A stretch of 64,000 bases of DNA from an uncultured Chromatiaceae bacterium (GTDB lineage Bacteria; Pseudomonadota; Gammaproteobacteria; Chromatiales; Chromatiaceae): NCBI GenBank assembly GCA_964583605.1, contig CAZOWL010000006.1, forward strand, positions 14,976 to 78,975. Reading direction: 5' to 3'. A model generated the notes under the pieces. That model was given only the letters and a program-made list of their open reading frames with translations, had not been told where the DNA came from and ran no database searches. Below, piece after piece: positions 1 through 64,000 of the stretch. Each line of letters opens with the position of its first letter. Position 1 is the stretch's first letter. A program made the translations under genes and the position numbers.

Positions 1-70
1 TTGGTACGCCGGCTATGGCGGTCCGGCGGGCGATCCCAGAGGGGCTTGGCAACAAGGAGGTGCCCAAGGG

Positions 71-541
71 ATGGGCGGGCCTTACGGTCATCCGCAAACG
101 GCGGAGCCCTATGGGCCGGCTTACAGCCACGATTATTGGTCGGCGCATCCTGCGTCGATGGGGTACCCTGGCGGCGCGCCATGGGGTGCTTCGCCCGGGT
201 ACTACGGCAGTCCGTACCCCTATCCCTACTCGGCCTACCCGCATGGACCGCAGGGGCCTGGGCAGGCCGGCGCGCACGCCCGTCATGGCGCCGGTATGGC
301 GGACCTGATGGAGGAGATCGCGAAGGGCGGAAACGGCCTATCCAGTCTCTCCAAGATGCTAAGTCTCGACGACTCGGAGTTCTGGAAGGGGGCTCTGGTG
401 GGAGCCGCGGCGGTCCTGTTACTGACGAACGAGTCAGTGCAGGAGGTGCTCTTCAAGACGGGTGCCCGAGCGAAGCAGGCCGTAAAGGCCGGCATCGACA
501 AGGCCAAGGGGACCAGCAGCGAGGCGCCGACCGATGAGTGA
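71..541 (+). CDS. Small Pro/Gly/Tyr-rich membrane protein (paralog of 1228-1656), first visible gene of the fez-like cluster
   Basis: ATG preceded by AAGGAGG. The N-terminal ~75 aa are almost only P/G/Y/S/A/H (GYPGGAPWGASPGYYGSPYPYPYSAYPHGPQGPG). The C-terminal part has one hydrophobic helix with the motif FWKGALVGAAAVLLLTNESVQ, shared with the 1228-1656 product. Confidence 0.7.
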   Translation: MGGPYGHPQTAEPYGPAYSHDYWSAHPASMGYPGGAPWGASPGYYGSPYPYPYSAYPHGPQGPGQAGAHARHGAGMADLMEEIAKGGNGLSSLSKMLSLDDSEFWKGALVGAAAVLLLTNESVQEVLFKTGARAKQAVKAGIDKAKGTSSEAPTDE

Positions 542-923
542 CCGATACGAATACCCAGTGCCCCATCAAGCCCTGGTGGCCTATCCCGCCGTGCCGCCGG
601 CGCCCGGCTATGCGGTGGCCGACAATTCTTGCAGCACGTTGGTGCGCCTGGCCACCGTCGGTGCCATCGTCGGTGGCTCGGCTGCCGCCGCCTCGAACCT
701 GGCGCGGATGCAGCGCGCTGAGATCACCGTGAATCAAGTGCTGGCCGACACGACCAAGACGGCTGTTTCGAGCGCACTCGCGACCGCGGTGGCCGGCGCT
801 GTCGCCGGCGCCGTAGCCGAGCAGGGACTGGTGCGGCTCGGGGTGATGTTTGCCACCGGTGCGGCCGTACTCTATGCGCTCGAGCGGCGCTCGGTGCGCA
901 AGGAGGACGAGACGGGTGTCTGA
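534..923 (+). CDS. MamC-like small two-TM membrane protein
   Basis: The ATG overlaps the previous stop (ATGAGTGA). Two Ala/Gly-rich hydrophobic segments are separated by a polar loop. It is collinear with my recollection of magnetosome MamC/Mms13 (VGG-AA-A-N...IT...DT-K...LATA...GLV...LG...YA). Confidence 0.65.
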   Translation: MSDRYEYPVPHQALVAYPAVPPAPGYAVADNSCSTLVRLATVGAIVGGSAAAASNLARMQRAEITVNQVLADTTKTAVSSALATAVAGAVAGAVAEQGLVRLGVMFATGAAVLYALERRSVRKEDETGV

Positions 924-1113
924 TCACCGCCAACGCCAGCGTCACGGCGCAACCAAGAATCTCGCCGAGGGCATCGGCGGGGCGATCGTCGGGAGCGCCC
1001 TGGTCCTGCTTCTGCGGCAGCTGCTGCGGTCACGTGGGCAGAAGAGCGAGCCGAAGTCTGGACACCATGATGAGCCCTTGTCGAGCCCCCCGGCCGAGCA
1101 AGGACCCGCATGA
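916..1113 (+). CDS. Small single-TM protein (65 aa)
   Basis: In-frame GTG at 916 lies 9 nt after AGGAGGA (901-907) and overlaps the upstream stop (GTGTCTGA). One hydrophobic helix (GIGGAIVGSALVLLLRQLL) is followed by a charged tail. The track ORF 850-1113 is the same frame with an earlier, unsupported start. Confidence 0.5.
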   Translation: MSDHRQRQRHGATKNLAEGIGGAIVGSALVLLLRQLLRSRGQKSEPKSGHHDEPLSSPPAEQGPA

Positions 1114-1227
1114 AGGGCGGTTCCGGCATTGCCGTCGCGGCAGTCGGCCCGAACAGGCGCTGGCGCGCCGAGGAGGTCGCCCGGCGTATCGGCTTACCAT
1201 CTGACGCAACGCTACCAGGAGAGAACC

Positions 1228-1656
1228 TTGAGCAGTCATTACTTGCCGCACCCCTATTCTGGCTCCACGCCGTTTGATCCGAGGCCGATGGGCCAAGCTG
1301 GGTATGCCCCGGGTCACCCGAGTTACGGCTACCCCCAGCCGGGTGCGGGGTGGTATGGGGCGTCGCAGCCAGGACAGTATCCCGGCTATCATCAGTCGCA
1401 ATGGGCCTACCCCGCACGCGGGTCGGCCCCGTTCTTCAATTTTGCCAACGATCGCTTCGTCAAAGGGCTCTTGATCGGCGCCGCCGCGACCTACTTGGTG
1501 ACCAATGAGAGCGTCCAGCGTGCGCTGATCAAAGGGGTCGTGAAGACCTGGTCGATGCTGCAGGGCGGTGTCGAGGAGATCAGGGAGCGCTTCCACGACG
1601 CGGAAGCCGAGCTGCACCATGATTCCGGGCGCCGTGGTGCACCGAAGGATGACTAG
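1228..1656 (+). CDS. Small Pro/Gly/Tyr-rich membrane protein (paralog of 71-541)
   Basis: In-frame TTG at 1228 lies 5 nt after AGGAGAG. The N-terminus is P/G/Y-rich (GYAPGHPSYGYPQPGAGWYGASQPGQYPGY). It has the conserved helix FVKGLLIGAAATYLVTNESVQ. Confidence 0.65.
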   Translation: MSSHYLPHPYSGSTPFDPRPMGQAGYAPGHPSYGYPQPGAGWYGASQPGQYPGYHQSQWAYPARGSAPFFNFANDRFVKGLLIGAAATYLVTNESVQRALIKGVVKTWSMLQGGVEEIRERFHDAEAELHHDSGRRGAPKDD

Positions 1657-1793
1657 CCCGGGATAGACCGCCGGGCGGTGCGACGCCCAGCGGGGCGTCG
1701 GCGCGCCAAAGACGATCCTCTCTCCCGCGGTGCTCGGTCCTCTCTGGCGATGACTGAGCGCCCGCTGTCTAAATCCTGCGCGGAACGAGTCTC

Positions 1794-3914
1794 TTGTCGG
1801 TTCCCGGCTACCAGATTTTGCACGAGCTTCCCGGCCGCCTGCGGTTGCGGGTCCCAGCTCTTGGGCAACCCGGCTTCGCCGCATCGTCCGTTGAGGCTTG
1901 GTTCGATCACATCGCGGGTGTGGAAGGCGTGCGCGTCAACGGGCCAGCGCGCAGCCTGGTCGTCGACTACAGACCCGATCGGGTCTCGCGCGCCGAGCTC
2001 CTGCGCCGGCTCGAGGCCTACAAGCCGCCCGTAACGTCTGGCGCTGCGGCCCTCGACATCACGGATGCCGAGGTCACACCCTTGGCGCGCGCGATCCTGA
2101 CGCTGGTGATCTTGCCGTTCCTGCCGCGGCCGGCTCAGCATGTGGCGACGCTGATCAACATCGGCGGCACACTCCTCAAAGGGCTGGATACCCTGATCCA
2201 TCGCGGCATCAAGGTCGAGGTCCTCGATGCCGTGGCCGTGGGGCTATCGGCGGGCCGTGGCAAGCTCTACACCGCCAATGTCACGGATTTGCTGCTCACC
2301 ACGGGGACCTATCTGGAGCAGCGTACCGAGCGGCAGTCCGATCGCCTTTTGCGCCGCCTGCTGCGTCCCGAGCCGGTATCGGCCTGGGTCGAGCGCGATG
2401 GCGAGCTGGTGCAGGTGGCCGGCGACGCGGTCTGCGAAGGCGAGGTCGTGGTCGTCGGCGCCGGCGAGACGGTTCCGGTCGACGGGCGTGTCGTCGACGG
2501 CGTGGCGCTCGTCAACCAGGCCGCCGTCACGGGTGAGGATGTCCCCGTGGCCAAAGAGGCCCCGCGCCGCGTGATCTCAGGCTCGGTCCTCGTCGAGGGA
2601 CGGCTGCGGATCGAGGCGATTCAAGTCGGCGAGGAGACGACAACGGCGCGCGTGGCGCGCTTCATCCAAGAATCGCTGGCCAAGCAGTCAGCAACCCAGC
2701 GAACGGCCGACGAGCTGGCCGAGAAGCGCGTCTATGTCACGCTCGGCACGGGGGCATTGGTCTACGGCCTCACGCGGGATCTAACGCGCCTGCAGTCGGT
2801 CTTTCTCGTCGATTACTCGTGCGCATTGAAGCTTGGCACCCCCGTTGCATTTAAGGCGGGGCTGTATCAGGCCGCGCGCCACGGCATCCTGATCAAGGGT
2901 GGCGAGGCAATGGAGCACCTGGCAGGGGTCGATACGCTGATCTTCGACAAGACTGGCACCCTGACCCACAGCGAGCTGGCTGTCAGCGATGTGGTGCTGC
3001 TCGACGGGCAAGGCACCGAGTCGGAGGCAGATCTGCTGGCCTTGGTCGCCTCCGTCGAAGAGCACGCCAGCCACCCGGTGGCGCGCGCCGTGGTCGAGGC
3101 GGCCAAGGAGCGGGATCTCCAGCACATCTCCCACGGCGAGGTCGATTACCTCGTGGCCCATGGCCTCTCGGCCGAGATCCGGGCTGGGCGCATCGTCATC
3201 GGCAGCCGTCACTACCTCGAAGAGCATGCCGGCGTTCGGTTCGCCCGCTATGAGGGCGAGATCCGGCGGCTAGAGGAGGCCGGCAAGACACTTCTCTTCG
3301 TGGGCGACGAGCGCGGCCCGCTGGGGTTGATTGCATTGCGCGATACGCTCCGCGAGGAGGCGCCGGACACGCTGACTCGGCTGCGGTCGCTCGGCATCGA
3401 ACGATTGATCATGATCTCTGGGGATCGCCGCGAGAAGGCCGAGGCGCTGGGCGCCGAGCTCGGTTTCGATCGGGTCTTCGCCGAGATCGAGCCCGAGGGC
3501 AAGGCCGAGCTGATCCGGCGCTATCAGCAGGAAGGTCGCCGGGTGGGATTCGTTGGCGACGGCATCAACGATGGCCCCGCGCTAGTCGTCGCCGACGTCG
3601 GGATCGCGATGCCGCGTGGTGCCGATATCGCTCGCGCAACGGCCGATATCGTCCTGATGGATGATCGGCTCGGCGGGGTCGCCGACGCCCGCGAGGTCGC
3701 CGCCGGCACGATGGGCTTGATCCGCAACAACTTCAACCTGGCGGTCGGCGTCAACAGCGGGATCTTGGTTGGAGCCGTGCTCGGCTGGTTGTCGCCGGTC
3801 GCCAGTGCGCTGTTGCATAACGGCACGACGATCGGGATCCTACTCAATGCGCTGCGGGGCGTGCGCATCGGCGACGGCGCGGCCGCACCGACCGATGGCT
3901 TGTCCGAGAACTGA
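1794..3914 (+). CDS. Heavy-metal (P1B-type) P-type ATPase, P1B-6-like (FezB-like), with SCA transmembrane motif
   Basis: Motifs TGE (AAVTGEDVP), DKTGTLT and GDGINDGPAL are present. The TM metal-site motif is DYSCALKLGTP instead of CPC/SPC, and a late TM carries LHNGTT. The N-terminal ~75 aa look HMA-like (LPGRLRLRV...VEGVRVN) but contain no Cys. TTG start. Confidence 0.9.
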   Translation: MSVPGYQILHELPGRLRLRVPALGQPGFAASSVEAWFDHIAGVEGVRVNGPARSLVVDYRPDRVSRAELLRRLEAYKPPVTSGAAALDITDAEVTPLARAILTLVILPFLPRPAQHVATLINIGGTLLKGLDTLIHRGIKVEVLDAVAVGLSAGRGKLYTANVTDLLLTTGTYLEQRTERQSDRLLRRLLRPEPVSAWVERDGELVQVAGDAVCEGEVVVVGAGETVPVDGRVVDGVALVNQAAVTGEDVPVAKEAPRRVISGSVLVEGRLRIEAIQVGEETTTARVARFIQESLAKQSATQRTADELAEKRVYVTLGTGALVYGLTRDLTRLQSVFLVDYSCALKLGTPVAFKAGLYQAARHGILIKGGEAMEHLAGVDTLIFDKTGTLTHSELAVSDVVLLDGQGTESEADLLALVASVEEHASHPVARAVVEAAKERDLQHISHGEVDYLVAHGLSAEIRAGRIVIGSRHYLEEHAGVRFARYEGEIRRLEEAGKTLLFVGDERGPLGLIALRDTLREEAPDTLTRLRSLGIERLIMISGDRREKAEALGAELGFDRVFAEIEPEGKAELIRRYQQEGRRVGFVGDGINDGPALVVADVGIAMPRGADIARATADIVLMDDRLGGVADAREVAAGTMGLIRNNFNLAVGVNSGILVGAVLGWLSPVASALLHNGTTIGILLNALRGVRIGDGAAAPTDGLSEN

Positions 3915-4026
3915 CGCGCCGCTTCGCTCTCCCGTTCAACCTTGCTGGGAGTGAGGGGGCTGGCAGTGAGCGGCACGGCGGGGTCGGTGCGCGCTGGTCG
4001 CGCGCGGCCCGCACCGCGCGGTTTGC

Positions 4027-4434
4027 TCAAGCGCCCGCGGCTGTCTCCTTCTGACCGTAGCGATGACGGTACTGATGGCCGCAGCGATGCCGAGCGAGGT
4101 CGCGGATCGGGGCACCAAAGAAGGCCAGCACCGTCAGATCCTCAGTCACGTCGAAGAAGGCGTGGTTGCACGCGGCGCGCACGTACATCAAGGTACCCTT
4201 GCCAACCTGGTGCTCAGTCTCGCCGATACGCAGTTGCGCCTGGCCCTCCAGGACCAGATAGAGCTCGTCCTCCTCATGTGCGCTGGCCATGTCCTTCGAG
4301 CCGGCAGGGAGGTGGTAGATCGAGCAGGACAGCGACGGCGTGCGGAGGAACTCTCGAAAAGAGAGAGTATTGGGCTCCACATCGCCGACAAGCTCATCCA
4401 GTTGGAAGACGAGCCAATCTGATTCACTCATCAT
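4027..4434 (-). CDS. Cupin-domain protein
   Basis: Cupin-like core: HLPAGSKDMASAHEEDELYLVLEGQAQLRIGETEHQVGKGTLMYVRAACNHAF. Start placed at MMSESD; the upstream part of the track ORF looks non-coding. Confidence 0.7.
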   Translation of the reverse strand: MMSESDWLVFQLDELVGDVEPNTLSFREFLRTPSLSCSIYHLPAGSKDMASAHEEDELYLVLEGQAQLRIGETEHQVGKGTLMYVRAACNHAFFDVTEDLTVLAFFGAPIRDLARHRCGHQYRHRYGQKETAAGA

Positions 4435-4646
4435 TCGAGCGCCCCCTGCGCGATACGCATTGATGCCCAGACCGTCTTGGACGACCATTGCCCGCAACGA
4501 TAGCAGGGACGAACAAGCGACGCAACTGAGAAACAATCGCAGACTTTGTGTAGGGCAGGGCGCCTACGCTGGCCTCCGGCAACGGCAGGGCGGCACCCGC
4601 AGGTGCCGGTGGCCTCACAACCGGATGCTATGAGCTGGCGCGCGTC

Positions 4647-5840
4647 TTAGAACTGCGCGGTGAGGCGCAAGCCGAAGATCCAGCCGTCCGGGTTATCCTG
4701 CTCAGGGTCGATGTCGATGAGATCGTCGTCCATGTATTGGATGTCGGCCGTGATCGCCACGTGCTCATTGAGCACGGCGCGATAGTAGGCCTCGAAGACC
4801 TGCGTCTCGTCGACGTCCCCGTTCCCGCCTTCGAGATAAGCATAGCCGATGCCGATATTGTCCTCTTCGCGACGCCAGCCGTTGCCGCTGAAGTTGAGGC
4901 CACCCGAATAGAGTGCCTTGTAGTCGACGGCCGCGTCATCTTCCTGCCAGGTGAAACGGAGAAAGCCGCCCACGACATCACCGAACGCCTGGTCGAAGGA
5001 TAAGCCATAGCTGAGCAGTCCCTCTTCCTCCTCCCCTGTGGGATCGAGGAAGTCCGAGGACGTCCCGGATATCGTCAGGCGGTAGTTGCCGGGCCCCATG
5101 CTGGTCTCCGGATGGTACCCGACCTCGGCGCCCCAGAAGTTGTAGTTGTTCCCATCGTCGTTCTCACCGATGTTCATGCCTAGGCCAATCAACGTCCACT
5201 CCCCGTACTCCCATTCCAGCGCCGCGCCGGCGTCGTATGAGGGCAGATTGTAGTTACCCGCGTTCACGAACGCCTCGTTCATGAACTGGGTGTACTCGTC
5301 GTTGGCATACTCGTTGCCGTCGATGTAGGCGGTCGAATCGATAATGCCGATCGTTCCACCCAGCGCGCTGCCGTTGCCAAAACTATGTGTGTACTTGTAC
5401 CAGGCCGTGAGTAGGTAATCGCGGCCACGCCCGTTGATGTCTTCGACATCATCCTCGAGATCAGCGGCCCAAGGGGCGAGCCTCCAGGGCGAGACGTCAT
5501 TGAGCGCGTTGTCGACAGCCCAGCCGAGCAGGACGAAGAATTCGTTGGAATCGTTCGGGTGGTAGCTGATCTCCAGCTGGAAGGGCATCCCTCCGCGGCA
5601 CTCGTCGCTGAACTTGTCAAGGCTCGTGTCGAGCTCCTGCGGGTTGCTCCCCTCGATGACCTCTCCATAACTCGCCGATGGCAGCAAGGCCGACATGTTC
5701 TGGCATTGGCCCGTGGGGGCCAGGATGCCGCCGATGGATAACTGGTCGTTGACATCGAAGGCCACAGCCGGGAGGGCCGCGGTGACGGCTGTGGCGAGCA
5801 CGGCCAGTCTCGTGGCAGGACGGTATGGTTGGGGACGCAC
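4647..5840 (-). CDS. Outer-membrane beta-barrel porin, OprB/carbohydrate-porin-like
   Basis: Signal peptide (LAVLATAVTAALPAVA), a Gly/Tyr/Asn/Asp-rich alternating pattern, the C-terminal block EAYYRAVLNEHVAITADIQYM and a terminal ...RLTAQF aromatic residue. Confidence 0.7.
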   Translation of the reverse strand: MRPQPYRPATRLAVLATAVTAALPAVAFDVNDQLSIGGILAPTGQCQNMSALLPSASYGEVIEGSNPQELDTSLDKFSDECRGGMPFQLEISYHPNDSNEFFVLLGWAVDNALNDVSPWRLAPWAADLEDDVEDINGRGRDYLLTAWYKYTHSFGNGSALGGTIGIIDSTAYIDGNEYANDEYTQFMNEAFVNAGNYNLPSYDAGAALEWEYGEWTLIGLGMNIGENDDGNNYNFWGAEVGYHPETSMGPGNYRLTISGTSSDFLDPTGEEEEGLLSYGLSFDQAFGDVVGGFLRFTWQEDDAAVDYKALYSGGLNFSGNGWRREEDNIGIGYAYLEGGNGDVDETQVFEAYYRAVLNEHVAITADIQYMDDDLIDIDPEQDNPDGWIFGLRLTAQF

Positions 5841-5861
5841 TGGCTGAATTCTCCTATTGAT

Positions 5862-5926
5862 ATCGTTCCCTTACCCCCACCATTCTCCCAAATGGCGAGG
5901 GCGCGAACGTGCTTTGCGAATTTCAT
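5862..5926 (+). repeat. Partial, degenerate copy of the MITE-like repeat (second hairpin and tail only)
   Basis: ATCGTTCCCTTACCCCCACCATTCTCCCAAATGGCGAGGGCGCGAACGTGCTTTGCGAATTTCAT aligns with the 3' half of the repeat consensus. Confidence 0.7.
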
Positions 5927-6445
5927 CCTGGGCTCATCTGTGCTCTCTGGAATGGAAAGCTGCCGCCCGGGCTTCGCGCGCAGGGCTAAGAGCGTTTGCG
6001 CGAATAGGTCGTATTTATATTACATTTAGCTTTTGTTGTAAAGGCGGCTCCCTGTACCATCTTGGGCACATAGCGTAGGAAGCCGTGCACAAGACGTGTG
6101 GTGCGTTTGGTGCTTAGGCGACAGCCAAACCCTCGCTGGCCGGATAGGGGGCGCAGACTATCCGGGCCGCATGACGGCCGGGCGGACAAAGCCATCGACC
6201 CTGCGTTGGTGCGCCATCGACACGACGCGGCACACTGTGGCCGGCCAGAGGCGGGAGCGGTCCAGGGGGAAGGAGCAGGACGAAGATCAGATTCGGCTTC
6301 AGGCCACTGGAGCGGCCAGACCACGGGGACGGCTCAATGAAGCCGCGAGCGCCTGGGGGCTGCAACGAGGCGAGCACTGCTTCGCAGCGCGTCGCCCGCC
6401 CGCGCCTGGCCAGTGAGGCCAGCGCGTGGGCAGGTCGGCGGCAGG

Positions 6446-7888
6446 TCAGGCCGGTTGCTCGAAGTGTCGTGACCATTGGCCGATCATGGCCCGGATGTGT
6501 GCTCCGTGTCTTTCGAGCAACGAGCCGGAGACGATGGTGGCGACACCGAGAAGGACGAGTGCGGTCCAGCCGCCGATCGTGAAGTCGGCCAGCGCGGCGT
6601 GGGCCATGACCCCGAGGCCGCTCAACGCGCCAATCAGGCCGACCGCGAAGACGCCGCGGCGCTTCGTGCCAAAACCGTAGGCCAGAATCAGCAGGCCGAC
6701 ACCCAGGCATACCAGGGCGTTGAAGAAGCCGCCCCAGAGCGACAGGTTGACGAGCATCGTCAGGCCGGCCGTCAACGCCGCAGCCCCCTCGTATCGACCC
6801 GAGCGCGCCCCGCTCTGGCGGGCCATATCCAGCAGGAGCAGCGTGAAGAGGCCCATCGCGAGCGGCAGGATCGCGACATCGGCCAACCCATCGAGCTCGG
6901 CTAGGGTCGCGAAGAGGAACAGCGTGCTCGATCCCGCGAGCAGCACAGCCATGGCCTCGAGCAGGCCTGACCGAGGCCTCTCTGGGCCGTGGTCGTGCGC
7001 GCTGAGCGCCAGCCTGGCCGCCAGGTAACCGACTAGCGACAGCGTCGCAAAGAACAGCGTGTCCGGGGCCCAGAGCCAGAGGCTGCGGCCGGCGATCACG
7101 AGGAGGGGGAGTGTCAGCACTGCACGGGCGAAGCGCCCCTCAGGCGTCGCCAGCGTCGCTTCGCCGCGACGCAGCCTCAGGATGCCCAACGCGAGCGCGC
7201 CGGCCAAGACCAGCAGCACGGCAGAGATGACCAGGTCATCCCGCGTTGGCAGCAGTAGCGCCGCATTGGCGAGCAGATAGAGCCCCGTCAGCGCGCCGGC
7301 CGATCGCCTGGCCATCACCAAAAACCCGATCCAGATCGCTCCGGCCAGGATCGCCGTCGCGGCGCCGGTCAGCATCAGCGCCGGGCCGAAGGCCAGAGTG
7401 TGGTCCAGGCTCGGTTGCCACAACGTGGCAGCGGCATCGAGCGTCCGCGGGGCATCCCAGGTCAGGTGCGGATAGGTCACGCCGCCGAGGAAGGCGAAGC
7501 TGACCGGCACCGCGGCCAGCGCCAGCGCTATGAAGAGTCGTGCACCCTTGGCCTCGCGCAGGACATGGCCGCTGGCGAAGCCCGCCATCGTCAGGACGAC
7601 CGTGTGGATGAGTAATAGAAGGCACCGCGTCAGGTCATCCCCGTCGCGCCAGCCCTGGAAGAGATACATGATGAAGGCCGCGACGATGACCAGGGCCCCG
7701 AGCCCATGGAGCAGGCGTGACAGCGTCAGGCCGTTAGGTCGATGCGCAGCCGATGCACTACTGCCCTCGGCCCCATCTTCACTGGGTGGTCGAGACGGCT
7801 CTCCCGGAAGACCGCGCGGCCAGTCCGCGTCGAGATCGAGCTTCAGTTCCAGTTCGCGGACATCGGCGGGTATCGCGTTAGTGCTCAT
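6446..7888 (-). CDS. Polytopic inner-membrane protein of unknown function (~11-12 TM helices)
   Basis: 480 aa with a charged N-terminus followed by a continuous series of hydrophobic helices. Its start overlaps the stop of the PspA-like gene by 11 nt. Confidence 0.75.
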   Translation of the reverse strand: MSTNAIPADVRELELKLDLDADWPRGLPGEPSRPPSEDGAEGSSASAAHRPNGLTLSRLLHGLGALVIVAAFIMYLFQGWRDGDDLTRCLLLLIHTVVLTMAGFASGHVLREAKGARLFIALALAAVPVSFAFLGGVTYPHLTWDAPRTLDAAATLWQPSLDHTLAFGPALMLTGAATAILAGAIWIGFLVMARRSAGALTGLYLLANAALLLPTRDDLVISAVLLVLAGALALGILRLRRGEATLATPEGRFARAVLTLPLLVIAGRSLWLWAPDTLFFATLSLVGYLAARLALSAHDHGPERPRSGLLEAMAVLLAGSSTLFLFATLAELDGLADVAILPLAMGLFTLLLLDMARQSGARSGRYEGAAALTAGLTMLVNLSLWGGFFNALVCLGVGLLILAYGFGTKRRGVFAVGLIGALSGLGVMAHAALADFTIGGWTALVLLGVATIVSGSLLERHGAHIRAMIGQWSRHFEQPA

Positions 7889-8555
7889 CGCAACCTCCTC
7901 CTGCCTGGCCCGGGGCCTGCTGTGCGCGGGCCTTGAGGGCCGCTAGCTCAGCGGACAGCCCGGCTCGTTCCTCATCGGCGACGAATGCGGACTCGAACGG
8001 GTCGCGCTGCGGTGTCGAGTCGCCGTCGAGCTCTGCCTCGACGACGTGCATCTCCCAGCGCTCGAAGGTCTCGTCCAGGTCTGGCTCGACGCCGGCGGCT
8101 GCGACGCGTACCTGGGCGGCCGCCTCCGCCGTCGCCTCGCGGCTGCGCAGCATGTGTCGGCGGTGCTCGAGTGTCAGAAGGCGTTGACGCAACGACTCAA
8201 CCTCGCGTGCCAGCTGCGTCTCGGTCTCGACGTGGTGACGCAGCGTCGCCTTGAGCGACTGCGCCTGCTCGCCTGCCTGCTTGTGCCGTCGTAGGCACTC
8301 CAGCGCCGTATCCTCCTGCGCGCTGTTGACGGCCCTGTCGCGCCACGCCGAGGACGCGGCGTCCAGCTCGGCGATCCGCGAGCGCAGCCGCTCGCCGTGC
8401 TGTCGCAATCGCATCAGTCGGACGCTGGCCCTAGCGTAGGCGCGGCGTCTCTCGCGGATGCCTGCCTCGACGACCGCATCATGGTTCTCGAGCTCTCCGA
8501 CCAACCTGTCGACCCGGGCCGACAGTGACGTCGTAATACGTTTCAGAAATGCCAC
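7878..8555 (-). CDS. PspA/IM30-family protein
   Basis: Coiled-coil protein collinear with PspA (AFLKRITTSLSARVDRLVGELENHDAVVEAGIRE ... FERWEMHVVEAELD). GTG start at 8555 lies 5 nt after AGGAGGAG; the track ATG at 8600 has no RBS. Confidence 0.8.
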   Translation of the reverse strand: MAFLKRITTSLSARVDRLVGELENHDAVVEAGIRERRRAYARASVRLMRLRQHGERLRSRIAELDAASSAWRDRAVNSAQEDTALECLRRHKQAGEQAQSLKATLRHHVETETQLAREVESLRQRLLTLEHRRHMLRSREATAEAAAQVRVAAAGVEPDLDETFERWEMHVVEAELDGDSTPQRDPFESAFVADEERAGLSAELAALKARAQQAPGQAGGGCDEH

Positions 8556-8595
8556 CGAATGCTCCTCCTGCTTCAGAGTTTGGCATCCCATCAAC

Positions 8596-8611
8596 ATCAA
8601 AGCTCATGCCA
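8596..8611 (-). promoter_or_regulatory. Candidate sigma-54 promoter upstream of the PspA-like gene
   Basis: The minus strand reads TGGCATGAGCTTTGAT. The -24 GG is at the right place, but the -12 element is TTGA rather than TTGC. It lies ~40 nt upstream of the GTG start. Confidence 0.3.
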
Positions 8612-8824
8612 TCCTGAGCATCATAGGAGTTTTTCCTTTCTTGTTAGGGCGGTAGGCGCTCTGACGGCCGGCCATGATGGCCATTAGATCCCAATAGGAT
8701 ATGCATTCAATGCATGCGGCCGTGCATAAATTGAATGTCCACTCGCCTCATCTCTGAGCCAGCTCCCACTCCACGGCCGTTCGCACGAGCTCCGCGTCGC
8801 AGGGCCTAGGGATGGGCTCCTGCG

Positions 8825-9292
8825 ATGCCGGAGCCCGCCCTGCGCGAGCTGGCGTCAAGGATGCTCGCGGAGCTCCAGGACAAGAGTCTGGACCAGTTCC
8901 GGCGGCTGGCCGAGGGACTGCCAGTGATCGCTTGGGCGGCGCGACGCAACGGGACGCGCGAGCTCTTCAATCACCATTACGCCGACTTCCTCGGGCTGGA
9001 CCCAGGCCAGGCCACGGGACGTGAAGGGGCATGCCGCCCCTTCATCCATCGCGACGATGTCGGATTTTATCTCACGCTCTTCAAGCTCTCGATCCGCCGG
9101 AAGAGGCCCTTTAAGGCCGAGTTTCGCGGACTGAGGACTGACGGTCGGTGGCGATGGATCAAGAGCGCTGGGCCCCCTTGTTGGGGATCAGACGGCGAGT
9201 ATCTGGGCCATGTTGGCGCCTCGCTCGATGTCACCGAGCGCGAGGAGCCCGTCCGTGAGCCAACTTGCTTCGAAGCGATTATGCCGCGTTGA
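8825..9292 (+). CDS. Stand-alone PAS-domain protein
   Basis: PAS/PAC-like pattern: LPVIAWAARRNGTRELFNHHYADFLGLDP...FIHRDDV...EFRGLRTDGRWRWIKSAGPP...GEYLGHVGASLDVTERE. Confidence 0.7.
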   Translation: MPEPALRELASRMLAELQDKSLDQFRRLAEGLPVIAWAARRNGTRELFNHHYADFLGLDPGQATGREGACRPFIHRDDVGFYLTLFKLSIRRKRPFKAEFRGLRTDGRWRWIKSAGPPCWGSDGEYLGHVGASLDVTEREEPVREPTCFEAIMPR

Positions 9293-9602
9293 CCTTTGAG
9301 CCCCCGCGACACGGCGGAGAGTCGGGCAACGCCTCTCCCCGAGCCTGCCACTCGTCGGGCGTCCAGGCGTGGATCGCCAGGGCATGCAGTCCGTGCTGGA
9401 GCTCGCTGCCGAGTAGACCGTGAACCAGACGGTGACGGGCGATGAGTGGCTGGTCGCCGAACGCGGAGCTAACGATCAAGACCTTGAAATGCGACTCGGC
9501 CCCCGCCGGCACATTGTGGCGTGAGCTCTCATCGATCACATGGAGGTGCGTCGGAGACAGTCTGGAAGCCAGGGTCTCTTCGATGCGTGTCTTACGGCTC
9601 AT
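9279..9602 (-). CDS. bolA: BolA-family protein
   Basis: Near-collinear with E. coli BolA: HLHVIDESSRHNVPAGAESHFKVLIVSSAFGDQPLIARHRLVHGLL...LHALAIHAWTPDEW...SPPCRGG. Confidence 0.9.
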   Translation of the reverse strand: MSRKTRIEETLASRLSPTHLHVIDESSRHNVPAGAESHFKVLIVSSAFGDQPLIARHRLVHGLLGSELQHGLHALAIHAWTPDEWQARGEALPDSPPCRGGSKVNAA

Positions 9603-9625
9603 GGCGGCCCCTCAGCTCGATCTTA

Positions 9626-9752
9626 CGATTAAAGTCGCGAAGCACACCCACCTCCCTGCCCTCTGTGAGAGGTTCTGGGAGGGGTTGGGGGAGTGATCAT
9701 CGCCGGAGGCGACAGGTCGTCCTGCGGCATGGCTCGCCTCGACCCATGATTG
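9626..9752 (-). repeat. Degenerate full-length MITE-like repeat copy, immediately upstream of bolA
   Basis: Aligns along its whole length with the reverse complement of the consensus (..AAAGTCGCGAAGCAC..CCTCCCTGCCCTCTGTGAGAGG..GGGGTTGGGGGAG..GGCTCGCCTCGACCCATGATTG) with many substitutions. Confidence 0.7.
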
Positions 9753-9776
9753 TCCCATCGTGCTCTAACTGTGCAT

Positions 9777-9898
9777 CTAACGATCATGGGGCGAGGCGAG
9801 CCACCCCGGACGATGAAATGTCGCCTCGCCCCTGATCGTTCCCTCACCCCAACCCTCTCCCAGAGGGCGAGGGAGCGAACGTGCTTCGCGAATTTCAT
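9777..9898 (+). repeat. MITE-like repeat, full copy (used here as reference)
   Basis: CTAACGATCATGGGGCGAGGCGA-(loop)-TCGCCTCGCCCCTGATCG forms a ~17-bp stem. It is followed by GTTCCCTCACCCCAACCCTCTCCCAGAGGGCGAGGGAGCGAAC (second hairpin) and GTGCTTCGCGAATTTCAT. Confidence 0.9.
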
Positions 9899-10048
9899 AG
9901 TAAGTTGAGGCTGAAGGTCAGGTATGACAAGCGCCGTCACGCGCCGCCGCTGTCGTTCCTATCAAAGTCGCGTGGAGCCTGCTTCGTATTTCCCTCGCGC
10001 TCTGCCGGGGGGCGGAGTCAGGGAAGCTTCGATGGCGAGCAGCAGCTT

Positions 10049-10717
10049 TCATGATTCGGGGTGGCGCTGCTGCTCGCCATCGACGTCAGGCGAGCGAAGC
10101 AGCGCCGCGGTGGGGCCGAAGCCCAGCTCGGTCGCCCATGCGGCGGCCGTGTGCCCCGAGAAATCCTTCAGCGTGCCGTCGGCGCCGTGGCGCAATAGGG
10201 CCGCGACCGTCTCGCGGTGACCCAGCTTCGCCGCCCAGATCAACGCGGTTACGCCTTGCGTACTCTCCTGATGATCCACGTGGGCACCCTGGGCGAGCAG
10301 ATAGTCAACCACCTCGGCATGGTTGTTGGACGCCGCTAACATCATCGCTGTGTACCCGCCCGAGTCCTCCGCGTCGATCGCCGCACCGGCCGCGACCAGC
10401 CGTTTGACGACCTCGAGATGGCCGTTGAGCGCCGCCTTCATCAAGGGTGTCCATCGGCAGGCGTCACGGATGTCCGGCTGAGCGGCCCGGTTGCTCAACA
10501 GCGCATCCAAGGCCGAGATGTCGCCGCGCTCGGCAGCGACTAGCAGGGGCGGCGTAGGCGGGGCTAGGTCGAGTGCATCCGCGGGGTCATCACCGCTGCA
10601 ACCGATAGCAATGGGGAGGCTGAGGATGGGCCCGGCCAGAAGTCGCCACACCGGCGCTCGGGAACGCCTTCCAGGGGCTGACTCTGTGCTCGAAGAGCTG
10701 ACACTGGGCCGAGACAT
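10049..10717 (-). CDS. Ankyrin-repeat lipoprotein
   Basis: Lipobox-like LSLPIAIGC after a basic N-region. At least four ankyrin repeats (TPLMKAALNGHLEVVKRLVAAGAAIDA, YTAMMLAASNNHAEVVDYLLAQGAHVD, TALIWAAKLGHRETVAALLRHGAD...). Start placed at the internal Met (MSRPSV). Confidence 0.8.
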   Translation of the reverse strand: MSRPSVSSSSTESAPGRRSRAPVWRLLAGPILSLPIAIGCSGDDPADALDLAPPTPPLLVAAERGDISALDALLSNRAAQPDIRDACRWTPLMKAALNGHLEVVKRLVAAGAAIDAEDSGGYTAMMLAASNNHAEVVDYLLAQGAHVDHQESTQGVTALIWAAKLGHRETVAALLRHGADGTLKDFSGHTAAAWATELGFGPTAALLRSPDVDGEQQRHPES

Positions 10718-10895
10718 GGTGCGCCCGAACGGGCCATGATCCGGCTCCAGCGGCCGTGCCGAGCGCAACCAGTCGTAAGATGTAACAGTTCGAGTCATGG
10801 CGATCATTCTCGCCACGGACATCGGTCTAGCCAATGCGAAATCGCAAGCCGATTGACGCTGCTATCGAGTGCGCTCGGCGGCGCGGACCCGGCTG

Positions 10896-11225
10896 CTAAC
10901 CATCCTTGTCCTTGCCCGGTGCGTAGTAGGGTGTGGGGAATGGGGTGACGTTCGAACGCTCGCCGGGGTCATGGATCTTGCCGGTACCCTCCTTGGCGAC
11001 CTCGTCGATGCGGACCACGGCATGGATCGGGACCATGCAGCGCTGCACGCCCTTGAATTCCGACTTCAGCCGCTCTTCGGCCGGATCGACGAGCACCGAG
11101 GAGCCCTCTTCAAAGAGGATCTCTTCGATCTCGACGAAACCGTAGAGCTCGCCCTGACGAACCCGTCGGGCGTAGATCTCATAGATCTTGCCCTGATTGA
11201 AAAAGGCGATGCGAAAAACGCGCAT
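10896..11225 (-). CDS. DUF1820-like conserved hypothetical protein
   Basis: FRIAFFNQGKIYEIYARRVRQGELYGFVEIEEILF resembles the DUF1820 family as I remember it. Start placed at MRVFRIAF. Confidence 0.6.
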   Translation of the reverse strand: MRVFRIAFFNQGKIYEIYARRVRQGELYGFVEIEEILFEEGSSVLVDPAEERLKSEFKGVQRCMVPIHAVVRIDEVAKEGTGKIHDPGERSNVTPFPTPYYAPGKDKDG

Positions 11226-11340
11226 GAAGCGGAGAATCGAACGGTTGACTCGACCCCATTGTAGCCCCGTCCCCTCCATGTGACACGGATTTCGTCACGT
11301 TTCTCGTTGAGGCGCTGGCGCCGGCGCAAGATACAGCGCC

Positions 11341-11381
11341 CAAAAGGAGGAGCCGCCCCCACCTTGCGGCGGGGGCGGCTC
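11341..11381 (-). terminator. Candidate intrinsic terminator (minus strand)
   Basis: 11-bp perfect GC-rich stem GAGCCGCCCCC/GGGGGCGGCTC (11350-11360 / 11371-11381). On the minus strand it is followed by CTCCTTTTG. Confidence 0.5.
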
Positions 11382-11646
11382 ACGCCCAACCAGCGGGATC
11401 TTCAGGTACTGCGTGCGTCTTTCGGCGTTTCGGCCAAATACCCTCCAACCCCGACAGATTGGACGGCCGCCCTAAGGCCACGCCAGGGCCCGTGGCCCTT
11501 GACGCGATCCTGGACAGCACTCCAACCTGTCGACCTGGACGCGCTGACCATGCCGCGCGCCCGGGGCTCCCAGCCCCGTTTGAACATGCTCCGTGCAGGG
11601 AGTCGGAGTGAACCGGGTTCATTCCAGGTCGGTTCATCTCGTTTTA

Positions 11647-11662
11647 AGCGATCTTCGTGCCA
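11647..11662 (-). promoter_or_regulatory. Candidate sigma-54 (-24/-12) promoter
   Basis: The minus strand reads TGGCACGAAGATCGCT, i.e. TGGCAC-N5-TCGC with exact GG-N10-GC spacing. It sits at the edge of an AT-rich patch (11660-11705). Confidence 0.5.
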
Positions 11663-11849
11663 TTCCATAAAAATTATATTTTACAGGCGCTTAATATTTT
11701 TCTCGGCATCCTGAATGCCGCAATCAGGTCAGAACTTGACCTTTCTTGCGTGTCAGGATCGGCCAGGTCTTGCGACGCTGGTGGGCGAGATGGGTAGGAT
11801 GGGGCTTGGGGCCCGAGTCGGCGGGGCGCAGCTGGGTAGGCGCCGATTG

Positions 11850-12527
11850 TCAGTAGGCCGGGCGGCACTCGCCGAAGTGGCAGCGGATCAACATCGATTG
11901 ACTGCCTTGGCAGGGCACTCGGTGGATCTCCACATCGGCCCCCGCGCTGACGAGCTCGGCGCCCTCCGGCCCGAGGCGACAGCCAAGGGTGACCGCCAAC
12001 TGCTCGGCATAGTAAGCCCAGGTGCCGAGGGACCGCTCCCCCGCCAGGGCTCCTGCCTCGGGCAGAGGCGGGGGGCTCGGGCGATCCGGCACGGTCAAAC
12101 TGGCCTCCCACCGGCCCTGCAGTGCCCGGAGGGCGTTCATCAGGTTGTCTTGATAGCGCTCGGTCACATCTTGCGACCGCTCCACGCCGGTGCCAGGACC
12201 ATCGATCTGCACTGCACGCAGATGCACGAGGATGTCCTCGCCGTCTGCGGCGAATTCGGCGCGGACCCGTATCAGGGCGTAGGCGGTGCCTCGCTGATCC
12301 GGAGCCGGTGTCGCGATCGTCTGCTCGAACTGGATGCCGCCTTCGTCGGTGGAGGTCACGACCCACCCCCGACTCAGCGCGGTGTCGACCGCCAACTCGC
12401 GGATCTCATCGATCCCGGCACCTTCGAGCCGGATCGCGGGCCCGCCGTCACCTTCCGTGCCGAAGGCGGCGATCGGCAGACAGAGGCTGAGGAGCAGCCC
12501 AAGCGGAATGCGAAACGGGGGAAGCAC
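11850..12527 (-). CDS. Secreted protein of unknown function with C-terminal 4-Cys module (paralog A)
   Basis: Signal peptide MLPPFRIPLGLLLSLCLPIAAFG. C-terminal module GTWAYYAEQLAVTLGCRLGPEGAELVSAGADVEIHRVPC...IRCHFGEC is shared with the 12556-13599 product. Confidence 0.7.
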   Translation of the reverse strand: MLPPFRIPLGLLLSLCLPIAAFGTEGDGGPAIRLEGAGIDEIRELAVDTALSRGWVVTSTDEGGIQFEQTIATPAPDQRGTAYALIRVRAEFAADGEDILVHLRAVQIDGPGTGVERSQDVTERYQDNLMNALRALQGRWEASLTVPDRPSPPPLPEAGALAGERSLGTWAYYAEQLAVTLGCRLGPEGAELVSAGADVEIHRVPCQGSQSMLIRCHFGECRPAY

Positions 12528-12555
12528 TGGGATGGGCGCGTTCTCGACCGCGGTG

Positions 12556-13599
12556 TCACTCTACTCGCCGGCAAACGCCATTATGGCAGCGCAGCCGGAA
12601 TGTTGGCAGGTTCCAGCAGGCGACCTCGTGGATCTCGTGGTCCGGCTGGTGCTCGATCAAGACGGCCCCCTCGTCCGTCAAGGTGCAGCCCCGTGTCATC
12701 GCGTACTGCTCCGCATAGTAGGCCCACATGCCTGATCGCGTGGTCTGGCTCAGTGTGAGCAGCCCCCCACCCGCCGGTGCCGCACGCGAATCAAGACCGG
12801 AATCAAGCCGCCCGCTGGAGCCTGGCAGCGGGGGTGCGACCAGGGGCGGCGGACCCAAAGGGGCTCGAGTCTTGGCGATCGCTTCCTCGTCATCATCCTC
12901 GGGGCGGGGGTTGCGGCGGTCAGTATCCGAAGGTGGCTGCTCACTGGGCTTCGTCTCGCCGGACAAAGAGGTCTCAGCGGCCCAGACCGCCTTCAATGGA
13001 TCGCTGGGCGGGCGCGTCAGGTCGGCTTTCGGGTCACCGTAGCGATAGCTTACCTCCGGGGATTGACTGCCGGAGCGTTGCGATGCCAGTGCGGCGGCGA
13101 CGCGCTCGCGGTTAGCGCCCCATGTCGCGCGCAGCGACTCGAGCGAGCGCTGCAGGTCGTTTTGATAGGACGCGGTGTAATCGACACTCTGCTGCGTCTG
13201 CTCGGCACCCTCCGTCCGGACCTCCGCGCTCAAGGCAACCAGGACCCCGTCCGGTTGACTTAAGAAGTAGGAAGTGACCTGCACAATGGGGGCGGTGCTC
13301 CCCGCCGCGCCGAGGGCCACCGCCTGCGGCGAGCTCGGATCCATCGGCCGTTGCAGCACGATGCGGTCGTCCTCTTCCGCGACCAGGGTCCAGCCCTTGG
13401 AGTGCGCAGCGCCCATCGCGATGGATCGCACTTCCGCGAGGCTCGCCCCCGGCAGCTTAATCTGCGGCTTGCCGACGATCTCCCCCATTACGTCGTCGGG
13501 TGATCCGAGGCCCACGGTCGGTTGTGTGGCACAGCCGCTCATCCCTAGTCCGGCAAAGAGTCCGATCAGCACCGTCAGCAAAGCCAAGCGCCTATTCAC
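12556..13599 (-). CDS. Lipoprotein of unknown function with C-terminal 4-Cys module (paralog B)
   Basis: GTG start after GAGGG. Lipobox LFAGLGMSGC. Long Pro/Ser/Asp-rich linker. C-terminal GMWAYYAEQYAMTRGCTLTDEGAVLIEHQPDHEIHEVAC...LRCHNGVC. The track ORF start (13656) runs into the MITE. Confidence 0.7.
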   Translation of the reverse strand: MNRRLALLTVLIGLFAGLGMSGCATQPTVGLGSPDDVMGEIVGKPQIKLPGASLAEVRSIAMGAAHSKGWTLVAEEDDRIVLQRPMDPSSPQAVALGAAGSTAPIVQVTSYFLSQPDGVLVALSAEVRTEGAEQTQQSVDYTASYQNDLQRSLESLRATWGANRERVAAALASQRSGSQSPEVSYRYGDPKADLTRPPSDPLKAVWAAETSLSGETKPSEQPPSDTDRRNPRPEDDDEEAIAKTRAPLGPPPLVAPPLPGSSGRLDSGLDSRAAPAGGGLLTLSQTTRSGMWAYYAEQYAMTRGCTLTDEGAVLIEHQPDHEIHEVACWNLPTFRLRCHNGVCRRVE

Positions 13600-13634
13600 T
13601 GTACCCTCGATGACAAAAACATTGAGAATCTCGT

Positions 13635-13760
13635 TACCATGAAATTCGCGAAGCACGTTCGCTCCCTCGCCCTCTGGGAGAGGGTTGGGGTGAGGGAACG
13701 ATCAGGGGCGAGGCGACGTTTCATCATCTGGGGTGGGTCGCCTCGCCCCATGATGGTTAG
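13635..13760 (-). repeat. MITE-like repeat, full copy
   Basis: Reverse complement of the consensus: TTACCATGAAATTCGCGAAGCACGTTCGCTCCCTCGCCCTCTGGGAGAGGGTTGGGGTGAGGGAACGATCAGGGGCGAGGCGA...TCGCCTCGCCCCATGATGGTTAG. Confidence 0.9.
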
Positions 13761-13793
13761 CCGTTTCTCGCTCCCCCAGGTAGGCTGGGTCGG

Positions 13794-15935
13794 CTAAGGA
13801 TCATCGCCCTCGGACACCAGCGCGGGGCGCGGCGGGCTTGAGAGGCTCGGGCGTTGCGGTCCCAGCCACACCTTCAGGGCGGTGTCACCCAGTTCCCACT
13901 GCCCCTTCAGCCGATTCTCGGCCGTCTTCTCAGCGAACACAAGATAGCTGTACTTCCCGTAATGAGGGACCTTGCGTGCCAATGCGATGACGGCCTCGGC
14001 GTCCGCCGCCGCGAGCCAGCCGATGGGTCGCCCCCGAGCCTCTTGCGCCAGTACGATGGCCTCGCGCGCGGACGCGACCTGTTGGGAAGGCAGCTCAAGA
14101 CGATGAGCGCCAAGATCCAGGTGGAAGTCGGTGGCCTGCGAGGCGAAATCCTTTAGAAAACGATTGCCCCAACCGAGTAGCCAGACCGCCTGGTCAGTCG
14201 GCAAGGTGTCCAATGCCGAGTCGGTGGTCACCGACCATCCAGATTGGCCTTCGCTCCAGTCCTCGGCCAGATTGCGGAAGGCGCTCGCCAGGTCAGGTCG
14301 GGCTTGAGCCGGCAGCACGATGAGCCCGGTCTTGGTGCCGAACAGCCGGCTCAGTGTCACCGGGGCCTCGCCGGTAACCAGGCTACGGAAGAGATCGAAG
14401 TGCGGGTCGACATCCAGGCGGATCGGTCGAGCGGGAACCGCCAAATCGAGCTCTCTGCGACGCTCGGAAAATGGTATCTCGAGCGATGTGAGCTGCGCCT
14501 GGCCGGTATGAACGATGACGGGGACCAACAGCGGGAACGGGGCCCCTTTCTGCGCCTGGCGCAATTCTCCGCGGACGCGGAACCTGCCCTCGTCGTCGAT
14601 CACGGATAGATCGGTGACGTGCAGCTCCGGTGCCCCGGTACGCTCGGTCCAATGTCGAAAGAAACCTTCCAGATCCCGGCCGCTGACGGCCTCGAACGCC
14701 GCCCGCAGGTCGGCGAAGCCGGCCGTGCTGAAACGGTTCTCGGCATAAAAGTGCCGCAGCCCTTCAACGAAGGTGGCATCACCCAGCTGCCGGCGCAGCA
14801 TGTGGATGACCATCATCGTCTTGCCATAGCCGATGGCCTGGGTGTCCGCGCCATGGCGGCCGCGGAAGGCCCGGATCGGGAAATCGCGTCCGGTGTCGAC
14901 ATAGTCTGCGTAGGCCTGGAGCGTGTCGCGCCGGTACTCTGCGCCATGGCCTTGGCGCTCGCGCAGCAGGTGATCGGCCAGATAGGCCGTGAGACCCTCG
15001 CTCCAGTTGCCACTTTCGTAGTCCACATAGACTCCGTTGCCCCACCAGTTATGGAGGATCTCGTGGGGATAGGAGGTGTGCAGGATGAACGGGAGTCGGA
15101 TCACCCGCGGTCCAAGGAGCGTGAACGACGGCATGCCGTAGCCGGTCTCCCAGAAGTTCTCCACGAGGGCGAACTTGGCGTACGGATAGGGTCCAATCAG
15201 TTGATCATAGAGGGACAGGTATTGGTCCGTGGCCTCGAGGTAGCGGTCGGCGAGCGCCGGCTCCGGCCGGCGCAGGTAGACCTGCGCCTCGGCGATCGGA
15301 GTGGCGCGGCTAGAGCGCTCGAACGGGCCGGCGATCAGGTGAATCTCGTCCTGGGGCTGCGTCTCACGCCAACCCACCAGTATGCCGTCCTGGGTGGGCT
15401 CGAGGTTAGGGCCTGCGCCCTGCGAGACGGCGAGCCAACCTTCCGGGAGCCTCACGCGCAATGCGAAGGTGACGAGCCGATCCCTGTCGTTTGCGGGCTC
15501 AGTCGCCGGCGCGCTTGGGTACCAGCCGCTTTGCCCGCCGAGGAATACGCCATCGGCGGCGATGATCCCAGGGCTCCAATGCCGGGTCCGTCCCATACCT
15601 TCGCGAATCGCCGCGAGACCATGGCGAATGGTCCCGGCGTAGCGGAGCGTGACCGGTGAGCTGTCCGGCCGATCGAGCTGCCAGCGGTTCAGATGATGTG
15701 CACGGCCGACTCGGGTCAGGGCCGCTGTCCCGCCCTCCACCTCAGGCAGCAGGTCCGCATTCAGCAGGAAGGTCCAACGCCGGCGATCTTCCGGGAGCTG
15801 GATCCGATCTCGGACCTGGAGTCGGCCGGTTGCCGGCTCGATCGTCGCGTCGATCTCATGATGGATCAGCGCCGCGGCCAAGGCCGGCGAGAGACACAGG
15901 GCGAGCAGGGTCAGGAACTGCGTTCCGCGGGTCAT
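13794..15935 (-). CDS. M1-family zinc metallopeptidase (aminopeptidase N-like), secreted
   Basis: HEILHNWWGNGV...NWSEGLTAY zinc-binding signature, with WETGYGMPSF in the position of the GAMEN exopeptidase motif. Signal peptide MTRGTQFLTLLALCLSPALAAA chosen as the start. Confidence 0.8.
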   Translation of the reverse strand: MTRGTQFLTLLALCLSPALAAALIHHEIDATIEPATGRLQVRDRIQLPEDRRRWTFLLNADLLPEVEGGTAALTRVGRAHHLNRWQLDRPDSSPVTLRYAGTIRHGLAAIREGMGRTRHWSPGIIAADGVFLGGQSGWYPSAPATEPANDRDRLVTFALRVRLPEGWLAVSQGAGPNLEPTQDGILVGWRETQPQDEIHLIAGPFERSSRATPIAEAQVYLRRPEPALADRYLEATDQYLSLYDQLIGPYPYAKFALVENFWETGYGMPSFTLLGPRVIRLPFILHTSYPHEILHNWWGNGVYVDYESGNWSEGLTAYLADHLLRERQGHGAEYRRDTLQAYADYVDTGRDFPIRAFRGRHGADTQAIGYGKTMMVIHMLRRQLGDATFVEGLRHFYAENRFSTAGFADLRAAFEAVSGRDLEGFFRHWTERTGAPELHVTDLSVIDDEGRFRVRGELRQAQKGAPFPLLVPVIVHTGQAQLTSLEIPFSERRRELDLAVPARPIRLDVDPHFDLFRSLVTGEAPVTLSRLFGTKTGLIVLPAQARPDLASAFRNLAEDWSEGQSGWSVTTDSALDTLPTDQAVWLLGWGNRFLKDFASQATDFHLDLGAHRLELPSQQVASAREAIVLAQEARGRPIGWLAAADAEAVIALARKVPHYGKYSYLVFAEKTAENRLKGQWELGDTALKVWLGPQRPSLSSPPRPALVSEGDDP

Positions 15936-16050
15936 CGTCTCATCACACAATCTGTCGTTGATCAACCGAACGATCTTGCGAGCGCCCATGAAACCGATAG
16001 TCTGGTCCATAATGCCGCGATCACCCACCTCATTTCCATCGGCCAATCCA

Positions 16051-17202
16051 GTGACGCCCTTCTCTCACCGCCGCTACGTCGTAACGACCGCTATGGTCGC
16101 CGTCCTACCCGCATTGATGCTGGTGTCCGTCTCGTGCGCCACGGCCATCGAGACCAAGACCCCAGTTGTCGAGACTGCCGCCTTGCCCGACCTCGATGAG
16201 GTGATCGAGCGTTTACGCGATCGGCGCGTCATCTATGTCGGGGAGAGCCACGATCGCTACGAAGATCACCTCAATCAGCTGAGAGTGCTCGAGGGCCTGC
16301 ATGCGCAGGGCCAGGACTTGGCGATCGGTATGGAGTTCTTTCAGCAGCCCTTCCAGCCCTTTCTCGATGCCTATGTGGCCGGCGATATCTCTGAGGAAGA
16401 GATGCTGCGCCAGACCGAGTATTTCACGCGCTGGCGGTTCGATTATCGCCTCTATCGGCCCATCCTGCGCTTCGCGCGCAAGTATCGCGTTCCGCTGATC
16501 GCCCTCAATCTCGAGAGCGAGCTGATCGAGAAGGTCGGTGAGCTCGGTATCGATGGCTTGAGCCCCGCCGAGCGTGCCCGCCTGCCGGCGGATATCGATC
16601 GCGATGACCCGGAGTATCGCGCCCGGTTGCGCAAGGCGTTCGAGGCCCATCCGATGCTCGAGCGCAGCACCTTCGAGCATTTCCTCGACGTGCAGCTCGT
16701 GTGGGACGAGGGCATGGCTGAGCGTGCGGCGCGCTATCTCAAGGCGCACCCCTCGAAGACCCTGGTCGTGCTCGCCGGCGCCGGTCACCTCGAGTACGGC
16801 CAAGGCATTCCCCGGCGGTTGCAGCAGCGCATGCCGGTGAGCTCGGCGATCCTGCTCAACGGGCGAGGCCGCGTGCCGGCGACCGATGTGGCCGATTTTC
16901 TTCTCTATCCCCAGCCGGCCGATCTGCCGCCGGGCGGCCTGCTCGGCGTGCAGATCGACAACGAGGCCGAAGGGGGCGGTGTGCTGGTCATCGGCTTCGC
17001 CGAGACCAGCGGGGCCAAGGAGGCCGGCATCGAGAAGCAGGATCGGATCGTCCGCATCGGCGCGACTGCGGTGACGGAGTATAGCGATGTGCGCATCGCG
17101 CTGATCGATCAGTCACCTGGGGTCAGGATACCCGTGCAGGTCGTCCGCGATCGGCTACTCGGGCAGAGCGAGCGGCTGACATTCGAGGTGGAGCTGCACT
17201 AA
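16051..17202 (+). CDS. ChaN-family (haem-binding, DUF399-like) lipoprotein with C-terminal PDZ domain
   Basis: VIYVGESHDRYEDHLNQLRVLEGL...LAIGMEFF...RWRFDYRLYRPILRFARKYRVPLIALN matches ChaN. C-terminal GVQIDNEAEGGGVLVIGFAETSGAKEAGIEKQDRIVRIG looks like PDZ. Lipobox-like LMLVSVSC. The start is uncertain (GTG 16051 or upstream ATGs from 15958). Confidence 0.7.
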   Translation: MTPFSHRRYVVTTAMVAVLPALMLVSVSCATAIETKTPVVETAALPDLDEVIERLRDRRVIYVGESHDRYEDHLNQLRVLEGLHAQGQDLAIGMEFFQQPFQPFLDAYVAGDISEEEMLRQTEYFTRWRFDYRLYRPILRFARKYRVPLIALNLESELIEKVGELGIDGLSPAERARLPADIDRDDPEYRARLRKAFEAHPMLERSTFEHFLDVQLVWDEGMAERAARYLKAHPSKTLVVLAGAGHLEYGQGIPRRLQQRMPVSSAILLNGRGRVPATDVADFLLYPQPADLPPGGLLGVQIDNEAEGGGVLVIGFAETSGAKEAGIEKQDRIVRIGATAVTEYSDVRIALIDQSPGVRIPVQVVRDRLLGQSERLTFEVELH

Positions 17203-17312
17203 CCATCATGGGGCGAGCCGAGCCAGCCCAGACCAGGAAAGGTGGCCTGGCCCCTGATCGTTCCCTCACCCCAACCCGCTCTCAGAGGGCGAGGGGGCAA
17301 ACGCGCTACGCG
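17199..17312 (+). repeat. MITE-like repeat, full copy with diverged tail, filling the gap between two convergent genes
   Basis: CTAACCATCATGGGGCGAGCCGA...CCCCTGATCGTTCCCTCACCCCAACCCGCTCTCAGAGGGCGAGGGGGCAAACGCGCTACGCGG. It contains the TAA stop (17200-17202) of the ChaN-PDZ gene and the CTA (=TAG, 17306-17308) stop of pncA. Confidence 0.85.
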
Positions 17313-17986
17313 GATCTCGTTGTCGGGGTGATCGACAGCTTACTCGAATCGATGATTCGCACACCGCGGCTGTCGAGCTCGGCGCGCACGCGAGCGTCGC
17401 TCGCCGGATCGACGGCTCGGGTCAGGTCCCACAGCAAGTAGGTCGTGAAGCCGGAGTCGACGGCGTCCTCCGCAGTCCATTTTACGCAGACATCGCGCGC
17501 TAGCCCGCAGCAAAACACGCTCTCCACGCCGCGCTCGCGCAGATAGCCGCCGAGTCCTGTCGGCGGACGCTGTCCCTTTGGATCCCAGTTGTTGCGGAAG
17601 CCGCTGTAGGAGTCGGTGTCCGGATCCATCCCTTTGCGGACGATCGCGGCGAGCCGCGACAGCGGCAGGCCAGGATGCAAGCAGGCCCCTTCGCTGCCCT
17701 GTACGCAGTGGTCGGGCCAGAGTGTTTGCGCATGCCCGTGAAGCTCGATCGTGTCAAATGGCTGCTTGCCTGGATGCTGGCTCGCGAACGAGATATGGCC
17801 ATGCGGGTGCCAATCTTGCGTTGCGACCTGCAGTGACAGCCAATCGCTCTCCATCAGCGTGCGAATCCCGGAAAGGATCCGGTCACCCTCGGCAACGGCG
17901 AGGGCGCCGCCGGGCATGAAATCCGGCTGCATGTCAACGACGAGCAGCGCGGCTTTGGCACGCTCAAATGAGATCGACGGGGTCAT
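17306..17986 (-). CDS. pncA: Nicotinamidase/pyrazinamidase
   Basis: ALLVVDMQPDFMPGGALAV, WPDHCVQGSEGA and FCCGLARDVCVKWTAEDA (isochorismatase-fold Cys nucleophile context). Confidence 0.85.
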   Translation of the reverse strand: MTPSISFERAKAALLVVDMQPDFMPGGALAVAEGDRILSGIRTLMESDWLSLQVATQDWHPHGHISFASQHPGKQPFDTIELHGHAQTLWPDHCVQGSEGACLHPGLPLSRLAAIVRKGMDPDTDSYSGFRNNWDPKGQRPPTGLGGYLRERGVESVFCCGLARDVCVKWTAEDAVDSGFTTYLLWDLTRAVDPASDARVRAELDSRGVRIIDSSKLSITPTTRSA

Positions 17987-18230
17987 GCTTCGCCTCGCTG
18001 TCCGCTGGGTTGGTTCTCTCGAGATACAATCTTACGATTGCATTGCGGCCTGCGCCGAAGAATTCCAGCAAGGCGCTCGCGAGGATTGGGACCTGCCCGC
18101 TGAGAACCCGCTCGCGAAGATCGCGGTCCCAAATTGGAAACGGCGAGGGTGGGCCGGAGATACCGATTGGCCTTGCTGATGCGATGACGCTGAGTAGCTC
18201 GGCTTTGTGATTGTTAGAGGAGGACCGATC

Positions 18231-18584
18231 ATGAACACCCTGACCCGCGAGGAGCTTAAAAGGTGGATCGATAGCGGTGAGGCCGGCTGGATGATCAATG
18301 TGCTCGATCCGACGGCGTTCGAGCAGGCCCATATCCCAGGGTCGCACAACATCTCGATCGGCTCCAAAGACTTCGAGGCCCGGGTTGAGGCGCTGACCGG
18401 CGGCAAGGACGGCCGCATCGTCGTGTATTGCTCGAGCTTCGAGTGTGACGCGAGCGACGCCGCTGCCAAGCGGCTGGAGCAGGCCGGATTCAGTCAGATC
18501 CATCGCTACGAGGGCGGCATGAAGGACTGGCGCGAGGCCGATTATCCAATTGAGGGTGAGGATACGAGCCCGTCGACAACTTGA
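18231..18584 (+). CDS. Single-domain rhodanese-like sulfurtransferase
   Basis: ATG lies 6 nt after AGAGGAGGA. INVLDPTAFEQAHIPGSHNI ... RIVVYCSSFECDASDAAAKRLEQAGFSQIHRYEGGMKDW (active-site loop with Cys). Confidence 0.8.
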   Translation: MNTLTREELKRWIDSGEAGWMINVLDPTAFEQAHIPGSHNISIGSKDFEARVEALTGGKDGRIVVYCSSFECDASDAAAKRLEQAGFSQIHRYEGGMKDWREADYPIEGEDTSPSTT

Positions 18585-18653
18585 CTGTTGGCGCGGTGAA
18601 CGCTGTTTCCACCCAACTTGTGCGGCTGTGGACGAAACGCGCGCGATCGCGGC

Positions 18654-21600
18654 TCAGTCGTCCACCTCGGCGTCCAGCGCGCCAAGCCAGCCAAGATCAT
18701 CGAGGATGGCGTAGACGGCCGGGACCAGAAAGAGCGCGGCGATCGTCGCGGCGCTGAGGCCGAAGGCCAAGCTGGCTGCCAACGGGATCAGGATCTGGGC
18801 CTGCAGGCTCTTCTCGAGCAACAGCGGCGTTAGGCCAGCCACGGTCGTGATCGAGGTCAGCAGGATCGGGCGGAACCGGGCACGGGCAGCCTGCTTCGCC
18901 GCATCGGATACACAGATCCCCTGAGCGCGCGCGGCGCGGATGAAGACGACAAGCAGGATGGAATCGTTGACCACCACGCCGAACAGCGAGGCCATGCCGA
19001 CAATGCTCGGCATGGTCAGATCGAGCCGCAACGCCATATGGCCGAAGACGACGCCGATCAGCGCCGTCGGGATCACGACCATCACAGTCAGGGGTGCCAG
19101 ATAGCCGCGGAACTGCAGGGCGAGCAGCATGTAGACGCCGATCAGCCCGAGTAGCACGTTGCGCACGATCGACTGCCCGGTCTTCGCAGACTCCTTGCTC
19201 TCGCCTTGCACGTCAAAACGCAGATCCGGGTAGCGCGCCAACAGGTCGGGGATGAGCTCGGCCCGCGCCAGACCGAGCAGCTCCTGGGCATTGGCCGTGT
19301 CGCGGTCGATCTCACCCTGGATGGTGACGGCGCGACGGCCGTCCACCCGATGGATCCGCGCCCAGCCGCGGACCTCCTCGATCTCGGCGACCACGGACAA
19401 AGGCACCAAGGCACCGTCGGGGCCCATGACGGTGAAGGCCTCCAGGTCTTCCGGGCCGGTACGATCGCCGGCGGCGATGCGCAGGTTGACCTCGTAAGTC
19501 TCCGGGCCAACCGGGAATTCGTCGACCTTGATGCCCTGGAAGGCGCCGTGGACCTGGTCCGCCACGGCACGGGCGTCCAGGCCCAGCACATCGGCACCGG
19601 GCTTCAGGCGCAGGCGGTACTCGCGCTTACCGGGACGAAGATCGTCGCTCAGGTCCTGCACGCCGGCGAAGCGGTTGAGCCAGGCCTGAAGCTCGTTCGA
19701 TGCGGCCTTGAGCCGGTCGAGGTCATCGCCGATCAGGCGCAGATCGATCGGGCGACCGCCGGGGCCAATGGCCGGCTCGGTGAACTTGATCGAGATGACG
19801 TCGGCCAGGTCGCCGGTCTCGGTGCGCCAGACGTTCAGGAATTCTGCGAGACGGGCGTCGCGTATCTCGGCACCGAGCAGATCGACGACGACGCGTGCCA
19901 CATGAGGTCCGCTCTCGAAGGCGTCAGGGTTCTGCCCGTAGATCACCGCGACGTTGCGCACCAGGTCTTGCCGCTCTGGTTGGCGCGGGCGGAAGCGGTC
20001 ATTCGCCCGGGCCAGGGCAGCCTGCAACGCATGCACGACCTGCTCGGTGCGCTCGAGCGGCGTCCCCTGCGGCAACAGTACGCGCGCCTCGACGACGTCG
20101 CCGTCGAGATCCGGGAAACCGACGAACTTGAGCTGGCCGCCAACCGGCATCGCTATTGCGAAAATAAGCAGCATCAGCACCAGGCCGAGCGTGAGGTAGC
20201 GGAAGTCTACGGCGCGGTCTAGCAACGGGCCGAACGCGCGGTCGCGCAGCGCATCGAAGGCATCTGCGAAGCCCTGGCGGAATCGCGACGGCGCCCGCTG
20301 TCGGCTGTGGGCCAGGGCGTGATTGAGATGATGGGGCAGGATCCAAAAGGCCTCGAGCAGACTGACCGATAGCACGAGGATGAGCACCATGGGCATGATG
20401 CGCAGGATCTGCCCCATCTCGCCGGTGATGAAGGCGATCGAGCCGAACACCAGCAGAGTCGTGGCGAACGACGACAGAATGCCCGGCGAGACCTGACGCA
20501 CGCCGTCGATCGCTGCGTGTGCGGGACCCTCCCCCGCGGCCATCCGCGCGGCGATGTTCTCAGCGATGACAATGGCATCATCCATCAATAGGCCCACGCC
20601 GATCAGCAGGCCGACCATCGAGATCATGTTGATCGTGATGCCGAGGACTGGCATCAGGAACAAGGCCCCGAGGAAGGAGACCGGCAGCCCCATGGTTACC
20701 CAGAAGCTGTAGCGGTACCCAAAGAACAGCCACAGGATCAGGAACACCAGCAGCAGCCCTTGGGCGCCGTTGCGCGTCAGCATCGTGAGGCGATCCTGCA
20801 CGACCGAGGCCCGATCCTGGGTCAGGTGCAAGGCGACGCCGCTCGGCGCCTGGGCGCGCTCGGCCTCGACGAAGTCGCGCACCGAGCGGTGAACCTGCAG
20901 GATGTCCTGCGAGCGGATCTTGGCTATGTTCAGCAATGCCGCCCGTTTCCCGTTGAACAGGATCTTGTCTTCGTTGCGGTCGAAGCGGTCCTCGATCGCG
21001 GCGATCTCGCCGAGCCGAATCGCCGCTCCCGTGCGGCCCGAGATCACGATCAGGTCATGGAAGGCCTCGGCGCTCTTGCGCTGATCGTCGAAGCGCAGCA
21101 AGAGGTCCTCGTCGCTCCCCTCGAGCCGGCCGACTGGGGTGCCGACGCTGTGGCGGGCGACGGCCGTGGCGATGTCTGCGGCCGACAGGCCATACTGGCG
21201 CAGGCGCCAGGCCGGCACCTCGATGCGGATGTGGTGATCCGAGAAGCCGCCGATCTCGACCTCAGCCACACCGGTCTCAGCCATCAGGCGGTCGCGCAGA
21301 TTCTCGGCATAGGCCTTGAGCGCGACCGGGTCATCGGGGCCGGTGACAGCGATCGCGATCACCGGCTCGGTGCGGTTGAGCTCCTCGATCACCGGCGGCT
21401 CGGTCTCCTCGGGAAGCTCGTCGATCGCGTCGATCTCGGACTTGATGTCGTCGAGGAAGCGCATCATGTCCGCACCCTCGCGCATCACCGCCGTGGCGGT
21501 CCCGAGGCCCTCGCGGGCGTCGCAGCGTAGCTCGTCGAGGTCGGTGATGCCCTCCAGGGCCTCCTCCAGGCGGCGGCAGACGGCGTCCTCGACCTCGTCA

Positions 21601-21761
21601 GGCGTCGCCCCGCGGTAGACGACGCGCACCTCGACCTCGTCGTTCTGGACCTCGGGCAATGTCTCACGCTGCAGTCCCGGCAGCGCCACCAGGCCGAGGA
21701 TCAAGATCGCGGCCATCAGCAGATTGGCCGCCGTCTGGTGGCGGGCGAACCAGGCGATCAA
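18654..21761 (-). CDS. RND-family efflux transporter, inner-membrane permease subunit
   Basis: 1035 aa with a 12-TM AcrB/CzcA-type layout and the typical N-terminus MIAWFARHQTAANLLMAAILILGLVALPGLQRETLPEV. Its start overlaps the adaptor gene stop. Confidence 0.9.
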   Translation of the reverse strand: MIAWFARHQTAANLLMAAILILGLVALPGLQRETLPEVQNDEVEVRVVYRGATPDEVEDAVCRRLEEALEGITDLDELRCDAREGLGTATAVMREGADMMRFLDDIKSEIDAIDELPEETEPPVIEELNRTEPVIAIAVTGPDDPVALKAYAENLRDRLMAETGVAEVEIGGFSDHHIRIEVPAWRLRQYGLSAADIATAVARHSVGTPVGRLEGSDEDLLLRFDDQRKSAEAFHDLIVISGRTGAAIRLGEIAAIEDRFDRNEDKILFNGKRAALLNIAKIRSQDILQVHRSVRDFVEAERAQAPSGVALHLTQDRASVVQDRLTMLTRNGAQGLLLVFLILWLFFGYRYSFWVTMGLPVSFLGALFLMPVLGITINMISMVGLLIGVGLLMDDAIVIAENIAARMAAGEGPAHAAIDGVRQVSPGILSSFATTLLVFGSIAFITGEMGQILRIMPMVLILVLSVSLLEAFWILPHHLNHALAHSRQRAPSRFRQGFADAFDALRDRAFGPLLDRAVDFRYLTLGLVLMLLIFAIAMPVGGQLKFVGFPDLDGDVVEARVLLPQGTPLERTEQVVHALQAALARANDRFRPRQPERQDLVRNVAVIYGQNPDAFESGPHVARVVVDLLGAEIRDARLAEFLNVWRTETGDLADVISIKFTEPAIGPGGRPIDLRLIGDDLDRLKAASNELQAWLNRFAGVQDLSDDLRPGKREYRLRLKPGADVLGLDARAVADQVHGAFQGIKVDEFPVGPETYEVNLRIAAGDRTGPEDLEAFTVMGPDGALVPLSVVAEIEEVRGWARIHRVDGRRAVTIQGEIDRDTANAQELLGLARAELIPDLLARYPDLRFDVQGESKESAKTGQSIVRNVLLGLIGVYMLLALQFRGYLAPLTVMVVIPTALIGVVFGHMALRLDLTMPSIVGMASLFGVVVNDSILLVVFIRAARAQGICVSDAAKQAARARFRPILLTSITTVAGLTPLLLEKSLQAQILIPLAASLAFGLSAATIAALFLVPAVYAILDDLGWLGALDAEVDD

Positions 21762-23077
21762 GAGGCCGCTCCGAGCGCCCGCAGCGACTCGCTCAGCGTC
21801 TTATCGAGCTCGACCTGCAGCAGCATGCCCTCGACGGCCGGGATCAGGTCCGACACCACGACGCGCTCGCCGGGCTCGAGCCCCGCGCTGATCACGCTGA
21901 TCGCGTTCTGCGAATAGAGCACCTCGACCGAGCGTTGGCGCAGACGGTCGTCGGCGCCGGCGACATAGACATGACCGTCTCGTACCGCCGAGCGCGGTAC
22001 GACCAGACGCTGCGTGTGGCTCTTGCCGCGCAGCACGACCTGCACGAACATGCCTTTCCAGAGCGGTGGCCGGTAGCCCGGCCTGACCTTGTCGAACGGG
22101 CGATCCACGGCCACGACGACGCCCATCGTGCGCGTCTGGGGGTCGACGGTATCGTCGAATCGCACGAACTCTGCCTGCCACTCGGCGACATGGTTGCCGA
22201 GATCGAGCCGTACCGCGGGGTCGAGCCGGATGACCTCGAGAATCTGCTCGCTGAGGCGGGTTGCGTCAACGGCGATCTCGGGCCGGCCGAGAAACAACCG
22301 GCGCAGCGCCGACATCGCCACCTGCGCCTCGATCTCGACGCGATCGACCGAGTCCCCCTGGACCAGGGTCTGACCGGCCGGGACGAACTGGTCGGTCTCG
22401 ACGGCAAGATTGGCGACCCGCATGTCGAACGGCGCGCGGATCACGGTGTGCTCGAGGTCCCGCTCGGCCCGGGCTGCCTTGGCCTCTAGGAGCTGGCGCT
22501 GCGCGGGGATCAGCGCCAAGGTGTTCTTCAGGCCCTGCACGGCGTTGCGGGTGGCGAGCAGCGTGCGCTCGGCCTGATCGACGGCGCTCTGCGAGGTGGT
22601 GCCCTGCTCCACGAGTCGTTGATTGCGCTCGAGGTCCTGGCGAGTCAGCTCCAGATTGCGCTCTTCGATCGCCAGCGAGGCCTTCGCGTTCTGCGCTCGG
22701 ACCTCGAGCTCGGCCAGCTCGGCACGTGCTTGGGCCAGTGCTAGCTCGTAGTCAGTCGGATCGATCTGCAACAGCTCCGTGCCTGCGGCGAGGACCTCGC
22801 CGTCGCGCAGCCGCGGGTGGATCCTGACGATCCGTCCCGACACCTGGCTCACCGCGGCCCAGACCCGGGCGGGCTTCACCGCCCCATAGCCCTCGGCGGT
22901 TGGGATCAGGTCGACCAGCGGGGCCTCGATGACGCGCACGGTACGCGTCGGCTCGCTACGGTCGGCCAGCGCCGGTGGCTCACGGCTCTGTGCCAGCCAG
23001 AACAGCACTAGCAGGCCCAGCAGCACGGGCGGCAAGATCAAAAGCGCTCGCCAGGGTTTCGGTCGATCGGCGGTCAC
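21758..23077 (-). CDS. RND efflux periplasmic adaptor (membrane-fusion protein)
   Basis: HlyD/MFP pattern: N-terminal TM, coiled-coil hairpin (YELALAQARAELAELEVRAQNAKASLAIEERNLELTRQDLERNQRL) and beta-barrel regions. GTG start at 23077 after GGAG; the track ORF N-terminus (to 23215) is translated MITE sequence. Confidence 0.85.
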   Translation of the reverse strand: MTADRPKPWRALLILPPVLLGLLVLFWLAQSREPPALADRSEPTRTVRVIEAPLVDLIPTAEGYGAVKPARVWAAVSQVSGRIVRIHPRLRDGEVLAAGTELLQIDPTDYELALAQARAELAELEVRAQNAKASLAIEERNLELTRQDLERNQRLVEQGTTSQSAVDQAERTLLATRNAVQGLKNTLALIPAQRQLLEAKAARAERDLEHTVIRAPFDMRVANLAVETDQFVPAGQTLVQGDSVDRVEIEAQVAMSALRRLFLGRPEIAVDATRLSEQILEVIRLDPAVRLDLGNHVAEWQAEFVRFDDTVDPQTRTMGVVVAVDRPFDKVRPGYRPPLWKGMFVQVVLRGKSHTQRLVVPRSAVRDGHVYVAGADDRLRQRSVEVLYSQNAISVISAGLEPGERVVVSDLIPAVEGMLLQVELDKTLSESLRALGAAS

Positions 23078-23100
23078 TGTTCGGCTCCGGTCAGGCGCTA

Positions 23101-23224
23101 CTATGACATTCGCGAAGCAGGTTCGCTCCCTCGCCCTCTGGGAGAGGGTTGGGGTGAGGGAACGATCAGGGGCGAGGCGACGTTTCATGGTCGGGGGTGG
23201 CTCGCCTCGCCCCATGATCGTGAG
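23101..23224 (-). repeat. MITE-like repeat, full copy, directly upstream of the RND operon
   Basis: CTATGACATTCGCGAAGCAGGTTCGCTCCCTCGCCCTCTGGGAGAGGGTTGGGGTGAGGGAACGATCAGGGGCGAGGCGA...CTCGCCTCGCCCCATGATCGTGAG. Confidence 0.9.
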
Positions 23225-23622
23225 TCGAGGGCGGCCTCGGTTGGGCGAAGCCGCTCGCGCAAGAGGAAGCCGGCCTCACCCTCGCCGGGCCTGCCCGACA
23301 TGAGGGACGCGGTTGTAGTCCCCGATCAGCTTACCGAACCGGTCTCGGCACAGTCAGGGCTGGCACGCCCACGAGACAACGGCGGCAGGATCTGGCTCGC
23401 CCGGCGCGGATTGTTCTGCGAAGGCCTAGACGCAAGACGTGAGCGACAACCGCTGTTCCCGCTTTCGGACCGGCGAGCCGGAGCTCTTCGGATGCTCGCT
23501 GGAGGCGGGAGGTTTGAGGCCTTCTCCAGGATCAGGGCTCGCACCCCGCACCTCGCCCAGACGAGTCGCGCCATCAGCGCGCGGCATGACTCATGCGTCG
23601 CGCCGCTGCAGCGAATCCTCGT

Positions 23623-24033
23623 TTAGAGATACCGCCGCCAATGCTCGGGACGGTGGTCCCGCAGCGAGTGATCGAGCTGCTCGTAGCGGGTTGCGAAGAC
23701 CTTCTTCGTGCAGTCGGCTTGATTATGGTCGCAGCAGCAATTGGCCCGGATGGTGTCTTCGGTGTAGTACCAAAGCGCGCGCTTGATCCGGTAGGTCAGG
23801 CGGGCATCGATGTGCAGGCCCAGCTCCTCGAGCGCCTTCTCGATCTCCTCGAGCTTGGTGTGGTGGAGATCGTAGGTGACCTTGAGCTGGTGTGGCGTCA
23901 TCGGATGCGCCTCCACGATGCCCTGCAAGCCAATAAGATGGGTCGCAGCCGTCCCTGCCTGGTTCGGGTTCGGATGCAAGGGATCGAAGGGGATGTGGCG
24001 CTGTTTGAAGCGATCGTCGTCGTCGATATCCAT
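23623..24033 (-). CDS. Hypothetical 136-aa protein with HMA-like core and C-terminal Cys cluster
   Basis: Follows prmC after a 45-bp AT-rich spacer. LIGLQGIVEAHPMTPHQLKVTYDLHHTKLEEIEKALEELGLHID looks like a Cys-less ferredoxin-like/HMA fold. It is followed by ANCCCDHNQADC and a His/Arg-rich tail. Confidence 0.6.
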   Translation of the reverse strand: MDIDDDDRFKQRHIPFDPLHPNPNQAGTAATHLIGLQGIVEAHPMTPHQLKVTYDLHHTKLEEIEKALEELGLHIDARLTYRIKRALWYYTEDTIRANCCCDHNQADCTKKVFATRYEQLDHSLRDHRPEHWRRYL

Positions 24034-24078
24034 GGCGGCGGTATGCTAATACAAGATACAGAATATTAACTATTTAAT

Positions 24079-24936
24079 TTATTGATTCTTTGGGCTCAGT
24101 GCATAAGTCACTCGTTCCAGCCCCGCGAGATCGCAGCGGGTGTCGACACCGACGTAGCCTGCCTCAGCCAGGAGCCGGCGAGCGGCTGGACCCTGATCGG
24201 CGCCATGCTCGATGGCGAGCAAGCCGCCAGGACGTAGCGCAATGCGGGCGTTGGCGATGATCTGGCGGATCGCGACGAGCCCATCGGGCCCGGCTGCGAG
24301 CGCCGCTCGGGGCTCATAGGGTAGACCTCCGCGAGCCAGGTGCGGATCGCCGTCGCGGACGTAGGGAGGGTTGCTCAGCAGCGCATCGACCTTGGCGGGA
24401 CCAAACGGCCTGAGCCAGTCCGCTCGCAGCAGATGGACATTGCCGAGGCCCAGGCGGGTGACATTCGCGGACGCGACGGCGAGGGTCTCGGCGGAGATGT
24501 CGGTTGCGATGATCTGCCATCGTGGACGCTCCCGGGCGAGCGCAGCGGCCACGGCACCGCTGCCGGTCCCAAGATCGGCGATGCAGAGCGGGGCATCGGC
24601 AGATAGACGCTCGAGGGCCACCTCGACGAGCTGCTCTGTCTCCGGTCGCGGGATCAGGGTCGCGGGGCTGACCTGTAGCTCGAGTGTCCAAAAGGACTGT
24701 CGCCCGCGGATATAGGCCATCGGCTCGCCCGACGCGCGACGCGCCAACAGACCGCTGTAGGCGTCGAGCTCCGCCTCCGCGAGGGGCCGGTCAGGCCAGG
24801 TCAGGATCTGGGTGCGAGTGAGGCCAGCGGCGAATGCGAGCAGAAGCTCAGCCTCGAGCCGCGGGGCGGCCTCAGGCAGATATCTAAGCCGGCCGATCCC
24901 TGCGGCGACGGCGGTCGCGATCGTATTGGCCATGGT
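24079..24936 (-). CDS. prmC: Release-factor glutamine N5-methyltransferase
   Basis: DLGTGSGAVAAALA SAM motif and the LLSNPPYV catalytic motif, located immediately after prfA. Start placed at MANTIATAV, 16 nt after the prfA stop. Confidence 0.9.
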   Translation of the reverse strand, partial: TMANTIATAVAAGIGRLRYLPEAAPRLEAELLLAFAAGLTRTQILTWPDRPLAEAELDAYSGLLARRASGEPMAYIRGRQSFWTLELQVSPATLIPRPETEQLVEVALERLSADAPLCIADLGTGSGAVAAALARERPRWQIIATDISAETLAVASANVTRLGLGNVHLLRADWLRPFGPAKVDALLSNPPYVRDGDPHLARGGLPYEPRAALAAGPDGLVAIRQIIANARIALRPGGLLAIEHGADQGPAARRLLAEAGYVGVDTRCDLAGLERVTYALSPKNQ

Positions 24937-24952
24937 GCCGTGCGCGCGGGGC

Positions 24953-26032
24953 TCAGGCCGCCGACATGGCGGCAAGCTGCTCGGCCTGATATTCCTCGAG
25001 GAGCGGGTCAATCACTTGATCGAGCTGCCCGGTCATGATCTCGTCCAGCTTATAGAGCGTCAGGTTCACGCGATGATCGGTCAGCCGGTTCTGCGGGAAA
25101 TTGTAGGTGCGGATGCGCTCGGAGCGATCTCCACTGCCCACCTGTAGTCGCCGCGATTGGGCCTCGGCGTCGATCTGTGCGCTTTGCGCCTGAGACAGGA
25201 GCTTCGCCTGTAGCAGCGACATCGCCCGAGCACGATTCTTGTGCTGCGAGCGCTCGTCCTGACATTCGACGACGATCCCGCTCGGGAGATGGGTGATGCG
25301 GATCGCCGAGTCTGTCTTGTTGACATGCTGGCCGCCAGCGCCCGAGGAGCGATAGGTGTCGATGCGCAGGTCGTTCGGATTGACGTCGATCTCATCGATC
25401 AGCTCGGCCTCGGGCAGCACGGCAACCGTACAGGCGGAGGTGTGTACGCGCCCCTGGGACTCGGTCTCGGGTACCCTCTGAACACGGTGGGTGCCAGGCT
25501 CGAACTTGAATCGCGAGTAGACGCCGTTGCCGCTGATGCGCACGACGACCTCCTTGTAGCCGCCCTGCTCGGCCTCGCTCTCGCCGATCAGCTCCGTCGT
25601 CCAGCCGCGAAGCTCGGCATAGCGCAGGTACATACGCAGCAGGTCGCCGGCGAAGAGGGCCGCCTCGGCACCGCCGGTACCGGCTCGGATCTCGAGAAAG
25701 ACGTTGCGGTGATCGTTGGGGTCCGGCGGGATCAAGAGGCGCTGCAGCGTGGGCTCCAGCTCGGCGCGCCGCCGCGCGGCGGCGTCTAGCTCCTCGCGCG
25801 CGAGCGCGGCCATCTCTGGGTCTTGGAGCAGCTCCTCGGCGGCGGTGATGTCCTGCTCGACCTGCTGGTAGCGGGCAAAGCAGCTTGCTACCGGCGCGAT
25901 CTGGGCGTACTCGCGACTCAACGCGCGAAAGCGGTTCAGGTCCGATTGGGTGGCTGGATCGGCGAGCAGGGCGGTGACCTCGGTACAGCGCTCGGAGACC
26001 CGCTCCAGCTTGGAGCGGAGAGAGGCGTTCAT
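24953..26032 (-). CDS. prfA: Peptide chain release factor 1
   Basis: [22 protein letters not shown] (GGQ motif) and [13 protein letters not shown] (PxT-type region), with the overall RF1 length. Confidence 0.95.
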
Positions 26033-27300
26033 TGCGCCGCCTTCGTCTCCTCGCTGAGCTGCAGCAGCTCGTTGGCCGCCTGCAGGAGCTCCATGTTGCC
26101 GTCTCGACCGGCCTGCCGCAGGCGCGTGCTCGGGATGTGCAGCAGCTTGTTCGTCAGGGTGTGGGCCAGGTAGCCAAGCACATCAGCGGGCGGCTTGCCG
26201 CACTCGATCTGGCGCAAGGCGCGCGCTAGCACCTCATCGCGCGCCGCCTCGGCACGCCGACGGTAGTCCTGGATGAGGCCGACGGCGTCGAGCGAGCGCA
26301 ACCAGGACATGAACTCCTCGGTGTGGACATCGATGATCTCGGTGGCCTGCTCGGCCGCCTGTTGGCGCGAGCGCAGGCCCTCGTCGACGACCCCCTGCAG
26401 ATCGTCGACGGTATAGAGGTAGACGTCGCTGAGCTGCCCGACCTCGGGCTCGATGTCGCGCGGCACGGCGATGTCGACCATGAAGATCGGGCGATGCTTG
26501 CGCTTCTTCAGCGCCCGCTCGACGGCGCCCTTGCCGAGGATTGGCAGCGGGCTGGCGGTCGAGGAGATGACGATATCGGCCTCCGGGAGATGGTCGACGA
26601 TCTCCGTGAGCCCGATCGCGAATCCGTTGAACTGCTCGGCCAGCGAGTGAGCGCGCTCGATGGTCCGGTTCGCGACGATGATCCGCCCGAGCTGATGCTG
26701 GCGCAGGTGGCGCGCGGCGAGCTCGATCGTCTCGCCGGCTCCGATGAGCAGCGCGGTCTGGGCCGTCAGGTCGCTGAAGATTTGACGAGCAAGGCTGACG
26801 GCGGCGAAGGCCACCGAGACAGGGCTCGACCCGATGGCCGTATCGGTACGTACCTGCTTCGCCACCGAGAAGCTGTGCTGGAATAGCCGCCCGAGCAGCT
26901 TGCCTACGGTACCGCAATCGCAGGCCGTCTGAAACGCCGTCTTCACCTGTCCCAGGATCTGCGGCTCGCCGAGCACCATCGAATCCAATCCGCTGGCGAC
27001 CTGGAGCAGGTGGCGAACGGCCTGGTTGTTCACGTGCGTGTAGAGGTAAGGGGCAACACGATCGCGGCCGACGCCGTGAAAGCCTCCGAGCCAGGATCGC
27101 ACCGGCTCCTCGGCCGGCGTGGTCATCACGCAATAGATCTCGGTGCGGTTGCAGGTCGACAGGATCGCGGCCTCATCCACTCCGGGATGGTCGGTTAGGC
27201 TGCGCAACGCGCCGGCGATGATGTCTGGGCCAAAGGTAATCCGCTCGCGAATGTCGATGGGGGCTGTCTTGTGATTCAGACCAAGGGCGAGGAGGGTCAT
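26029..27300 (-). CDS. hemA: Glutamyl-tRNA reductase
   Basis: [23 protein letters not shown]..., STCNRTEIY (catalytic Cys) and [13 protein letters not shown]. The start is taken at MTLLALG; the upstream 67 codons of the track ORF are not HemA-like. Confidence 0.95.
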
Positions 27301-27608
27301 GGGCGGCGATGTCTGCAGGAAAAACGCGGGTAGATTCTTCGTCATCGGCCGGTAAGATGCAAGCCGTAGAAGGCCGATGGACGGGCGGCGGCCGAGGACC
27401 TTTTTGCTTGAAAGGCCTGCCATTATACTAGAAAGGCGCCGCGCCCGTCCGGGCCGCCCGCTCGCATGAGCGGGCGGTCTCCGCGCGTGGCTGCGCAGCA
27501 CCGGTGCCGGATGCTTGGCTCAGGCGGGAGCGATCCGGCGTTCGGCGATTCTACGCGGCGCTGCTACTAGCGCTCCCTACAGTCCGCGCTTCGGATAATC
27601 TGCTCCCT

Positions 27609-29381
27609 ATGTACTCCCGATCGGTCCTTATTGGCTTACTGTTCCTCGCCCCTGCGCTCGCAGCCGGGTCCTCTCTCAGCGCAACGCTCGGCGCCGATGG
27701 TGGCAAGCCGAGATTGGCGGCGGTTAGTGAGGTCCAGGTTGCACGGGCCACGTCCGATCAGCACGATGACGAGCCGATTCGCGGTCTGTCGGCTGATTTG
27801 GTTTACTCGATTCTGGTTGGTGAGGTCGCCTCTCAGCGTGGCGATCTGGGCACGGCCTTCACCCACTACCTGGAAGCGGCGCGGCTCTCCGCCGAGGCGC
27901 CGATGGCCGAGCTCGCGACCCAATCGGCACTGGCGGCCAACGATCTGCAGGCGGCCCAGCGGGGCGTCGCCTTGTGGCTGGAGCTGGATCCGGAGGCCGT
28001 CGTCCCTCGGCTCGCCGCGGCGCACGTCGCCCTGCGGCTCGGAAAACGGCAGCACGCGGCCCTCCACCTGCAGAAGGTCGTCGAGCTCAGCGGGTCCGAC
28101 GAGGCAGAAGGCCTGCTCGAGATCGCAGCCGTGATCGCGACGATCAGCCCCGTTGATCAACGATTGGAGTTGATGCGGGCGCTGGTCGCGGTCGCGCCGG
28201 GCGACGCGGACGCCCACTACGCGCTGGCCATGGTCGCGGCCGATGCGGATGACTACGAGGCGGCCGCCGCCGCGGCGCGCGAGGCCCTGAGGCTGCGGCC
28301 GGAGTGGGATAAGCCCCGCCTGATCTTGGTGCGCATCCTCCTGGCTCAGAACAAGCGCGTCGAGGCGCGCGAGGTCTTGGAGGACTTCGTTGACGCGACA
28401 CCCGAGAACCATGTCCTGCGCATGCTTTATGCCCAACTGTTGGTCGAGGACCGAGAGTTCTCGAACGCCCGAAATGTGTTCGAGCGGATGCTCCACAGCA
28501 CACCGAAGGAGCCGGACGTGCTGTTCGCTATCGGGATACTGTCACTGCAGTTGGAGGACACGGCCGCGGCGCGCGACTATTTCGAGCGGCTTTATGCGAC
28601 CGGCCAGCGACGCGACGACGCGGCCCTCTACCTGGGGCAGATCGCCGAGATCGATGGTGAGCTCGACGAGGCGCTTGCCTGGTACGAGAAGGTTTCGGGC
28701 GAGGGCGAGCTCGACGCGCAGGTGCGTAGCGCGCGCGCCCGGGCCGCGATGGGCGAGATCGACAAGGCCCAAGAGGTCCTGCAGCGTCTTCGCGACCAAT
28801 TTCCTGAGCATGCCGTGACCATGTGGCTCATCGAGGCCGAGACGCTGCGTGAGCACGGTCGCTCGGACATGATCATGGCCACCTACAATGAGGCGCTGAG
28901 CGCCCATCCGGGCAACGCCGAGCTGCTCTATGCGCGGGCCCTCTACGCGGTCTCCCTTGGCCAGGTCGAGGTCCTGGAACAGGATCTGCGCGCGATCCTC
29001 GCGGCCAATCCGGACCATGCCGATGCACTCAACGCGCTCGGCTATACGCTCGCTGACCGCACCGATCGGCTCCAGGAGGCCTACGGCTACATCGAGCGGG
29101 CCCTTGCGTTAAAGCCTGAAGAACCGGCGGTGCTCGACAGCATGGGCTGGGTCTTGTTCCGGCTCGGCCGTCACGACGAGGCGCTCTCTTATCTGCGGAA
29201 GGCCTACGAGCGGATGCCCGATGGCGAGATCGCCGCCCATCTCGGTGAGGTGCTCTGGGTCGCGGGCCAGCGTGACGAGGCCTGGCGGATCTGGGACGAG
29301 GCGTTGGCCGCCGATCCAGATCACGAGTACCTTCAGAGCGTGATCGGCCGCTACCGTTACTCCAGAAAGGACGGCGAGTAA
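27609..29381 (+). CDS. Periplasmic tetratricopeptide-repeat protein
   Basis: Signal peptide MYSRSVLIGLLFLAPALAAG followed by many TPR-like helical pairs (ALNALGYTLADRTDRLQEAYGYIERALALKPEEPAVLDSMGWVLFRLGRHDEALSYLRKAY). Its stop overlaps the ispE start (TAATG). Confidence 0.8.
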   Translation: MYSRSVLIGLLFLAPALAAGSSLSATLGADGGKPRLAAVSEVQVARATSDQHDDEPIRGLSADLVYSILVGEVASQRGDLGTAFTHYLEAARLSAEAPMAELATQSALAANDLQAAQRGVALWLELDPEAVVPRLAAAHVALRLGKRQHAALHLQKVVELSGSDEAEGLLEIAAVIATISPVDQRLELMRALVAVAPGDADAHYALAMVAADADDYEAAAAAAREALRLRPEWDKPRLILVRILLAQNKRVEAREVLEDFVDATPENHVLRMLYAQLLVEDREFSNARNVFERMLHSTPKEPDVLFAIGILSLQLEDTAAARDYFERLYATGQRRDDAALYLGQIAEIDGELDEALAWYEKVSGEGELDAQVRSARARAAMGEIDKAQEVLQRLRDQFPEHAVTMWLIEAETLREHGRSDMIMATYNEALSAHPGNAELLYARALYAVSLGQVEVLEQDLRAILAANPDHADALNALGYTLADRTDRLQEAYGYIERALALKPEEPAVLDSMGWVLFRLGRHDEALSYLRKAYERMPDGEIAAHLGEVLWVAGQRDEAWRIWDEALAADPDHEYLQSVIGRYRYSRKDGE

Positions 29382-30250
29382 TGGACGGTCCCGGGATGTG
29401 GCGTGAGCCATGGCCGGCCCCCGCCAAGCTCAATCTGATGCTGCGTGTGCTGGGGCGCCGTGCCGACGGCTACCACCGCCTGCAGACCGTCTTCCAGTTC
29501 ATCGATCTCTGTGACGAGTTGACCTTCAGCCCCAGGCCGGCCGGCCAGATCGAGCGGCTGAATACACTGGCGGGGGTTGAGCCCGAGCGCGATCTCGTGG
29601 TCCGCGCCGCGCGCATGCTGCAGCGCGCGACGGGCTGTCGCGAGGGTGTTGCGATCTCTGTGAGCAAGCGACTGCCAATGGGCGGCGGTCTCGGTGGCGG
29701 CAGCTCGGATGCCGCAACGACATTGCTAGTGCTCGACCGGCTCTGGGGCACGTGCCTCGGGATCGATGCCCTCGCCGGGCTTGGACTCCAGCTTGGTGCC
29801 GATGTCCCGGTGTTCGTGCGGGGGCGCGCGGCCTGGGGCGAGGGGGTCGGTGAGGAGCTTGTGCCGATCGACCTCCCCGAGCCCTGGTACCTGGTCGTGA
29901 TCCCGCCCTGCGAGGTGGCGACGGCGGCCGTCTTCGCCGATGAGCACTTGACAAGGAATTCATCCCCGATCACACTGCAGGGCTTTCTGTCCGGTGACGC
30001 GCGGAACGACTGTTTGCCCGTGGTCGCGCGACGCTGTGCGGAGGTGGCGGCAGCGCTCGAGTGGCTAGAGGCATGGGGTGAGGCGCGCCTCACCGGCACG
30101 GGCTCCTGCGTCTTTGCGGCCTTTGGAACAGGCGAATCGGCTCACGCGGCGCTGGCGCAGGTACCCAGTCGGTTCAGGGCCTTCGTCGCCCGCGGCCGTA
30201 ATCGGTCTCCCCTGTGGGAGCGTTTGGAAGCGTCTGAGCGTTTGACCTAA
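29381..30250 (+). CDS. ispE: 4-diphosphocytidyl-2-C-methyl-D-erythritol kinase
   Basis: WPAPAKLNLMLRVLGRRADGYHRLQTVF and KRLPMGGGLGGGSSDAATTL (GHMP kinase motif). Confidence 0.95.
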   Translation: MDGPGMWREPWPAPAKLNLMLRVLGRRADGYHRLQTVFQFIDLCDELTFSPRPAGQIERLNTLAGVEPERDLVVRAARMLQRATGCREGVAISVSKRLPMGGGLGGGSSDAATTLLVLDRLWGTCLGIDALAGLGLQLGADVPVFVRGRAAWGEGVGEELVPIDLPEPWYLVVIPPCEVATAAVFADEHLTRNSSPITLQGFLSGDARNDCLPVVARRCAEVAAALEWLEAWGEARLTGTGSCVFAAFGTGESAHAALAQVPSRFRAFVARGRNRSPLWERLEASERLT

Positions 30251-30370
30251 CGATCATGGGGCAAGCCGAGCCACCCCGGACGATGAAATGGCGCCTCGCC
30301 CCTGATTGTTCCCTCACCCCAACCCTCTCCCAGAGGGCGAGGGAGCGAGCGTGCTGCGCGGGTTTCATTG
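30247..30370 (+). repeat. MITE-like repeat, full copy, between ispE and tRNA-Gln
   Basis: CTAACGATCATGGGGCAAGCCGA...GCGCCTCGCCCCTGATTGTTCCCTCACCCCAACCCTCTCCCAGAGGGCGAGGGAGCGAGCGTGCTGCGCGGGTTTCAT. Its CTAAC end contains the ispE TAA stop. Confidence 0.9.
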
Positions 30371-30373
30371 TAA

Positions 30374-30448
30374 TGGGGCGTCGCCAAGCGGTAAGGCACT
30401 GGGTTTTGATCCCAGCATTCCCAGGTTCGAATCCTGGCGCCCCAGCCA
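30374..30448 (+). tRNA. tRNA-Gln (anticodon TTG)
   Basis: TGGGGCGTCGCCAAGCGGTAAGGCACTGGGTTTTGATCCCAGCATTCCCAGGTTCGAATCCTGGCGCCCCAGCCA. Acceptor stem TGGGGCG/CGCCCCA, anticodon loop TTTTGAT, encoded CCA. Nearly identical in layout to E. coli tRNA-Gln. Confidence 0.95.
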
Positions 30449-30590
30449 TCTTCGGGCATCGCCGAACTGCGTCGCCGCGAGCCCTATCCGCCAGGTCCGA
30501 GCGTCTGTCGCGCCGCGCTCCATGCTGGAGAGGGAAGGTGCCGGCGCTCTGCGCAGCAATCTGAGGTCTAGCGCCGTGGCCACCAGCCAG

Positions 30591-31529
30591 ATGATGGTGT
30601 TCACCGGGAACGCCAACCCGGATCTCGCCGCCGAGATCGCCGGTCACCTGAGCTTGCCGCTCGGGAAGGCCGTTGTTGGGCAGTTCAGCGACGGCGAGGT
30701 GATGACGGAGATCCAAGAGAACGTCCGTGGGCGCGACGTCTTCGTCGTCCAGCCGACCTGCGCTCCGACCAATGATAACCTGATGGAGTTGTTGGTCATG
30801 ATCGATGCCCTGCGTTGGGCGTCGGCCAAGCGCGTGACCGCGGTGATCCCTTACTTCGGCTATGCCCGGCAGGACCGACGGCCACGCTCGGCGCGCGTGC
30901 CGATCACGGCCAGGTTGGTGGCCAAGGCGATCGGGAATGCCGGGGCCGACCGAGTGCTCACCGTCGACCTGCACGCCGACCAGATTCAGGGCTTCTTCGA
31001 TATCCCGGTCGACAACGTCTATGCCTCGCCGATCCTGCTCGGCGACGTCTGGCGCCAGAAATATCCGCGCTTGATCGTCGTCTCGCCCGATGTCGGTGGC
31101 GTGGTGCGCGCGCGTGCCCTGGCCAAACGGCTCGATGATGCCGATCTGGCGATCATCGACAAGCGGCGGCCTCGTGCCAACGAGGCCAAGATCATGAACA
31201 TCATCGGTGATGTCGAAGGGCGCTCGTGCGTGCTCGTCGACGACCTTGTCGACACCGCGGGCACCCTGTGTCGAGCCGCGGCGGCACTCAAGGAGCGCGG
31301 TGCGGCAATGGTCGTTGCCTACTGCACGCACGCCGTGCTCTCCGGTCCGGCCGTCGAGAATATCAGCGCGTCCGAAATGGATGAGCTGGTGGTGACGAAC
31401 ACGATTCCACTGCGACCCGACGCGCTCGCTTGCGGGCGGATCCGCCAATTGAGTATCGGTGAGTTGTTGGGGGAGACGATACGGCGTGTCTCGAGTGACG
31501 AGTCGGTCAGCTCACTCTTCGTCGATTAG
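30591..31529 (+). CDS. prs: Ribose-phosphate pyrophosphokinase
   Basis: [50 protein letters not shown] and [13 protein letters not shown]. The track ORF start at 30306 is MITE/tRNA sequence. Confidence 0.95.
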
Positions 31530-31638
31530 TCGCCACACGTCCGAGCCCGCCGAGATGTGATTCACTTCCTTCATGCCGCCGACCTGGTCGCGGGTCCCGG
31601 TATGTCTATCCACAACCGAGCCAAGATGGAGTGCGCCC

Positions 31639-32256
31639 ATGAGCGTAAGCTTCGAAATGATCGCAGAGCCCCGCCGTGACGCAGGGAAGGGTGCGAGCCG
31701 CCGCCTGCGTCGCGCCGGACAGGTGCCCGCTATTGTCTACGGTGGCCACAAAGAGCCGGAGCCGATCTCGCTGCTGCACAACGATCTCGTGAACAACCTA
31801 AAGCACGAGGCCTTCTACTCGCACCTGCTCACCCTGAAGGTAGGCGATACGGAGACCAAGGTGGTGCTGAAGGATCTGCAACGCCACCCGGCCAAGCCGC
31901 TGATCCTGCATGTCGACTTCCTGCGAGTCAGCGCCGACGAGAAGCTCCGCATGGTCGTGCCGCTGCACTTCCTCAACGAGGCGCAGTGCAAGGGCGTGAA
32001 GGTGGGCGGTCGCGTGTCGCACAACATCACCGAGGTGGAGGTCAGCTGCCTTCCTGAAGACCTGCCGGAGTTCATCGCTATCGACATGTCCGAGATGGGC
32101 GTCGGGGAGATCCTGCATCTGTCCGAGATCCAGCTGCCGGCCGGCGTGGCGCTCGCTCATGCGCCGGACCCGGATGAGCCGGTCGTCATGGTCTACAGCG
32201 GCCAGAGCGGTGCGGCCGCCGAGGAGGGCGGAGCAGCCGGCGAGGAGGCCTCCTGA
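31639..32256 (+). CDS. rplY: 50S ribosomal protein L25 / general stress protein Ctc
   Basis: [21 protein letters not shown] ... [35 protein letters not shown], with an acidic/Ala-rich C-terminal tail. Confidence 0.9.
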
Positions 32257-32302
32257 CCGGAAGGGAACCGGGGCATCCGGGCGGCAGCCAGGGCAGTAGC
32301 AG

Positions 32303-32908
32303 GTGACGGTGGCCGGCGCGGTGGCCGAGGACGGCATCCGGCTTATTGTCGGACTCGGCAACCCTGGCGCCCAATACGAGTCGACGCGCCACAACGTCGG
32401 TTTTTGGCTCCTCGATCGCCTTGCCGCGCGCCACGGCGTTGCCTTTCGCAACGAGAGCAAGCTGCATGGGATGGTCGGCCGCGTCATGCTGGCCGGTCAG
32501 GATCTGCGACTCCTCAAGCCGGCTACCTTCATGAATCGCAGCGGTCAATCCGTCGCGGCCATGGCCCGCTACTTCGACATCGCGCCAAGGCAGATTCTTA
32601 TCGCCCACGACGAGCTCGACCTGCCCGCCGGCGTCGTGCGCCTCAAGTACGCTGGGGGCCATGCCGGGCACAATGGCCTGCGCGACACGATCCAGCAGCT
32701 CGGCAGCCGCGACTTCTGGCGCCTGCGGATCGGCATCAGTCATCCCGGTGACAAGGCCCAGGTCGTCGGCTACGTCCTGAGCCGAGCGCCTCGGGATGAG
32801 GAGACACAGATCCTCGGGGCGCTTGATGATGCCGATACCTGCCTGCCTGAGCTCGTCGCTGGCCAGTTTCAGCTCGCGATGAACCGCCTGCACGGCGGCC
32901 TGCGCTGA
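32303..32908 (+). CDS. pth: Peptidyl-tRNA hydrolase
   Basis: LIVGLGNPGAQYESTRHNVGFWLLDRLA ... KPATFMNRSGQSV ... HDELDLPAGVVRLKYAGGHAGHNGLRD. GTG start. Confidence 0.95.
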   Translation: MTVAGAVAEDGIRLIVGLGNPGAQYESTRHNVGFWLLDRLAARHGVAFRNESKLHGMVGRVMLAGQDLRLLKPATFMNRSGQSVAAMARYFDIAPRQILIAHDELDLPAGVVRLKYAGGHAGHNGLRDTIQQLGSRDFWRLRIGISHPGDKAQVVGYVLSRAPRDEETQILGALDDADTCLPELVAGQFQLAMNRLHGGLR

Positions 32909-33003
32909 GGCCCTTTCTGTCAACAAGCCTGGGGTCCGACGGCTCGCCTGCCGCGCGAAGGCCGCTAGGCTAACGCGCCGGAGCAAGCCACTCGAGCGAG
33001 CCG

Positions 33004-35853
33004 CTAGACGCGAAATCGATTCACCATCTCGTTGAGGCCCTCGGCCAGGCGCGAGAGCTCCAGTGCACTCTGGCGGACCTGCGAGCTGCTCTCGCTCATC
33101 TCCTTCGCCGAGCTGTTGACCAGCGCCACCTCGCGGGTGATCTCCGCGGCCACGGTGGAGCTCTGGGCGACGTTGTCGTTGACCTCGGCGATCCCCTGAG
33201 ATGTCTGGGAGATGTTCGTGGAGATCTCCTGCGTCGCGGCGGTCTGCTGCGCGACGGCGGTAGCGATCGTGGCGACGATCTCGTTGACCTCGCGAATCAC
33301 CTTGGTGATCTCGCGGATCTCGACAACGGTGGAGTCGGTCGATTCCTGTATCCCACCGATCTGGGCACGAATGGACATCGTCGATTCGGCGGTCTTCTTG
33401 GCCAGCTCCTTGATTTCATTGGCGACGACCGCGAAGCCCTTGCCGGCCTCACCGGCGCGGGCCGCCTCGATCGTGGCATTGAGCGCCAACAGGTTGGTCT
33501 GCTCGGAGATCTCGGTGATCGCCTCGGTCACCTTGTCGATCTCCTGAGCCGCCTCGCCCAGCGCGCGGACCTTCTCCGACGCGGCCTGTGCCTGGCCAAC
33601 GGCCTTCCCCGACACCGTGCGGGCGCTGTCGGTGCTTCGGGCGATCTCGCGAATCGTCGTCGACATCTCCTCCGATGCCGACGCGATCATGTTTGTGTTG
33701 GTCGCGGATTGCTCCATCGCGGCCGAGACGCCGTTCAGATTGCTCGACATCTCCTCGATGGCGGCGGCGACGGTGCTGGCGTTACCGGCCGTGCTCCCGG
33801 CCGTGGCGGTGAGCTGATCGGATACCGCCGACAGCTCCGTCGACGATGCGGTCAGCGTCCCGACGCCGGCGGCGATATCGCGAATCATCACCTGTAGCTT
33901 CTCCATGAACTGATTGAAGCGCAGCGCCAGCTCACCCACCTCGTCGCCGCTCTTCACCGGCAGGCGCAGGGTCAGGTCGCCCCCACCGTGGGCAAGCTCC
34001 GTCAGACTCTCGACCACGTTGCGGACCGGCCGGACGATGCCGGCGGCGAGGACCAGCGCAAGCGCGATGATGATGGCGGTACCAATGGCCCCGATCAGCA
34101 GCATGATCCACTTCAACGCCGCGACGGACGCAAAGGCCTCCGCCTGGTCGATCTCGGCGATGATGGCCCAGGTCACTTCCCCGATCGTCAAGGGCGCATA
34201 GGCGCTCAGGACCGAGCTGCCTTGGTAATCCTTGATGATCTGCGTATCGCTTCGGCCGGCCAGTGCCTCGCGGGATGCCAGCGTGTCCACCTGGCCCCGG
34301 TCTGGATTGGCAAAGGATGCGCGAATCGTATGGTGTACGGGGTCCAGGTAGCTGTCCGAGCGCATCAGTCTATCGGGCCCGACCAGATAGCTCTCGCCCG
34401 TCTCGCCCATCCCGGCGCGCTGAGTCATGATCGCGTTGATCGCATCCGTCGAGAGCTGCAAGGCGACGACCAGCGCCACCTTGCCGTCCTCCATCACCGG
34501 GGCCGCGATAAAGGCCGCCGGCTCATTGTCGCTTGGCGCGTAGGGGGCGAAATCGGCCATCGCATAGTCCTTGTCCTGCAGGACCCGCCGCGTGAGCTGT
34601 CCGAGGCCGGAATCGGCATAGGGGCCATCGATCATGTTGGTGCCATGATCCTCCTCTTTCGTCACCGTATAGAAGACGGTGCCGTTGGGGTGGATCAGGA
34701 AGAGGTCGTAGTAGCCGTAGTGGTCGATGTATTTCGCGAAGTAGTCGGCCTCCTGCTCGGCCGCCTGGGCGACGATCGCCTCCTCGAGATCCATCTTGGT
34801 CACGCAGGCCCAATCGAGGCCGGCGATCTGCAGCGGGGCATAGGCGACGAGCACCAGCTTGCCGGCGCTGTCGGTGTAGATTCCCATCCCATCGTGGCCG
34901 CTCAGTGCGCGCTCGATGTAGGGCGTCCTGATCGGATACCCGACGACGTACCGGCCGTCACCCATCGTCAGCATGTCGCTGCGGAACGCGACTGCCTCCC
35001 CCAGCTTTCCGACGACGTAGGTCTCACCGCTCCGGCCCATACCCTGCCGGCGCTGCACGATTTCATTGGTCTTGTCCGTGGGGACCCTAAAGCCGATGGC
35101 ACCGAGCAGATCGCCGCCACGGTCTCTCACCTGCGCTAGCATGAAGGCCTCTGGCTGCCCGCCCGATGGGGTGTAAGGCTCGAAGTCAGCGACAGCGATC
35201 TCGTCTGGGCCGCCGTCAACAAGACGGGAGAAGGCCTTGCCAAGCCCTGAATCCTTGAGGTAGCTGAGCGGTATGCTCATCCCGAGGTCCCTCTCGCGGG
35301 CAACGGTGTAGACGATATCGCCATCCCATTGAATCAGTAAGATGTCTTCCCAGCCGTAGCGATCCATCACATGCTTCATGCGCGGGTCGACGCGCTCGGC
35401 GATCGCCGAGTAGGCCGGCGTCATCGTCGTCTCGCCGACCTCCTCGAAGGCACGACTCAGGTCGCGCAGCGCGTCCCGGACGAAGGGATCGCCCGTCAAG
35501 GTCGCGAGCTGGGTCTGCATCGATGAGAAATAATCCTGCAGTTGAGCTTCTTTGAGCTCCTGCACCGTATTGAGCTTGGTGAAAGCGGCGTCTTGTAGGG
35601 ACGCGATTGTCTCCAGCAGTACGCCCATGTCCCCTTCGCGCTCGCTGAAGTAGCGCTGGATCTGGGCCTTCTTGACCTCGCGAACGAGCGTGAGTCGATC
35701 GAACGACTGCTCGGACAAGGCATCGCTCGCCTTGATAACCGATACGAGACTCACGATGGCGAAAGGAGTGACACCCACGGCGAGGAAGGCCAACAGCAGC
35801 TTTCTGCCCAGGGTCAGCTGCCTTAGAGATCCCTTCGGACCCGTCCCGTTCAT
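33004..35853 (-). CDS. Methyl-accepting chemotaxis protein with very large (~560 aa) periplasmic Cache-type sensor region
   Basis: TM1 ([22 protein letters not shown]). The periplasmic region has two Cache-like signatures ([22 protein letters not shown]; [22 protein letters not shown]). TM2 and HAMP follow, then a signalling domain with [31 protein letters not shown]. Start ATG 35853 after GGTGGAGG. Confidence 0.9.
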
Positions 35854-36327
35854 GTCGCCTCCACCTTGCCCGACAGCGCGATCAGGCGCTGCGCGGTTGC
35901 CGTCTGTTGCCCGCTCTCGCTGAGCGAAGTACCTGGCCCAAAATGCTAGGCCAGGAATCAGGGGGGAGGTTGTGATGCGATCCGCTGACCAGGGCGGGCC
36001 CCGACGACCCCCTGGGACGCCGTTCACATCTCGATGCGGAGTCTCTGGCTCGCGCGAGACGCCCGTGCACGCGGCCTGCGGGTCCCGAGTAGCCTGAGAT
36101 AATCTCTCGCATTGTCATCGGTCGTCTTGTCGACCATGCTTTGATCCTGAACGGAACGGCCAACTTGGAGCCGCCAGCCTCTTGGGGTCAGCCGCTCGCC
36201 GGTCGAGCGAGGCGTGCCGGCGGAATGTGTAGGTTTACGGCAGAATGAACGGCGTCGACGTCGAGATTCTGCAGACTGTGGGGAAACGATGATCCGAGAG
36301 ACGGAGTACAGGAGGACAGCGGTGCGC

Positions 36328-36449
36328 CTAACGATCATGGGGCGAGCCGACCCACCCCAGACGATGAAATGTCGCCTCGCCCCTGATCGTTCCCTCACCC
36401 CAACCCTCTCCCAGAGGGCGAGGGAGCGAAGGTGCTACGCGATTTTCAT
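36328..36449 (+). repeat. MITE-like repeat, full copy
   Basis: CTAACGATCATGGGGCGAGCCGA...TCGCCTCGCCCCTGATCGTTCCCTCACCCCAACCCTCTCCCAGAGGGCGAGGGAGCGAAGGTGCTACGCGATTTTCAT. Confidence 0.9.
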
Positions 36450-36450
36450 G

Positions 36451-36507
36451 GTAACGATCATGGGGCGAGCCACCCCAGACCATGAAATGTCGCCTCGCCC
36501 CTGATCG
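36451..36507 (+). repeat. Partial MITE-like repeat (first hairpin only), abutting the full copy
   Basis: GTAACGATCATGGGGCGAGCCACCCCAGACCATGAAATGTCGCCTCGCCCCTGATCG. Confidence 0.85.
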
Positions 36508-36664
36508 CGTTGAAACCGTCCGCGTCGTAGACATGACTCAGGCGGTTGCGGTCATCGACAGCGGTCAGCAGCGCGAGGTCATCGTCCTCGGAGAGGTGGC
36601 CGGCCAGATACCAGGCCTTGACGACTGCGCGGCTAGATTGTGCCGAGCCGGAGCGATCGGTCCG
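36508..36664 (-). pseudogene. Relic of a HEPN-type (HI0074-like nucleotidyltransferase substrate-binding) toxin-antitoxin gene, truncated at both ends
   Basis: Minus-strand frame reads ...AVVKAWYLAGHLSEDDDLALLTAVDDRNRLSHVYDADGFN, containing an Rx4H HEPN motif (RNRLSH). An in-frame TAG lies just upstream and there is no start codon. The reading frame runs straight into the MITE at 36507. Confidence 0.45.
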
Positions 36665-36888
36665 CTACTCTGCGCTACTCTCTTCAATCTTAACGCCCCA
36701 GGCTCCTGCCCAACCCGGCTCTGAGACCGGCGGGTGGCGACGCGCCCAAGCCCGCACCGATGGCCGCGCTCCTGGGCTTGGCCGCCGTGCAGCGTTCCTC
36801 CCGTAAACCTCAGCAACGCCGTCGTTGTTTGCGCGGCGATCTCCCGCAGGTCATTGCTACGAATCGTCTGTTAAGCGAGGTTCACAGC

Positions 36889-37305
36889 ATGCGCATTGCA
36901 CTTGCCTGCCGTGTTTGCGGGACGGCGCTCAGTCCAGGTCGCAACTGGAGTCTCGGCCCGGCCAGTTCACAGTACTGCTCGGAGGACTGTCGCAGCCGCG
37001 GCGTGACGCGGCGAGATCGGGATGTGGAGGAAGCCATTTTGGAGCTTCTCAGGGATCGTTCCACGGACGGTTCCGTCTCCCCAAGCGACGTCGCTCGAGC
37101 GGTGTCGGAGGACAAAGGCTGGAGCGTCGAAGTCGAGCGTGTACACATGGCTGCGCGTCGTCTGCAGCGCGCCGGGCGAATTCAGATCGCTGGAAGGGCT
37201 CGTGCCGCCGATTCCAGCCGCCAGAAAGGCGCGATTCGCCTCAAGCTTCGGGAGTTTGGCGCGACGCAGAGCGTTCGGCTGGCGCTCAAAGAGGTCGGCC
37301 TGTAG
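36889..37305 (+). CDS. DUF2256-like zinc-ribbon / DUF3253-like winged-helix protein
   Basis: N-terminal CRVCGTAL...YCSEDCRSRG (C4), then ILELLRDRSTDGSVSPSDVARAV...VHMAARRLQRAGRIQI. Confidence 0.6.
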   Translation: MRIALACRVCGTALSPGRNWSLGPASSQYCSEDCRSRGVTRRDRDVEEAILELLRDRSTDGSVSPSDVARAVSEDKGWSVEVERVHMAARRLQRAGRIQIAGRARAADSSRQKGAIRLKLREFGATQSVRLALKEVGL

Positions 37306-37359
37306 CCAGTCGCCCGGAGCGGGCCGGGGTCATCGCTCCGCCCGCGCGTCGGTGGGTGG

Positions 37360-40300
37360 CTACGCGAGCATCTGCTCGACGACCGAGCTGACCTGCTCCA
37401 GGCGCCGGGCGGGATCGGCCATGTCGCGATAGAAGCGCAGCTTGTCGCCCCCGTCGAGCTTGAGCTCCTTGGGGTGCCTCTGGATCAGCTGGACGAGTCG
37501 GGACGGATCGACCTTGGTGTCTCGCTCGAACTGGATGCGCCCGCTGCTCGCACCGGCCTCGATCTTGCGGATGCCGTAGGGCTGGACCCGCAGCTTGAGC
37601 GCCGTGATCGCAAAGAGATTCTTCACCGGCTCCGGGAGCAGGCCGAAGCGGTCGATCATCTCGACTTGGAGCTCATCGAGCTCGGCGCGGCTAGCGGCGC
37701 TGGCGATGCGCTTGTAGAGCACCAGTCGGGCGTGCACGTCCGGCAGATAATCACTTGGTAGCAGGGCCGGGAGCTGTAGATCGATCTCGGCGCCGTGATC
37801 GAGCGGCCGGTCGAGCTCGGGTGTCCGGCCGGCCTTGAGCGCCTGCACCGCGCGCTCGAGGAGATCCATGTAGAGCGAGAACCCGACCTCGTGGATCTGG
37901 CCGCTCTGCTCGTCGCCAAGCAGCTCGCCGGCGCCGCGGATCTCCAAGTCATGGGTGGCGAGCGTGAAGCCGGCCCCGAGGTCTTCGAGCGACTCGATCG
38001 CCTCGAGGCGTTTCTTCGCATCCTCGGTCATCACCGTGGGCGGCGGCGTGATCAGGTAGGCGTAGGCCCGATGGTGCGAGCGTCCGACCCGGCCCCGGAG
38101 CTGATGGAGCTGGGCCAGTCCCAGCTTGTCCGCACGGTTGATGACGATGGTGTTGGCGCTCGGCACGTCGATGCCGCTCTCGATGATGGTCGTGCACACC
38201 AGCAGGTTGAAGCGCTGGTGGTAGAAGTCGCGCATCACCCGTTCGAGCTCGCGCTCGCGCATCTGGCCGTGGGCGATCTCGGTGCGCGCTTCCGGTACCA
38301 GCTCGATCAGCTTCTGCGCCTGCGCCTCGATCGACTCGACCTCATTGTGCAGGAAGTAGACCTGGCCGCCGCGCTTGAGCTCGCGCAGGCAGGCCTCGCG
38401 GATCAGCACATCGTTCCAGGGCGCGACGAAGGTCTTGATCGGGTGACGTTCGACCGGCGGTGTGGCGATGATCGAGAGGTCGCGCAGACCCGACATCGCC
38501 ATGTTCAGCGTGCGCGGGATCGGCGTTGCGGTCAGCGTTAGGACGTCGACCTCGGCGCGCAATGCCTTCAGCGCCTCCTTATGACGCACGCCGAAGCGGT
38601 GCTCTTCGTCGATGATCGCGAGCCCCAGGTTCTTGAACCGCACCGTACCCTGCAGCAGCTTGTGGGTGCCGATGACGATATCCAGCGTGCCGTCGGCCAG
38701 CCCCTCGAGGATCCGTTTCTGCTCCTTGGCCGTGCGGAAGCGCGACAGGCTCTCGACCCGTATCGGCCAGTCGGCAAAGCGGTCGGAGAAGTTCTCAAAG
38801 TGCTGCTGGGCGAGCAGCGTCGTCGGCACCAGCACGGCGACCTGGCGGCCGCCCTGTACTGCGACGAAGGCGGCGCGCATCGCCACCTCGGTCTTGCCAA
38901 AGCCGACGTCGCCGCAAACCACGCGGTCCATCGGCTTGGGATCGGCCATATCGGCGAGGACTGCTTCGATGGCATGGCCCTGATCCGGCGTCTCCTCGAA
39001 CGGAAAGGCCTCGGCGAAGGCCGCGTACTCGACGTTGCTTAGCGGGAAGGCGATCCCGTTGCGCGCGGCGCGGCGCGCGTAGATGTCAAGGAGCTCGGCC
39101 GCGACATCATGGGCTTGTTGCGCGGCGCGACGTTTGATCCGATCCCATTGGTCGCCACCGAGGCGGTGCAACGGTGCCTGCTCCGGCGATGACCCGGTGT
39201 AGCGCGAGATCAGGTGCAGCGATGAGACCGGGACATAAAGCTTGTCGCCGCGGGCATACTCGAGCGTCAGGAACTCGGTCGTCAAACCGCCGACGGTGAG
39301 TGTCTCCAGGCCGCGATAACGGCCGACGCCGTGGTCCTCGTGGACGACCGGCGCCCCTTCGGTCAGCTCCGTCAGATTGCGGACCACCGACTCGTTGTCA
39401 CGCTCGCGGGCGCGGCGGCGGCGCTCCTGCCGTACCCGCTCGCCGAATAGCTGCGTCTCGGTGACGATGGCGAGCTCGGCGTCGGTCAGCCACAGGCCTT
39501 GCTCCAGCGGCGCGACGGTTAGCCCGACCGACGCATCGCCCGCGGCGAATTCGGCCCAGCCGCGCAGCAGCTGAGGCCGGATACCGAAGCCGCGCAGGTG
39601 CTCGGCGAGCATCTCGCGCCGCCCCGTGCTCTCAGCGGCAAGCAGGACGCGTCGGCCCGCCGCCGCGATGAAGTCCTGCAGGGCCTGGGCCGGATGTGCC
39701 GCCCGAGCCTGGATGGCGAGTGGCGGCAGCGTCTTCGTGTTGAAGTGGCACAGCGCGCTGTAGCCCTTGGCCCGCTCCGGAAAGGCACCACCGCGGTAGC
39801 GCACGCCAGTCATGCGATTGAGGCGTGCGGCGAGCTCGTCGGCGCGCAGATAGAGCCGTGCCGGGGGCAGCGGCGGGCGCTCGATGTCGTAGCGTCGCTG
39901 CTCATAGCGCTCGGCGACCTCATCGAGGAACCGGGCCGCCGCCTCGCGGCAGCCGTCGGCCTCGATGACCAGTGTGTCCTCGGGCAGGTAGTCGAAGAGG
40001 CTCGCCGTCTCATCGAAGAACAGCGGCAGGTAGTACTCGATACCGCCGGGCGCGCGCGACTCGGAGACCTCGCGGTAGACCAGGCTCTGCCTTGGATCGC
40101 CCTCGATCGCGGCGCGATAGCGCTGACGAAAGGCGCTGATCGCCGATTCGGTCAACGGCAGCTCGCGCGCCGGCAGGAGCCGGATGCGCCCGACCTTCGC
40201 GAGCGAGCGCTGGCTGTCAGGGTCGAACGTGCGCAGGCTCTCGACCTCGTCGTCGAAGAGATCGATGCGGTACGGGACGTCGCTGCCCATCGGGAAGACG

Positions 40301-40941
40301 TCGAACAGGGAGCCGCGCACCGCGAACTCGCCGTGCGCGATCACCTGTGAGACGCACTGATAGCCCGCCTGCTCGAGGCGCCGACGCGTGGCGTCCAGGT
40401 CGAGCGCGTCGCCGACCTCGAGCACCAGCGAGTGGCCATCGAGATAGGTCCGGGGCGGCAACCGCTGTAGCAGAGTTGCTACCGGGACGACAAGCACCCC
40501 GCGGCGCAGCCCGGGCAGCCGATAGAGGGTCGCCAGGCGCTCGGAGACCAGCTCGGGGAGCGGCGAGAAGACGTCGTAGGGCAGGGTCTCCCAATCCGGG
40601 AAGGTGAGGATAGACAGGCGCGCGTCATCGCCGTCCTCGGACGGCGCGGCCTGACGATCCTTGCCCACGGTTGCGCCCGCGCCCAGCCCAGCGCTTTGAG
40701 TCTCGCCGTCTCGGAAAAAGCCCAGCTCGTTGCGTAGCCGATTGGCCGATGGCACGTCCTCGACCAAGACCAGCACCATCTGCTCGCTTCGGCGCGTCGC
40801 TGCGGCGATCGCCAGTGCCTGGCTCGCCCCGTAGAGACGCCCCCACTGCACGCGCCCTCCGGCTCGCTCAGGCAGCGGCGGACCGAGGGCAGAATGGAGC
40901 TGCGGCTCGTCAAGGACGGAGGTGGGGGACGACATAGGCAA
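37360..40941 (-). CDS. mfd: Transcription-repair coupling factor
   Basis: 1193 aa with CGDVGFGKTEVAMRAAF (Walker A), IIDEEHRFGV (DEEH box), a QLHQLRGRVGRS helicase motif and UvrB-homology N-terminal modules. Confidence 0.95.
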   Translation of the reverse strand: MPMSSPTSVLDEPQLHSALGPPLPERAGGRVQWGRLYGASQALAIAAATRRSEQMVLVLVEDVPSANRLRNELGFFRDGETQSAGLGAGATVGKDRQAAPSEDGDDARLSILTFPDWETLPYDVFSPLPELVSERLATLYRLPGLRRGVLVVPVATLLQRLPPRTYLDGHSLVLEVGDALDLDATRRRLEQAGYQCVSQVIAHGEFAVRGSLFDVFPMGSDVPYRIDLFDDEVESLRTFDPDSQRSLAKVGRIRLLPARELPLTESAISAFRQRYRAAIEGDPRQSLVYREVSESRAPGGIEYYLPLFFDETASLFDYLPEDTLVIEADGCREAAARFLDEVAERYEQRRYDIERPPLPPARLYLRADELAARLNRMTGVRYRGGAFPERAKGYSALCHFNTKTLPPLAIQARAAHPAQALQDFIAAAGRRVLLAAESTGRREMLAEHLRGFGIRPQLLRGWAEFAAGDASVGLTVAPLEQGLWLTDAELAIVTETQLFGERVRQERRRRARERDNESVVRNLTELTEGAPVVHEDHGVGRYRGLETLTVGGLTTEFLTLEYARGDKLYVPVSSLHLISRYTGSSPEQAPLHRLGGDQWDRIKRRAAQQAHDVAAELLDIYARRAARNGIAFPLSNVEYAAFAEAFPFEETPDQGHAIEAVLADMADPKPMDRVVCGDVGFGKTEVAMRAAFVAVQGGRQVAVLVPTTLLAQQHFENFSDRFADWPIRVESLSRFRTAKEQKRILEGLADGTLDIVIGTHKLLQGTVRFKNLGLAIIDEEHRFGVRHKEALKALRAEVDVLTLTATPIPRTLNMAMSGLRDLSIIATPPVERHPIKTFVAPWNDVLIREACLRELKRGGQVYFLHNEVESIEAQAQKLIELVPEARTEIAHGQMRERELERVMRDFYHQRFNLLVCTTIIESGIDVPSANTIVINRADKLGLAQLHQLRGRVGRSHHRAYAYLITPPPTVMTEDAKKRLEAIESLEDLGAGFTLATHDLEIRGAGELLGDEQSGQIHEVGFSLYMDLLERAVQALKAGRTPELDRPLDHGAEIDLQLPALLPSDYLPDVHARLVLYKRIASAASRAELDELQVEMIDRFGLLPEPVKNLFAITALKLRVQPYGIRKIEAGASSGRIQFERDTKVDPSRLVQLIQRHPKELKLDGGDKLRFYRDMADPARRLEQVSSVVEQMLA

Positions 40942-41140
40942 ATGAGCTAGCTGGTCGGATCAGGACAGGAGTGTGCGTATTCTGACGATCTTGTCGACTC
41001 CGGCGAGAGCCGAGATTCTCGCACAGCCTCGCAGGCAGTGCAGCGCGGCGGAAGGCGATCGTGCAGCGGCCGTGCGGTGTCGCTCCCAGGCTCACCGCTG
41101 ATGACAAAGGCGCGGGTGAAGCGGTAACATCCGTCTTCTA

Positions 41141-41214
41141 GGCTGAGTGGCAGAGTGGTTATGCAGCGGCCTGCAAAGCCGTGTACCTCGGTTCGATTCC
41201 GGGCTCAGCCTCCA
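41141..41214 (+). tRNA. tRNA-Cys (anticodon GCA)
   Basis: GGCTGAGTGGCAGAGTGGTTATGCAGCGGCCTGCAAAGCCGTGTACCTCGGTTCGATTCCGGGCTCAGCCTCCA. Acceptor stem GGCTGAG/CTCAGCC, anticodon loop CTGCAAA, encoded CCA. Confidence 0.95.
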
Positions 41215-41417
41215 ACTCCCCACCAGCACACGAACGGCCCGTTTCTGCCGTTCGGTGCCTCGCCCGCTATGCCATTGCTACTAGGCCGCAGCGCCGTCAG
41301 TCCTCCCGCCCAGCTGACCGCCGGCTCGACCGCACCAATTTCTGGGTTGCTCCGGCGCGGGGCCATCGCTGGCCGCGCGAGATCGATGCGCGGATCACTG
41401 GCCATGTGCGTGGCAAG

Positions 41418-41804
41418 TTACGCGATCCTGCTCAACGCCCCCCGGACATATGGCCCGAGAATCAGAATCCCGATCGCCACGGAGCCGAGAGCCGCGAGGA
41501 GCACCGCACCGGCCGCGACATCCTTGGCTTTGCCGACGAGGGGATGAAAGTCCGGAGATGCGACGTCCGCGAGGAGTTCAAGAGCGGTGTTGAGTGCCTC
41601 TGCTGTCCACACCGACATCATGGCCAGCACGAGCCAACACCATTCATAGGCAGTGACTCCGAAGTAGAGTCCGCCGACGATCACCAGGATGGTCGCTACA
41701 GCGTGTATCCATGCATTGTGCTGTGTCGCGAGCATCAAGGCGATGCCCCTGAGCGCCTGTCGTAGGCTGCGGATGCGCGCGCTTGCTGTGAAGGTTCTAT
41801 TCAT
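41418..41804 (-). CDS. dgkA: Diacylglycerol kinase
   Basis: 128 aa with 3 TM helices: ATQHNAWIHAVATILVIVGG, WTAEALNTALELLAD and [17 protein letters not shown], as in DgkA. Confidence 0.85.
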   Translation of the reverse strand: MNRTFTASARIRSLRQALRGIALMLATQHNAWIHAVATILVIVGGLYFGVTAYEWCWLVLAMMSVWTAEALNTALELLADVASPDFHPLVGKAKDVAAGAVLLAALGSVAIGILILGPYVRGALSRIA

Positions 41805-42117
41805 GTCTTGCTCCGCAATCCGCGGTAGCTGGCGGCTCGCGCCGAGGGGCGAAGGCTGCCGTCTCTCCGTCCCGCAAACCTGCGAACAATCCCGACACAG
41901 GGGGCGACCCCGCGCGTGGCAGATCTCACGGCGCGAGCCGATCGGCTCCCGTCGCCCACTTCCATACTGCTTTCACAGTCGTTACGCGGTCGTTGCACCA
42001 ACGGGTTGTAGCCTTCTCGCTGTCGCAGGCGCGGAGGACTTCAGCTTCGAGGTTGGAGCGGAGCGAACTGCGCGCGACTTCGTCGTAAGGTCCCACAACC
42101 CTGATAAGGAGCGACCA

Positions 42118-42642
42118 ATGAGAAACATTATTGCACTGTCCACGACGATCCTAGCCCTGCTTGCCTCGGCGACCGCTTCGGCCGAGCTACGCCCGGGCGG
42201 CCCCGTTTGGTCAGCCGAGGGGCGCATCGACCGCCGCATCGAGCTCATGACCGAGCGGCTCGATTTGACGGCCGAGCAGCAGGCGGAGATACGCGACATC
42301 CTCGAGGCGCAGGCCCTGACGAGGAGGGAGCAGCGCGCGGCCGTTCGTCAGCAGATCGAGGCCGTGCTGACCAACGAGCAGCTCGCGATGCGCGATGAGG
42401 AGATAGCCAGACGTGTCGACCGGCGGGTGGCGCGCCTCGCCGATCGTCTCGGGCTTAGCGCCGAGCAGGAGGCCGAAGTGCGGACCCTGATGGGCGAGCC
42501 CAGCGATCCGGCCGACTGGGATCGCGGCGCGATGCGCGAGCGCCTGGCTGGCATACTGAGTGACGATCAGCTGGCGCAGCTCGACGCGATGGGTACCCGT
42601 CGCGGCTATCGCGATGGCCGCGCAGGCGGGTGCGCACGCTAG
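42118..42642 (+). CDS. Periplasmic Spy/CpxP-family (LTxxQ-repeat) stress protein
   Basis: ATG after AAGGAG. Signal peptide MRNIIALSTTILALLASATASA. LTxxQ-type repeats (LDLTAEQQAEIRDIL, VLTNEQLAMRDEE, LGLSAEQEAEVRTLM, LSDDQLAQLDAM). Confidence 0.75.
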   Translation: MRNIIALSTTILALLASATASAELRPGGPVWSAEGRIDRRIELMTERLDLTAEQQAEIRDILEAQALTRREQRAAVRQQIEAVLTNEQLAMRDEEIARRVDRRVARLADRLGLSAEQEAEVRTLMGEPSDPADWDRGAMRERLAGILSDDQLAQLDAMGTRRGYRDGRAGGCAR

Positions 42643-42711
42643 CCGATCCGTCGACGAGCGAGCCCAGAGAGGGCCGCTCGTTCACGCCGCGCTGCGCAAT
42701 CGAGGTGCTCG

Positions 42712-44202
42712 TTGAGCCTGTCCATCCGTACCAAGCTGTTCCTGACGTTGCTGATCGCAGGCACCCTGGCCGTGGTAGCCACGCACGCATTCGTTTACTG
42801 GTCATTTCGTCACGGATTGATGGAGCTTGCCGAGGCCCGCCAGCGGGACCGGCTGGGGCTGATCCGTGAGCGCCTCACGGAGCGGTTCCGAGAGGACCAC
42901 AGCTGGAAGCGGCTCGCCGAGGATCGGGCGCTATGGCTTGCGGCGTTGGCCGGGCATGGCGACGCACCCGGTCCGCGACACCGCTTCCGTCACCACCTTG
43001 TGCCTGAGGCGCCGAATGGCGGCTCCGGCATCCAGCGGTATCCTCGGCAGGACGCGCCCGGGGTGTGGCCCCCGTCACGCGTCCTGAGACGGGCTCGTGG
43101 CGCGGAGGGTCGGCCGCTGCCGCTCGAGATGCGGCTCATGTTGCTCGATGCTACCGGCGAGATCGTCTACGGCCGGCAGGAGCTCCTCCAGAATGCGGTG
43201 CGATTTCCACTGAGGCTGGACGGCGAGCGCATCGGCGAGCTGGCCCTGGTCCCCGGCCCACTGATCCACGAGACAGGGGAGCTGCGTTTCAAGGAGAGCC
43301 AGACCTCGGCCTTCGTCGCGATCGCCCTCGGTATGATCCTGCTCTCCGCGCTCTTCGCGTACCCGCTGTCCGAACGCCTCTCTCGGCCGATCCTGGCCTT
43401 CCGGGATGCGGCACGGCGACTCGCCGATGGTGACTTCGCTGCCCGCGTGCCGACTGACCGCCGCGACGAGCTCGGCCGCCTGGGCCGTGACATCAATACG
43501 CTGGCTGAGACCCTGGAGCAGAACGAGCAGGCGCGTCGCCGCTGGGTCGCGGACATCTCTCACGAGCTGCGCACCCCTTTGGCCCTCTTGCGGGCCGAGC
43601 TCGAGGCCCTGCAGGACGGCGTGCGTCCAATCGAGCGCACCGCCGTGGACTCGCTGCACGCCGATGTGCTGCGCCTGAGCCGACTTGTCGACGACCTCTA
43701 CGAGCTGTCGATGACCGACCTCGGCGCGCTGGCCTACCGTAAGACGGAGACCGATCTGGCCGAGGTCCTGCAGGAGGGGCTGAACGCCTACCGCGCCGAG
43801 CTCGCCGGGGCCGGCCTCGAGCTCGCGCTTGAGAACCGCCTGGGCGAGCCCGTGGTCTTGCAGACAGACCCGCACCGTCTCTCTCAGCTGTTCCGTAATC
43901 TGTTGCGCAACAGCCTCGAGTACACTGACGCTGGTGGCGGTCTTACCGTCACTGTCGGCAAAGAGCTCGATGAGCTGGTCATCGATTTCCAGGACACGGC
44001 CCCGGGAGTGCCGGTGCAGTCGCTGCCACACCTCTTCGAGCGACTCTATCGGGTCGAGGTCTCGCGCAGCCGCAACGCGGGCGGGGCCGGCCTTGGTCTG
44101 GCCATCTGCCGAAACATTGTCGAGGCGCATGGGGGGACCATTCAGGCCCGTCCATCGCCTTACGGCGGACTGTGGATCCGCATTCAGCTGCCCATTGCGT
44201 GA
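42712..44202 (+). CDS. Two-component sensor histidine kinase, BaeS-like
   Basis: Two TM helices, HAMP, a HisKA box WVADISHELRTPLALL and HATPase motifs (NLLRNSLEYT, DTAPGV, GGAGLGLAICRNIVEAHGG). TTG start. Confidence 0.85.
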   Translation: MSLSIRTKLFLTLLIAGTLAVVATHAFVYWSFRHGLMELAEARQRDRLGLIRERLTERFREDHSWKRLAEDRALWLAALAGHGDAPGPRHRFRHHLVPEAPNGGSGIQRYPRQDAPGVWPPSRVLRRARGAEGRPLPLEMRLMLLDATGEIVYGRQELLQNAVRFPLRLDGERIGELALVPGPLIHETGELRFKESQTSAFVAIALGMILLSALFAYPLSERLSRPILAFRDAARRLADGDFAARVPTDRRDELGRLGRDINTLAETLEQNEQARRRWVADISHELRTPLALLRAELEALQDGVRPIERTAVDSLHADVLRLSRLVDDLYELSMTDLGALAYRKTETDLAEVLQEGLNAYRAELAGAGLELALENRLGEPVVLQTDPHRLSQLFRNLLRNSLEYTDAGGGLTVTVGKELDELVIDFQDTAPGVPVQSLPHLFERLYRVEVSRSRNAGGAGLGLAICRNIVEAHGGTIQARPSPYGGLWIRIQLPIA

Positions 44203-44888
44203 TGAGAGACACCATCCTGATCGTCGAAGACGAAGAGCGGCTTGCCGAGGTGCTTGCCGACTATCTCAAGGCGGCCGGCTATGCGACAAACCAGCTCGGC
44301 GATGGGACGCACGCCGTCGCTTGGGTGCGCCAGCACCAGCTGGCCCTGATCCTATTGGACCTGATGCTTCCCGGCCGCAGCGGGCTCGACATCTGCCGAG
44401 ACATCCGGGCCTTCAGCGCAGTGCCAATCATCATGACCACGGCTCGCGTCGAGGAGATCGATCGCCTGCTCGGCCTCGAGCTAGGCGCCGACGACTATGT
44501 CTGCAAGCCCTACAGCCCGCGCGAGGTGGTGGCACGGGTCAAGGCTGTCCTTCGCCGCACTGGTCTCTCTCAGGGGAGTCAACCCGGGTGCCTGACGCTC
44601 GATGCGGACAGCTTACGGGTGCGCAGCGGAGCGCGTGAGGTTGAGCTGACAGCGGTCGAGTTCGCGTTGCTGCGGACCCTGCACTCAGCGCCGGGACGGA
44701 TCTTCTCTCGTGACCGCCTGATACAGCGGATCTACAACGATCATCGGATCGTCTCCGACCGCACGATCGACAGTCACATCAAGAAGCTCCGGCGCAAGCT
44801 TGCGGAACTGGCTCCAGAGCTGGATCTCATCCACTCGGTCTATGGCGTCGGCTATCGCTACGAGGAGCGACCGATGCGAATCGCCTGA
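44202..44888 (+). CDS. OmpR-family response regulator, BaeR-like
   Basis: ILIVEDEERLAEVLADYLKAAGY...LILLDLMLPGRSGLDICRDIRAFSAVPIIMTTARVEEIDRLLGLELGADDYVCKPYSPREVVARVKAVLRR is very close to E. coli BaeR. The start overlaps the kinase stop (TGATG). Confidence 0.85.
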   Translation: MRDTILIVEDEERLAEVLADYLKAAGYATNQLGDGTHAVAWVRQHQLALILLDLMLPGRSGLDICRDIRAFSAVPIIMTTARVEEIDRLLGLELGADDYVCKPYSPREVVARVKAVLRRTGLSQGSQPGCLTLDADSLRVRSGAREVELTAVEFALLRTLHSAPGRIFSRDRLIQRIYNDHRIVSDRTIDSHIKKLRRKLAELAPELDLIHSVYGVGYRYEERPMRIA

Positions 44889-44953
44889 AGACCATGCCAT
44901 TCGCTAGCTTCCTGAGAAGCCCGGCCCGTACACCACTTTCCCTTCCGGACCCA

Positions 44954-45080
44954 TTACAATGAATTTCGCGAAGCACGTTCGCTCCCTCGCCCTCTGGGAG
45001 AGGGTTGGGGTGAGGGAACGATCAAGGGCGAGGCGACCTTTCATCATCTGGGGTGGCTCGCCTCGCCCCATGATCGTTAG
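44954..45080 (-). repeat. MITE-like repeat, full copy (left boundary of the lower-G+C cassette)
   Basis: TTACAATGAATTTCGCGAAGCACGTTCGCTCCCTCGCCCTCTGGGAGAGGGTTGGGGTGAGGGAACGATCAAGGGCGAGGCGA...CTCGCCTCGCCCCATGATCGTTAG. Confidence 0.9.
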
Positions 45081-45099
45081 CAGAAGAATGGAGATACGC

Positions 45100-45795
45100 A
45101 TGACCGTTATAAAGAAGGCTTGGCTCTTGTTGTCTTGTCTATTGTTGCTCATCCTGTTCTATGGCACGGCTTACGCCGAAGGAGCAGCAAGTGCATCCGA
45201 TGAGTCGGCCCAAGCATCGGACACCGACAAGTTCTCAACACGCAGGCCCGTGGTGATCAACTATTTTGGCAAGGTCAATGCCACAAATGCGGGTTATCTC
45301 GCGCGGATCATTCTCGACGAGGTCGCGAACAATAACCGCGACTTCCACATTAACATCAATAGCACTGGCGGCGACCCGGATTCAGGGCTTGCGGCATTCA
45401 ACATCATAGAAAGCCTTCCGGTGACCGTTACGACATTCAACGCCAATGAGGTGCAATCGGCGGCCGTCCATTTATACTGCCTTGGCGAGAGAAAATATGC
45501 CTATCCTGAGTCATTCTTTATGATCCACCCTGTGAAATGGAAGATCGATGATCTAACAATGACCGATATTCAGGCAAAATATCTTCACTCCCAGGTTATC
45601 GATCAACGAATAGGGAATATCGCAGAATCCTGCATGGATATTTCGAGAGACGAAATTCGGGAGTATTTCAACGGCAATCAGGATTTCTACTTCACTGCGG
45701 AGCAGGCGAAGTCGATCGGTCTGGTCGATGAGATATCGAGCAGGAATTTCATTCCGAAAAAGGTCTATTTGGTTTCCGACGACTATCGGGGGTAG
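45100..45795 (+). CDS. Secreted or membrane-anchored ClpP-fold serine protease (NfeD/SDH-type)
   Basis: Signal/anchor MTVIKKAWLLLSCLLLLILFYGTAYA. NINSTGGDPDSGLAAFNII, a catalytic-Ser context ANEVQSAAVHLYCLG and a His context SFFMIHPV follow the ClpP/NfeD order. The gene is conspicuously A/T-richer than all its neighbours. Confidence 0.7.
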   Translation: MTVIKKAWLLLSCLLLLILFYGTAYAEGAASASDESAQASDTDKFSTRRPVVINYFGKVNATNAGYLARIILDEVANNNRDFHININSTGGDPDSGLAAFNIIESLPVTVTTFNANEVQSAAVHLYCLGERKYAYPESFFMIHPVKWKIDDLTMTDIQAKYLHSQVIDQRIGNIAESCMDISRDEIREYFNGNQDFYFTAEQAKSIGLVDEISSRNFIPKKVYLVSDDYRG

Positions 45796-45862
45796 GGCCA
45801 ATGAGAATAGACACAACAGGCCCTATTCTTGGACCTGAACGGGGCCTTCGTCCCGTCACTAC

Positions 45863-45981
45863 CTGACGATCATGGAGCGAGACGAGCCACTCCGGATGAT
45901 GACATATCGCCTCGCCCCCTGATCGTTCCCTCACCCCAGCCCTCTCCCAGAGGGTGAGCGAGCGTGCTTCGCGAGCTCCAT
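45863..45981 (+). repeat. MITE-like repeat, diverged full copy (right boundary of the lower-G+C cassette)
   Basis: CTGACGATCATGGAGCGAGACGA...TCGCCTCGCCCCCTGATCGTTCCCTCACCCCAGCCCTCTCCCAGAGGGTGAGCGAGCGTGCTTCGCGAGCTCCAT. Confidence 0.85.
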
Positions 45982-46390
45982 AGTGAGCGCGGGTCGACGC
46001 TTCCGGCTTACCTATAAGCCGCATCTCTCCTTTGGGACCTCAGCCAGCCTCGCCTAGTACGCTGGTGACACTGAAATCGCGCCTCCATCGCGCAACGACG
46101 CGAAGACGCGTCGGTGTGAAGAAATGGCGGGCTCACTGTGAGCAAGCCAACCCCTGATCCCGAAAAAGACCAACTAAACTGTTTGGAATAGTGGCCGCGG
46201 ATGCCGCTCGAGGCTGGGTCGATCCGTATGCTGGAGCTCCGGGCGACTCGATTGGTGCTTGGCAGCTCCACCAGTGGCGAGAGATCCCGACGTTTCTCTG
46301 CCCTGTTTGCGTTTTCAACCGATGCGTGCTCGCGGTTCGAGCTGAGCGGTCCTTCCCCGAAACCATCCGTAGCGACCGGAGCGTGACGCG

Positions 46391-49300
46391 ATGAGCGATA
46401 GAGACGACGGCCTGGGACTTTCGATCCCCGGCATGGTGGTCGCGGCAACGCTGCTCGGCGTGGTGTTCTTCAAGAGCGTACCGTTGGAGACGACGCGGCC
46501 AGCGCCGGAGGCCCAGCTACCCGATGCGTCGGTGACCGCCGAGCGGGCGCCGGCACGGCTTTGGGAGGATCCGTTCAATGCCGTGTATCGGCATATGCCT
46601 AATACAACAGACAGGCCGGAGGCGCCTGATACCGGCGGCGACCCGCCGGCCAACCCCGACTTCTGCTCCACTGACACCGTCGGCGCGCGGGCAGAGCGGG
46701 TCGACCCGCACGAGGCCTCGGCCCCGCCCTGCATCGCCGACCAGATCGCGCATCGCAACCAGCTCGGGCGCAAGCCGCGCATCCTGGCCGTCATGCTCCC
46801 AGGCGCGACCTCCGTCGAGTCCGGCGAGAACCGCATCCGGCGCCGCTACGCGGTCCTCTCCGCCCTGCACATCGCCGGCTTCGTTCCGGATGACGCAACC
46901 CATATTGGCTGGTTCCGTACGATCCCCGGCTCGGACCTGCCGGCGGTGATCCCCTACGAGTGGATGACCGCCACCGACGGCGCGGCCGACCCGGGCTCGG
47001 TGCTCGTCCTCTGGCTCGACGACACGCCATTTCGCCAACGTCTCCACCGGGGCCTGACCGGTCTGGTGGCCGGCATCCTGCCGAAGGACCAGCTGCCGGC
47101 GGACGGCAAGGTCGATGTGGCGGTGCTTGGGCCGTCGTCGTCCGACGGGCTGGTCGGGCTGCTGCGGGAGGCGGCTGCCATCGCCGCTCCAACAGTGGCA
47201 AGCGGCGCCCAGATGCCGGCCTACGACGCGGGCATGGCTGGCATGATCGGTTTGGCCGGCACGGGCACGATTGGAGCGACCCCCGTCTGGCCAGATCGGG
47301 CGTTCGAGATCCGTCTCGATGTGTACTCGGCAACGGCGACGGCAGCCGACGACGAGTTGTTCGATCGCGCCGGGATCGAAGGCGACGGAAGGACCGTTGC
47401 TGACTATCTGTTTTGCCGCCTCAACCTGGACCTGCACCGCACCATCGCCGACGATCGGGTCTTAGTCGAGATACTCGCCGCGGAGCTGGGCGCCCGTTTC
47501 GATCGGAGCTCCGGACCACTGCTCGGGCTGGCTATCGGCCTGCGCAAGGCAACGTCCGCGGTGCGCGAGGCTACCGTCGATCGTCTGCGCGGCACAATCC
47601 CGCCTGTGGGCTCAGGCAAGGGAGGCAAGCACGTCGTCCTGGTCTCGGAGTGGGACACCGCCTACGGCCGCTCACTGCCGATCAGTCTCTGCAAGGCCCT
47701 CGAGGCCGAGCTCGGTAAGACGACCCCCTGCGCTCACGTCGACCAGCGTGGGGCCGGCTACCCGGCAGGAGAAAGTGAGTCGCAGGGAGGAGCGGACTTG
47801 CCCTGGGTGCATCGCTTCACCTACATGCGCGGCCTCGACGGGACCTTGGGGGCGACCGGGGGGCACGCCGGTGATCACTCGCTTGCCGACGCACTGGCCG
47901 AGTCGGCCCAAGGTACGCCGCAGCTCGACTACCTGCGGCGACTCGCCGGCCGCCTCGTCTCGCTGGAGCGAGGCTTGCCCAGTGGCCACTCGATCGCGGC
48001 TGTGGGTATCCTCGGCAGCGATATACACGACAAGCTGCTCATCCTGCAGGCCCTGCGACCAGCGTTCCAGGGTGCGGTGTTCTTCACGACGGACCTGGAC
48101 GCACGACTCTACGAGCCGGCACAGCTGCAGTGGACACGGGGCCTGGTGGTCGCCACCGGCTTCGGTCTGCAGCTCGAGGGAGCCACGGGTGCGGCGCCGA
48201 CGGGCATCGATTGCCAGGATTCGATCCCGCCGTTTCGCAGCGGCTACCAGACTGCGTTCTTCTACGCGGCGCGCGAGGCGCTCGGTGCCCTACCGGAGGC
48301 CTGCCGACTCGGCACCGAGCCGGGCTATCGCCAGGTTGAGGCAGCCGGCCAGGCGCCAGCGCCGGCCCGGCTGTTCGAGATCGGGCGCACGGGTCCGGTC
48401 GCGCTGATCCCGCCGAGGCCCGCGGGTGACGACCAAGGGGCCGATCCTGCCTCATCCGCGCCGGGCGCTCGTGCCCTTGGTAAGCAGGACACGGGCCAGG
48501 CCCGGCTCAACGCCTGGCTTGACGTACTCCTGCTGCTGGTGATGGGCTGGGGCCTGTTTCTGGTCTTCTACCACCGGCATGTGCCCCTCTGGTGGGGGGC
48601 GCTGGGCCAAAGGCTGCGCCGATCCCCGCTCGGCACCAGCCTCGGCCTGATCCTGGCCCTGTTGGCGCTCGGCGGTCTGTTGGCTTGGCTCTGGCGCGAT
48701 CTGGAGGTGCTCGCCTGTCCCCTTGCCCTCGATGCGACGGCCTGTGCCGAGCCGTTCAGCGTCACCAGCGGCATCAGCATCTGGGCGCCTGTCTACCTGC
48801 AGCTGTTGGCCGTGGTGCTGTCGGCGCTGTTCATCGCCCGCGTGCTGGTGCGGTTTCGCGCCAACATGCTTGGCCTCTCGAGCCGGTATTTCCTTGGCCG
48901 GGGCTGTGGGATCGAAAGACGACCTGCGCCAGCCGGGCTGTGGGCGGCGTCGCATGCGGAGCTGCGGCACTGGGCGCAAGTAGGGCTGCGCTGGCTCCGG
49001 CGTCCGGGCTGGGACCGAGCCGACAGCTTGGCGGATCAGGTCTCGGCGAGGGCCGACACCGCGGCGGATACAGGGCACCCTAGCGAGCCGCTGGATACCG
49101 ACGATGCGCTGAGGCTCTGGCTACAGTACTGTCGGCGATCGCGATTCTGGTGGCGGGTGCTGCGCGTCGTGGCCCTGTCCATCCTGCTGTTCGCTGTCGT
49201 GGTTGCTCTGTATTGGGCGACCGGGGGCGGTGGCAACAGCCCGGTCCGCGATGCTGAGCTCGCCCGGATCTTCCTGGAGCTACGGCTCCTCGGCGTGCTC

Positions 49301-49897
49301 CTCGGCGGCATGCTCGCCTTAGCCGTGCTGGACATCGCGCTGGAGTGCCGGCGCTTCATCGACCAGCTTTCGCGTGCCTCGGTCGCCGAGGAGCCGGCGC
49401 GTTGGCCGAGCCAGGTTGCCGCCGGCTTCCAGGCTAACCTGCACCTGGACCCCGCCCGGCTATCGCCTTGGATCGCGCTCAGCGTGATCTCCGAGCACGC
49501 GGACCTGGTCATGCGCCTGGTAGTCTATCCGCTGATCGTGCTCGTGGTCCTGGTGGTCGCCCGGCTGCCCTGGCTCGACACCACCAGCCTGCCGCCGAGC
49601 ATCCTCATCGTCTACCTGGTCTTCGCCTTCTACATCTTTTTCGTCGCCGTCGGCATCCAACGCGCGGCGAACGGGGCCAAGGCCCGAACCCGCGAGCACT
49701 ACCAGACCCTGCTTGACGGCAACCGGAACGCCCCAGTCGAGGATCCCAAGACCAACACCCAGCTTGAATGTCTGATCCGCCAGGTCTCCGAGCTGCACGA
49801 CGGTGCCTTCAAGCCGCTGCCGGCACGGCCGCTCGTGCGCATGGCGCTGCTGCCGTTCGGGGCGCTTGGGGTGGGGCTGTTGGAGTTGTTCGGCTAA
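46391..49897 (+). CDS. Orphan 1168-aa polytopic membrane protein of unknown function
   Basis: Uninterrupted ORF with native-like G+C. One N-terminal TM (IPGMVVAATLLGVVFF) is followed by a ~650-aa soluble region with alternating strand/helix blocks (RILAVMLPG, VDVAVLGPSSSDG, HVVLVSEWDTAYGRS, AAVGILGSDIHDKLLILQAL, AVFFTTDLDARL). At least 7 further TM helices and a conserved-looking tail (GAFKPLPARPLVRMALLPFGALGVG) follow. I recognise no family motif. Confidence 0.75.
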   Translation: MSDRDDGLGLSIPGMVVAATLLGVVFFKSVPLETTRPAPEAQLPDASVTAERAPARLWEDPFNAVYRHMPNTTDRPEAPDTGGDPPANPDFCSTDTVGARAERVDPHEASAPPCIADQIAHRNQLGRKPRILAVMLPGATSVESGENRIRRRYAVLSALHIAGFVPDDATHIGWFRTIPGSDLPAVIPYEWMTATDGAADPGSVLVLWLDDTPFRQRLHRGLTGLVAGILPKDQLPADGKVDVAVLGPSSSDGLVGLLREAAAIAAPTVASGAQMPAYDAGMAGMIGLAGTGTIGATPVWPDRAFEIRLDVYSATATAADDELFDRAGIEGDGRTVADYLFCRLNLDLHRTIADDRVLVEILAAELGARFDRSSGPLLGLAIGLRKATSAVREATVDRLRGTIPPVGSGKGGKHVVLVSEWDTAYGRSLPISLCKALEAELGKTTPCAHVDQRGAGYPAGESESQGGADLPWVHRFTYMRGLDGTLGATGGHAGDHSLADALAESAQGTPQLDYLRRLAGRLVSLERGLPSGHSIAAVGILGSDIHDKLLILQALRPAFQGAVFFTTDLDARLYEPAQLQWTRGLVVATGFGLQLEGATGAAPTGIDCQDSIPPFRSGYQTAFFYAAREALGALPEACRLGTEPGYRQVEAAGQAPAPARLFEIGRTGPVALIPPRPAGDDQGADPASSAPGARALGKQDTGQARLNAWLDVLLLLVMGWGLFLVFYHRHVPLWWGALGQRLRRSPLGTSLGLILALLALGGLLAWLWRDLEVLACPLALDATACAEPFSVTSGISIWAPVYLQLLAVVLSALFIARVLVRFRANMLGLSSRYFLGRGCGIERRPAPAGLWAASHAELRHWAQVGLRWLRRPGWDRADSLADQVSARADTAADTGHPSEPLDTDDALRLWLQYCRRSRFWWRVLRVVALSILLFAVVVALYWATGGGGNSPVRDAELARIFLELRLLGVLLGGMLALAVLDIALECRRFIDQLSRASVAEEPARWPSQVAAGFQANLHLDPARLSPWIALSVISEHADLVMRLVVYPLIVLVVLVVARLPWLDTTSLPPSILIVYLVFAFYIFFVAVGIQRAANGAKARTREHYQTLLDGNRNAPVEDPKTNTQLECLIRQVSELHDGAFKPLPARPLVRMALLPFGALGVGLLELFG

Positions 49898-50015
49898 CGA
49901 TCATGGGGCGAGGCGAGCCACCCCCGACCATGAAACGTCGCCTCGCCCCTGATCGTTCCCTCACCCCAACCCTCTCCCAGAAGGCGAGGGAGCGAACGTG
50001 CTGCGCGAATTTCAT
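49894..50015 (+). repeat. MITE-like repeat, full copy (first of a tandem pair)
   Basis: CTAACGATCATGGGGCGAGGCGA...TCGCCTCGCCCCTGATCGTTCCCTCACCCCAACCCTCTCCCAGAAGGCGAGGGAGCGAACGTGCTGCGCGAATTTCAT. It contains the TAA stop (49895-49897) of the 1168-aa ORF. Confidence 0.9.
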
Positions 50016-50016
50016 G

Positions 50017-50138
50017 GTAACGATCATGGGGCGAGCCGAGCCACCCCGGATGATGAAAGCTCGCCTCGCCCCTGATCGTTCCCTCACCCCAGCCCTCTCC
50101 CAGAGGGCGTGGGGGCGAACGTGCTTCGCGAGCTTCAT
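50017..50138 (+). repeat. MITE-like repeat, full copy (second of a tandem pair)
   Basis: GTAACGATCATGGGGCGAGCCGA...CTCGCCTCGCCCCTGATCGTTCCCTCACCCCAGCCCTCTCCCAGAGGGCGTGGGGGCGAACGTGCTTCGCGAGCTTCAT. Confidence 0.9.
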
Positions 50139-50512
50139 AGTAGGTGCCGCCGCCACTGGAGACGCTGTTTGATCGCGTGGCCAACGCATGGCGTCAGTGC
50201 AAAATGACACAGAGCGCCGCATATATCTTCGTCACACGTGGATTTGCCGTCGCGATGCATGCCCCTCGCGCCCGATCGCTGTGTTGCGCCTCCTCTCCAT
50301 GGGGCCCGCTACGCCTCGTCGGCACGCCTGGCGCTCGGGCCCGATTGGCGCACCGCGCCTGCCGCAAGAGCCATGCGCGACGGGCATAGCTTTCGAGTAA
50401 CATCTCGGTCGCGGCCGGTTGACGAAGAGCAGCTCGGGTACGCCAGTGGTCTGTCGGCCATTATTGCGTAGCGTCAACGGGCCTCAACGACCATCTTGTG
50501 GAGACCCCACCC

Positions 50513-51295
50513 ATGGCGAACTTTGGCAACCTCCTCGGGACTTTCTTGCAGTCGAATATGGCCCAGTCGGGTCAGCAGCGTATGGCCCATGCGGCACAGG
50601 ATCTCCAAACTAGCCTTGGGTCGCTCGGCGCCGGTCAGGGCGGCGCAGGCGGGCTCCTCGGCGGGCTGTTGGATATGGCCAAGGGCGGCTTGAGCAGTGC
50701 CGGGCAGAATCCGCTGCAGGCCGGCGGCATCGGGGCAGCACTCGGGTCCGTGCTCGGCGGTGGCGGGGATTCGGTGAAAGGGGCCCTGACGGGTGGCGCC
50801 CTGGCGATGCTCGCCGGCGTCGCCTTCAAGGCGCTGAATCAGGCCGAGCGTGGCGGGGCAACCAATGTCGGCGACGCCGCGCCGCTCAGTGCCGGGGCCC
50901 TGCCGCTCGGGCTGAAGCCACCGGAGACACCGGCTGAGCAACAGGTACTCAACACGAAGACCCAACTGATCGTGAAGGGCATGATCAACATCGCCAAATC
51001 GGACGGTCAGGTCGGCCTCGACGAGCTGCAGCGGATCATCGGGAAGGCCGAGGACCTCGGCGCTGACGATAAGGATTGGCTGATGGCCGAGCTGCAGCAG
51101 CCGCTCAATCTGGATGCGTTCGTGGCCGAGATCCCCAACCAAGAGGTCGCGGCCGAGGTCTATGCGGCGTCCCTGCTCGCCGTGGAAGTCGACACACCGC
51201 AGGAGCAGGACTATCTCAGGCTTTTTGCCGAGAAGACGGGGCTGCATCCCCTCGTGGTTCAGCACATCCATCAGGCGATGGGGGTGGCGGTCTGA
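50513..51295 (+). CDS. DUF533 / TerB-family (YebE-like) protein
   Basis: MANFGNLLGTFL..., a Gly-rich region (GGLLGGLLDMAKGG), one TM (GGALAMLAGVAFKAL) and a C-terminal TerB-like module (MINIAKSDGQVGLDELQRI...EVYAASLLAVEVDTPQEQDYLRLFAEKTGL). Confidence 0.75.
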   Translation: MANFGNLLGTFLQSNMAQSGQQRMAHAAQDLQTSLGSLGAGQGGAGGLLGGLLDMAKGGLSSAGQNPLQAGGIGAALGSVLGGGGDSVKGALTGGALAMLAGVAFKALNQAERGGATNVGDAAPLSAGALPLGLKPPETPAEQQVLNTKTQLIVKGMINIAKSDGQVGLDELQRIIGKAEDLGADDKDWLMAELQQPLNLDAFVAEIPNQEVAAEVYAASLLAVEVDTPQEQDYLRLFAEKTGLHPLVVQHIHQAMGVAV

Positions 51296-51415
51296 GGGGC
51301 CGGCCGGTATCGAGCCTAGCTGAGAGGATGCAGGTTCCTCTTGCTGCCGCGCTAGGGCTCAGGCCACAGAGCGGCATGCAAGGCGCTCGATTCGCAGAGC
51401 GAGTGCGGGCCTGGG

Positions 51416-54400
51416 TCAGCCGACCCAGGCCCTGGCGTTGCGGAACAGGCGCAGCCACGGGCCGTCGGGCCCCCAGTCTCGCGGGCACCACGAGTGCTGG
51501 ACGGTGCGGAACAGCCGCTCGGGGTGCGGCATCATGATGGTTACGCGTCCATCGCCGGCGGTCAGGCCCGTGATCCCTTCGGGCGAGCCGTTGGGATTGG
51601 CCGGATAGCGCTCGGCCGGCAGGCCATCGTGCTCGATATAACGCATGACGGTCTGCGCCCGGCACGCGCCCAGCTGATCGGCGCCGTGCAGATCAGCTCG
51701 GCCCTCACCATGGGACACGACGATGGGTAGACGGGAGCCCGCCATGCCGGCGAGCAGGATCGACGGCGATGGGCAGACCTCCACCATGACCAGTCGTGCC
51801 TCGAACTGCTCCGAGCGATTGCGCAGAAATTGCGGCCAGCATTCCGCCCCCGGGATCAGCTCACGGAGTCCTGAGAGCATCTGACAGCCGTTGCAGACCC
51901 CGAGGGCGAAGGTATCGGGGCGATCGAAGAAGGCTGCAAAGGCCTCGCGAGCTTGCACGTTGAACAAGATGCTCTTCGCCCATCCGCCGCCGGCACCGAG
52001 GACATCTCCGAACGAGAAGCCGCCACAGGCGGCCAGGCCGCGAAACGCGGCCAGATCCCACCGACCGGCGATCAGATCGGACATGTGGACATCGATGGCC
52101 TCGAAGCCCGCTTTGGCGAAGGCGGCGGCCATCTCGACCTGACCATTGACTCCCTGCTCGCGCAGGACCGCAACCGCTGGCCGCGCGCCGGTTCCGAGAT
52201 AGGGCGCCGAGATATCGTGCTGGGGATCGAAGGAGAGCTGCGCGAAGAGGCCCGGATCCGCGGGATCCGCGATCCGCTCAAACTCCTCGGTGGCGCACTT
52301 GGGATCGTCACGTAACGACTGCAGGGCATGACTCGTCTCGGACCAGACTTGCTGCAGCCGCGCGCGTCCGGCCTCCAGCAGCGTGAGCGCGCCGCGCCGG
52401 ACGCGGATCTGGTCGTTCGACTCGACCGCGCCGACGATCCGACTGCACATCCCCAGGCCGTGCTCGTCGAGGATCGCCAGTGCGCGCTCCGTGTCGCTGC
52501 GTCGCACCTGCAGCAAGGCGCCCAGCTCCTCGGCGAACAGGGCCGCCAGGTCGTCCGCGCCAAGCCCCTCGAGGTCGAGGGTCAGCCCGCAGCGGCCGGC
52601 AAAGGCCATCTCGCAGGCCGCGACGATCAGCCCGCCGTCGGAGCGGTCATGATAGGCGAGCAGCAGTCCTTCCGAACGCAGGGCCTGGATGGCCGCAAAG
52701 AGCCCCCGCAACAGGGCCGGATCATCGAGATCGGGCGGTGCGTCGCCCAGTTGATCGAAGACCTGCGCAAGACAGGACCCCCCGAGGCGGTTGCGTCCCT
52801 CGGCCAGGTGAACCAACATCAGATCGGTCGGCCCACAGTCGGTGCGAAGCTCCGGCGTCAAGGTGTCGCGGGCATCGCTGACCGGGGCGAAGGCCGAGAC
52901 GATCAGCGACAGCGGGGCCGCCATCTCCCGGGGCTCGCCGCCCTCGGTCTGCCAGACGGTCTTCATGCTCATCGAGTCCTTGCCGACTGGGATCGCGATC
53001 CCAAGCGCCGGACACAGCTCCTGCCCAACGGCCCGCACAGTATCGAAGAGGCGTGCGTCCTCCCCCGGATGCCCGGCGGCGACCATCCAGTTCGCCGACA
53101 GCTTGATCTCACCAAGGGCCGCGATCGCGGCGGCGGCGATATTCGTGATCGCCTCGCCGACGGCCATCCGCCCGGAGGCCGGCGCATCGAGCAACGCGAC
53201 AGGGGTGCGCTCGCCGATGGTCATCGCCTCGCCGCGATAACCCTGATAATCGCTCAAGGTGACGGCCACATCGGCGACTGGCACCTGCCAAGGGCCAACC
53301 ATCTGATCGCGCGCGACCAGCCCTGTCACGGTGCGGTCGCCGATCGTGATCAGGAAGGCCTTGTTGGCCACCGTTGGGAACCGTAAGACGCGCAGCAAGG
53401 CCTCCTCCAGGTCCATCGGGCTGCGGTCGAGCGTGAGCCGCGGCACCATGGCCCGCGTGACGTTGCGCAGCATCTTTGGCGGCTTGCCGAATAGCAGCGA
53501 CAACGGGAGGTCGATCGGCCGGTCACCGAAATGGCTGTCCTCCAGGACCAGCTCGTCCGCTTCGCTCGCGCTTCCTACGACGGCATAGGGACAGCGCTCA
53601 CGCTCGCAGATGGCGCGGAACATCTCGAGACGCTCGCGGGCGACGGCGAGCACATAACGCTCTTGGGCCTCGTTGCACCAGATCTCGAGCGGTGACAGCG
53701 CCGGATCCGCGCTCGGTACGGCCCGCAGCGCGATGCGCCCGCCGCGGCCGGCGTCATGGGCCAGCTCGGGCAACGCATTGGCGAGTCCGCCGGCGCCGAC
53801 GTCGTGGATGAACAGGATCGGATTGGCCTCGCCGTGTGCCCAACAACGATCGATCACCTCCTGGCAGCGCCGCTGCATCTCAGGATTGGCACGCTGCACC
53901 GAGGCGAAATCGAGATCCTCGGCCGAGGTCCCCGTCGCCTGGCTCGAGGCCGCGCCGCCGCCCAGACCGATCAGCATCGCGGGTCCCCCCAACACCACCA
54001 AGGGCGTGTCTGGTGGGAAGGGTCGCTTCGCCACATGCTCGGCGCGGATATTGCCGAGTCCCCCGGCAAGCATGATCGGCTTGTGATAGCCGCGGAGCTC
54101 TGTGCCATCAGGACCGGGTACCTCCTGCTCGAAGGTGCGGAAATAGCCCGCCAGATTCGGCCGGCCGAATTCGTTGTTGAAGGCCGCCGCCCCGATCGGC
54201 CCCTCGAGCATGATGTCGAGCGCCGAGACGATCCGGCCCGGTCGCCCGAAGTCTCGCTCCCATGGCTGCTCGCTGCCCGGGATACGCAGATTCGAGACCG
54301 AGAAGCCGGTGAGCCCGGCCTTGGGCTTGGCGCCGAGGCCGGTTGCGCCCTCGTCGCGGATCTCCCCGCCCGCCCCGGTTGCGGCGCCGGGATCGGGCGC

Positions 54401-55309
54401 GATCGCGGTCGGGTGGTTGTGCGTCTCCACCTTCATCAGGATGTGGATGTGTTCCGCCCGCTCGACGTAGCAGCCCGTCTCGGGGTCGACCAAGAACCGC
54501 TGTCCGGGCCGACCACGGATCACGGCCGCGTTGTCCCGGTAGGCGGAGAGGATGTCCGCCGGGGATTCTTCCGTGCTGCGGCGGATCATCGCGAATAGCG
54601 AGCGATCTTGGGCCACGCCGTCGATGATCCAGTCGGCGTTGAAGATCTTGTGGCGACAATGCTCCGAGTTGGCCTGCGCGAACATCATGAGCTCAACATC
54701 GGTCGGATTGCGCCGCAGCCCGAGGAAGCTGTCGACGAGGTAATCGATCTCGTCACCCGACAGGGCGAGCCCGAGCACAGCGTTCGCCTGCTCCAGCGCA
54801 CCCCGCCCACCACCCAGCAAGTCGATGACGATCAGCGCCCGCGGCTCCGCCGCGACGAAGAGACGACCGGCGTCAGCGAGGTCGAACAGCGCGGTCTGAG
54901 TCATGCGGTCGTGCAGCAAGGCCGCGGCGGACCGTCGCCAGTCGTGGCCCTGAGGCATGGGATCCGGACTCAGATAGAAGGCCGTCCCGCGCTCGAGCCG
55001 CTCGACCTTGTGCAACCCGCAGCGCCGGGCGATCTCGGTCGCCTTTGTCGACCAAGGCGAGATCGTCCCGGGGCGTGGTACGACCAGGATCAGCTCACCG
55101 CTCGGCTCGTTGGCTGGCTGGGAGGCGCCGTATTGAAGCAGTCGGTTGAGGAGATTGCGCTCGGATGTGGTCAAATCCTCGCTCAGGGCCGCGAAGTGAG
55201 CCAGCTCGGCCTGCACCCTGACTGGCTGGCCAAGGGCCTCGTTCAGGCGTCGTTCGATCTTGTCGATGCGGAATGTGGAAAGGGCGGGCGAGCCCCGGAG
55301 AACGAGCAT
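51416..55309 (-). CDS. purL: Phosphoribosylformylglycinamidine synthase (single-chain, large type)
   Basis: 1297 aa. The N-terminus [22 protein letters not shown] parallels E. coli Pur[26 protein letters not shown] is present, along with a C-terminal glutaminase with GVCNGCQML and HGEGR. Confidence 0.95.
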
Positions 55310-55380
55310 CGGAGGGTCTCTCTGTGGTGACTGACGAACCTAATGCTGCGAGGAGAACCTGAGACCGGTCGGACATGATC

Positions 55381-55497
55381 GGTCCGCTGAGCGGACCACT
55401 CGCGCCCGCCATCGCCATTGGGAATGGTCCGCACAGCGGACCCTTCTACGGGCCTCGCGCCGGACATCACGACCGGGGATGGTCCGCACAGCGGACC
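55381..55497. repeat. Three REP-like 17-bp palindromes (GGTCCGC-NNN-GCGGACC)
   Basis: GGTCCGCTGAGCGGACC at 55381-55397, and GGTCCGCACAGCGGACC at 55426-55442 and 55481-55497. Each is preceded by ATG(A/G)-type flanks. They lie in the spacer between the GH31 stop and the purL start. Confidence 0.8.
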
Positions 55498-55533
55498 CAC
55501 GGGTGGTGGCCTCAAAATCTTCGCGCTGCAGCG

Positions 55534-58002
55534 CTAGTGTACCGTCTCAAGGGTGTGTGCCTGGCCATCGTCGTCGAGACGCAGCTCCGCCGCGCGCTGC
55601 ACCGCGTCCCAGTGCCACGCCTCGGCTGCGGCTGGGCGCCCGTCAAGGACCAGCGCCGCAGGCCGCTCAGGCAAGTGCAGGCGCAGGATCAGCGCGCGGG
55701 GCGTTGGCGTGTAGCGGCCTCTGCGAGCGCCGATCGCGAGGCCCGCTCCAGCGTCCTGCCCGGCGAGCCAATAATCTGTCTCGGCGATCAAGCCGTCGCG
55801 ATACCCGAAGCCGTCCCCGGAGTCCTCGATCAGCGTCCAACGTCCGCTCGCGCTCGGGTCGGGGTAGAGCTCCAGTGTGAGCTGGGTCAGCGGCTCGGCC
55901 GTGGATTGGCGAATATTGCCGAGGGTCAGGATACTGCCGCCGCGAATCAGGATCGGGATGGTCTCGAGTGGGGCATCGGCCACCCAAGCGCCCGCCTGCG
56001 CCGCGTCCGAGACGCAGGCGCCGGTGTGAAAATCGTACCAGGTGCCAGGCGGTAGCTCGACCAGGCGCCGGCGCACGCCGGGCTGATAGACCGGGGCGAT
56101 CATTAGCTGCGGGCCGATCATCACCTGATCCTCGATCTGATGCAGGTGGGCCGTCTCTGGGAAGTCGTAGAGGAGCGGTCGGAGCAGCGGCTCGCCGGTT
56201 TGGTGGGCGCGATGCGCCAGGGTATATAGGTAGGGCAGCAGGCGGTAGCGGCGCTCGATGGCCGCTCGGGCCACCCGCTCGATCTCGGGTCCGAACGCCC
56301 AGGGCTCCTGCGGGCGACTGCGATAGTGGGTGTGGCCACGCATGAAGGGGTAGAAGGTGCCGAGCTCGATCCAGCGCGCGAAGAGCTCGGGAAAACAGTT
56401 GTGGTAGAAGCCGCCGATATCCACGCCGACATGCGGCGAGCCGCACAGCCCCATGCTGGCCAACTGCGGCAGGCTCATCTCGAGATGCTCCCACCAGGCG
56501 CTGTTATCCCCCATCCAGGTCGCCGCCCAGCGCTGCACGCCGACGAAGCCCGAGCGCGTCAGCACCCATGGTCGGCGATCCGGCCGCAGACGCGCGAGGC
56601 CTTCACTGGTGGCTCGTGCCATCAAGGCCCCGTAGAGGTTGTGCGTCTCGGCATGCAGCGCCTCGCCCTCATCGCCGTGCCGGGACGCAAGCGGGATTGG
56701 CTGATCGCGGACCCCGCGCACCCCGAATGGTCGATCGACAATTGCGGGCTCGTTCATATCGCACCAGACGCCATCGACGCCGGCCTCGAGCAGGCCGGCA
56801 TGCTGTTCGCCCCACCAGCGTCGGGTGGCGCTGCGACAGAAATCCGGGAACAGGGACTCACCGGGCCAGACCCAGCCGGAGAAGAGCTCGCCGTTGGGCC
56901 GGCGCACGAAGTGGCCCTCCGCGACGCCCTCGTCAGCCACCTGGTATCCGGCATCAAGAGCCTTCTTGACGCCAGGATCCACGATGACCACTGCCCGGAT
57001 GCCCTCGGCATGGAGGCTCGCAACCGTCTCGGCCGGTCTCGGAAAACGCTGCCGGTCCCACGTGAAGACGCGATAACCATCCATGTAGTCGATATCGAGA
57101 TGGATTGCCTCGAGCGGGATGCGCCGCGCACGGAACTCGCGGGCGATGGTCCGCACCTCTTGATCGGAGCCGTAGCTCCAGCGTGATTGGTGGTAACCGA
57201 GTGCCCACAGCGGCGGCAATGCCGGCCGACCCGTCAGCCGCGTGAGCTGCTCGACGACGACAGCCGGCGTCGGGCCGGCGAAGACGAAATAGTCCAGCTC
57301 GCCGCCAAGGGTGAAGAGGGTCAATACCCCTTCTTGCTCAGCCCCGACATCGAAGGCGCTATACCAGCTGGAGTGGAGGAAGAGCCCCCAGGTGAGGCCC
57401 GGGCGCATAGCGAGGAGCACCGGATGGGCCTGATACATGTTGTCGTTGCCTCGGCAGTGGCCGGGCGAAGAGCGGTCGACGGTCCAGTGCGTCAGGCGGC
57501 GATGGCGGCGGTCGAGTCGACCGGTGCGCTGGCCGAAGCCGAAATAGGCCTCTCCCGGCGCCATACGCTTGTCGAGAAAGCAGGCCGTTCTGGCTGGTCC
57601 TGGCGGTAGCTCGGTGTCCGGGGTCTGCTCCAGCGCGGTCTCGCGCACGGACATCTCGCGCCACTGTGGTGGGCCGATGTCCTCACCGAGCGGCCATCCA
57701 GCCGGCGTTTGGAACGCGACCGCGCCGGTCGCCAGGTCGATGCTCGCGCTAAGCCCATCGGCGCCCAGGTGACATGTTGGCCCCTCCTCGGCGACCGTCA
57801 GCTCAGCGGACGGCAGATCCAACACAGGCTCCCAATTGCGGCGTGGCGCAAACCGGCCCGTCGGCGAGAAGCGGACCCTCAAGATGTCCGCCGCGACGGC
57901 GTCAATCTGAGTGCACCCAACCTCGTGGAAGGCGCGGAATGCCGAGGCCAGGATCTCCGTGCCCGTAACAGGCCCGGGGTGGCGGCGGGGAAGGTCGTGC
58001 AT
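55534..58002 (-). CDS. Glycoside hydrolase family 31 (alpha-glucosidase-like)
   Basis: VDGVWCDMNEPA (GH31 nucleophile motif WxDMNE), HLDIDYMDGYRVFTWD and WMGDNSAWWEHL. Confidence 0.85.
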   Translation of the reverse strand: MHDLPRRHPGPVTGTEILASAFRAFHEVGCTQIDAVAADILRVRFSPTGRFAPRRNWEPVLDLPSAELTVAEEGPTCHLGADGLSASIDLATGAVAFQTPAGWPLGEDIGPPQWREMSVRETALEQTPDTELPPGPARTACFLDKRMAPGEAYFGFGQRTGRLDRRHRRLTHWTVDRSSPGHCRGNDNMYQAHPVLLAMRPGLTWGLFLHSSWYSAFDVGAEQEGVLTLFTLGGELDYFVFAGPTPAVVVEQLTRLTGRPALPPLWALGYHQSRWSYGSDQEVRTIAREFRARRIPLEAIHLDIDYMDGYRVFTWDRQRFPRPAETVASLHAEGIRAVVIVDPGVKKALDAGYQVADEGVAEGHFVRRPNGELFSGWVWPGESLFPDFCRSATRRWWGEQHAGLLEAGVDGVWCDMNEPAIVDRPFGVRGVRDQPIPLASRHGDEGEALHAETHNLYGALMARATSEGLARLRPDRRPWVLTRSGFVGVQRWAATWMGDNSAWWEHLEMSLPQLASMGLCGSPHVGVDIGGFYHNCFPELFARWIELGTFYPFMRGHTHYRSRPQEPWAFGPEIERVARAAIERRYRLLPYLYTLAHRAHQTGEPLLRPLLYDFPETAHLHQIEDQVMIGPQLMIAPVYQPGVRRRLVELPPGTWYDFHTGACVSDAAQAGAWVADAPLETIPILIRGGSILTLGNIRQSTAEPLTQLTLELYPDPSASGRWTLIEDSGDGFGYRDGLIAETDYWLAGQDAGAGLAIGARRGRYTPTPRALILRLHLPERPAALVLDGRPAAAEAWHWDAVQRAAELRLDDDGQAHTLETVH

Positions 58003-58130
58003 CGAGTGCCTGCTTGCAGGGCAGCGATGGCGATAGTCTACACGTGCAGGATGACGGGGCGTTATCAGAGGCGCTGCATCGCCGTCGTCAGCTGAGCGTT
58101 CTCACCTGAAAGGGGCAGCTGAACCTGGGC

Positions 58131-58793
58131 TTAAGGGCCCCAGGCCCTGAGCATGCGCTCGATCTGCACGTACTCGATGTCCGGTCGCGCCCGCAGCTGC
58201 TCAGCCACCCGCTCGGCCGTGCCGGCCCAATCGATCATGAGCTGCAGCGTGCCGTCCGACTCGACGGTCGCTTGCGCCACGTAGGGAGTCGATCGCAACA
58301 GCGACTCGGCCAGTGCCGCGACCTCCTCCTCTTGGCTCCCGGCGTCTTGCCGCGCCAACACGGCCGCCGCGTCGGTGTCCGCGGCGAAATGAATCAACAG
58401 GCGGTCCTGGTCGGCGAACGGGGTGTCGGCAGGATCCGGTCTTGTCGTGACCGCATCGACCGCTGGGTCGGCCTCGACATGCCCAGCGATCTGCGCCAGG
58501 GCCGCCGCGCGTGGGATCCGCAGCACCAGCTCGGCCCCCGAAGTGACCCGCTCTGCCTCCAGGGGTGCACCGATCGACTTGGCGATGGAATCGAGCCAGG
58601 GCGCGACGGCCTCGGGGGCAAAGGCCGCGCCTCTTAAGACCTCCTGGATATGGCGGGCGGCAGGATTTGCGCCGCTCGGTTTGACGATAAAGGTCGCGGC
58701 CACAACGGGCTCCAGGGCGGCGCTGCTGCAGGCCCATCCAAGCCACAGTAGCGTCAGCACCGCCGGCAGCAGCAGAGAACGATATCCTCTCAC
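58131..58793 (-). CDS. Secreted protein of unknown function, third gene of the subtilase-exosortase operon
   Basis: Signal peptide MRGYRSLLLPAVLTLLWLGWACSSAA, Ala/Asp/Glu-rich, no recognisable motif. It starts 40 nt after the exosortase stop on the same strand. Confidence 0.65.
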   Translation of the reverse strand: MRGYRSLLLPAVLTLLWLGWACSSAALEPVVAATFIVKPSGANPAARHIQEVLRGAAFAPEAVAPWLDSIAKSIGAPLEAERVTSGAELVLRIPRAAALAQIAGHVEADPAVDAVTTRPDPADTPFADQDRLLIHFAADTDAAAVLARQDAGSQEEEVAALAESLLRSTPYVAQATVESDGTLQLMIDWAGTAERVAEQLRARPDIEYVQIERMLRAWGP

Positions 58794-58833
58794 AGTAATC
58801 TCCTCGTCATAAGGGTTTCCGCGCAGGCGCGCA

Positions 58834-59409
58834 TCAAGGTGCGCGGGCCGTCCCGACTCGGTCGCCGCTGACCGCAGTCACCCCTCGCGTCGCCCGGCGA
58901 TGCCAGAAGATCAAGAAGGCCGCCGTACTGATCACGACGACGCTGTACCCGAGCACGTCGTGCGTCAGTGTCCAGTAGTCGGGATGGATCACGGCGACAT
59001 GGAAGGCGGCCAGGATGCGCAGCAGATTGATGCCGATGGCCAGCGCTAAGCCGCTGGCGATACCGACGGCCTTGACGACAACGGGCTGGGGCAGGCTTGC
59101 CACCCAGGCGATGATGAGCAGCCCGGGGACGACGCCCGTGCAGCCATAGACGATCCGCAGTCGGAAACCGCCCGGGTCGATGATCGTCGCGTCGCTGACG
59201 GTCACTGGCAGGCCGGTCATCGCCAAGGCGAGGCCATAGATCTCGGCGTTCAGGCGATTCCACGGGCCGAAGATCTCGCGCAGACCAGGCGTCCACTCGA
59301 TGACGGCCACCAAGACCAGCACCACGCCCAAGGCCAGCGCCTCGCGGGGCGGACGTGCCCCGCGAGCGCCCAGCGATGGCCAGAGCGGGCCATCGGATCC
59401 TGGCCTCAT
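58834..59409 (-). CDS. Minimal exosortase/archaeosortase-family transpeptidase (191 aa)
   Basis: Multi-TM protein with the family's Cys/Arg/His signature in the right order: RIVYGCTGVVPGLLII, GINLLRILAAFHVAV. The ATG overlaps the subtilase stop (ATGA); the track ORF N-terminus (to 59559) overlaps the subtilase gene. Confidence 0.7.
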   Translation of the reverse strand: MRPGSDGPLWPSLGARGARPPREALALGVVLVLVAVIEWTPGLREIFGPWNRLNAEIYGLALAMTGLPVTVSDATIIDPGGFRLRIVYGCTGVVPGLLIIAWVASLPQPVVVKAVGIASGLALAIGINLLRILAAFHVAVIHPDYWTLTHDVLGYSVVVISTAAFLIFWHRRATRGVTAVSGDRVGTARAP

Positions 59410-61286
59410 GCGCGGGACAGCGAGCGGCCCCGCCAACCGAGCCAACCAAGCATGAAGGCAACCAAGGCCCCCAGGCTCCAGAGCGACATGCCCGAGCCGC
59501 TCTGCGTCACCGTGACCTCGACGCAGACCGTCTCGTCGCCGGTGCTCACGTTGACGCACACCGGGCCACCGACGCCGGCTGCGGTCAGGGTCGCCGCGAC
59601 ACGGCCCTCGGCGTTCGTGTTGCCCGTCGCCGGTTTCACGGTCACGACGCCCGTCCCTTGGCTAGCGAACTCCACCGGGACATCAGATTTCGGCGCACCC
59701 GCCATCATCACGGTCGCAACGATACTCGCCGACTGCTCAGCCTCCAGACCGACCTTCATCCGATCGACCCGCAGCATGAGCTTGTCGGGGGCCGGCTCGC
59801 TGGTGCTGAGCAGGCCAGCCCCGCAGGGCTTCGGACATTCGGTACTGTCGCGAGGCAAGGCGGAGGCCTGGAGCCTCTGCAGTACCTGATCCGGGGTCAG
59901 GTTGGGCTCTTCCGCCAACAACAGTGCGGCAACACCGGCGACATGCGGTGCGGCCATCGAGGTGCCGTTGTAGAGGGCATAGCCGCCCTGCACCATGCTC
60001 AAGACGCCGTCGTCGTTACCGTCACCGTTCGCATCCTGGGAGACATCGCCGCCCGGGGCCATGATCTCGACGCCGGTGCCGAAGTTGGAGTAACGCGTGA
60101 CCAGGCGCCCTCTGTAGTCGCTGGCTGCAACCGTGATGACGCCGTCACAGCCCGCGGGTGTGTAGCCAGCCACATCCCTCGCCGAGTTACCGGCCGCCAC
60201 CACGACCGTGGTGCCGGCCGCCACGGCATCATTGATCGCCGATTGCGTGGCCGGCGAGCTGCTGCAGGTCCCAGTGCCGCCGAGGCTCAGGTTGATGACC
60301 TGCGCCGGCTGCGGGTTGTTCGGCACACCGGGCACGGACAGGCCCGCGGCCCAGCGAATTGCGTCATTGATGTCCGCGGTCGTTCCACCGCACTTACCCA
60401 GCACCCGCACCGGAAGGATGCGCGCCTGCCAGTTGATCCCGGCCACGCCGTCGCCATTGTTCGTCTTGCCGACACCGATGGTCCCAGCGACATGGGTGCC
60501 GTGCCAGCTCGAGGGGAAGTCTCGCGGCGGATAACCCTGCCCGCACTCACCCTGCGAGATGGCATCCCCGGGATCGGTCGGATCGGCATCGCGGCCGTCG
60601 CCGTCGTTGGCGATGAAGGTCGAACTGATCATGTCATAGCCCGCCCCCAGGTTCGGCGAGCCGCTGATGTCGGGATGATCGGGCAGGATGCCAGTATCGA
60701 TCACGGCCACCGTCACATTCGGATCACCAGTGGTCTCCGCCCAGCGCTCAGGCAGCCCGATGCCGCCCGGGACCTGCCCGGACCCGCTGCCCTGCGTGAA
60801 GTAGTGCCATTGCTCGGGGTAGCGCGGATCATCCGGCGTCACGGCGAAGTGCTGCCAGACCCAGTTCGGCTGCGCATACTCGACGTCATCGCGCGCGTTG
60901 AGGCGCTCCACTGCCTCCATCACCCGATCGGCCTCGGGTGCGCCCGCCTCCATGATTCCCATCCCCTGCGCGCCGACCAGCTTGAGGATCTGCTCGCCGC
61001 CAGAGGTCAGCCTCTCGGCATCCGGTAACGCCATGCTCGATTGCAGCTCCGCCCCCAGGGCGCTGACACCGGCAATCGGCTCCTTGAACTTGACGATCAC
61101 CTCATCGGCGACGAACAGCGGCTCTGATGGCATCGGCATCACGTCCATCTCGGGCTGCATCGCCGGTTGGGCCATTACCGCACCGGCGATAACAGCCAAC
61201 GATAACAGCGACACGGCACCCAAGCGCCTGACGCGCTCTAGGTGCCGCCCTGAGACGGGCGCTCGCTTCGCAATCTCTCGGCTCAT
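59406..61286 (-). CDS. Secreted subtilisin-like (S8) serine protease with Ig-like domain and C-terminal sorting signal
   Basis: Strong RBS (AAGGAGAAGG) and signal peptide. I9-like propeptide (VIVKFKEP...DVEYAQPNWVW). Catalytic D (VAVIDTGI), H (SWHGTHVAGT) and S (NGTSMAAPHVAGVAALL). The C-terminus is SGSGMSLWSLGALVAFMLGWLGWRGRSLSRA (motif, hydrophobic helix, basic tail). Confidence 0.9.
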   Translation of the reverse strand: MSREIAKRAPVSGRHLERVRRLGAVSLLSLAVIAGAVMAQPAMQPEMDVMPMPSEPLFVADEVIVKFKEPIAGVSALGAELQSSMALPDAERLTSGGEQILKLVGAQGMGIMEAGAPEADRVMEAVERLNARDDVEYAQPNWVWQHFAVTPDDPRYPEQWHYFTQGSGSGQVPGGIGLPERWAETTGDPNVTVAVIDTGILPDHPDISGSPNLGAGYDMISSTFIANDGDGRDADPTDPGDAISQGECGQGYPPRDFPSSWHGTHVAGTIGVGKTNNGDGVAGINWQARILPVRVLGKCGGTTADINDAIRWAAGLSVPGVPNNPQPAQVINLSLGGTGTCSSSPATQSAINDAVAAGTTVVVAAGNSARDVAGYTPAGCDGVITVAASDYRGRLVTRYSNFGTGVEIMAPGGDVSQDANGDGNDDGVLSMVQGGYALYNGTSMAAPHVAGVAALLLAEEPNLTPDQVLQRLQASALPRDSTECPKPCGAGLLSTSEPAPDKLMLRVDRMKVGLEAEQSASIVATVMMAGAPKSDVPVEFASQGTGVVTVKPATGNTNAEGRVAATLTAAGVGGPVCVNVSTGDETVCVEVTVTQSGSGMSLWSLGALVAFMLGWLGWRGRSLSRA

Positions 61287-61527
61287 AACCTTCTCCTTTT
61301 GCGTATGGATTCACCCTGACCATGTGCTACGGGGCATCCGCGACCGGCTGCCATTAAGAAAGGTAGACGGCGGTAGCGAAACCCGCAAGGAGCTGGCACG
61401 GCGATCTGCGCGCGCGCAAGAGCATGGGATGCGCGCCCCGCGCTGCTACGCGGGCCGCCACATGTGAGGCAAGATCAGTGCTGACTTCCCGATTTCGCTG
61501 GCACGTCACCGCGGTCAGGGGGGGTCA

Positions 61528-62430
61528 TTAACGGGTGACTGCGCTTCCCGCGATGGCGCCGAGCGCCGACCAGCGGGAGCCGGGGAACAGGAGCAGCCTG
61601 GGCAAGGCCCTGTAGGCACGGAAGGAAAACCGGCTGACCCAACCAAGCTCGTTTGAATCCCACAGGCGCGACCCGCGTCCGTTCGCGCTCAAGGCGTCGA
61701 ACAACGTCATTGGCGTAAACGCGCTGCCCTCAGACGTTAGCCGATCGAGGATCTCATCCAGCCAACCCAGGGTCAGCCAGGGCTGACGCTCCGCCGGTGC
61801 CGGCTGGCTGCGGAACTCGGCGAAATTGTCGGGATGGAAGACCAGTACGGCCCAAGGATTGAAGCGCGCGTACTGCGCGCCGACGTGAAACAGGTCTGCC
61901 ATGTGCGATCTGTCGAAGCGGCTGGTCTTCGGGATGACGATCGGCACGGAAATCGATTTCGGTCCAGATCGGGCGCGAATGCCTCCGCCCAGGAACCGGA
62001 ATCCGGTCTCGCGAGCCGCGATCAACGTGAGCCGGTCGAAGGTATTCCACGGTGGAACGAAGCCGTTGATCGGCGAGGAAAACGCGCGCTCGAGCACGTC
62101 TCGGCCCCGCTTCATCATCGCCAACTGCTCCGCCAAGGGCCGGCCCGCGAACTCCGTGGGCACCCCGCTGCGGGTGGTTGCATAGCGCTGGTGCGCGAGA
62201 CCGTGCAGAGCGACCTCGATCAGGCCTTGCTGGTGGGCGTCGACCAGGTGCGGGACGTCGGAGGCCGTGAGCGGCCGTGTGACATCGGCAGGATCGTACG
62301 GAACGACGGCAACCGTCAGCGGTACATCGTGCTTGCGGAAGAGCGCCAGGATCCTGGCTTCGAGGCTGTGATCGCTCGATGCGGACGGATCATCGAAGCG
62401 GAAGCTGATGCGCACGTTGTCGCCCTCCAC
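61528..62430 (-). CDS. Polysaccharide deacetylase-like (NodB/DUF2334-type) protein
   Basis: ISFRFDDPSA..., LTVAVVPY, EVALHGLAHQ and GFVPPWNTF. GTG start. Confidence 0.65.
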   Translation of the reverse strand: MEGDNVRISFRFDDPSASSDHSLEARILALFRKHDVPLTVAVVPYDPADVTRPLTASDVPHLVDAHQQGLIEVALHGLAHQRYATTRSGVPTEFAGRPLAEQLAMMKRGRDVLERAFSSPINGFVPPWNTFDRLTLIAARETGFRFLGGGIRARSGPKSISVPIVIPKTSRFDRSHMADLFHVGAQYARFNPWAVLVFHPDNFAEFRSQPAPAERQPWLTLGWLDEILDRLTSEGSAFTPMTLFDALSANGRGSRLWDSNELGWVSRFSFRAYRALPRLLLFPGSRWSALGAIAGSAVTR

Positions 62431-62477
62431 GAAACCGCCAATTCAGCGCCGGATGGCTGTCGCACCGCCTCGTCCAA

Positions 62478-62720
62478 TCATCGTCGCTTGGCCGATTCGA
62501 CGAGGCGGGCGAGGGCGGCGATCGTGTCCGCCTCGACGGCCTCCTCGATCGGAATGTCAACCGCGAACGTGTCCGCGATCGCCTCCAACAGCTGGATATG
62601 CCCCAGGGAGTCCCACCGCGGCACCGAGCCCGGACCCGAGTCCTCGCTCAGTTGCTCGATCGCGCAGGAAAAGGTCTCGCATGCCAGCCGTTTGATTTCC
62701 TCAATCGTAGCGCTCGCCAT
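62478..62720 (-). CDS. Acyl carrier protein
   Basis: 80 aa, acidic, four-helix pattern with the phosphopantetheine-attachment context PRWDSLGHIQLLEAIADTF. Confidence 0.8.
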   Translation of the reverse strand: MASATIEEIKRLACETFSCAIEQLSEDSGPGSVPRWDSLGHIQLLEAIADTFAVDIPIEEAVEADTIAALARLVESAKRR

Positions 62721-62731
62721 CGATAAGCCTC

Positions 62732-64000
62732 TCAGCTCAGTCTTCGCAGTACTGTCGGCCCGTCAATCTCGAGCATCCGACGCTGAATCTTGCCGTTGCT
62801 CGTCATCGGGATCTCCGAAACCGCATAGTAGGCGACTGGAACCTTGATCGGGGTAAGCTCCGCGGCGAGCGCAGCGTCCAACTCTCCCTTGGAGACCGCA
62901 TCTCGTAGGACCAGAAACGCGACCGGCGCGGCGCCGCGTGTCGGGTCCTGTATGCCTCGCACGGCAGCGCTCTCAACCATCGGTAGACGGTTCAACGCCG
63001 CCTCTATTTCCAGCGGCGAGACCTTCTCCCCAGCGACGTTGAATATGTCGTCAACCCTTCCGAAGAGCTTGACGTAGCCACTATCGATGCATGCCAGGTC
63101 GCCGGTTATCAGGTAGCCGTCTCGGGTGAACGCCTCACGGGTGCGTTCCTCGTCGCCGAGATAGCCCGGAGAGATATTCTTGCCCCTGACCGCCAGCACG
63201 CCGATCTCGCCGTCCGGTAGGCTCTCGTGGTTCTTCGGATCGATTATACGGGTGTCCACGCCCGCCATCGCACGGAGGCTCGAGCCTTCGACAAAACGCG
63301 GATCGGAGTCGGAGACGAAGGCGAGCCTCGGACAGGCCTCGGTCATACCGTAGTTGTTGAACACCTTCGCGTTGGGGAACATGGCCCTTATCGGTTGCTG
63401 AAGGCTCGTGTCGAATGCCGCACCGGCGGAGCACACGACCTTGACCGACGGCAGCTGAACCCGCGTCAGGCGGGAGAACTTCGCCAAGGTCAGGAACGTG
63501 GACGGCACACCGCAAAACGATTTGATGTCCTCGTTTTCGATCGTTCGGATCACTGCCAACGGATTGCGCAGGCCCGCCATCAGCCTCACGTAACCACCGA
63601 CGAATAACTGGCACAGAACCTGCGAAATCAGGCCATAAGCGTAGTACAGCGGCAACACGGCCACCGTGGAGGCCGCCTCTCGATAGCCGAGGTAATCGGA
63701 CACGGCCGAGCACGATGAAACCAGGTTCTCGTGCGTCATGATCACACCTTTGGGAGACCCGGTCGTCCCCGATGTGAACATGACCAGGGCCGGACGAGCG
63801 GGATCTGCCTCGGACAAGGGCTCCAAGCCCACATAGGCATGCGATGATAATGGCTCCAAAACCGTTCGAACCTTGCAGGTTCGCAAGATTCCGTCGAGCG
63901 GGTGATCGGGTAACTGAGGATCTATCGGTACCGGCGTGTTACCGCTATACAACGTCCCGATCAGCGTAACGATGAAATCTATCGATGGCGTTGCCTTTAC
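62732..64000 (-). CDS. AMP-dependent acyl-CoA/acyl-ACP ligase (5' end beyond the window)
   Basis: FTSGTTGSPKGV (AMP-binding motif I), YGMTEA, ITGDLA and SNGKIQRR. The frame stays open upstream of the track start to position 64000 (..KATPSIDFIVTLIGTLYSG..), so the gene is truncated by the window edge. Confidence 0.85.
   Translation of the reverse strand, partial: VKATPSIDFIVTLIGTLYSGNTPVPIDPQLPDHPLDGILRTCKVRTVLEPLSSHAYVGLEPLSEADPARPALVMFTSGTTGSPKGVIMTHENLVSSCSAVSDYLGYREAASTVAVLPLYYAYGLISQVLCQLFVGGYVRLMAGLRNPLAVIRTIENEDIKSFCGVPSTFLTLAKFSRLTRVQLPSVKVVCSAGAAFDTSLQQPIRAMFPNAKVFNNYGMTEACPRLAFVSDSDPRFVEGSSLRAMAGVDTRIIDPKNHESLPDGEIGVLAVRGKNISPGYLGDEERTREAFTRDGYLITGDLACIDSGYVKLFGRVDDIFNVAGEKVSPLEIEAALNRLPMVESAAVRGIQDPTRGAAPVAFLVLRDAVSKGELDAALAAELTPIKVPVAYYAVSEIPMTSNGKIQRRMLEIDGPTVLRRLS

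Follow-up and report, generated by a model that had tools for sequence, protein, structure and literature searches.

The locus examined here raises the question of whether a small exosortase, a subtilase encoded directly upstream of it and a secreted protein encoded downstream form a new sorting system or a variant of a known one, and what part the third gene plays. It lies in a window of 64,000 nucleotides of DNA from an uncultured Chromatiaceae bacterium. The three-gene cassette is covered by no curated family, yet sequence comparison places it as a variant within a sorting system already known. We regard it as reasonably likely that the three genes form a cassette that sorts its own protease and is complete in itself, made up of a tethered pre-pro-subtilase, an XrtH-like exosortase and a prodomain-like partner acting in trans. 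Its features are:

58131..58793, minus strand: third ORF (secreted protein), 220 aa
58158-58403, minus strand: third-protein domain 2, residues 131-212 (AF2, hhalign)
58440-58703, minus strand: third-protein domain 1, residues 31-118 (AF2, hhalign)
58834..59409, minus strand: mini-exosortase gene, 191 aa, XrtH-like
59140-59142 (Cys90), 59017-59019 (Arg131) and 58960-58962 (His150), minus strand: predicted catalytic codons of the sortase (alignment)
59406..61286, minus strand: S8 protease gene, 626 aa
59409..59501, minus strand: tripartite sorting tail of the protease, residues 596-626, IPTL_CTERM-like
59508..59732, minus strand: Ig-like (Big_1-like) domain of the protease, residues 519-593 (PF02369, below cut-off)
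59814..60719, minus strand: S8 catalytic domain of the protease, residues 190-491 (Peptidase_S8 match)
60864..61133, minus strand: N-terminal prodomain of the protease, residues 52-141, ending ...DDVEYAQPNWVWQHF (PF22148)

Gene order and the protease

The three ORFs named in an earlier, sequence-only reading of this DNA are all present on the minus strand, and the ATGA that it described between the protease and the sortase is genuine: at 59406-59409 the sortase start overlaps the protease stop by 4 nt. The sortase stop is followed after 40 nt by the third ORF, which has a GTG start with GAGGAG just ahead of it. The order protease, sortase, third gene was found on 19 contigs from about 13 lineages of uncultured Gammaproteobacteria, and the flanks of these contigs are mutually unrelated. 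This arrangement is far beyond chance. The start/stop overlap of protease and sortase is also kept, with 17 nt in loci L001, L002 and L004 and about 28 nt in L006. The proposed module of one substrate, one sortase and one partner is therefore borne out as a unit, and the suggested co-occurrence check gave the same order among differing neighbours. A profile search with the sortase alignment found no relatives in the contigs of 185,579 species representatives, and a tblastn search of plasmids with an XrtH-like protein, aimed at an annotated canonical XrtH locus, gave no match.

In the window, the cassette is flanked by purL, mfd, a GH31 glucosidase and a BaeS-type kinase, and no XrtA or EPS locus was found among the 13 ORFs scanned. 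A nearby XrtA/PEP-CTERM EPS locus was rejected in view of these neighbours. The upstream acyl-CoA ligase scored 173 bits on the exosortase-A-associated model, far short of its cut-off of 592.

The protease is laid out as a signal peptide, an N-terminal prodomain, an S8 catalytic domain, an Ig-like domain and a C-terminal sorting tail, and it ends in ...SGSGMSLWSLGALVAFMLGWLGWRGRSLSRA. It belongs to the S8 family by its match to Peptidase_S8 (PF00082, 189 bits) and its triad D197/H262/S443; these residues and N367 are invariant in six orthologues, and identity among orthologues within the cassette family is 49-68%. The S8 triad of the architecture proposed earlier thus stands, but the prodomain matches PF22148 (Fervidolysin_NPro-like; 24.6 bits, cut-off 21) and not the PF05922 'I9' model. 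The Ig-like domain is a weak match to Big_1 (PF02369), with 18.6 bits against a cut-off of 34.9. For the orthologues of L090 and L094, the precomputed Big_1 match carries no mark; for those of L001 and L091 it is labelled 'weak'.

The third protein as a prodomain paralogue

The third protein had been described as lacking recognisable domains, which holds only for direct Pfam and NCBIfam scans of the window copy; this copy alone scores 14.4 bits on PF22148, below the cut-off of 21. By profile comparison, two prodomain-like domains follow a signal-peptide-like N-terminus (about residues 1-26). With hhalign, domain 1 matched the prodomain profile of the cassette proteases at 96.0% (E 4e-9) and domain 2 at 97.1% (E 6e-11), while the two domains matched each other at E 2e-11. 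BLASTP aligned the third protein with the protease prodomain at 34% identity over 64 aa (E 2e-6). The AF2 model (pLDDT 85, pTM 0.77) contains two beta-alpha(alpha)-beta-beta-alpha-beta domains, and this order of secondary structure fits the prodomain fold twice. Furthermore, the wider family ends in ...D[VI][DE]YAQPNxxV.., which resembles the prodomain end DVEYAQPNW, and 10 of 18 family members matched PF22148 at E <= 0.1 (one matched Inhibitor_I9). As judged from these comparisons, the third protein is homologous to subtilase prodomains, its two domains in tandem both being paralogues of the prodomain at the N-terminus of the cassette protease.

A Foldseek search of PDB with the whole two-domain model gave nothing significant (best E 0.011), the matches being tandem alpha/beta proteins (KH, ACT, RRM); the two-domain query probably hurt this search. 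A weak match to the subtilase chain 8c4z 'ProteinT protease' (E 0.26) was also seen. The family profile gave nothing meaningful against PDB sequences.

Three roles had been suggested for the third gene, namely inhibitor, chaperone and acceptor. The paralogy with the prodomain favours the first two and speaks against the acceptor. One distant homologue comes immediately after an S8+CARDB protease that has no sortase, which suggests that the third protein partners the protease, and a role as sortase accessory or acceptor was rejected because of this occurrence. It was also rejected as a lipoprotein, since the Cys ahead of the cleavage site is not conserved. We infer that the third protein may be a stand-alone propeptide-like inhibitor or chaperone. 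Such proteins are known from POIA1, yeast PBI2, Arabidopsis SPI-1, TgMIC5 and SUB1-ProM, which are potent subtilase inhibitors (PMC6993865); the first three are grouped as MEROPS I9, with TgMIC5 and the Plasmodium SUB1-ProM beside them. As in the case of SUB1-ProM, the product that mimics the prodomain is separate and its gene adjoins that of its protease. In contrast to these eukaryotic, single-domain examples, the third protein is bacterial and has two domains in tandem, is demonstrably a paralogue of the prodomain of the neighbouring protease, and shares its operon with a sortase gene. That it inhibits the protease is a prediction.

It is rather unlikely that, instead of inhibiting the protease, the third protein serves as a trans-acting foldase or escort providing prodomain function for protease folding or secretion, or as a decoy substrate. 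The prodomain homology is compatible with either role, and subtilase prodomains are both intramolecular chaperones and inhibitors, but the characterised stand-alone propeptide-like proteins inhibit or regulate their subtilases (PMC6993865). Moreover, the protease retains an intact prodomain of its own and would seem to have little need of a second foldase.

The sortase, the tail and their class

The sortase passes the exosortase signature TIGR04178 (29.3 bits, cut-off 23) and PF09721 (30.0 bits, cut-off 25.7), and reached the cut-off of none of the curated exosortase subfamilies on which it was scored. The best of these is XrtH (TIGR04177) with 54.1 bits against 86, and XrtA is absent from the matches at E <= 1. 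Its cassette relatives score 50.5-80.7 bits on XrtH. Cys, Arg and His are the suspected catalytic triad of exosortases and archaeosortases (10.1101/2023.06.07.544157). In our alignment of 39 mini-exosortases, F82, C90, N128, R131 and H150 are invariant, and among 150 representatives the Cys and Arg are invariant and the His is at least 90% conserved. By the signature models and these residues, the sortase belongs to the exosortase/archaeosortase superfamily. The putative catalytic Cys, on which the earlier proposal hinged, is present in a proper alignment. The signature given for it was correct for Cys (YGCTG, C90) and Arg (NLLR, R131), whereas the His of FHVAV (H137) is Q or Y in the relatives and the conserved His is H150 (THDVLG).

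The N-terminal stretch M-x-P-x-[PS]-D-[GA]...PPREALAL is conserved in the orthologues, which supports the ATG start; the database gene call (P0001), with a downstream TTG start and 165 aa, is probably too short by 26 codons. The AF2 model, of moderate confidence (pLDDT 71), has five long helices and a beta loop ahead of the Cys, and Foldseek gave no PDB match to it. No relevant paper on IPTL-CTERM or on XrtH (exosortase H) came up in a literature search.

The tail of the window protease consists of the motif SGMSLWSL (PGMSLWGL in orthologues), the hydrophobic helix GALVAFMLGWLGW and the basic end RGRSLSRA. This layout was found in the window and in every other lineage with the protease 3' end on its contig, 10 lineages in total; the motif is PG[MIV]SxWGL in the window's clade and VVP[TAGM][LI]xL in sister clades. 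The tail had been read as lacking Pro-Glu-Pro and being nearest to IPTLxxWG-CTERM, and this was confirmed: the PEP motif is absent, no PEP-CTERM match was obtained at E <= 10, and the sole NCBIfam match is IPTL_CTERM (TIGR04174), with 13.4 bits. Neither the window tail nor the orthologue tails reach the cut-off of 20.5. The PGMSLWGL tails of L001, L002 and L004 fall less than 1 bit short of it (19.8, 19.5 and 19.9 bits), L006 scores 13.3, and the sister-clade tails score 15.1 and 10.6 bits, with one giving no match. Since the window tail lacks the Pro and Gly of the motif and scores only 13.4 bits, the window protease might be a poorer substrate than its orthologues.

Further proteins with the same motif had also been proposed as a check. 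No second tail was found in the 64-kb window by pattern scan or in the flanks of 12 loci, and a tail HMM matched only cassette proteases among the 795 ORF C-termini of the window and these loci. In every cassette locus examined, the tail is borne by the protease alone, which is predicted to be the sole substrate of the cassette sortase.

The sequence-only reading had suggested an undescribed sortase/substrate class. It is right that no curated cut-off is reached, and sortase and tail do not both score above the trusted cut-offs of one existing pair. However, XrtH and IPTL-CTERM are the best matches, and the 150 nearest sortase representatives include 45 whose XrtH match reaches an E-value of 3e-24, our estimate of the equivalent of the 86-bit cut-off; the remaining 105 or so small exosortases matched no NCBIfam model at that E-value. 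Since both best matches are sub-threshold, the system is, by its sequence, a divergent, sub-threshold relative of XrtH/IPTL-CTERM and not an unrelated new class. A better description is that of a dedicated branch within the XrtH/IPTL-CTERM kind which curation has so far missed.

The likeness extends to enzyme size (158 positions in the XrtH model, 162-192 aa in the cassettes), the tripartite tail, the proteobacterial host and the register of the motif. The IPTL-CTERM consensus is IPTLSEWG, with which P-x-x-S-x-W-G-L of the cassette and VVPTLGL of the sister clade can be compared. The differences are the scores below cut-off (54.1 against 86 for the sortase, 13.4-19.9 against 20.5 for the tails), a well separated sortase clade (an exhaustive search gave three representatives at 203-296 bits and the next relative at 104), the one-to-one pairing with an orthologous S8 protease, and a conserved third gene without an NCBIfam model.

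A bolder reading, which we consider doubtful, takes the cassette as a new class of exosortase that has a sorting signal of its own (VVP[TAGM]LxL / PGMSLWGL), in which sorting is mechanistically coupled to protease latency. While the protease is tethered to the membrane in the periplasm, the tandem decoy prodomain would keep it inactive, and cleavage or re-anchoring by the sortase would be what commits the enzyme to surface location and activation. If this were true, no earlier bacterial example would be known of a two-headed, stand-alone inhibitor of the propeptide-like type, nor of an exosortase with one defined enzyme client.

It is unlikely, on the other hand, that this is an ordinary XrtH/IPTL-CTERM system missed by the curated models, in which case the genome would hold several other IPTL-CTERM proteins, the protease would be just one substrate among many, and its position beside the sortase would be a convenience, not a dedicated pairing. 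The top matches, the three near-threshold orthologue tails, the 45 sortases at XrtH level and the gammaproteobacterial host (IPTL-CTERM has been reported in Gammaproteobacteria) agree with it, but the sortase lies 32 bits under the cut-off and the exhaustive search drops sharply to 104 bits; in addition, 19 contigs carry the tail, the sortase and the orthologous protease as a set, and the flanks examined hold no second tail-bearing ORF. That the helix is a permanent membrane anchor, to which an inactive exosortase-like protein or one with another substrate is irrelevant, would suit the degenerate window motif but is very improbable given the invariant Cys, Arg and His of the sortase relatives, the motif abutting the helix that is conserved between clades, and the strict translational coupling and gene order.

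Proposed mechanism and its meaning

For the preferred protease-sorting cassette, the following mechanism may be proposed. The signal peptide would export the pre-pro-subtilase, and the IPTL-CTERM-like tail would tether it in the inner membrane. The translationally coupled five-helix exosortase (Cys90/Arg131/His150) would read the motif at the membrane face and cut off the tail helix. Judging from other exosortases, from archaeosortases and from rhombosortase, the cut protease could then be either released or moved to another anchor for surface display. The two-domain prodomain paralogue would bind the protease in trans and, as inhibitor or folding helper, keep it in a latent state up to the point of sorting. 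Cleavage by the sortase, what then becomes of the new C-terminus, and the inhibitory action of the third protein are all predicted steps.

Dedicated one-to-one sorting systems are a recognised category, defined by an enzyme and a single target from consecutive genes that regularly co-occur; for example, the JDVT-CTERM target adjoins its intramembrane protease gene in 16 of 17 cases (Haft, 10.1101/2023.06.07.544157). The cassette resembles them in that its sortase and single target come from consecutive genes and co-occur, with the same gene order on all 19 contigs. It differs in having an XrtH-like exosortase, a protease target and a prodomain-like partner as fixed third member. The tripartite C-terminal signal is shared with rhombosortase/GlyGly-CTERM, where a deeply membrane-embedded enzyme processes the signal and an anchoring moiety is then attached (10.1101/2023.06.07.544157). 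However, rhombosortase is a rhomboid Ser protease, unrelated to the Cys/Arg/His exosortase of the cassette, and its system is one-to-many and without a prodomain-like partner. The Vibrio cholerae serine protease VesB is a rhombosortase substrate and would be the closest analogue of a sorted protease.

Direct processing data are reported for relatives, namely archaeosortase ArtA, rhombosortase and PEP-CTERM proteins (10.1101/2023.06.07.544157). The third-protein family, without a Pfam or NCBIfam model, marks a gap in curation, and the third gene adds a bacterial tandem version to the stand-alone propeptide-like proteins, whose examples in PMC6993865 are all eukaryotic. With three genes and a single predicted substrate of easily assayed activity, the cassette offers a compact handle on how mini-exosortases act, including the cleavage site and the re-anchoring or release that may follow.

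Gene organization of the cassette

All three open reading frames of the sequence-only reading exist as it described them. They lie on the minus strand, and the reported ATGA overlap of the protease stop with the sortase start is confirmed in the sequence.

Genes of the cassette
59406-61286, minus strand: S8 protease, 626 aa
58834-59409, minus strand: mini-exosortase (sortase), 191-aa ORF, start overlapping the protease TGA stop in ATGA
58131-58793, minus strand: third ORF, 220 aa, GTG start after a GAGGAG Shine-Dalgarno sequence, 40 nt past the sortase

The Peptidase_S8 domain of the protease scores 189 bits, with residues D197, H262, N367 and S443 found, and its C-terminal end is SGSGMSLWSLGALVAFMLGWLGWRGRSLSRA. 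An I9 propeptide had been proposed for its N-terminus; a prodomain is indeed present, but it matches PF22148 (Fervidolysin_NPro-like; 24.6 bits vs a cut-off of 21) and not the Inhibitor_I9 model. The proposed Ig-like domain is represented by a weak Big_1 match.

The gene order of protease with tail, mini-exosortase and third protein is kept in every relative whose contig allows it to be seen. The co-occurrence of the three genes in other genomes, which was suggested as a check, was thus found on 19 contigs from about 13 lineages, all of them metagenome-assembled genomes (MAGs) or metagenome contigs. The homologous loci (L numbers) form a close clade (L001, L002/L003, L004, L005, L006/L095) and a sister clade (L087-L094, L096-L098), the latter including the Pseudomonadales MAG GCA_051008535.1. 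Sister-clade sortases are 29-36% identical to that of the window, and the proteases 49-53%. The gene junctions are tight: neighbouring genes overlap by 4-28 nt or are separated by at most about 200 nt. The flanks are unrelated across most loci, apart from contigs of the same lineage and a GH31 glucosidase that the window and L004 have in common. In both, this gene comes next downstream of the cassette (1606-2754 in L004), and therefore the two lineages share local synteny beyond the cassette. The window PurL places the stretch in Gammaproteobacteria; compared with relatives of Chromatiales, Sedimenticola and Thiodiazotropha it shows 66-68% identity, and no species representative exceeds 71%.

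Thirteen other window ORFs were scanned with NCBIfam or Pfam, and those with a match are chromosomal genes of an ordinary kind (mfd, a BaeS-type kinase and its response regulator, a chemoreceptor and the GH31 glucosidase), with no XrtA or EPS locus among the thirteen. The ligase directly upstream is far below the cut-off of the exosortase-A-associated ligase model (173 vs 592 bits), and its trio of genes is absent beside the cassette in the other loci.

Other features in the window
44000-49897: region of lower GC (58% vs about 66%), possibly a mobile or defence element
44959-45795: ClpP-like protein, 278 aa (PF00574), weakly similar to phage head-maturation proteases
46391-49897: 1,168-aa ORF after the ClpP-like gene, without Pfam or NCBIfam match
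55534-58002: GH31 alpha-glucosidase
61528-63952, minus strand: acyl-CoA/AMP ligase, 80-aa carrier protein (PP-binding) and DUF2334/polysaccharide-deacetylase-like protein, directly upstream of the cassette

At L090, the locus from the Pseudomonadales MAG, the cassette is followed, after one short-chain dehydrogenase gene, by a classical sortase (PF04203) and a VIT/VWA protein (4944-8688), and thus two unrelated sorting systems are near neighbours there.

The sortase and its sorting signal

The sortase passes the generic exosortase/archaeosortase signatures (TIGR04178, 29.3 vs 23 bits; PF09721, 30.0 vs 25.7). When it was scored against the exosortase subfamily models, as had been advised, no cut-off was reached, and XrtH (TIGR04177) came closest with 54.1 bits vs 86. 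Among 5.8 billion proteins, a word-indexed search returned no more than three further sortases, at 57-59% identity. HMMER, run exhaustively over 1.84 billion representatives, gave three relatives at 203-296 bits, after which the scores drop to 104 and run on as a continuum: 122 relatives have E <= 1e-10, and 1,335 have E <= 1e-3. XrtH was also the best model, at 61-81 bits and below threshold, for the nine next-ranked database proteins scanned (P0011-P0021, 169-186 aa). Therefore, the window sortase belongs to a large, mostly uncurated XrtH-like group. At E <= 3e-24, the estimated equivalent of the 86-bit XrtH cut-off, 49 of the 150 nearest small exosortases match an NCBIfam model (45 XrtH, 2 XrtX, 1 archaeosortase B and 1 XrtM); judging from these scores, the remaining 100 or so are probably unclassified XrtH-like enzymes. 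Scanning 185,579 species-representative genomes gave no relatives of the cassette sortase.

The N-terminal stretch M-x-P-x-[PS]-D-[GA]...PPREALAL is kept in the orthologues, two of which have a later gene-caller start. This conserved segment and the ATG overlapping the protease 3' end indicate the longer form of the sortase, with the ATG within ATGA as the likely true start. The database gene calls (P0001, P0004) for the window sortase (165 aa, TTG start) and its L001 orthologue probably start too late. Across 39 aligned small exosortases, F82, C90, N128, R131 and H150 are invariant. The catalytic His first proposed, H137 (FHVAV), is replaced by Q or Y in close relatives, which leaves C90/R131/H150 as the conserved triad. 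The AF2 model, of moderate confidence (pLDDT 71), places helices at 22-39, 48-64, 93-105, 110-141 (with N128 and R131) and 143-181 (with H150), and a beta loop at 70-85 immediately ahead of Cys90.

Tail motifs of the cassette proteases
Window: SGMSLWSLGAL
L001: PGMSLWGLAAL
L002: PGISTWGLAAL
L004: PGMSLWSLAAL
L006 / L095: PGV[SA]GWGLAAL
Sister clade: VVPTLGL, VVPALSL, VVPALEL, VVPGIGL, VVPMLGL

After the motif, every tail continues with about 17-20 hydrophobic residues and closes with an R-rich end. The claim that the tail lacks Pro-Glu-Pro and is nearest to IPTL-CTERM held: the motif is absent, the PEP-CTERM models gave no match, and with the tail scanned alone (E <= 10) the sole match was IPTL_CTERM (TIGR04174), below cut-off at 13.4 bits vs 20.5. 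The L001, L002 and L004 tails score 19.5-19.9, less than 1 bit short, and also match the "midcut-by-XrtH" model weakly. The register P-x-x-S-x-W-G-L fits IPTLSEWG, the consensus of the IPTL-CTERM family. In the window tail the motif is degenerate, with its Pro and Gly lost (Ser at positions 598 and 604). An HMM built from 9 tails and run on the C-termini of 795 ORFs (window plus 12 loci) found the cassette proteases only, and a pattern scan gave no second such tail within the 64-kb window.

The third protein

This product has a signal-peptide-like N-terminus, likely cut after SAA, ahead of a conserved (L)EP. It had been described as having no recognisable domains, which is correct for direct model scans of the window copy, where no significant match was obtained, but not for profile comparison with protease prodomains. 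By BLASTP it is 34% identical over 64 residues to the prodomain of the neighbouring protease (E 2e-6), and the profile of its 18-member family matches the prodomains of six cassette proteases with 96.5% probability. When the profile was split, domain 1 gave 96.0% (E 4e-9) and domain 2 97.1% (E 6e-11); the two domains match each other at E 2e-11. The AF2 model, built with five homologues, is confident (pLDDT 85, pTM 0.77) and shows a signal helix plus a tandem pair of domains, each with the order beta-alpha(alpha)-beta-beta-alpha-beta. PF22148 is matched at E <= 0.1 by 10 of the 18 family members and Inhibitor_I9 by one. The family is without a Pfam or NCBIfam model; only P0175 has a precomputed PF22148 match, and any database name is "hypothetical protein".

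Members of the wider family end in ...D[VI][DE]YAQPNxxV plus 3-10 residues, which mirrors the prodomain C-terminus DVEYAQPNW... In known subtilase-propeptide complexes, this C-terminal segment of the propeptide sits substrate-like in the active-site groove (PMC6993865). P0174, which among the homologues on long contigs is the most divergent (contig from JGI 3300056388), directly follows a 762-aa S8+CARDB protease with the exosortase absent. Therefore, the third protein partners the protease, not the sortase, and this arrangement suggests that the pair of protease and prodomain paralogue predates the sortase association.

Proposed mechanism and relation to known systems

The protease would be exported and then held by its C-terminal helix as a tether. 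At the motif abutting this helix, it may be cut by the co-translated XrtH-like Cys/Arg/His enzyme, which would then release or re-anchor it; an analogue on the rhombosortase side is the Vibrio cholerae protease VesB. The proposal is made by analogy with archaeosortase ArtA, rhombosortase and PEP-CTERM systems, which are summarized by Haft (preprint 10.1101/2023.06.07.544157). The secreted tandem prodomain paralogue may act on the protease in trans, binding it as an inhibitor or chaperone, since characterised stand-alone propeptide-like inhibitors of subtilases provide a precedent (PMC6993865).

The cassette would work like XrtH/IPTL-CTERM and is of common stock with it, but its sortase and tail are both below the curated membership thresholds. 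Judged within the 64 kb of the window genome, it also fits the category of dedicated one-to-one systems described by Haft. New features are an XrtH-like exosortase in fixed partnership with a single orthologous S8 protease, a sorting signal in distinct variants, and the obligate tandem prodomain-like partner. The cassette is of use as a compact experimental system and brings no conceptual surprise.
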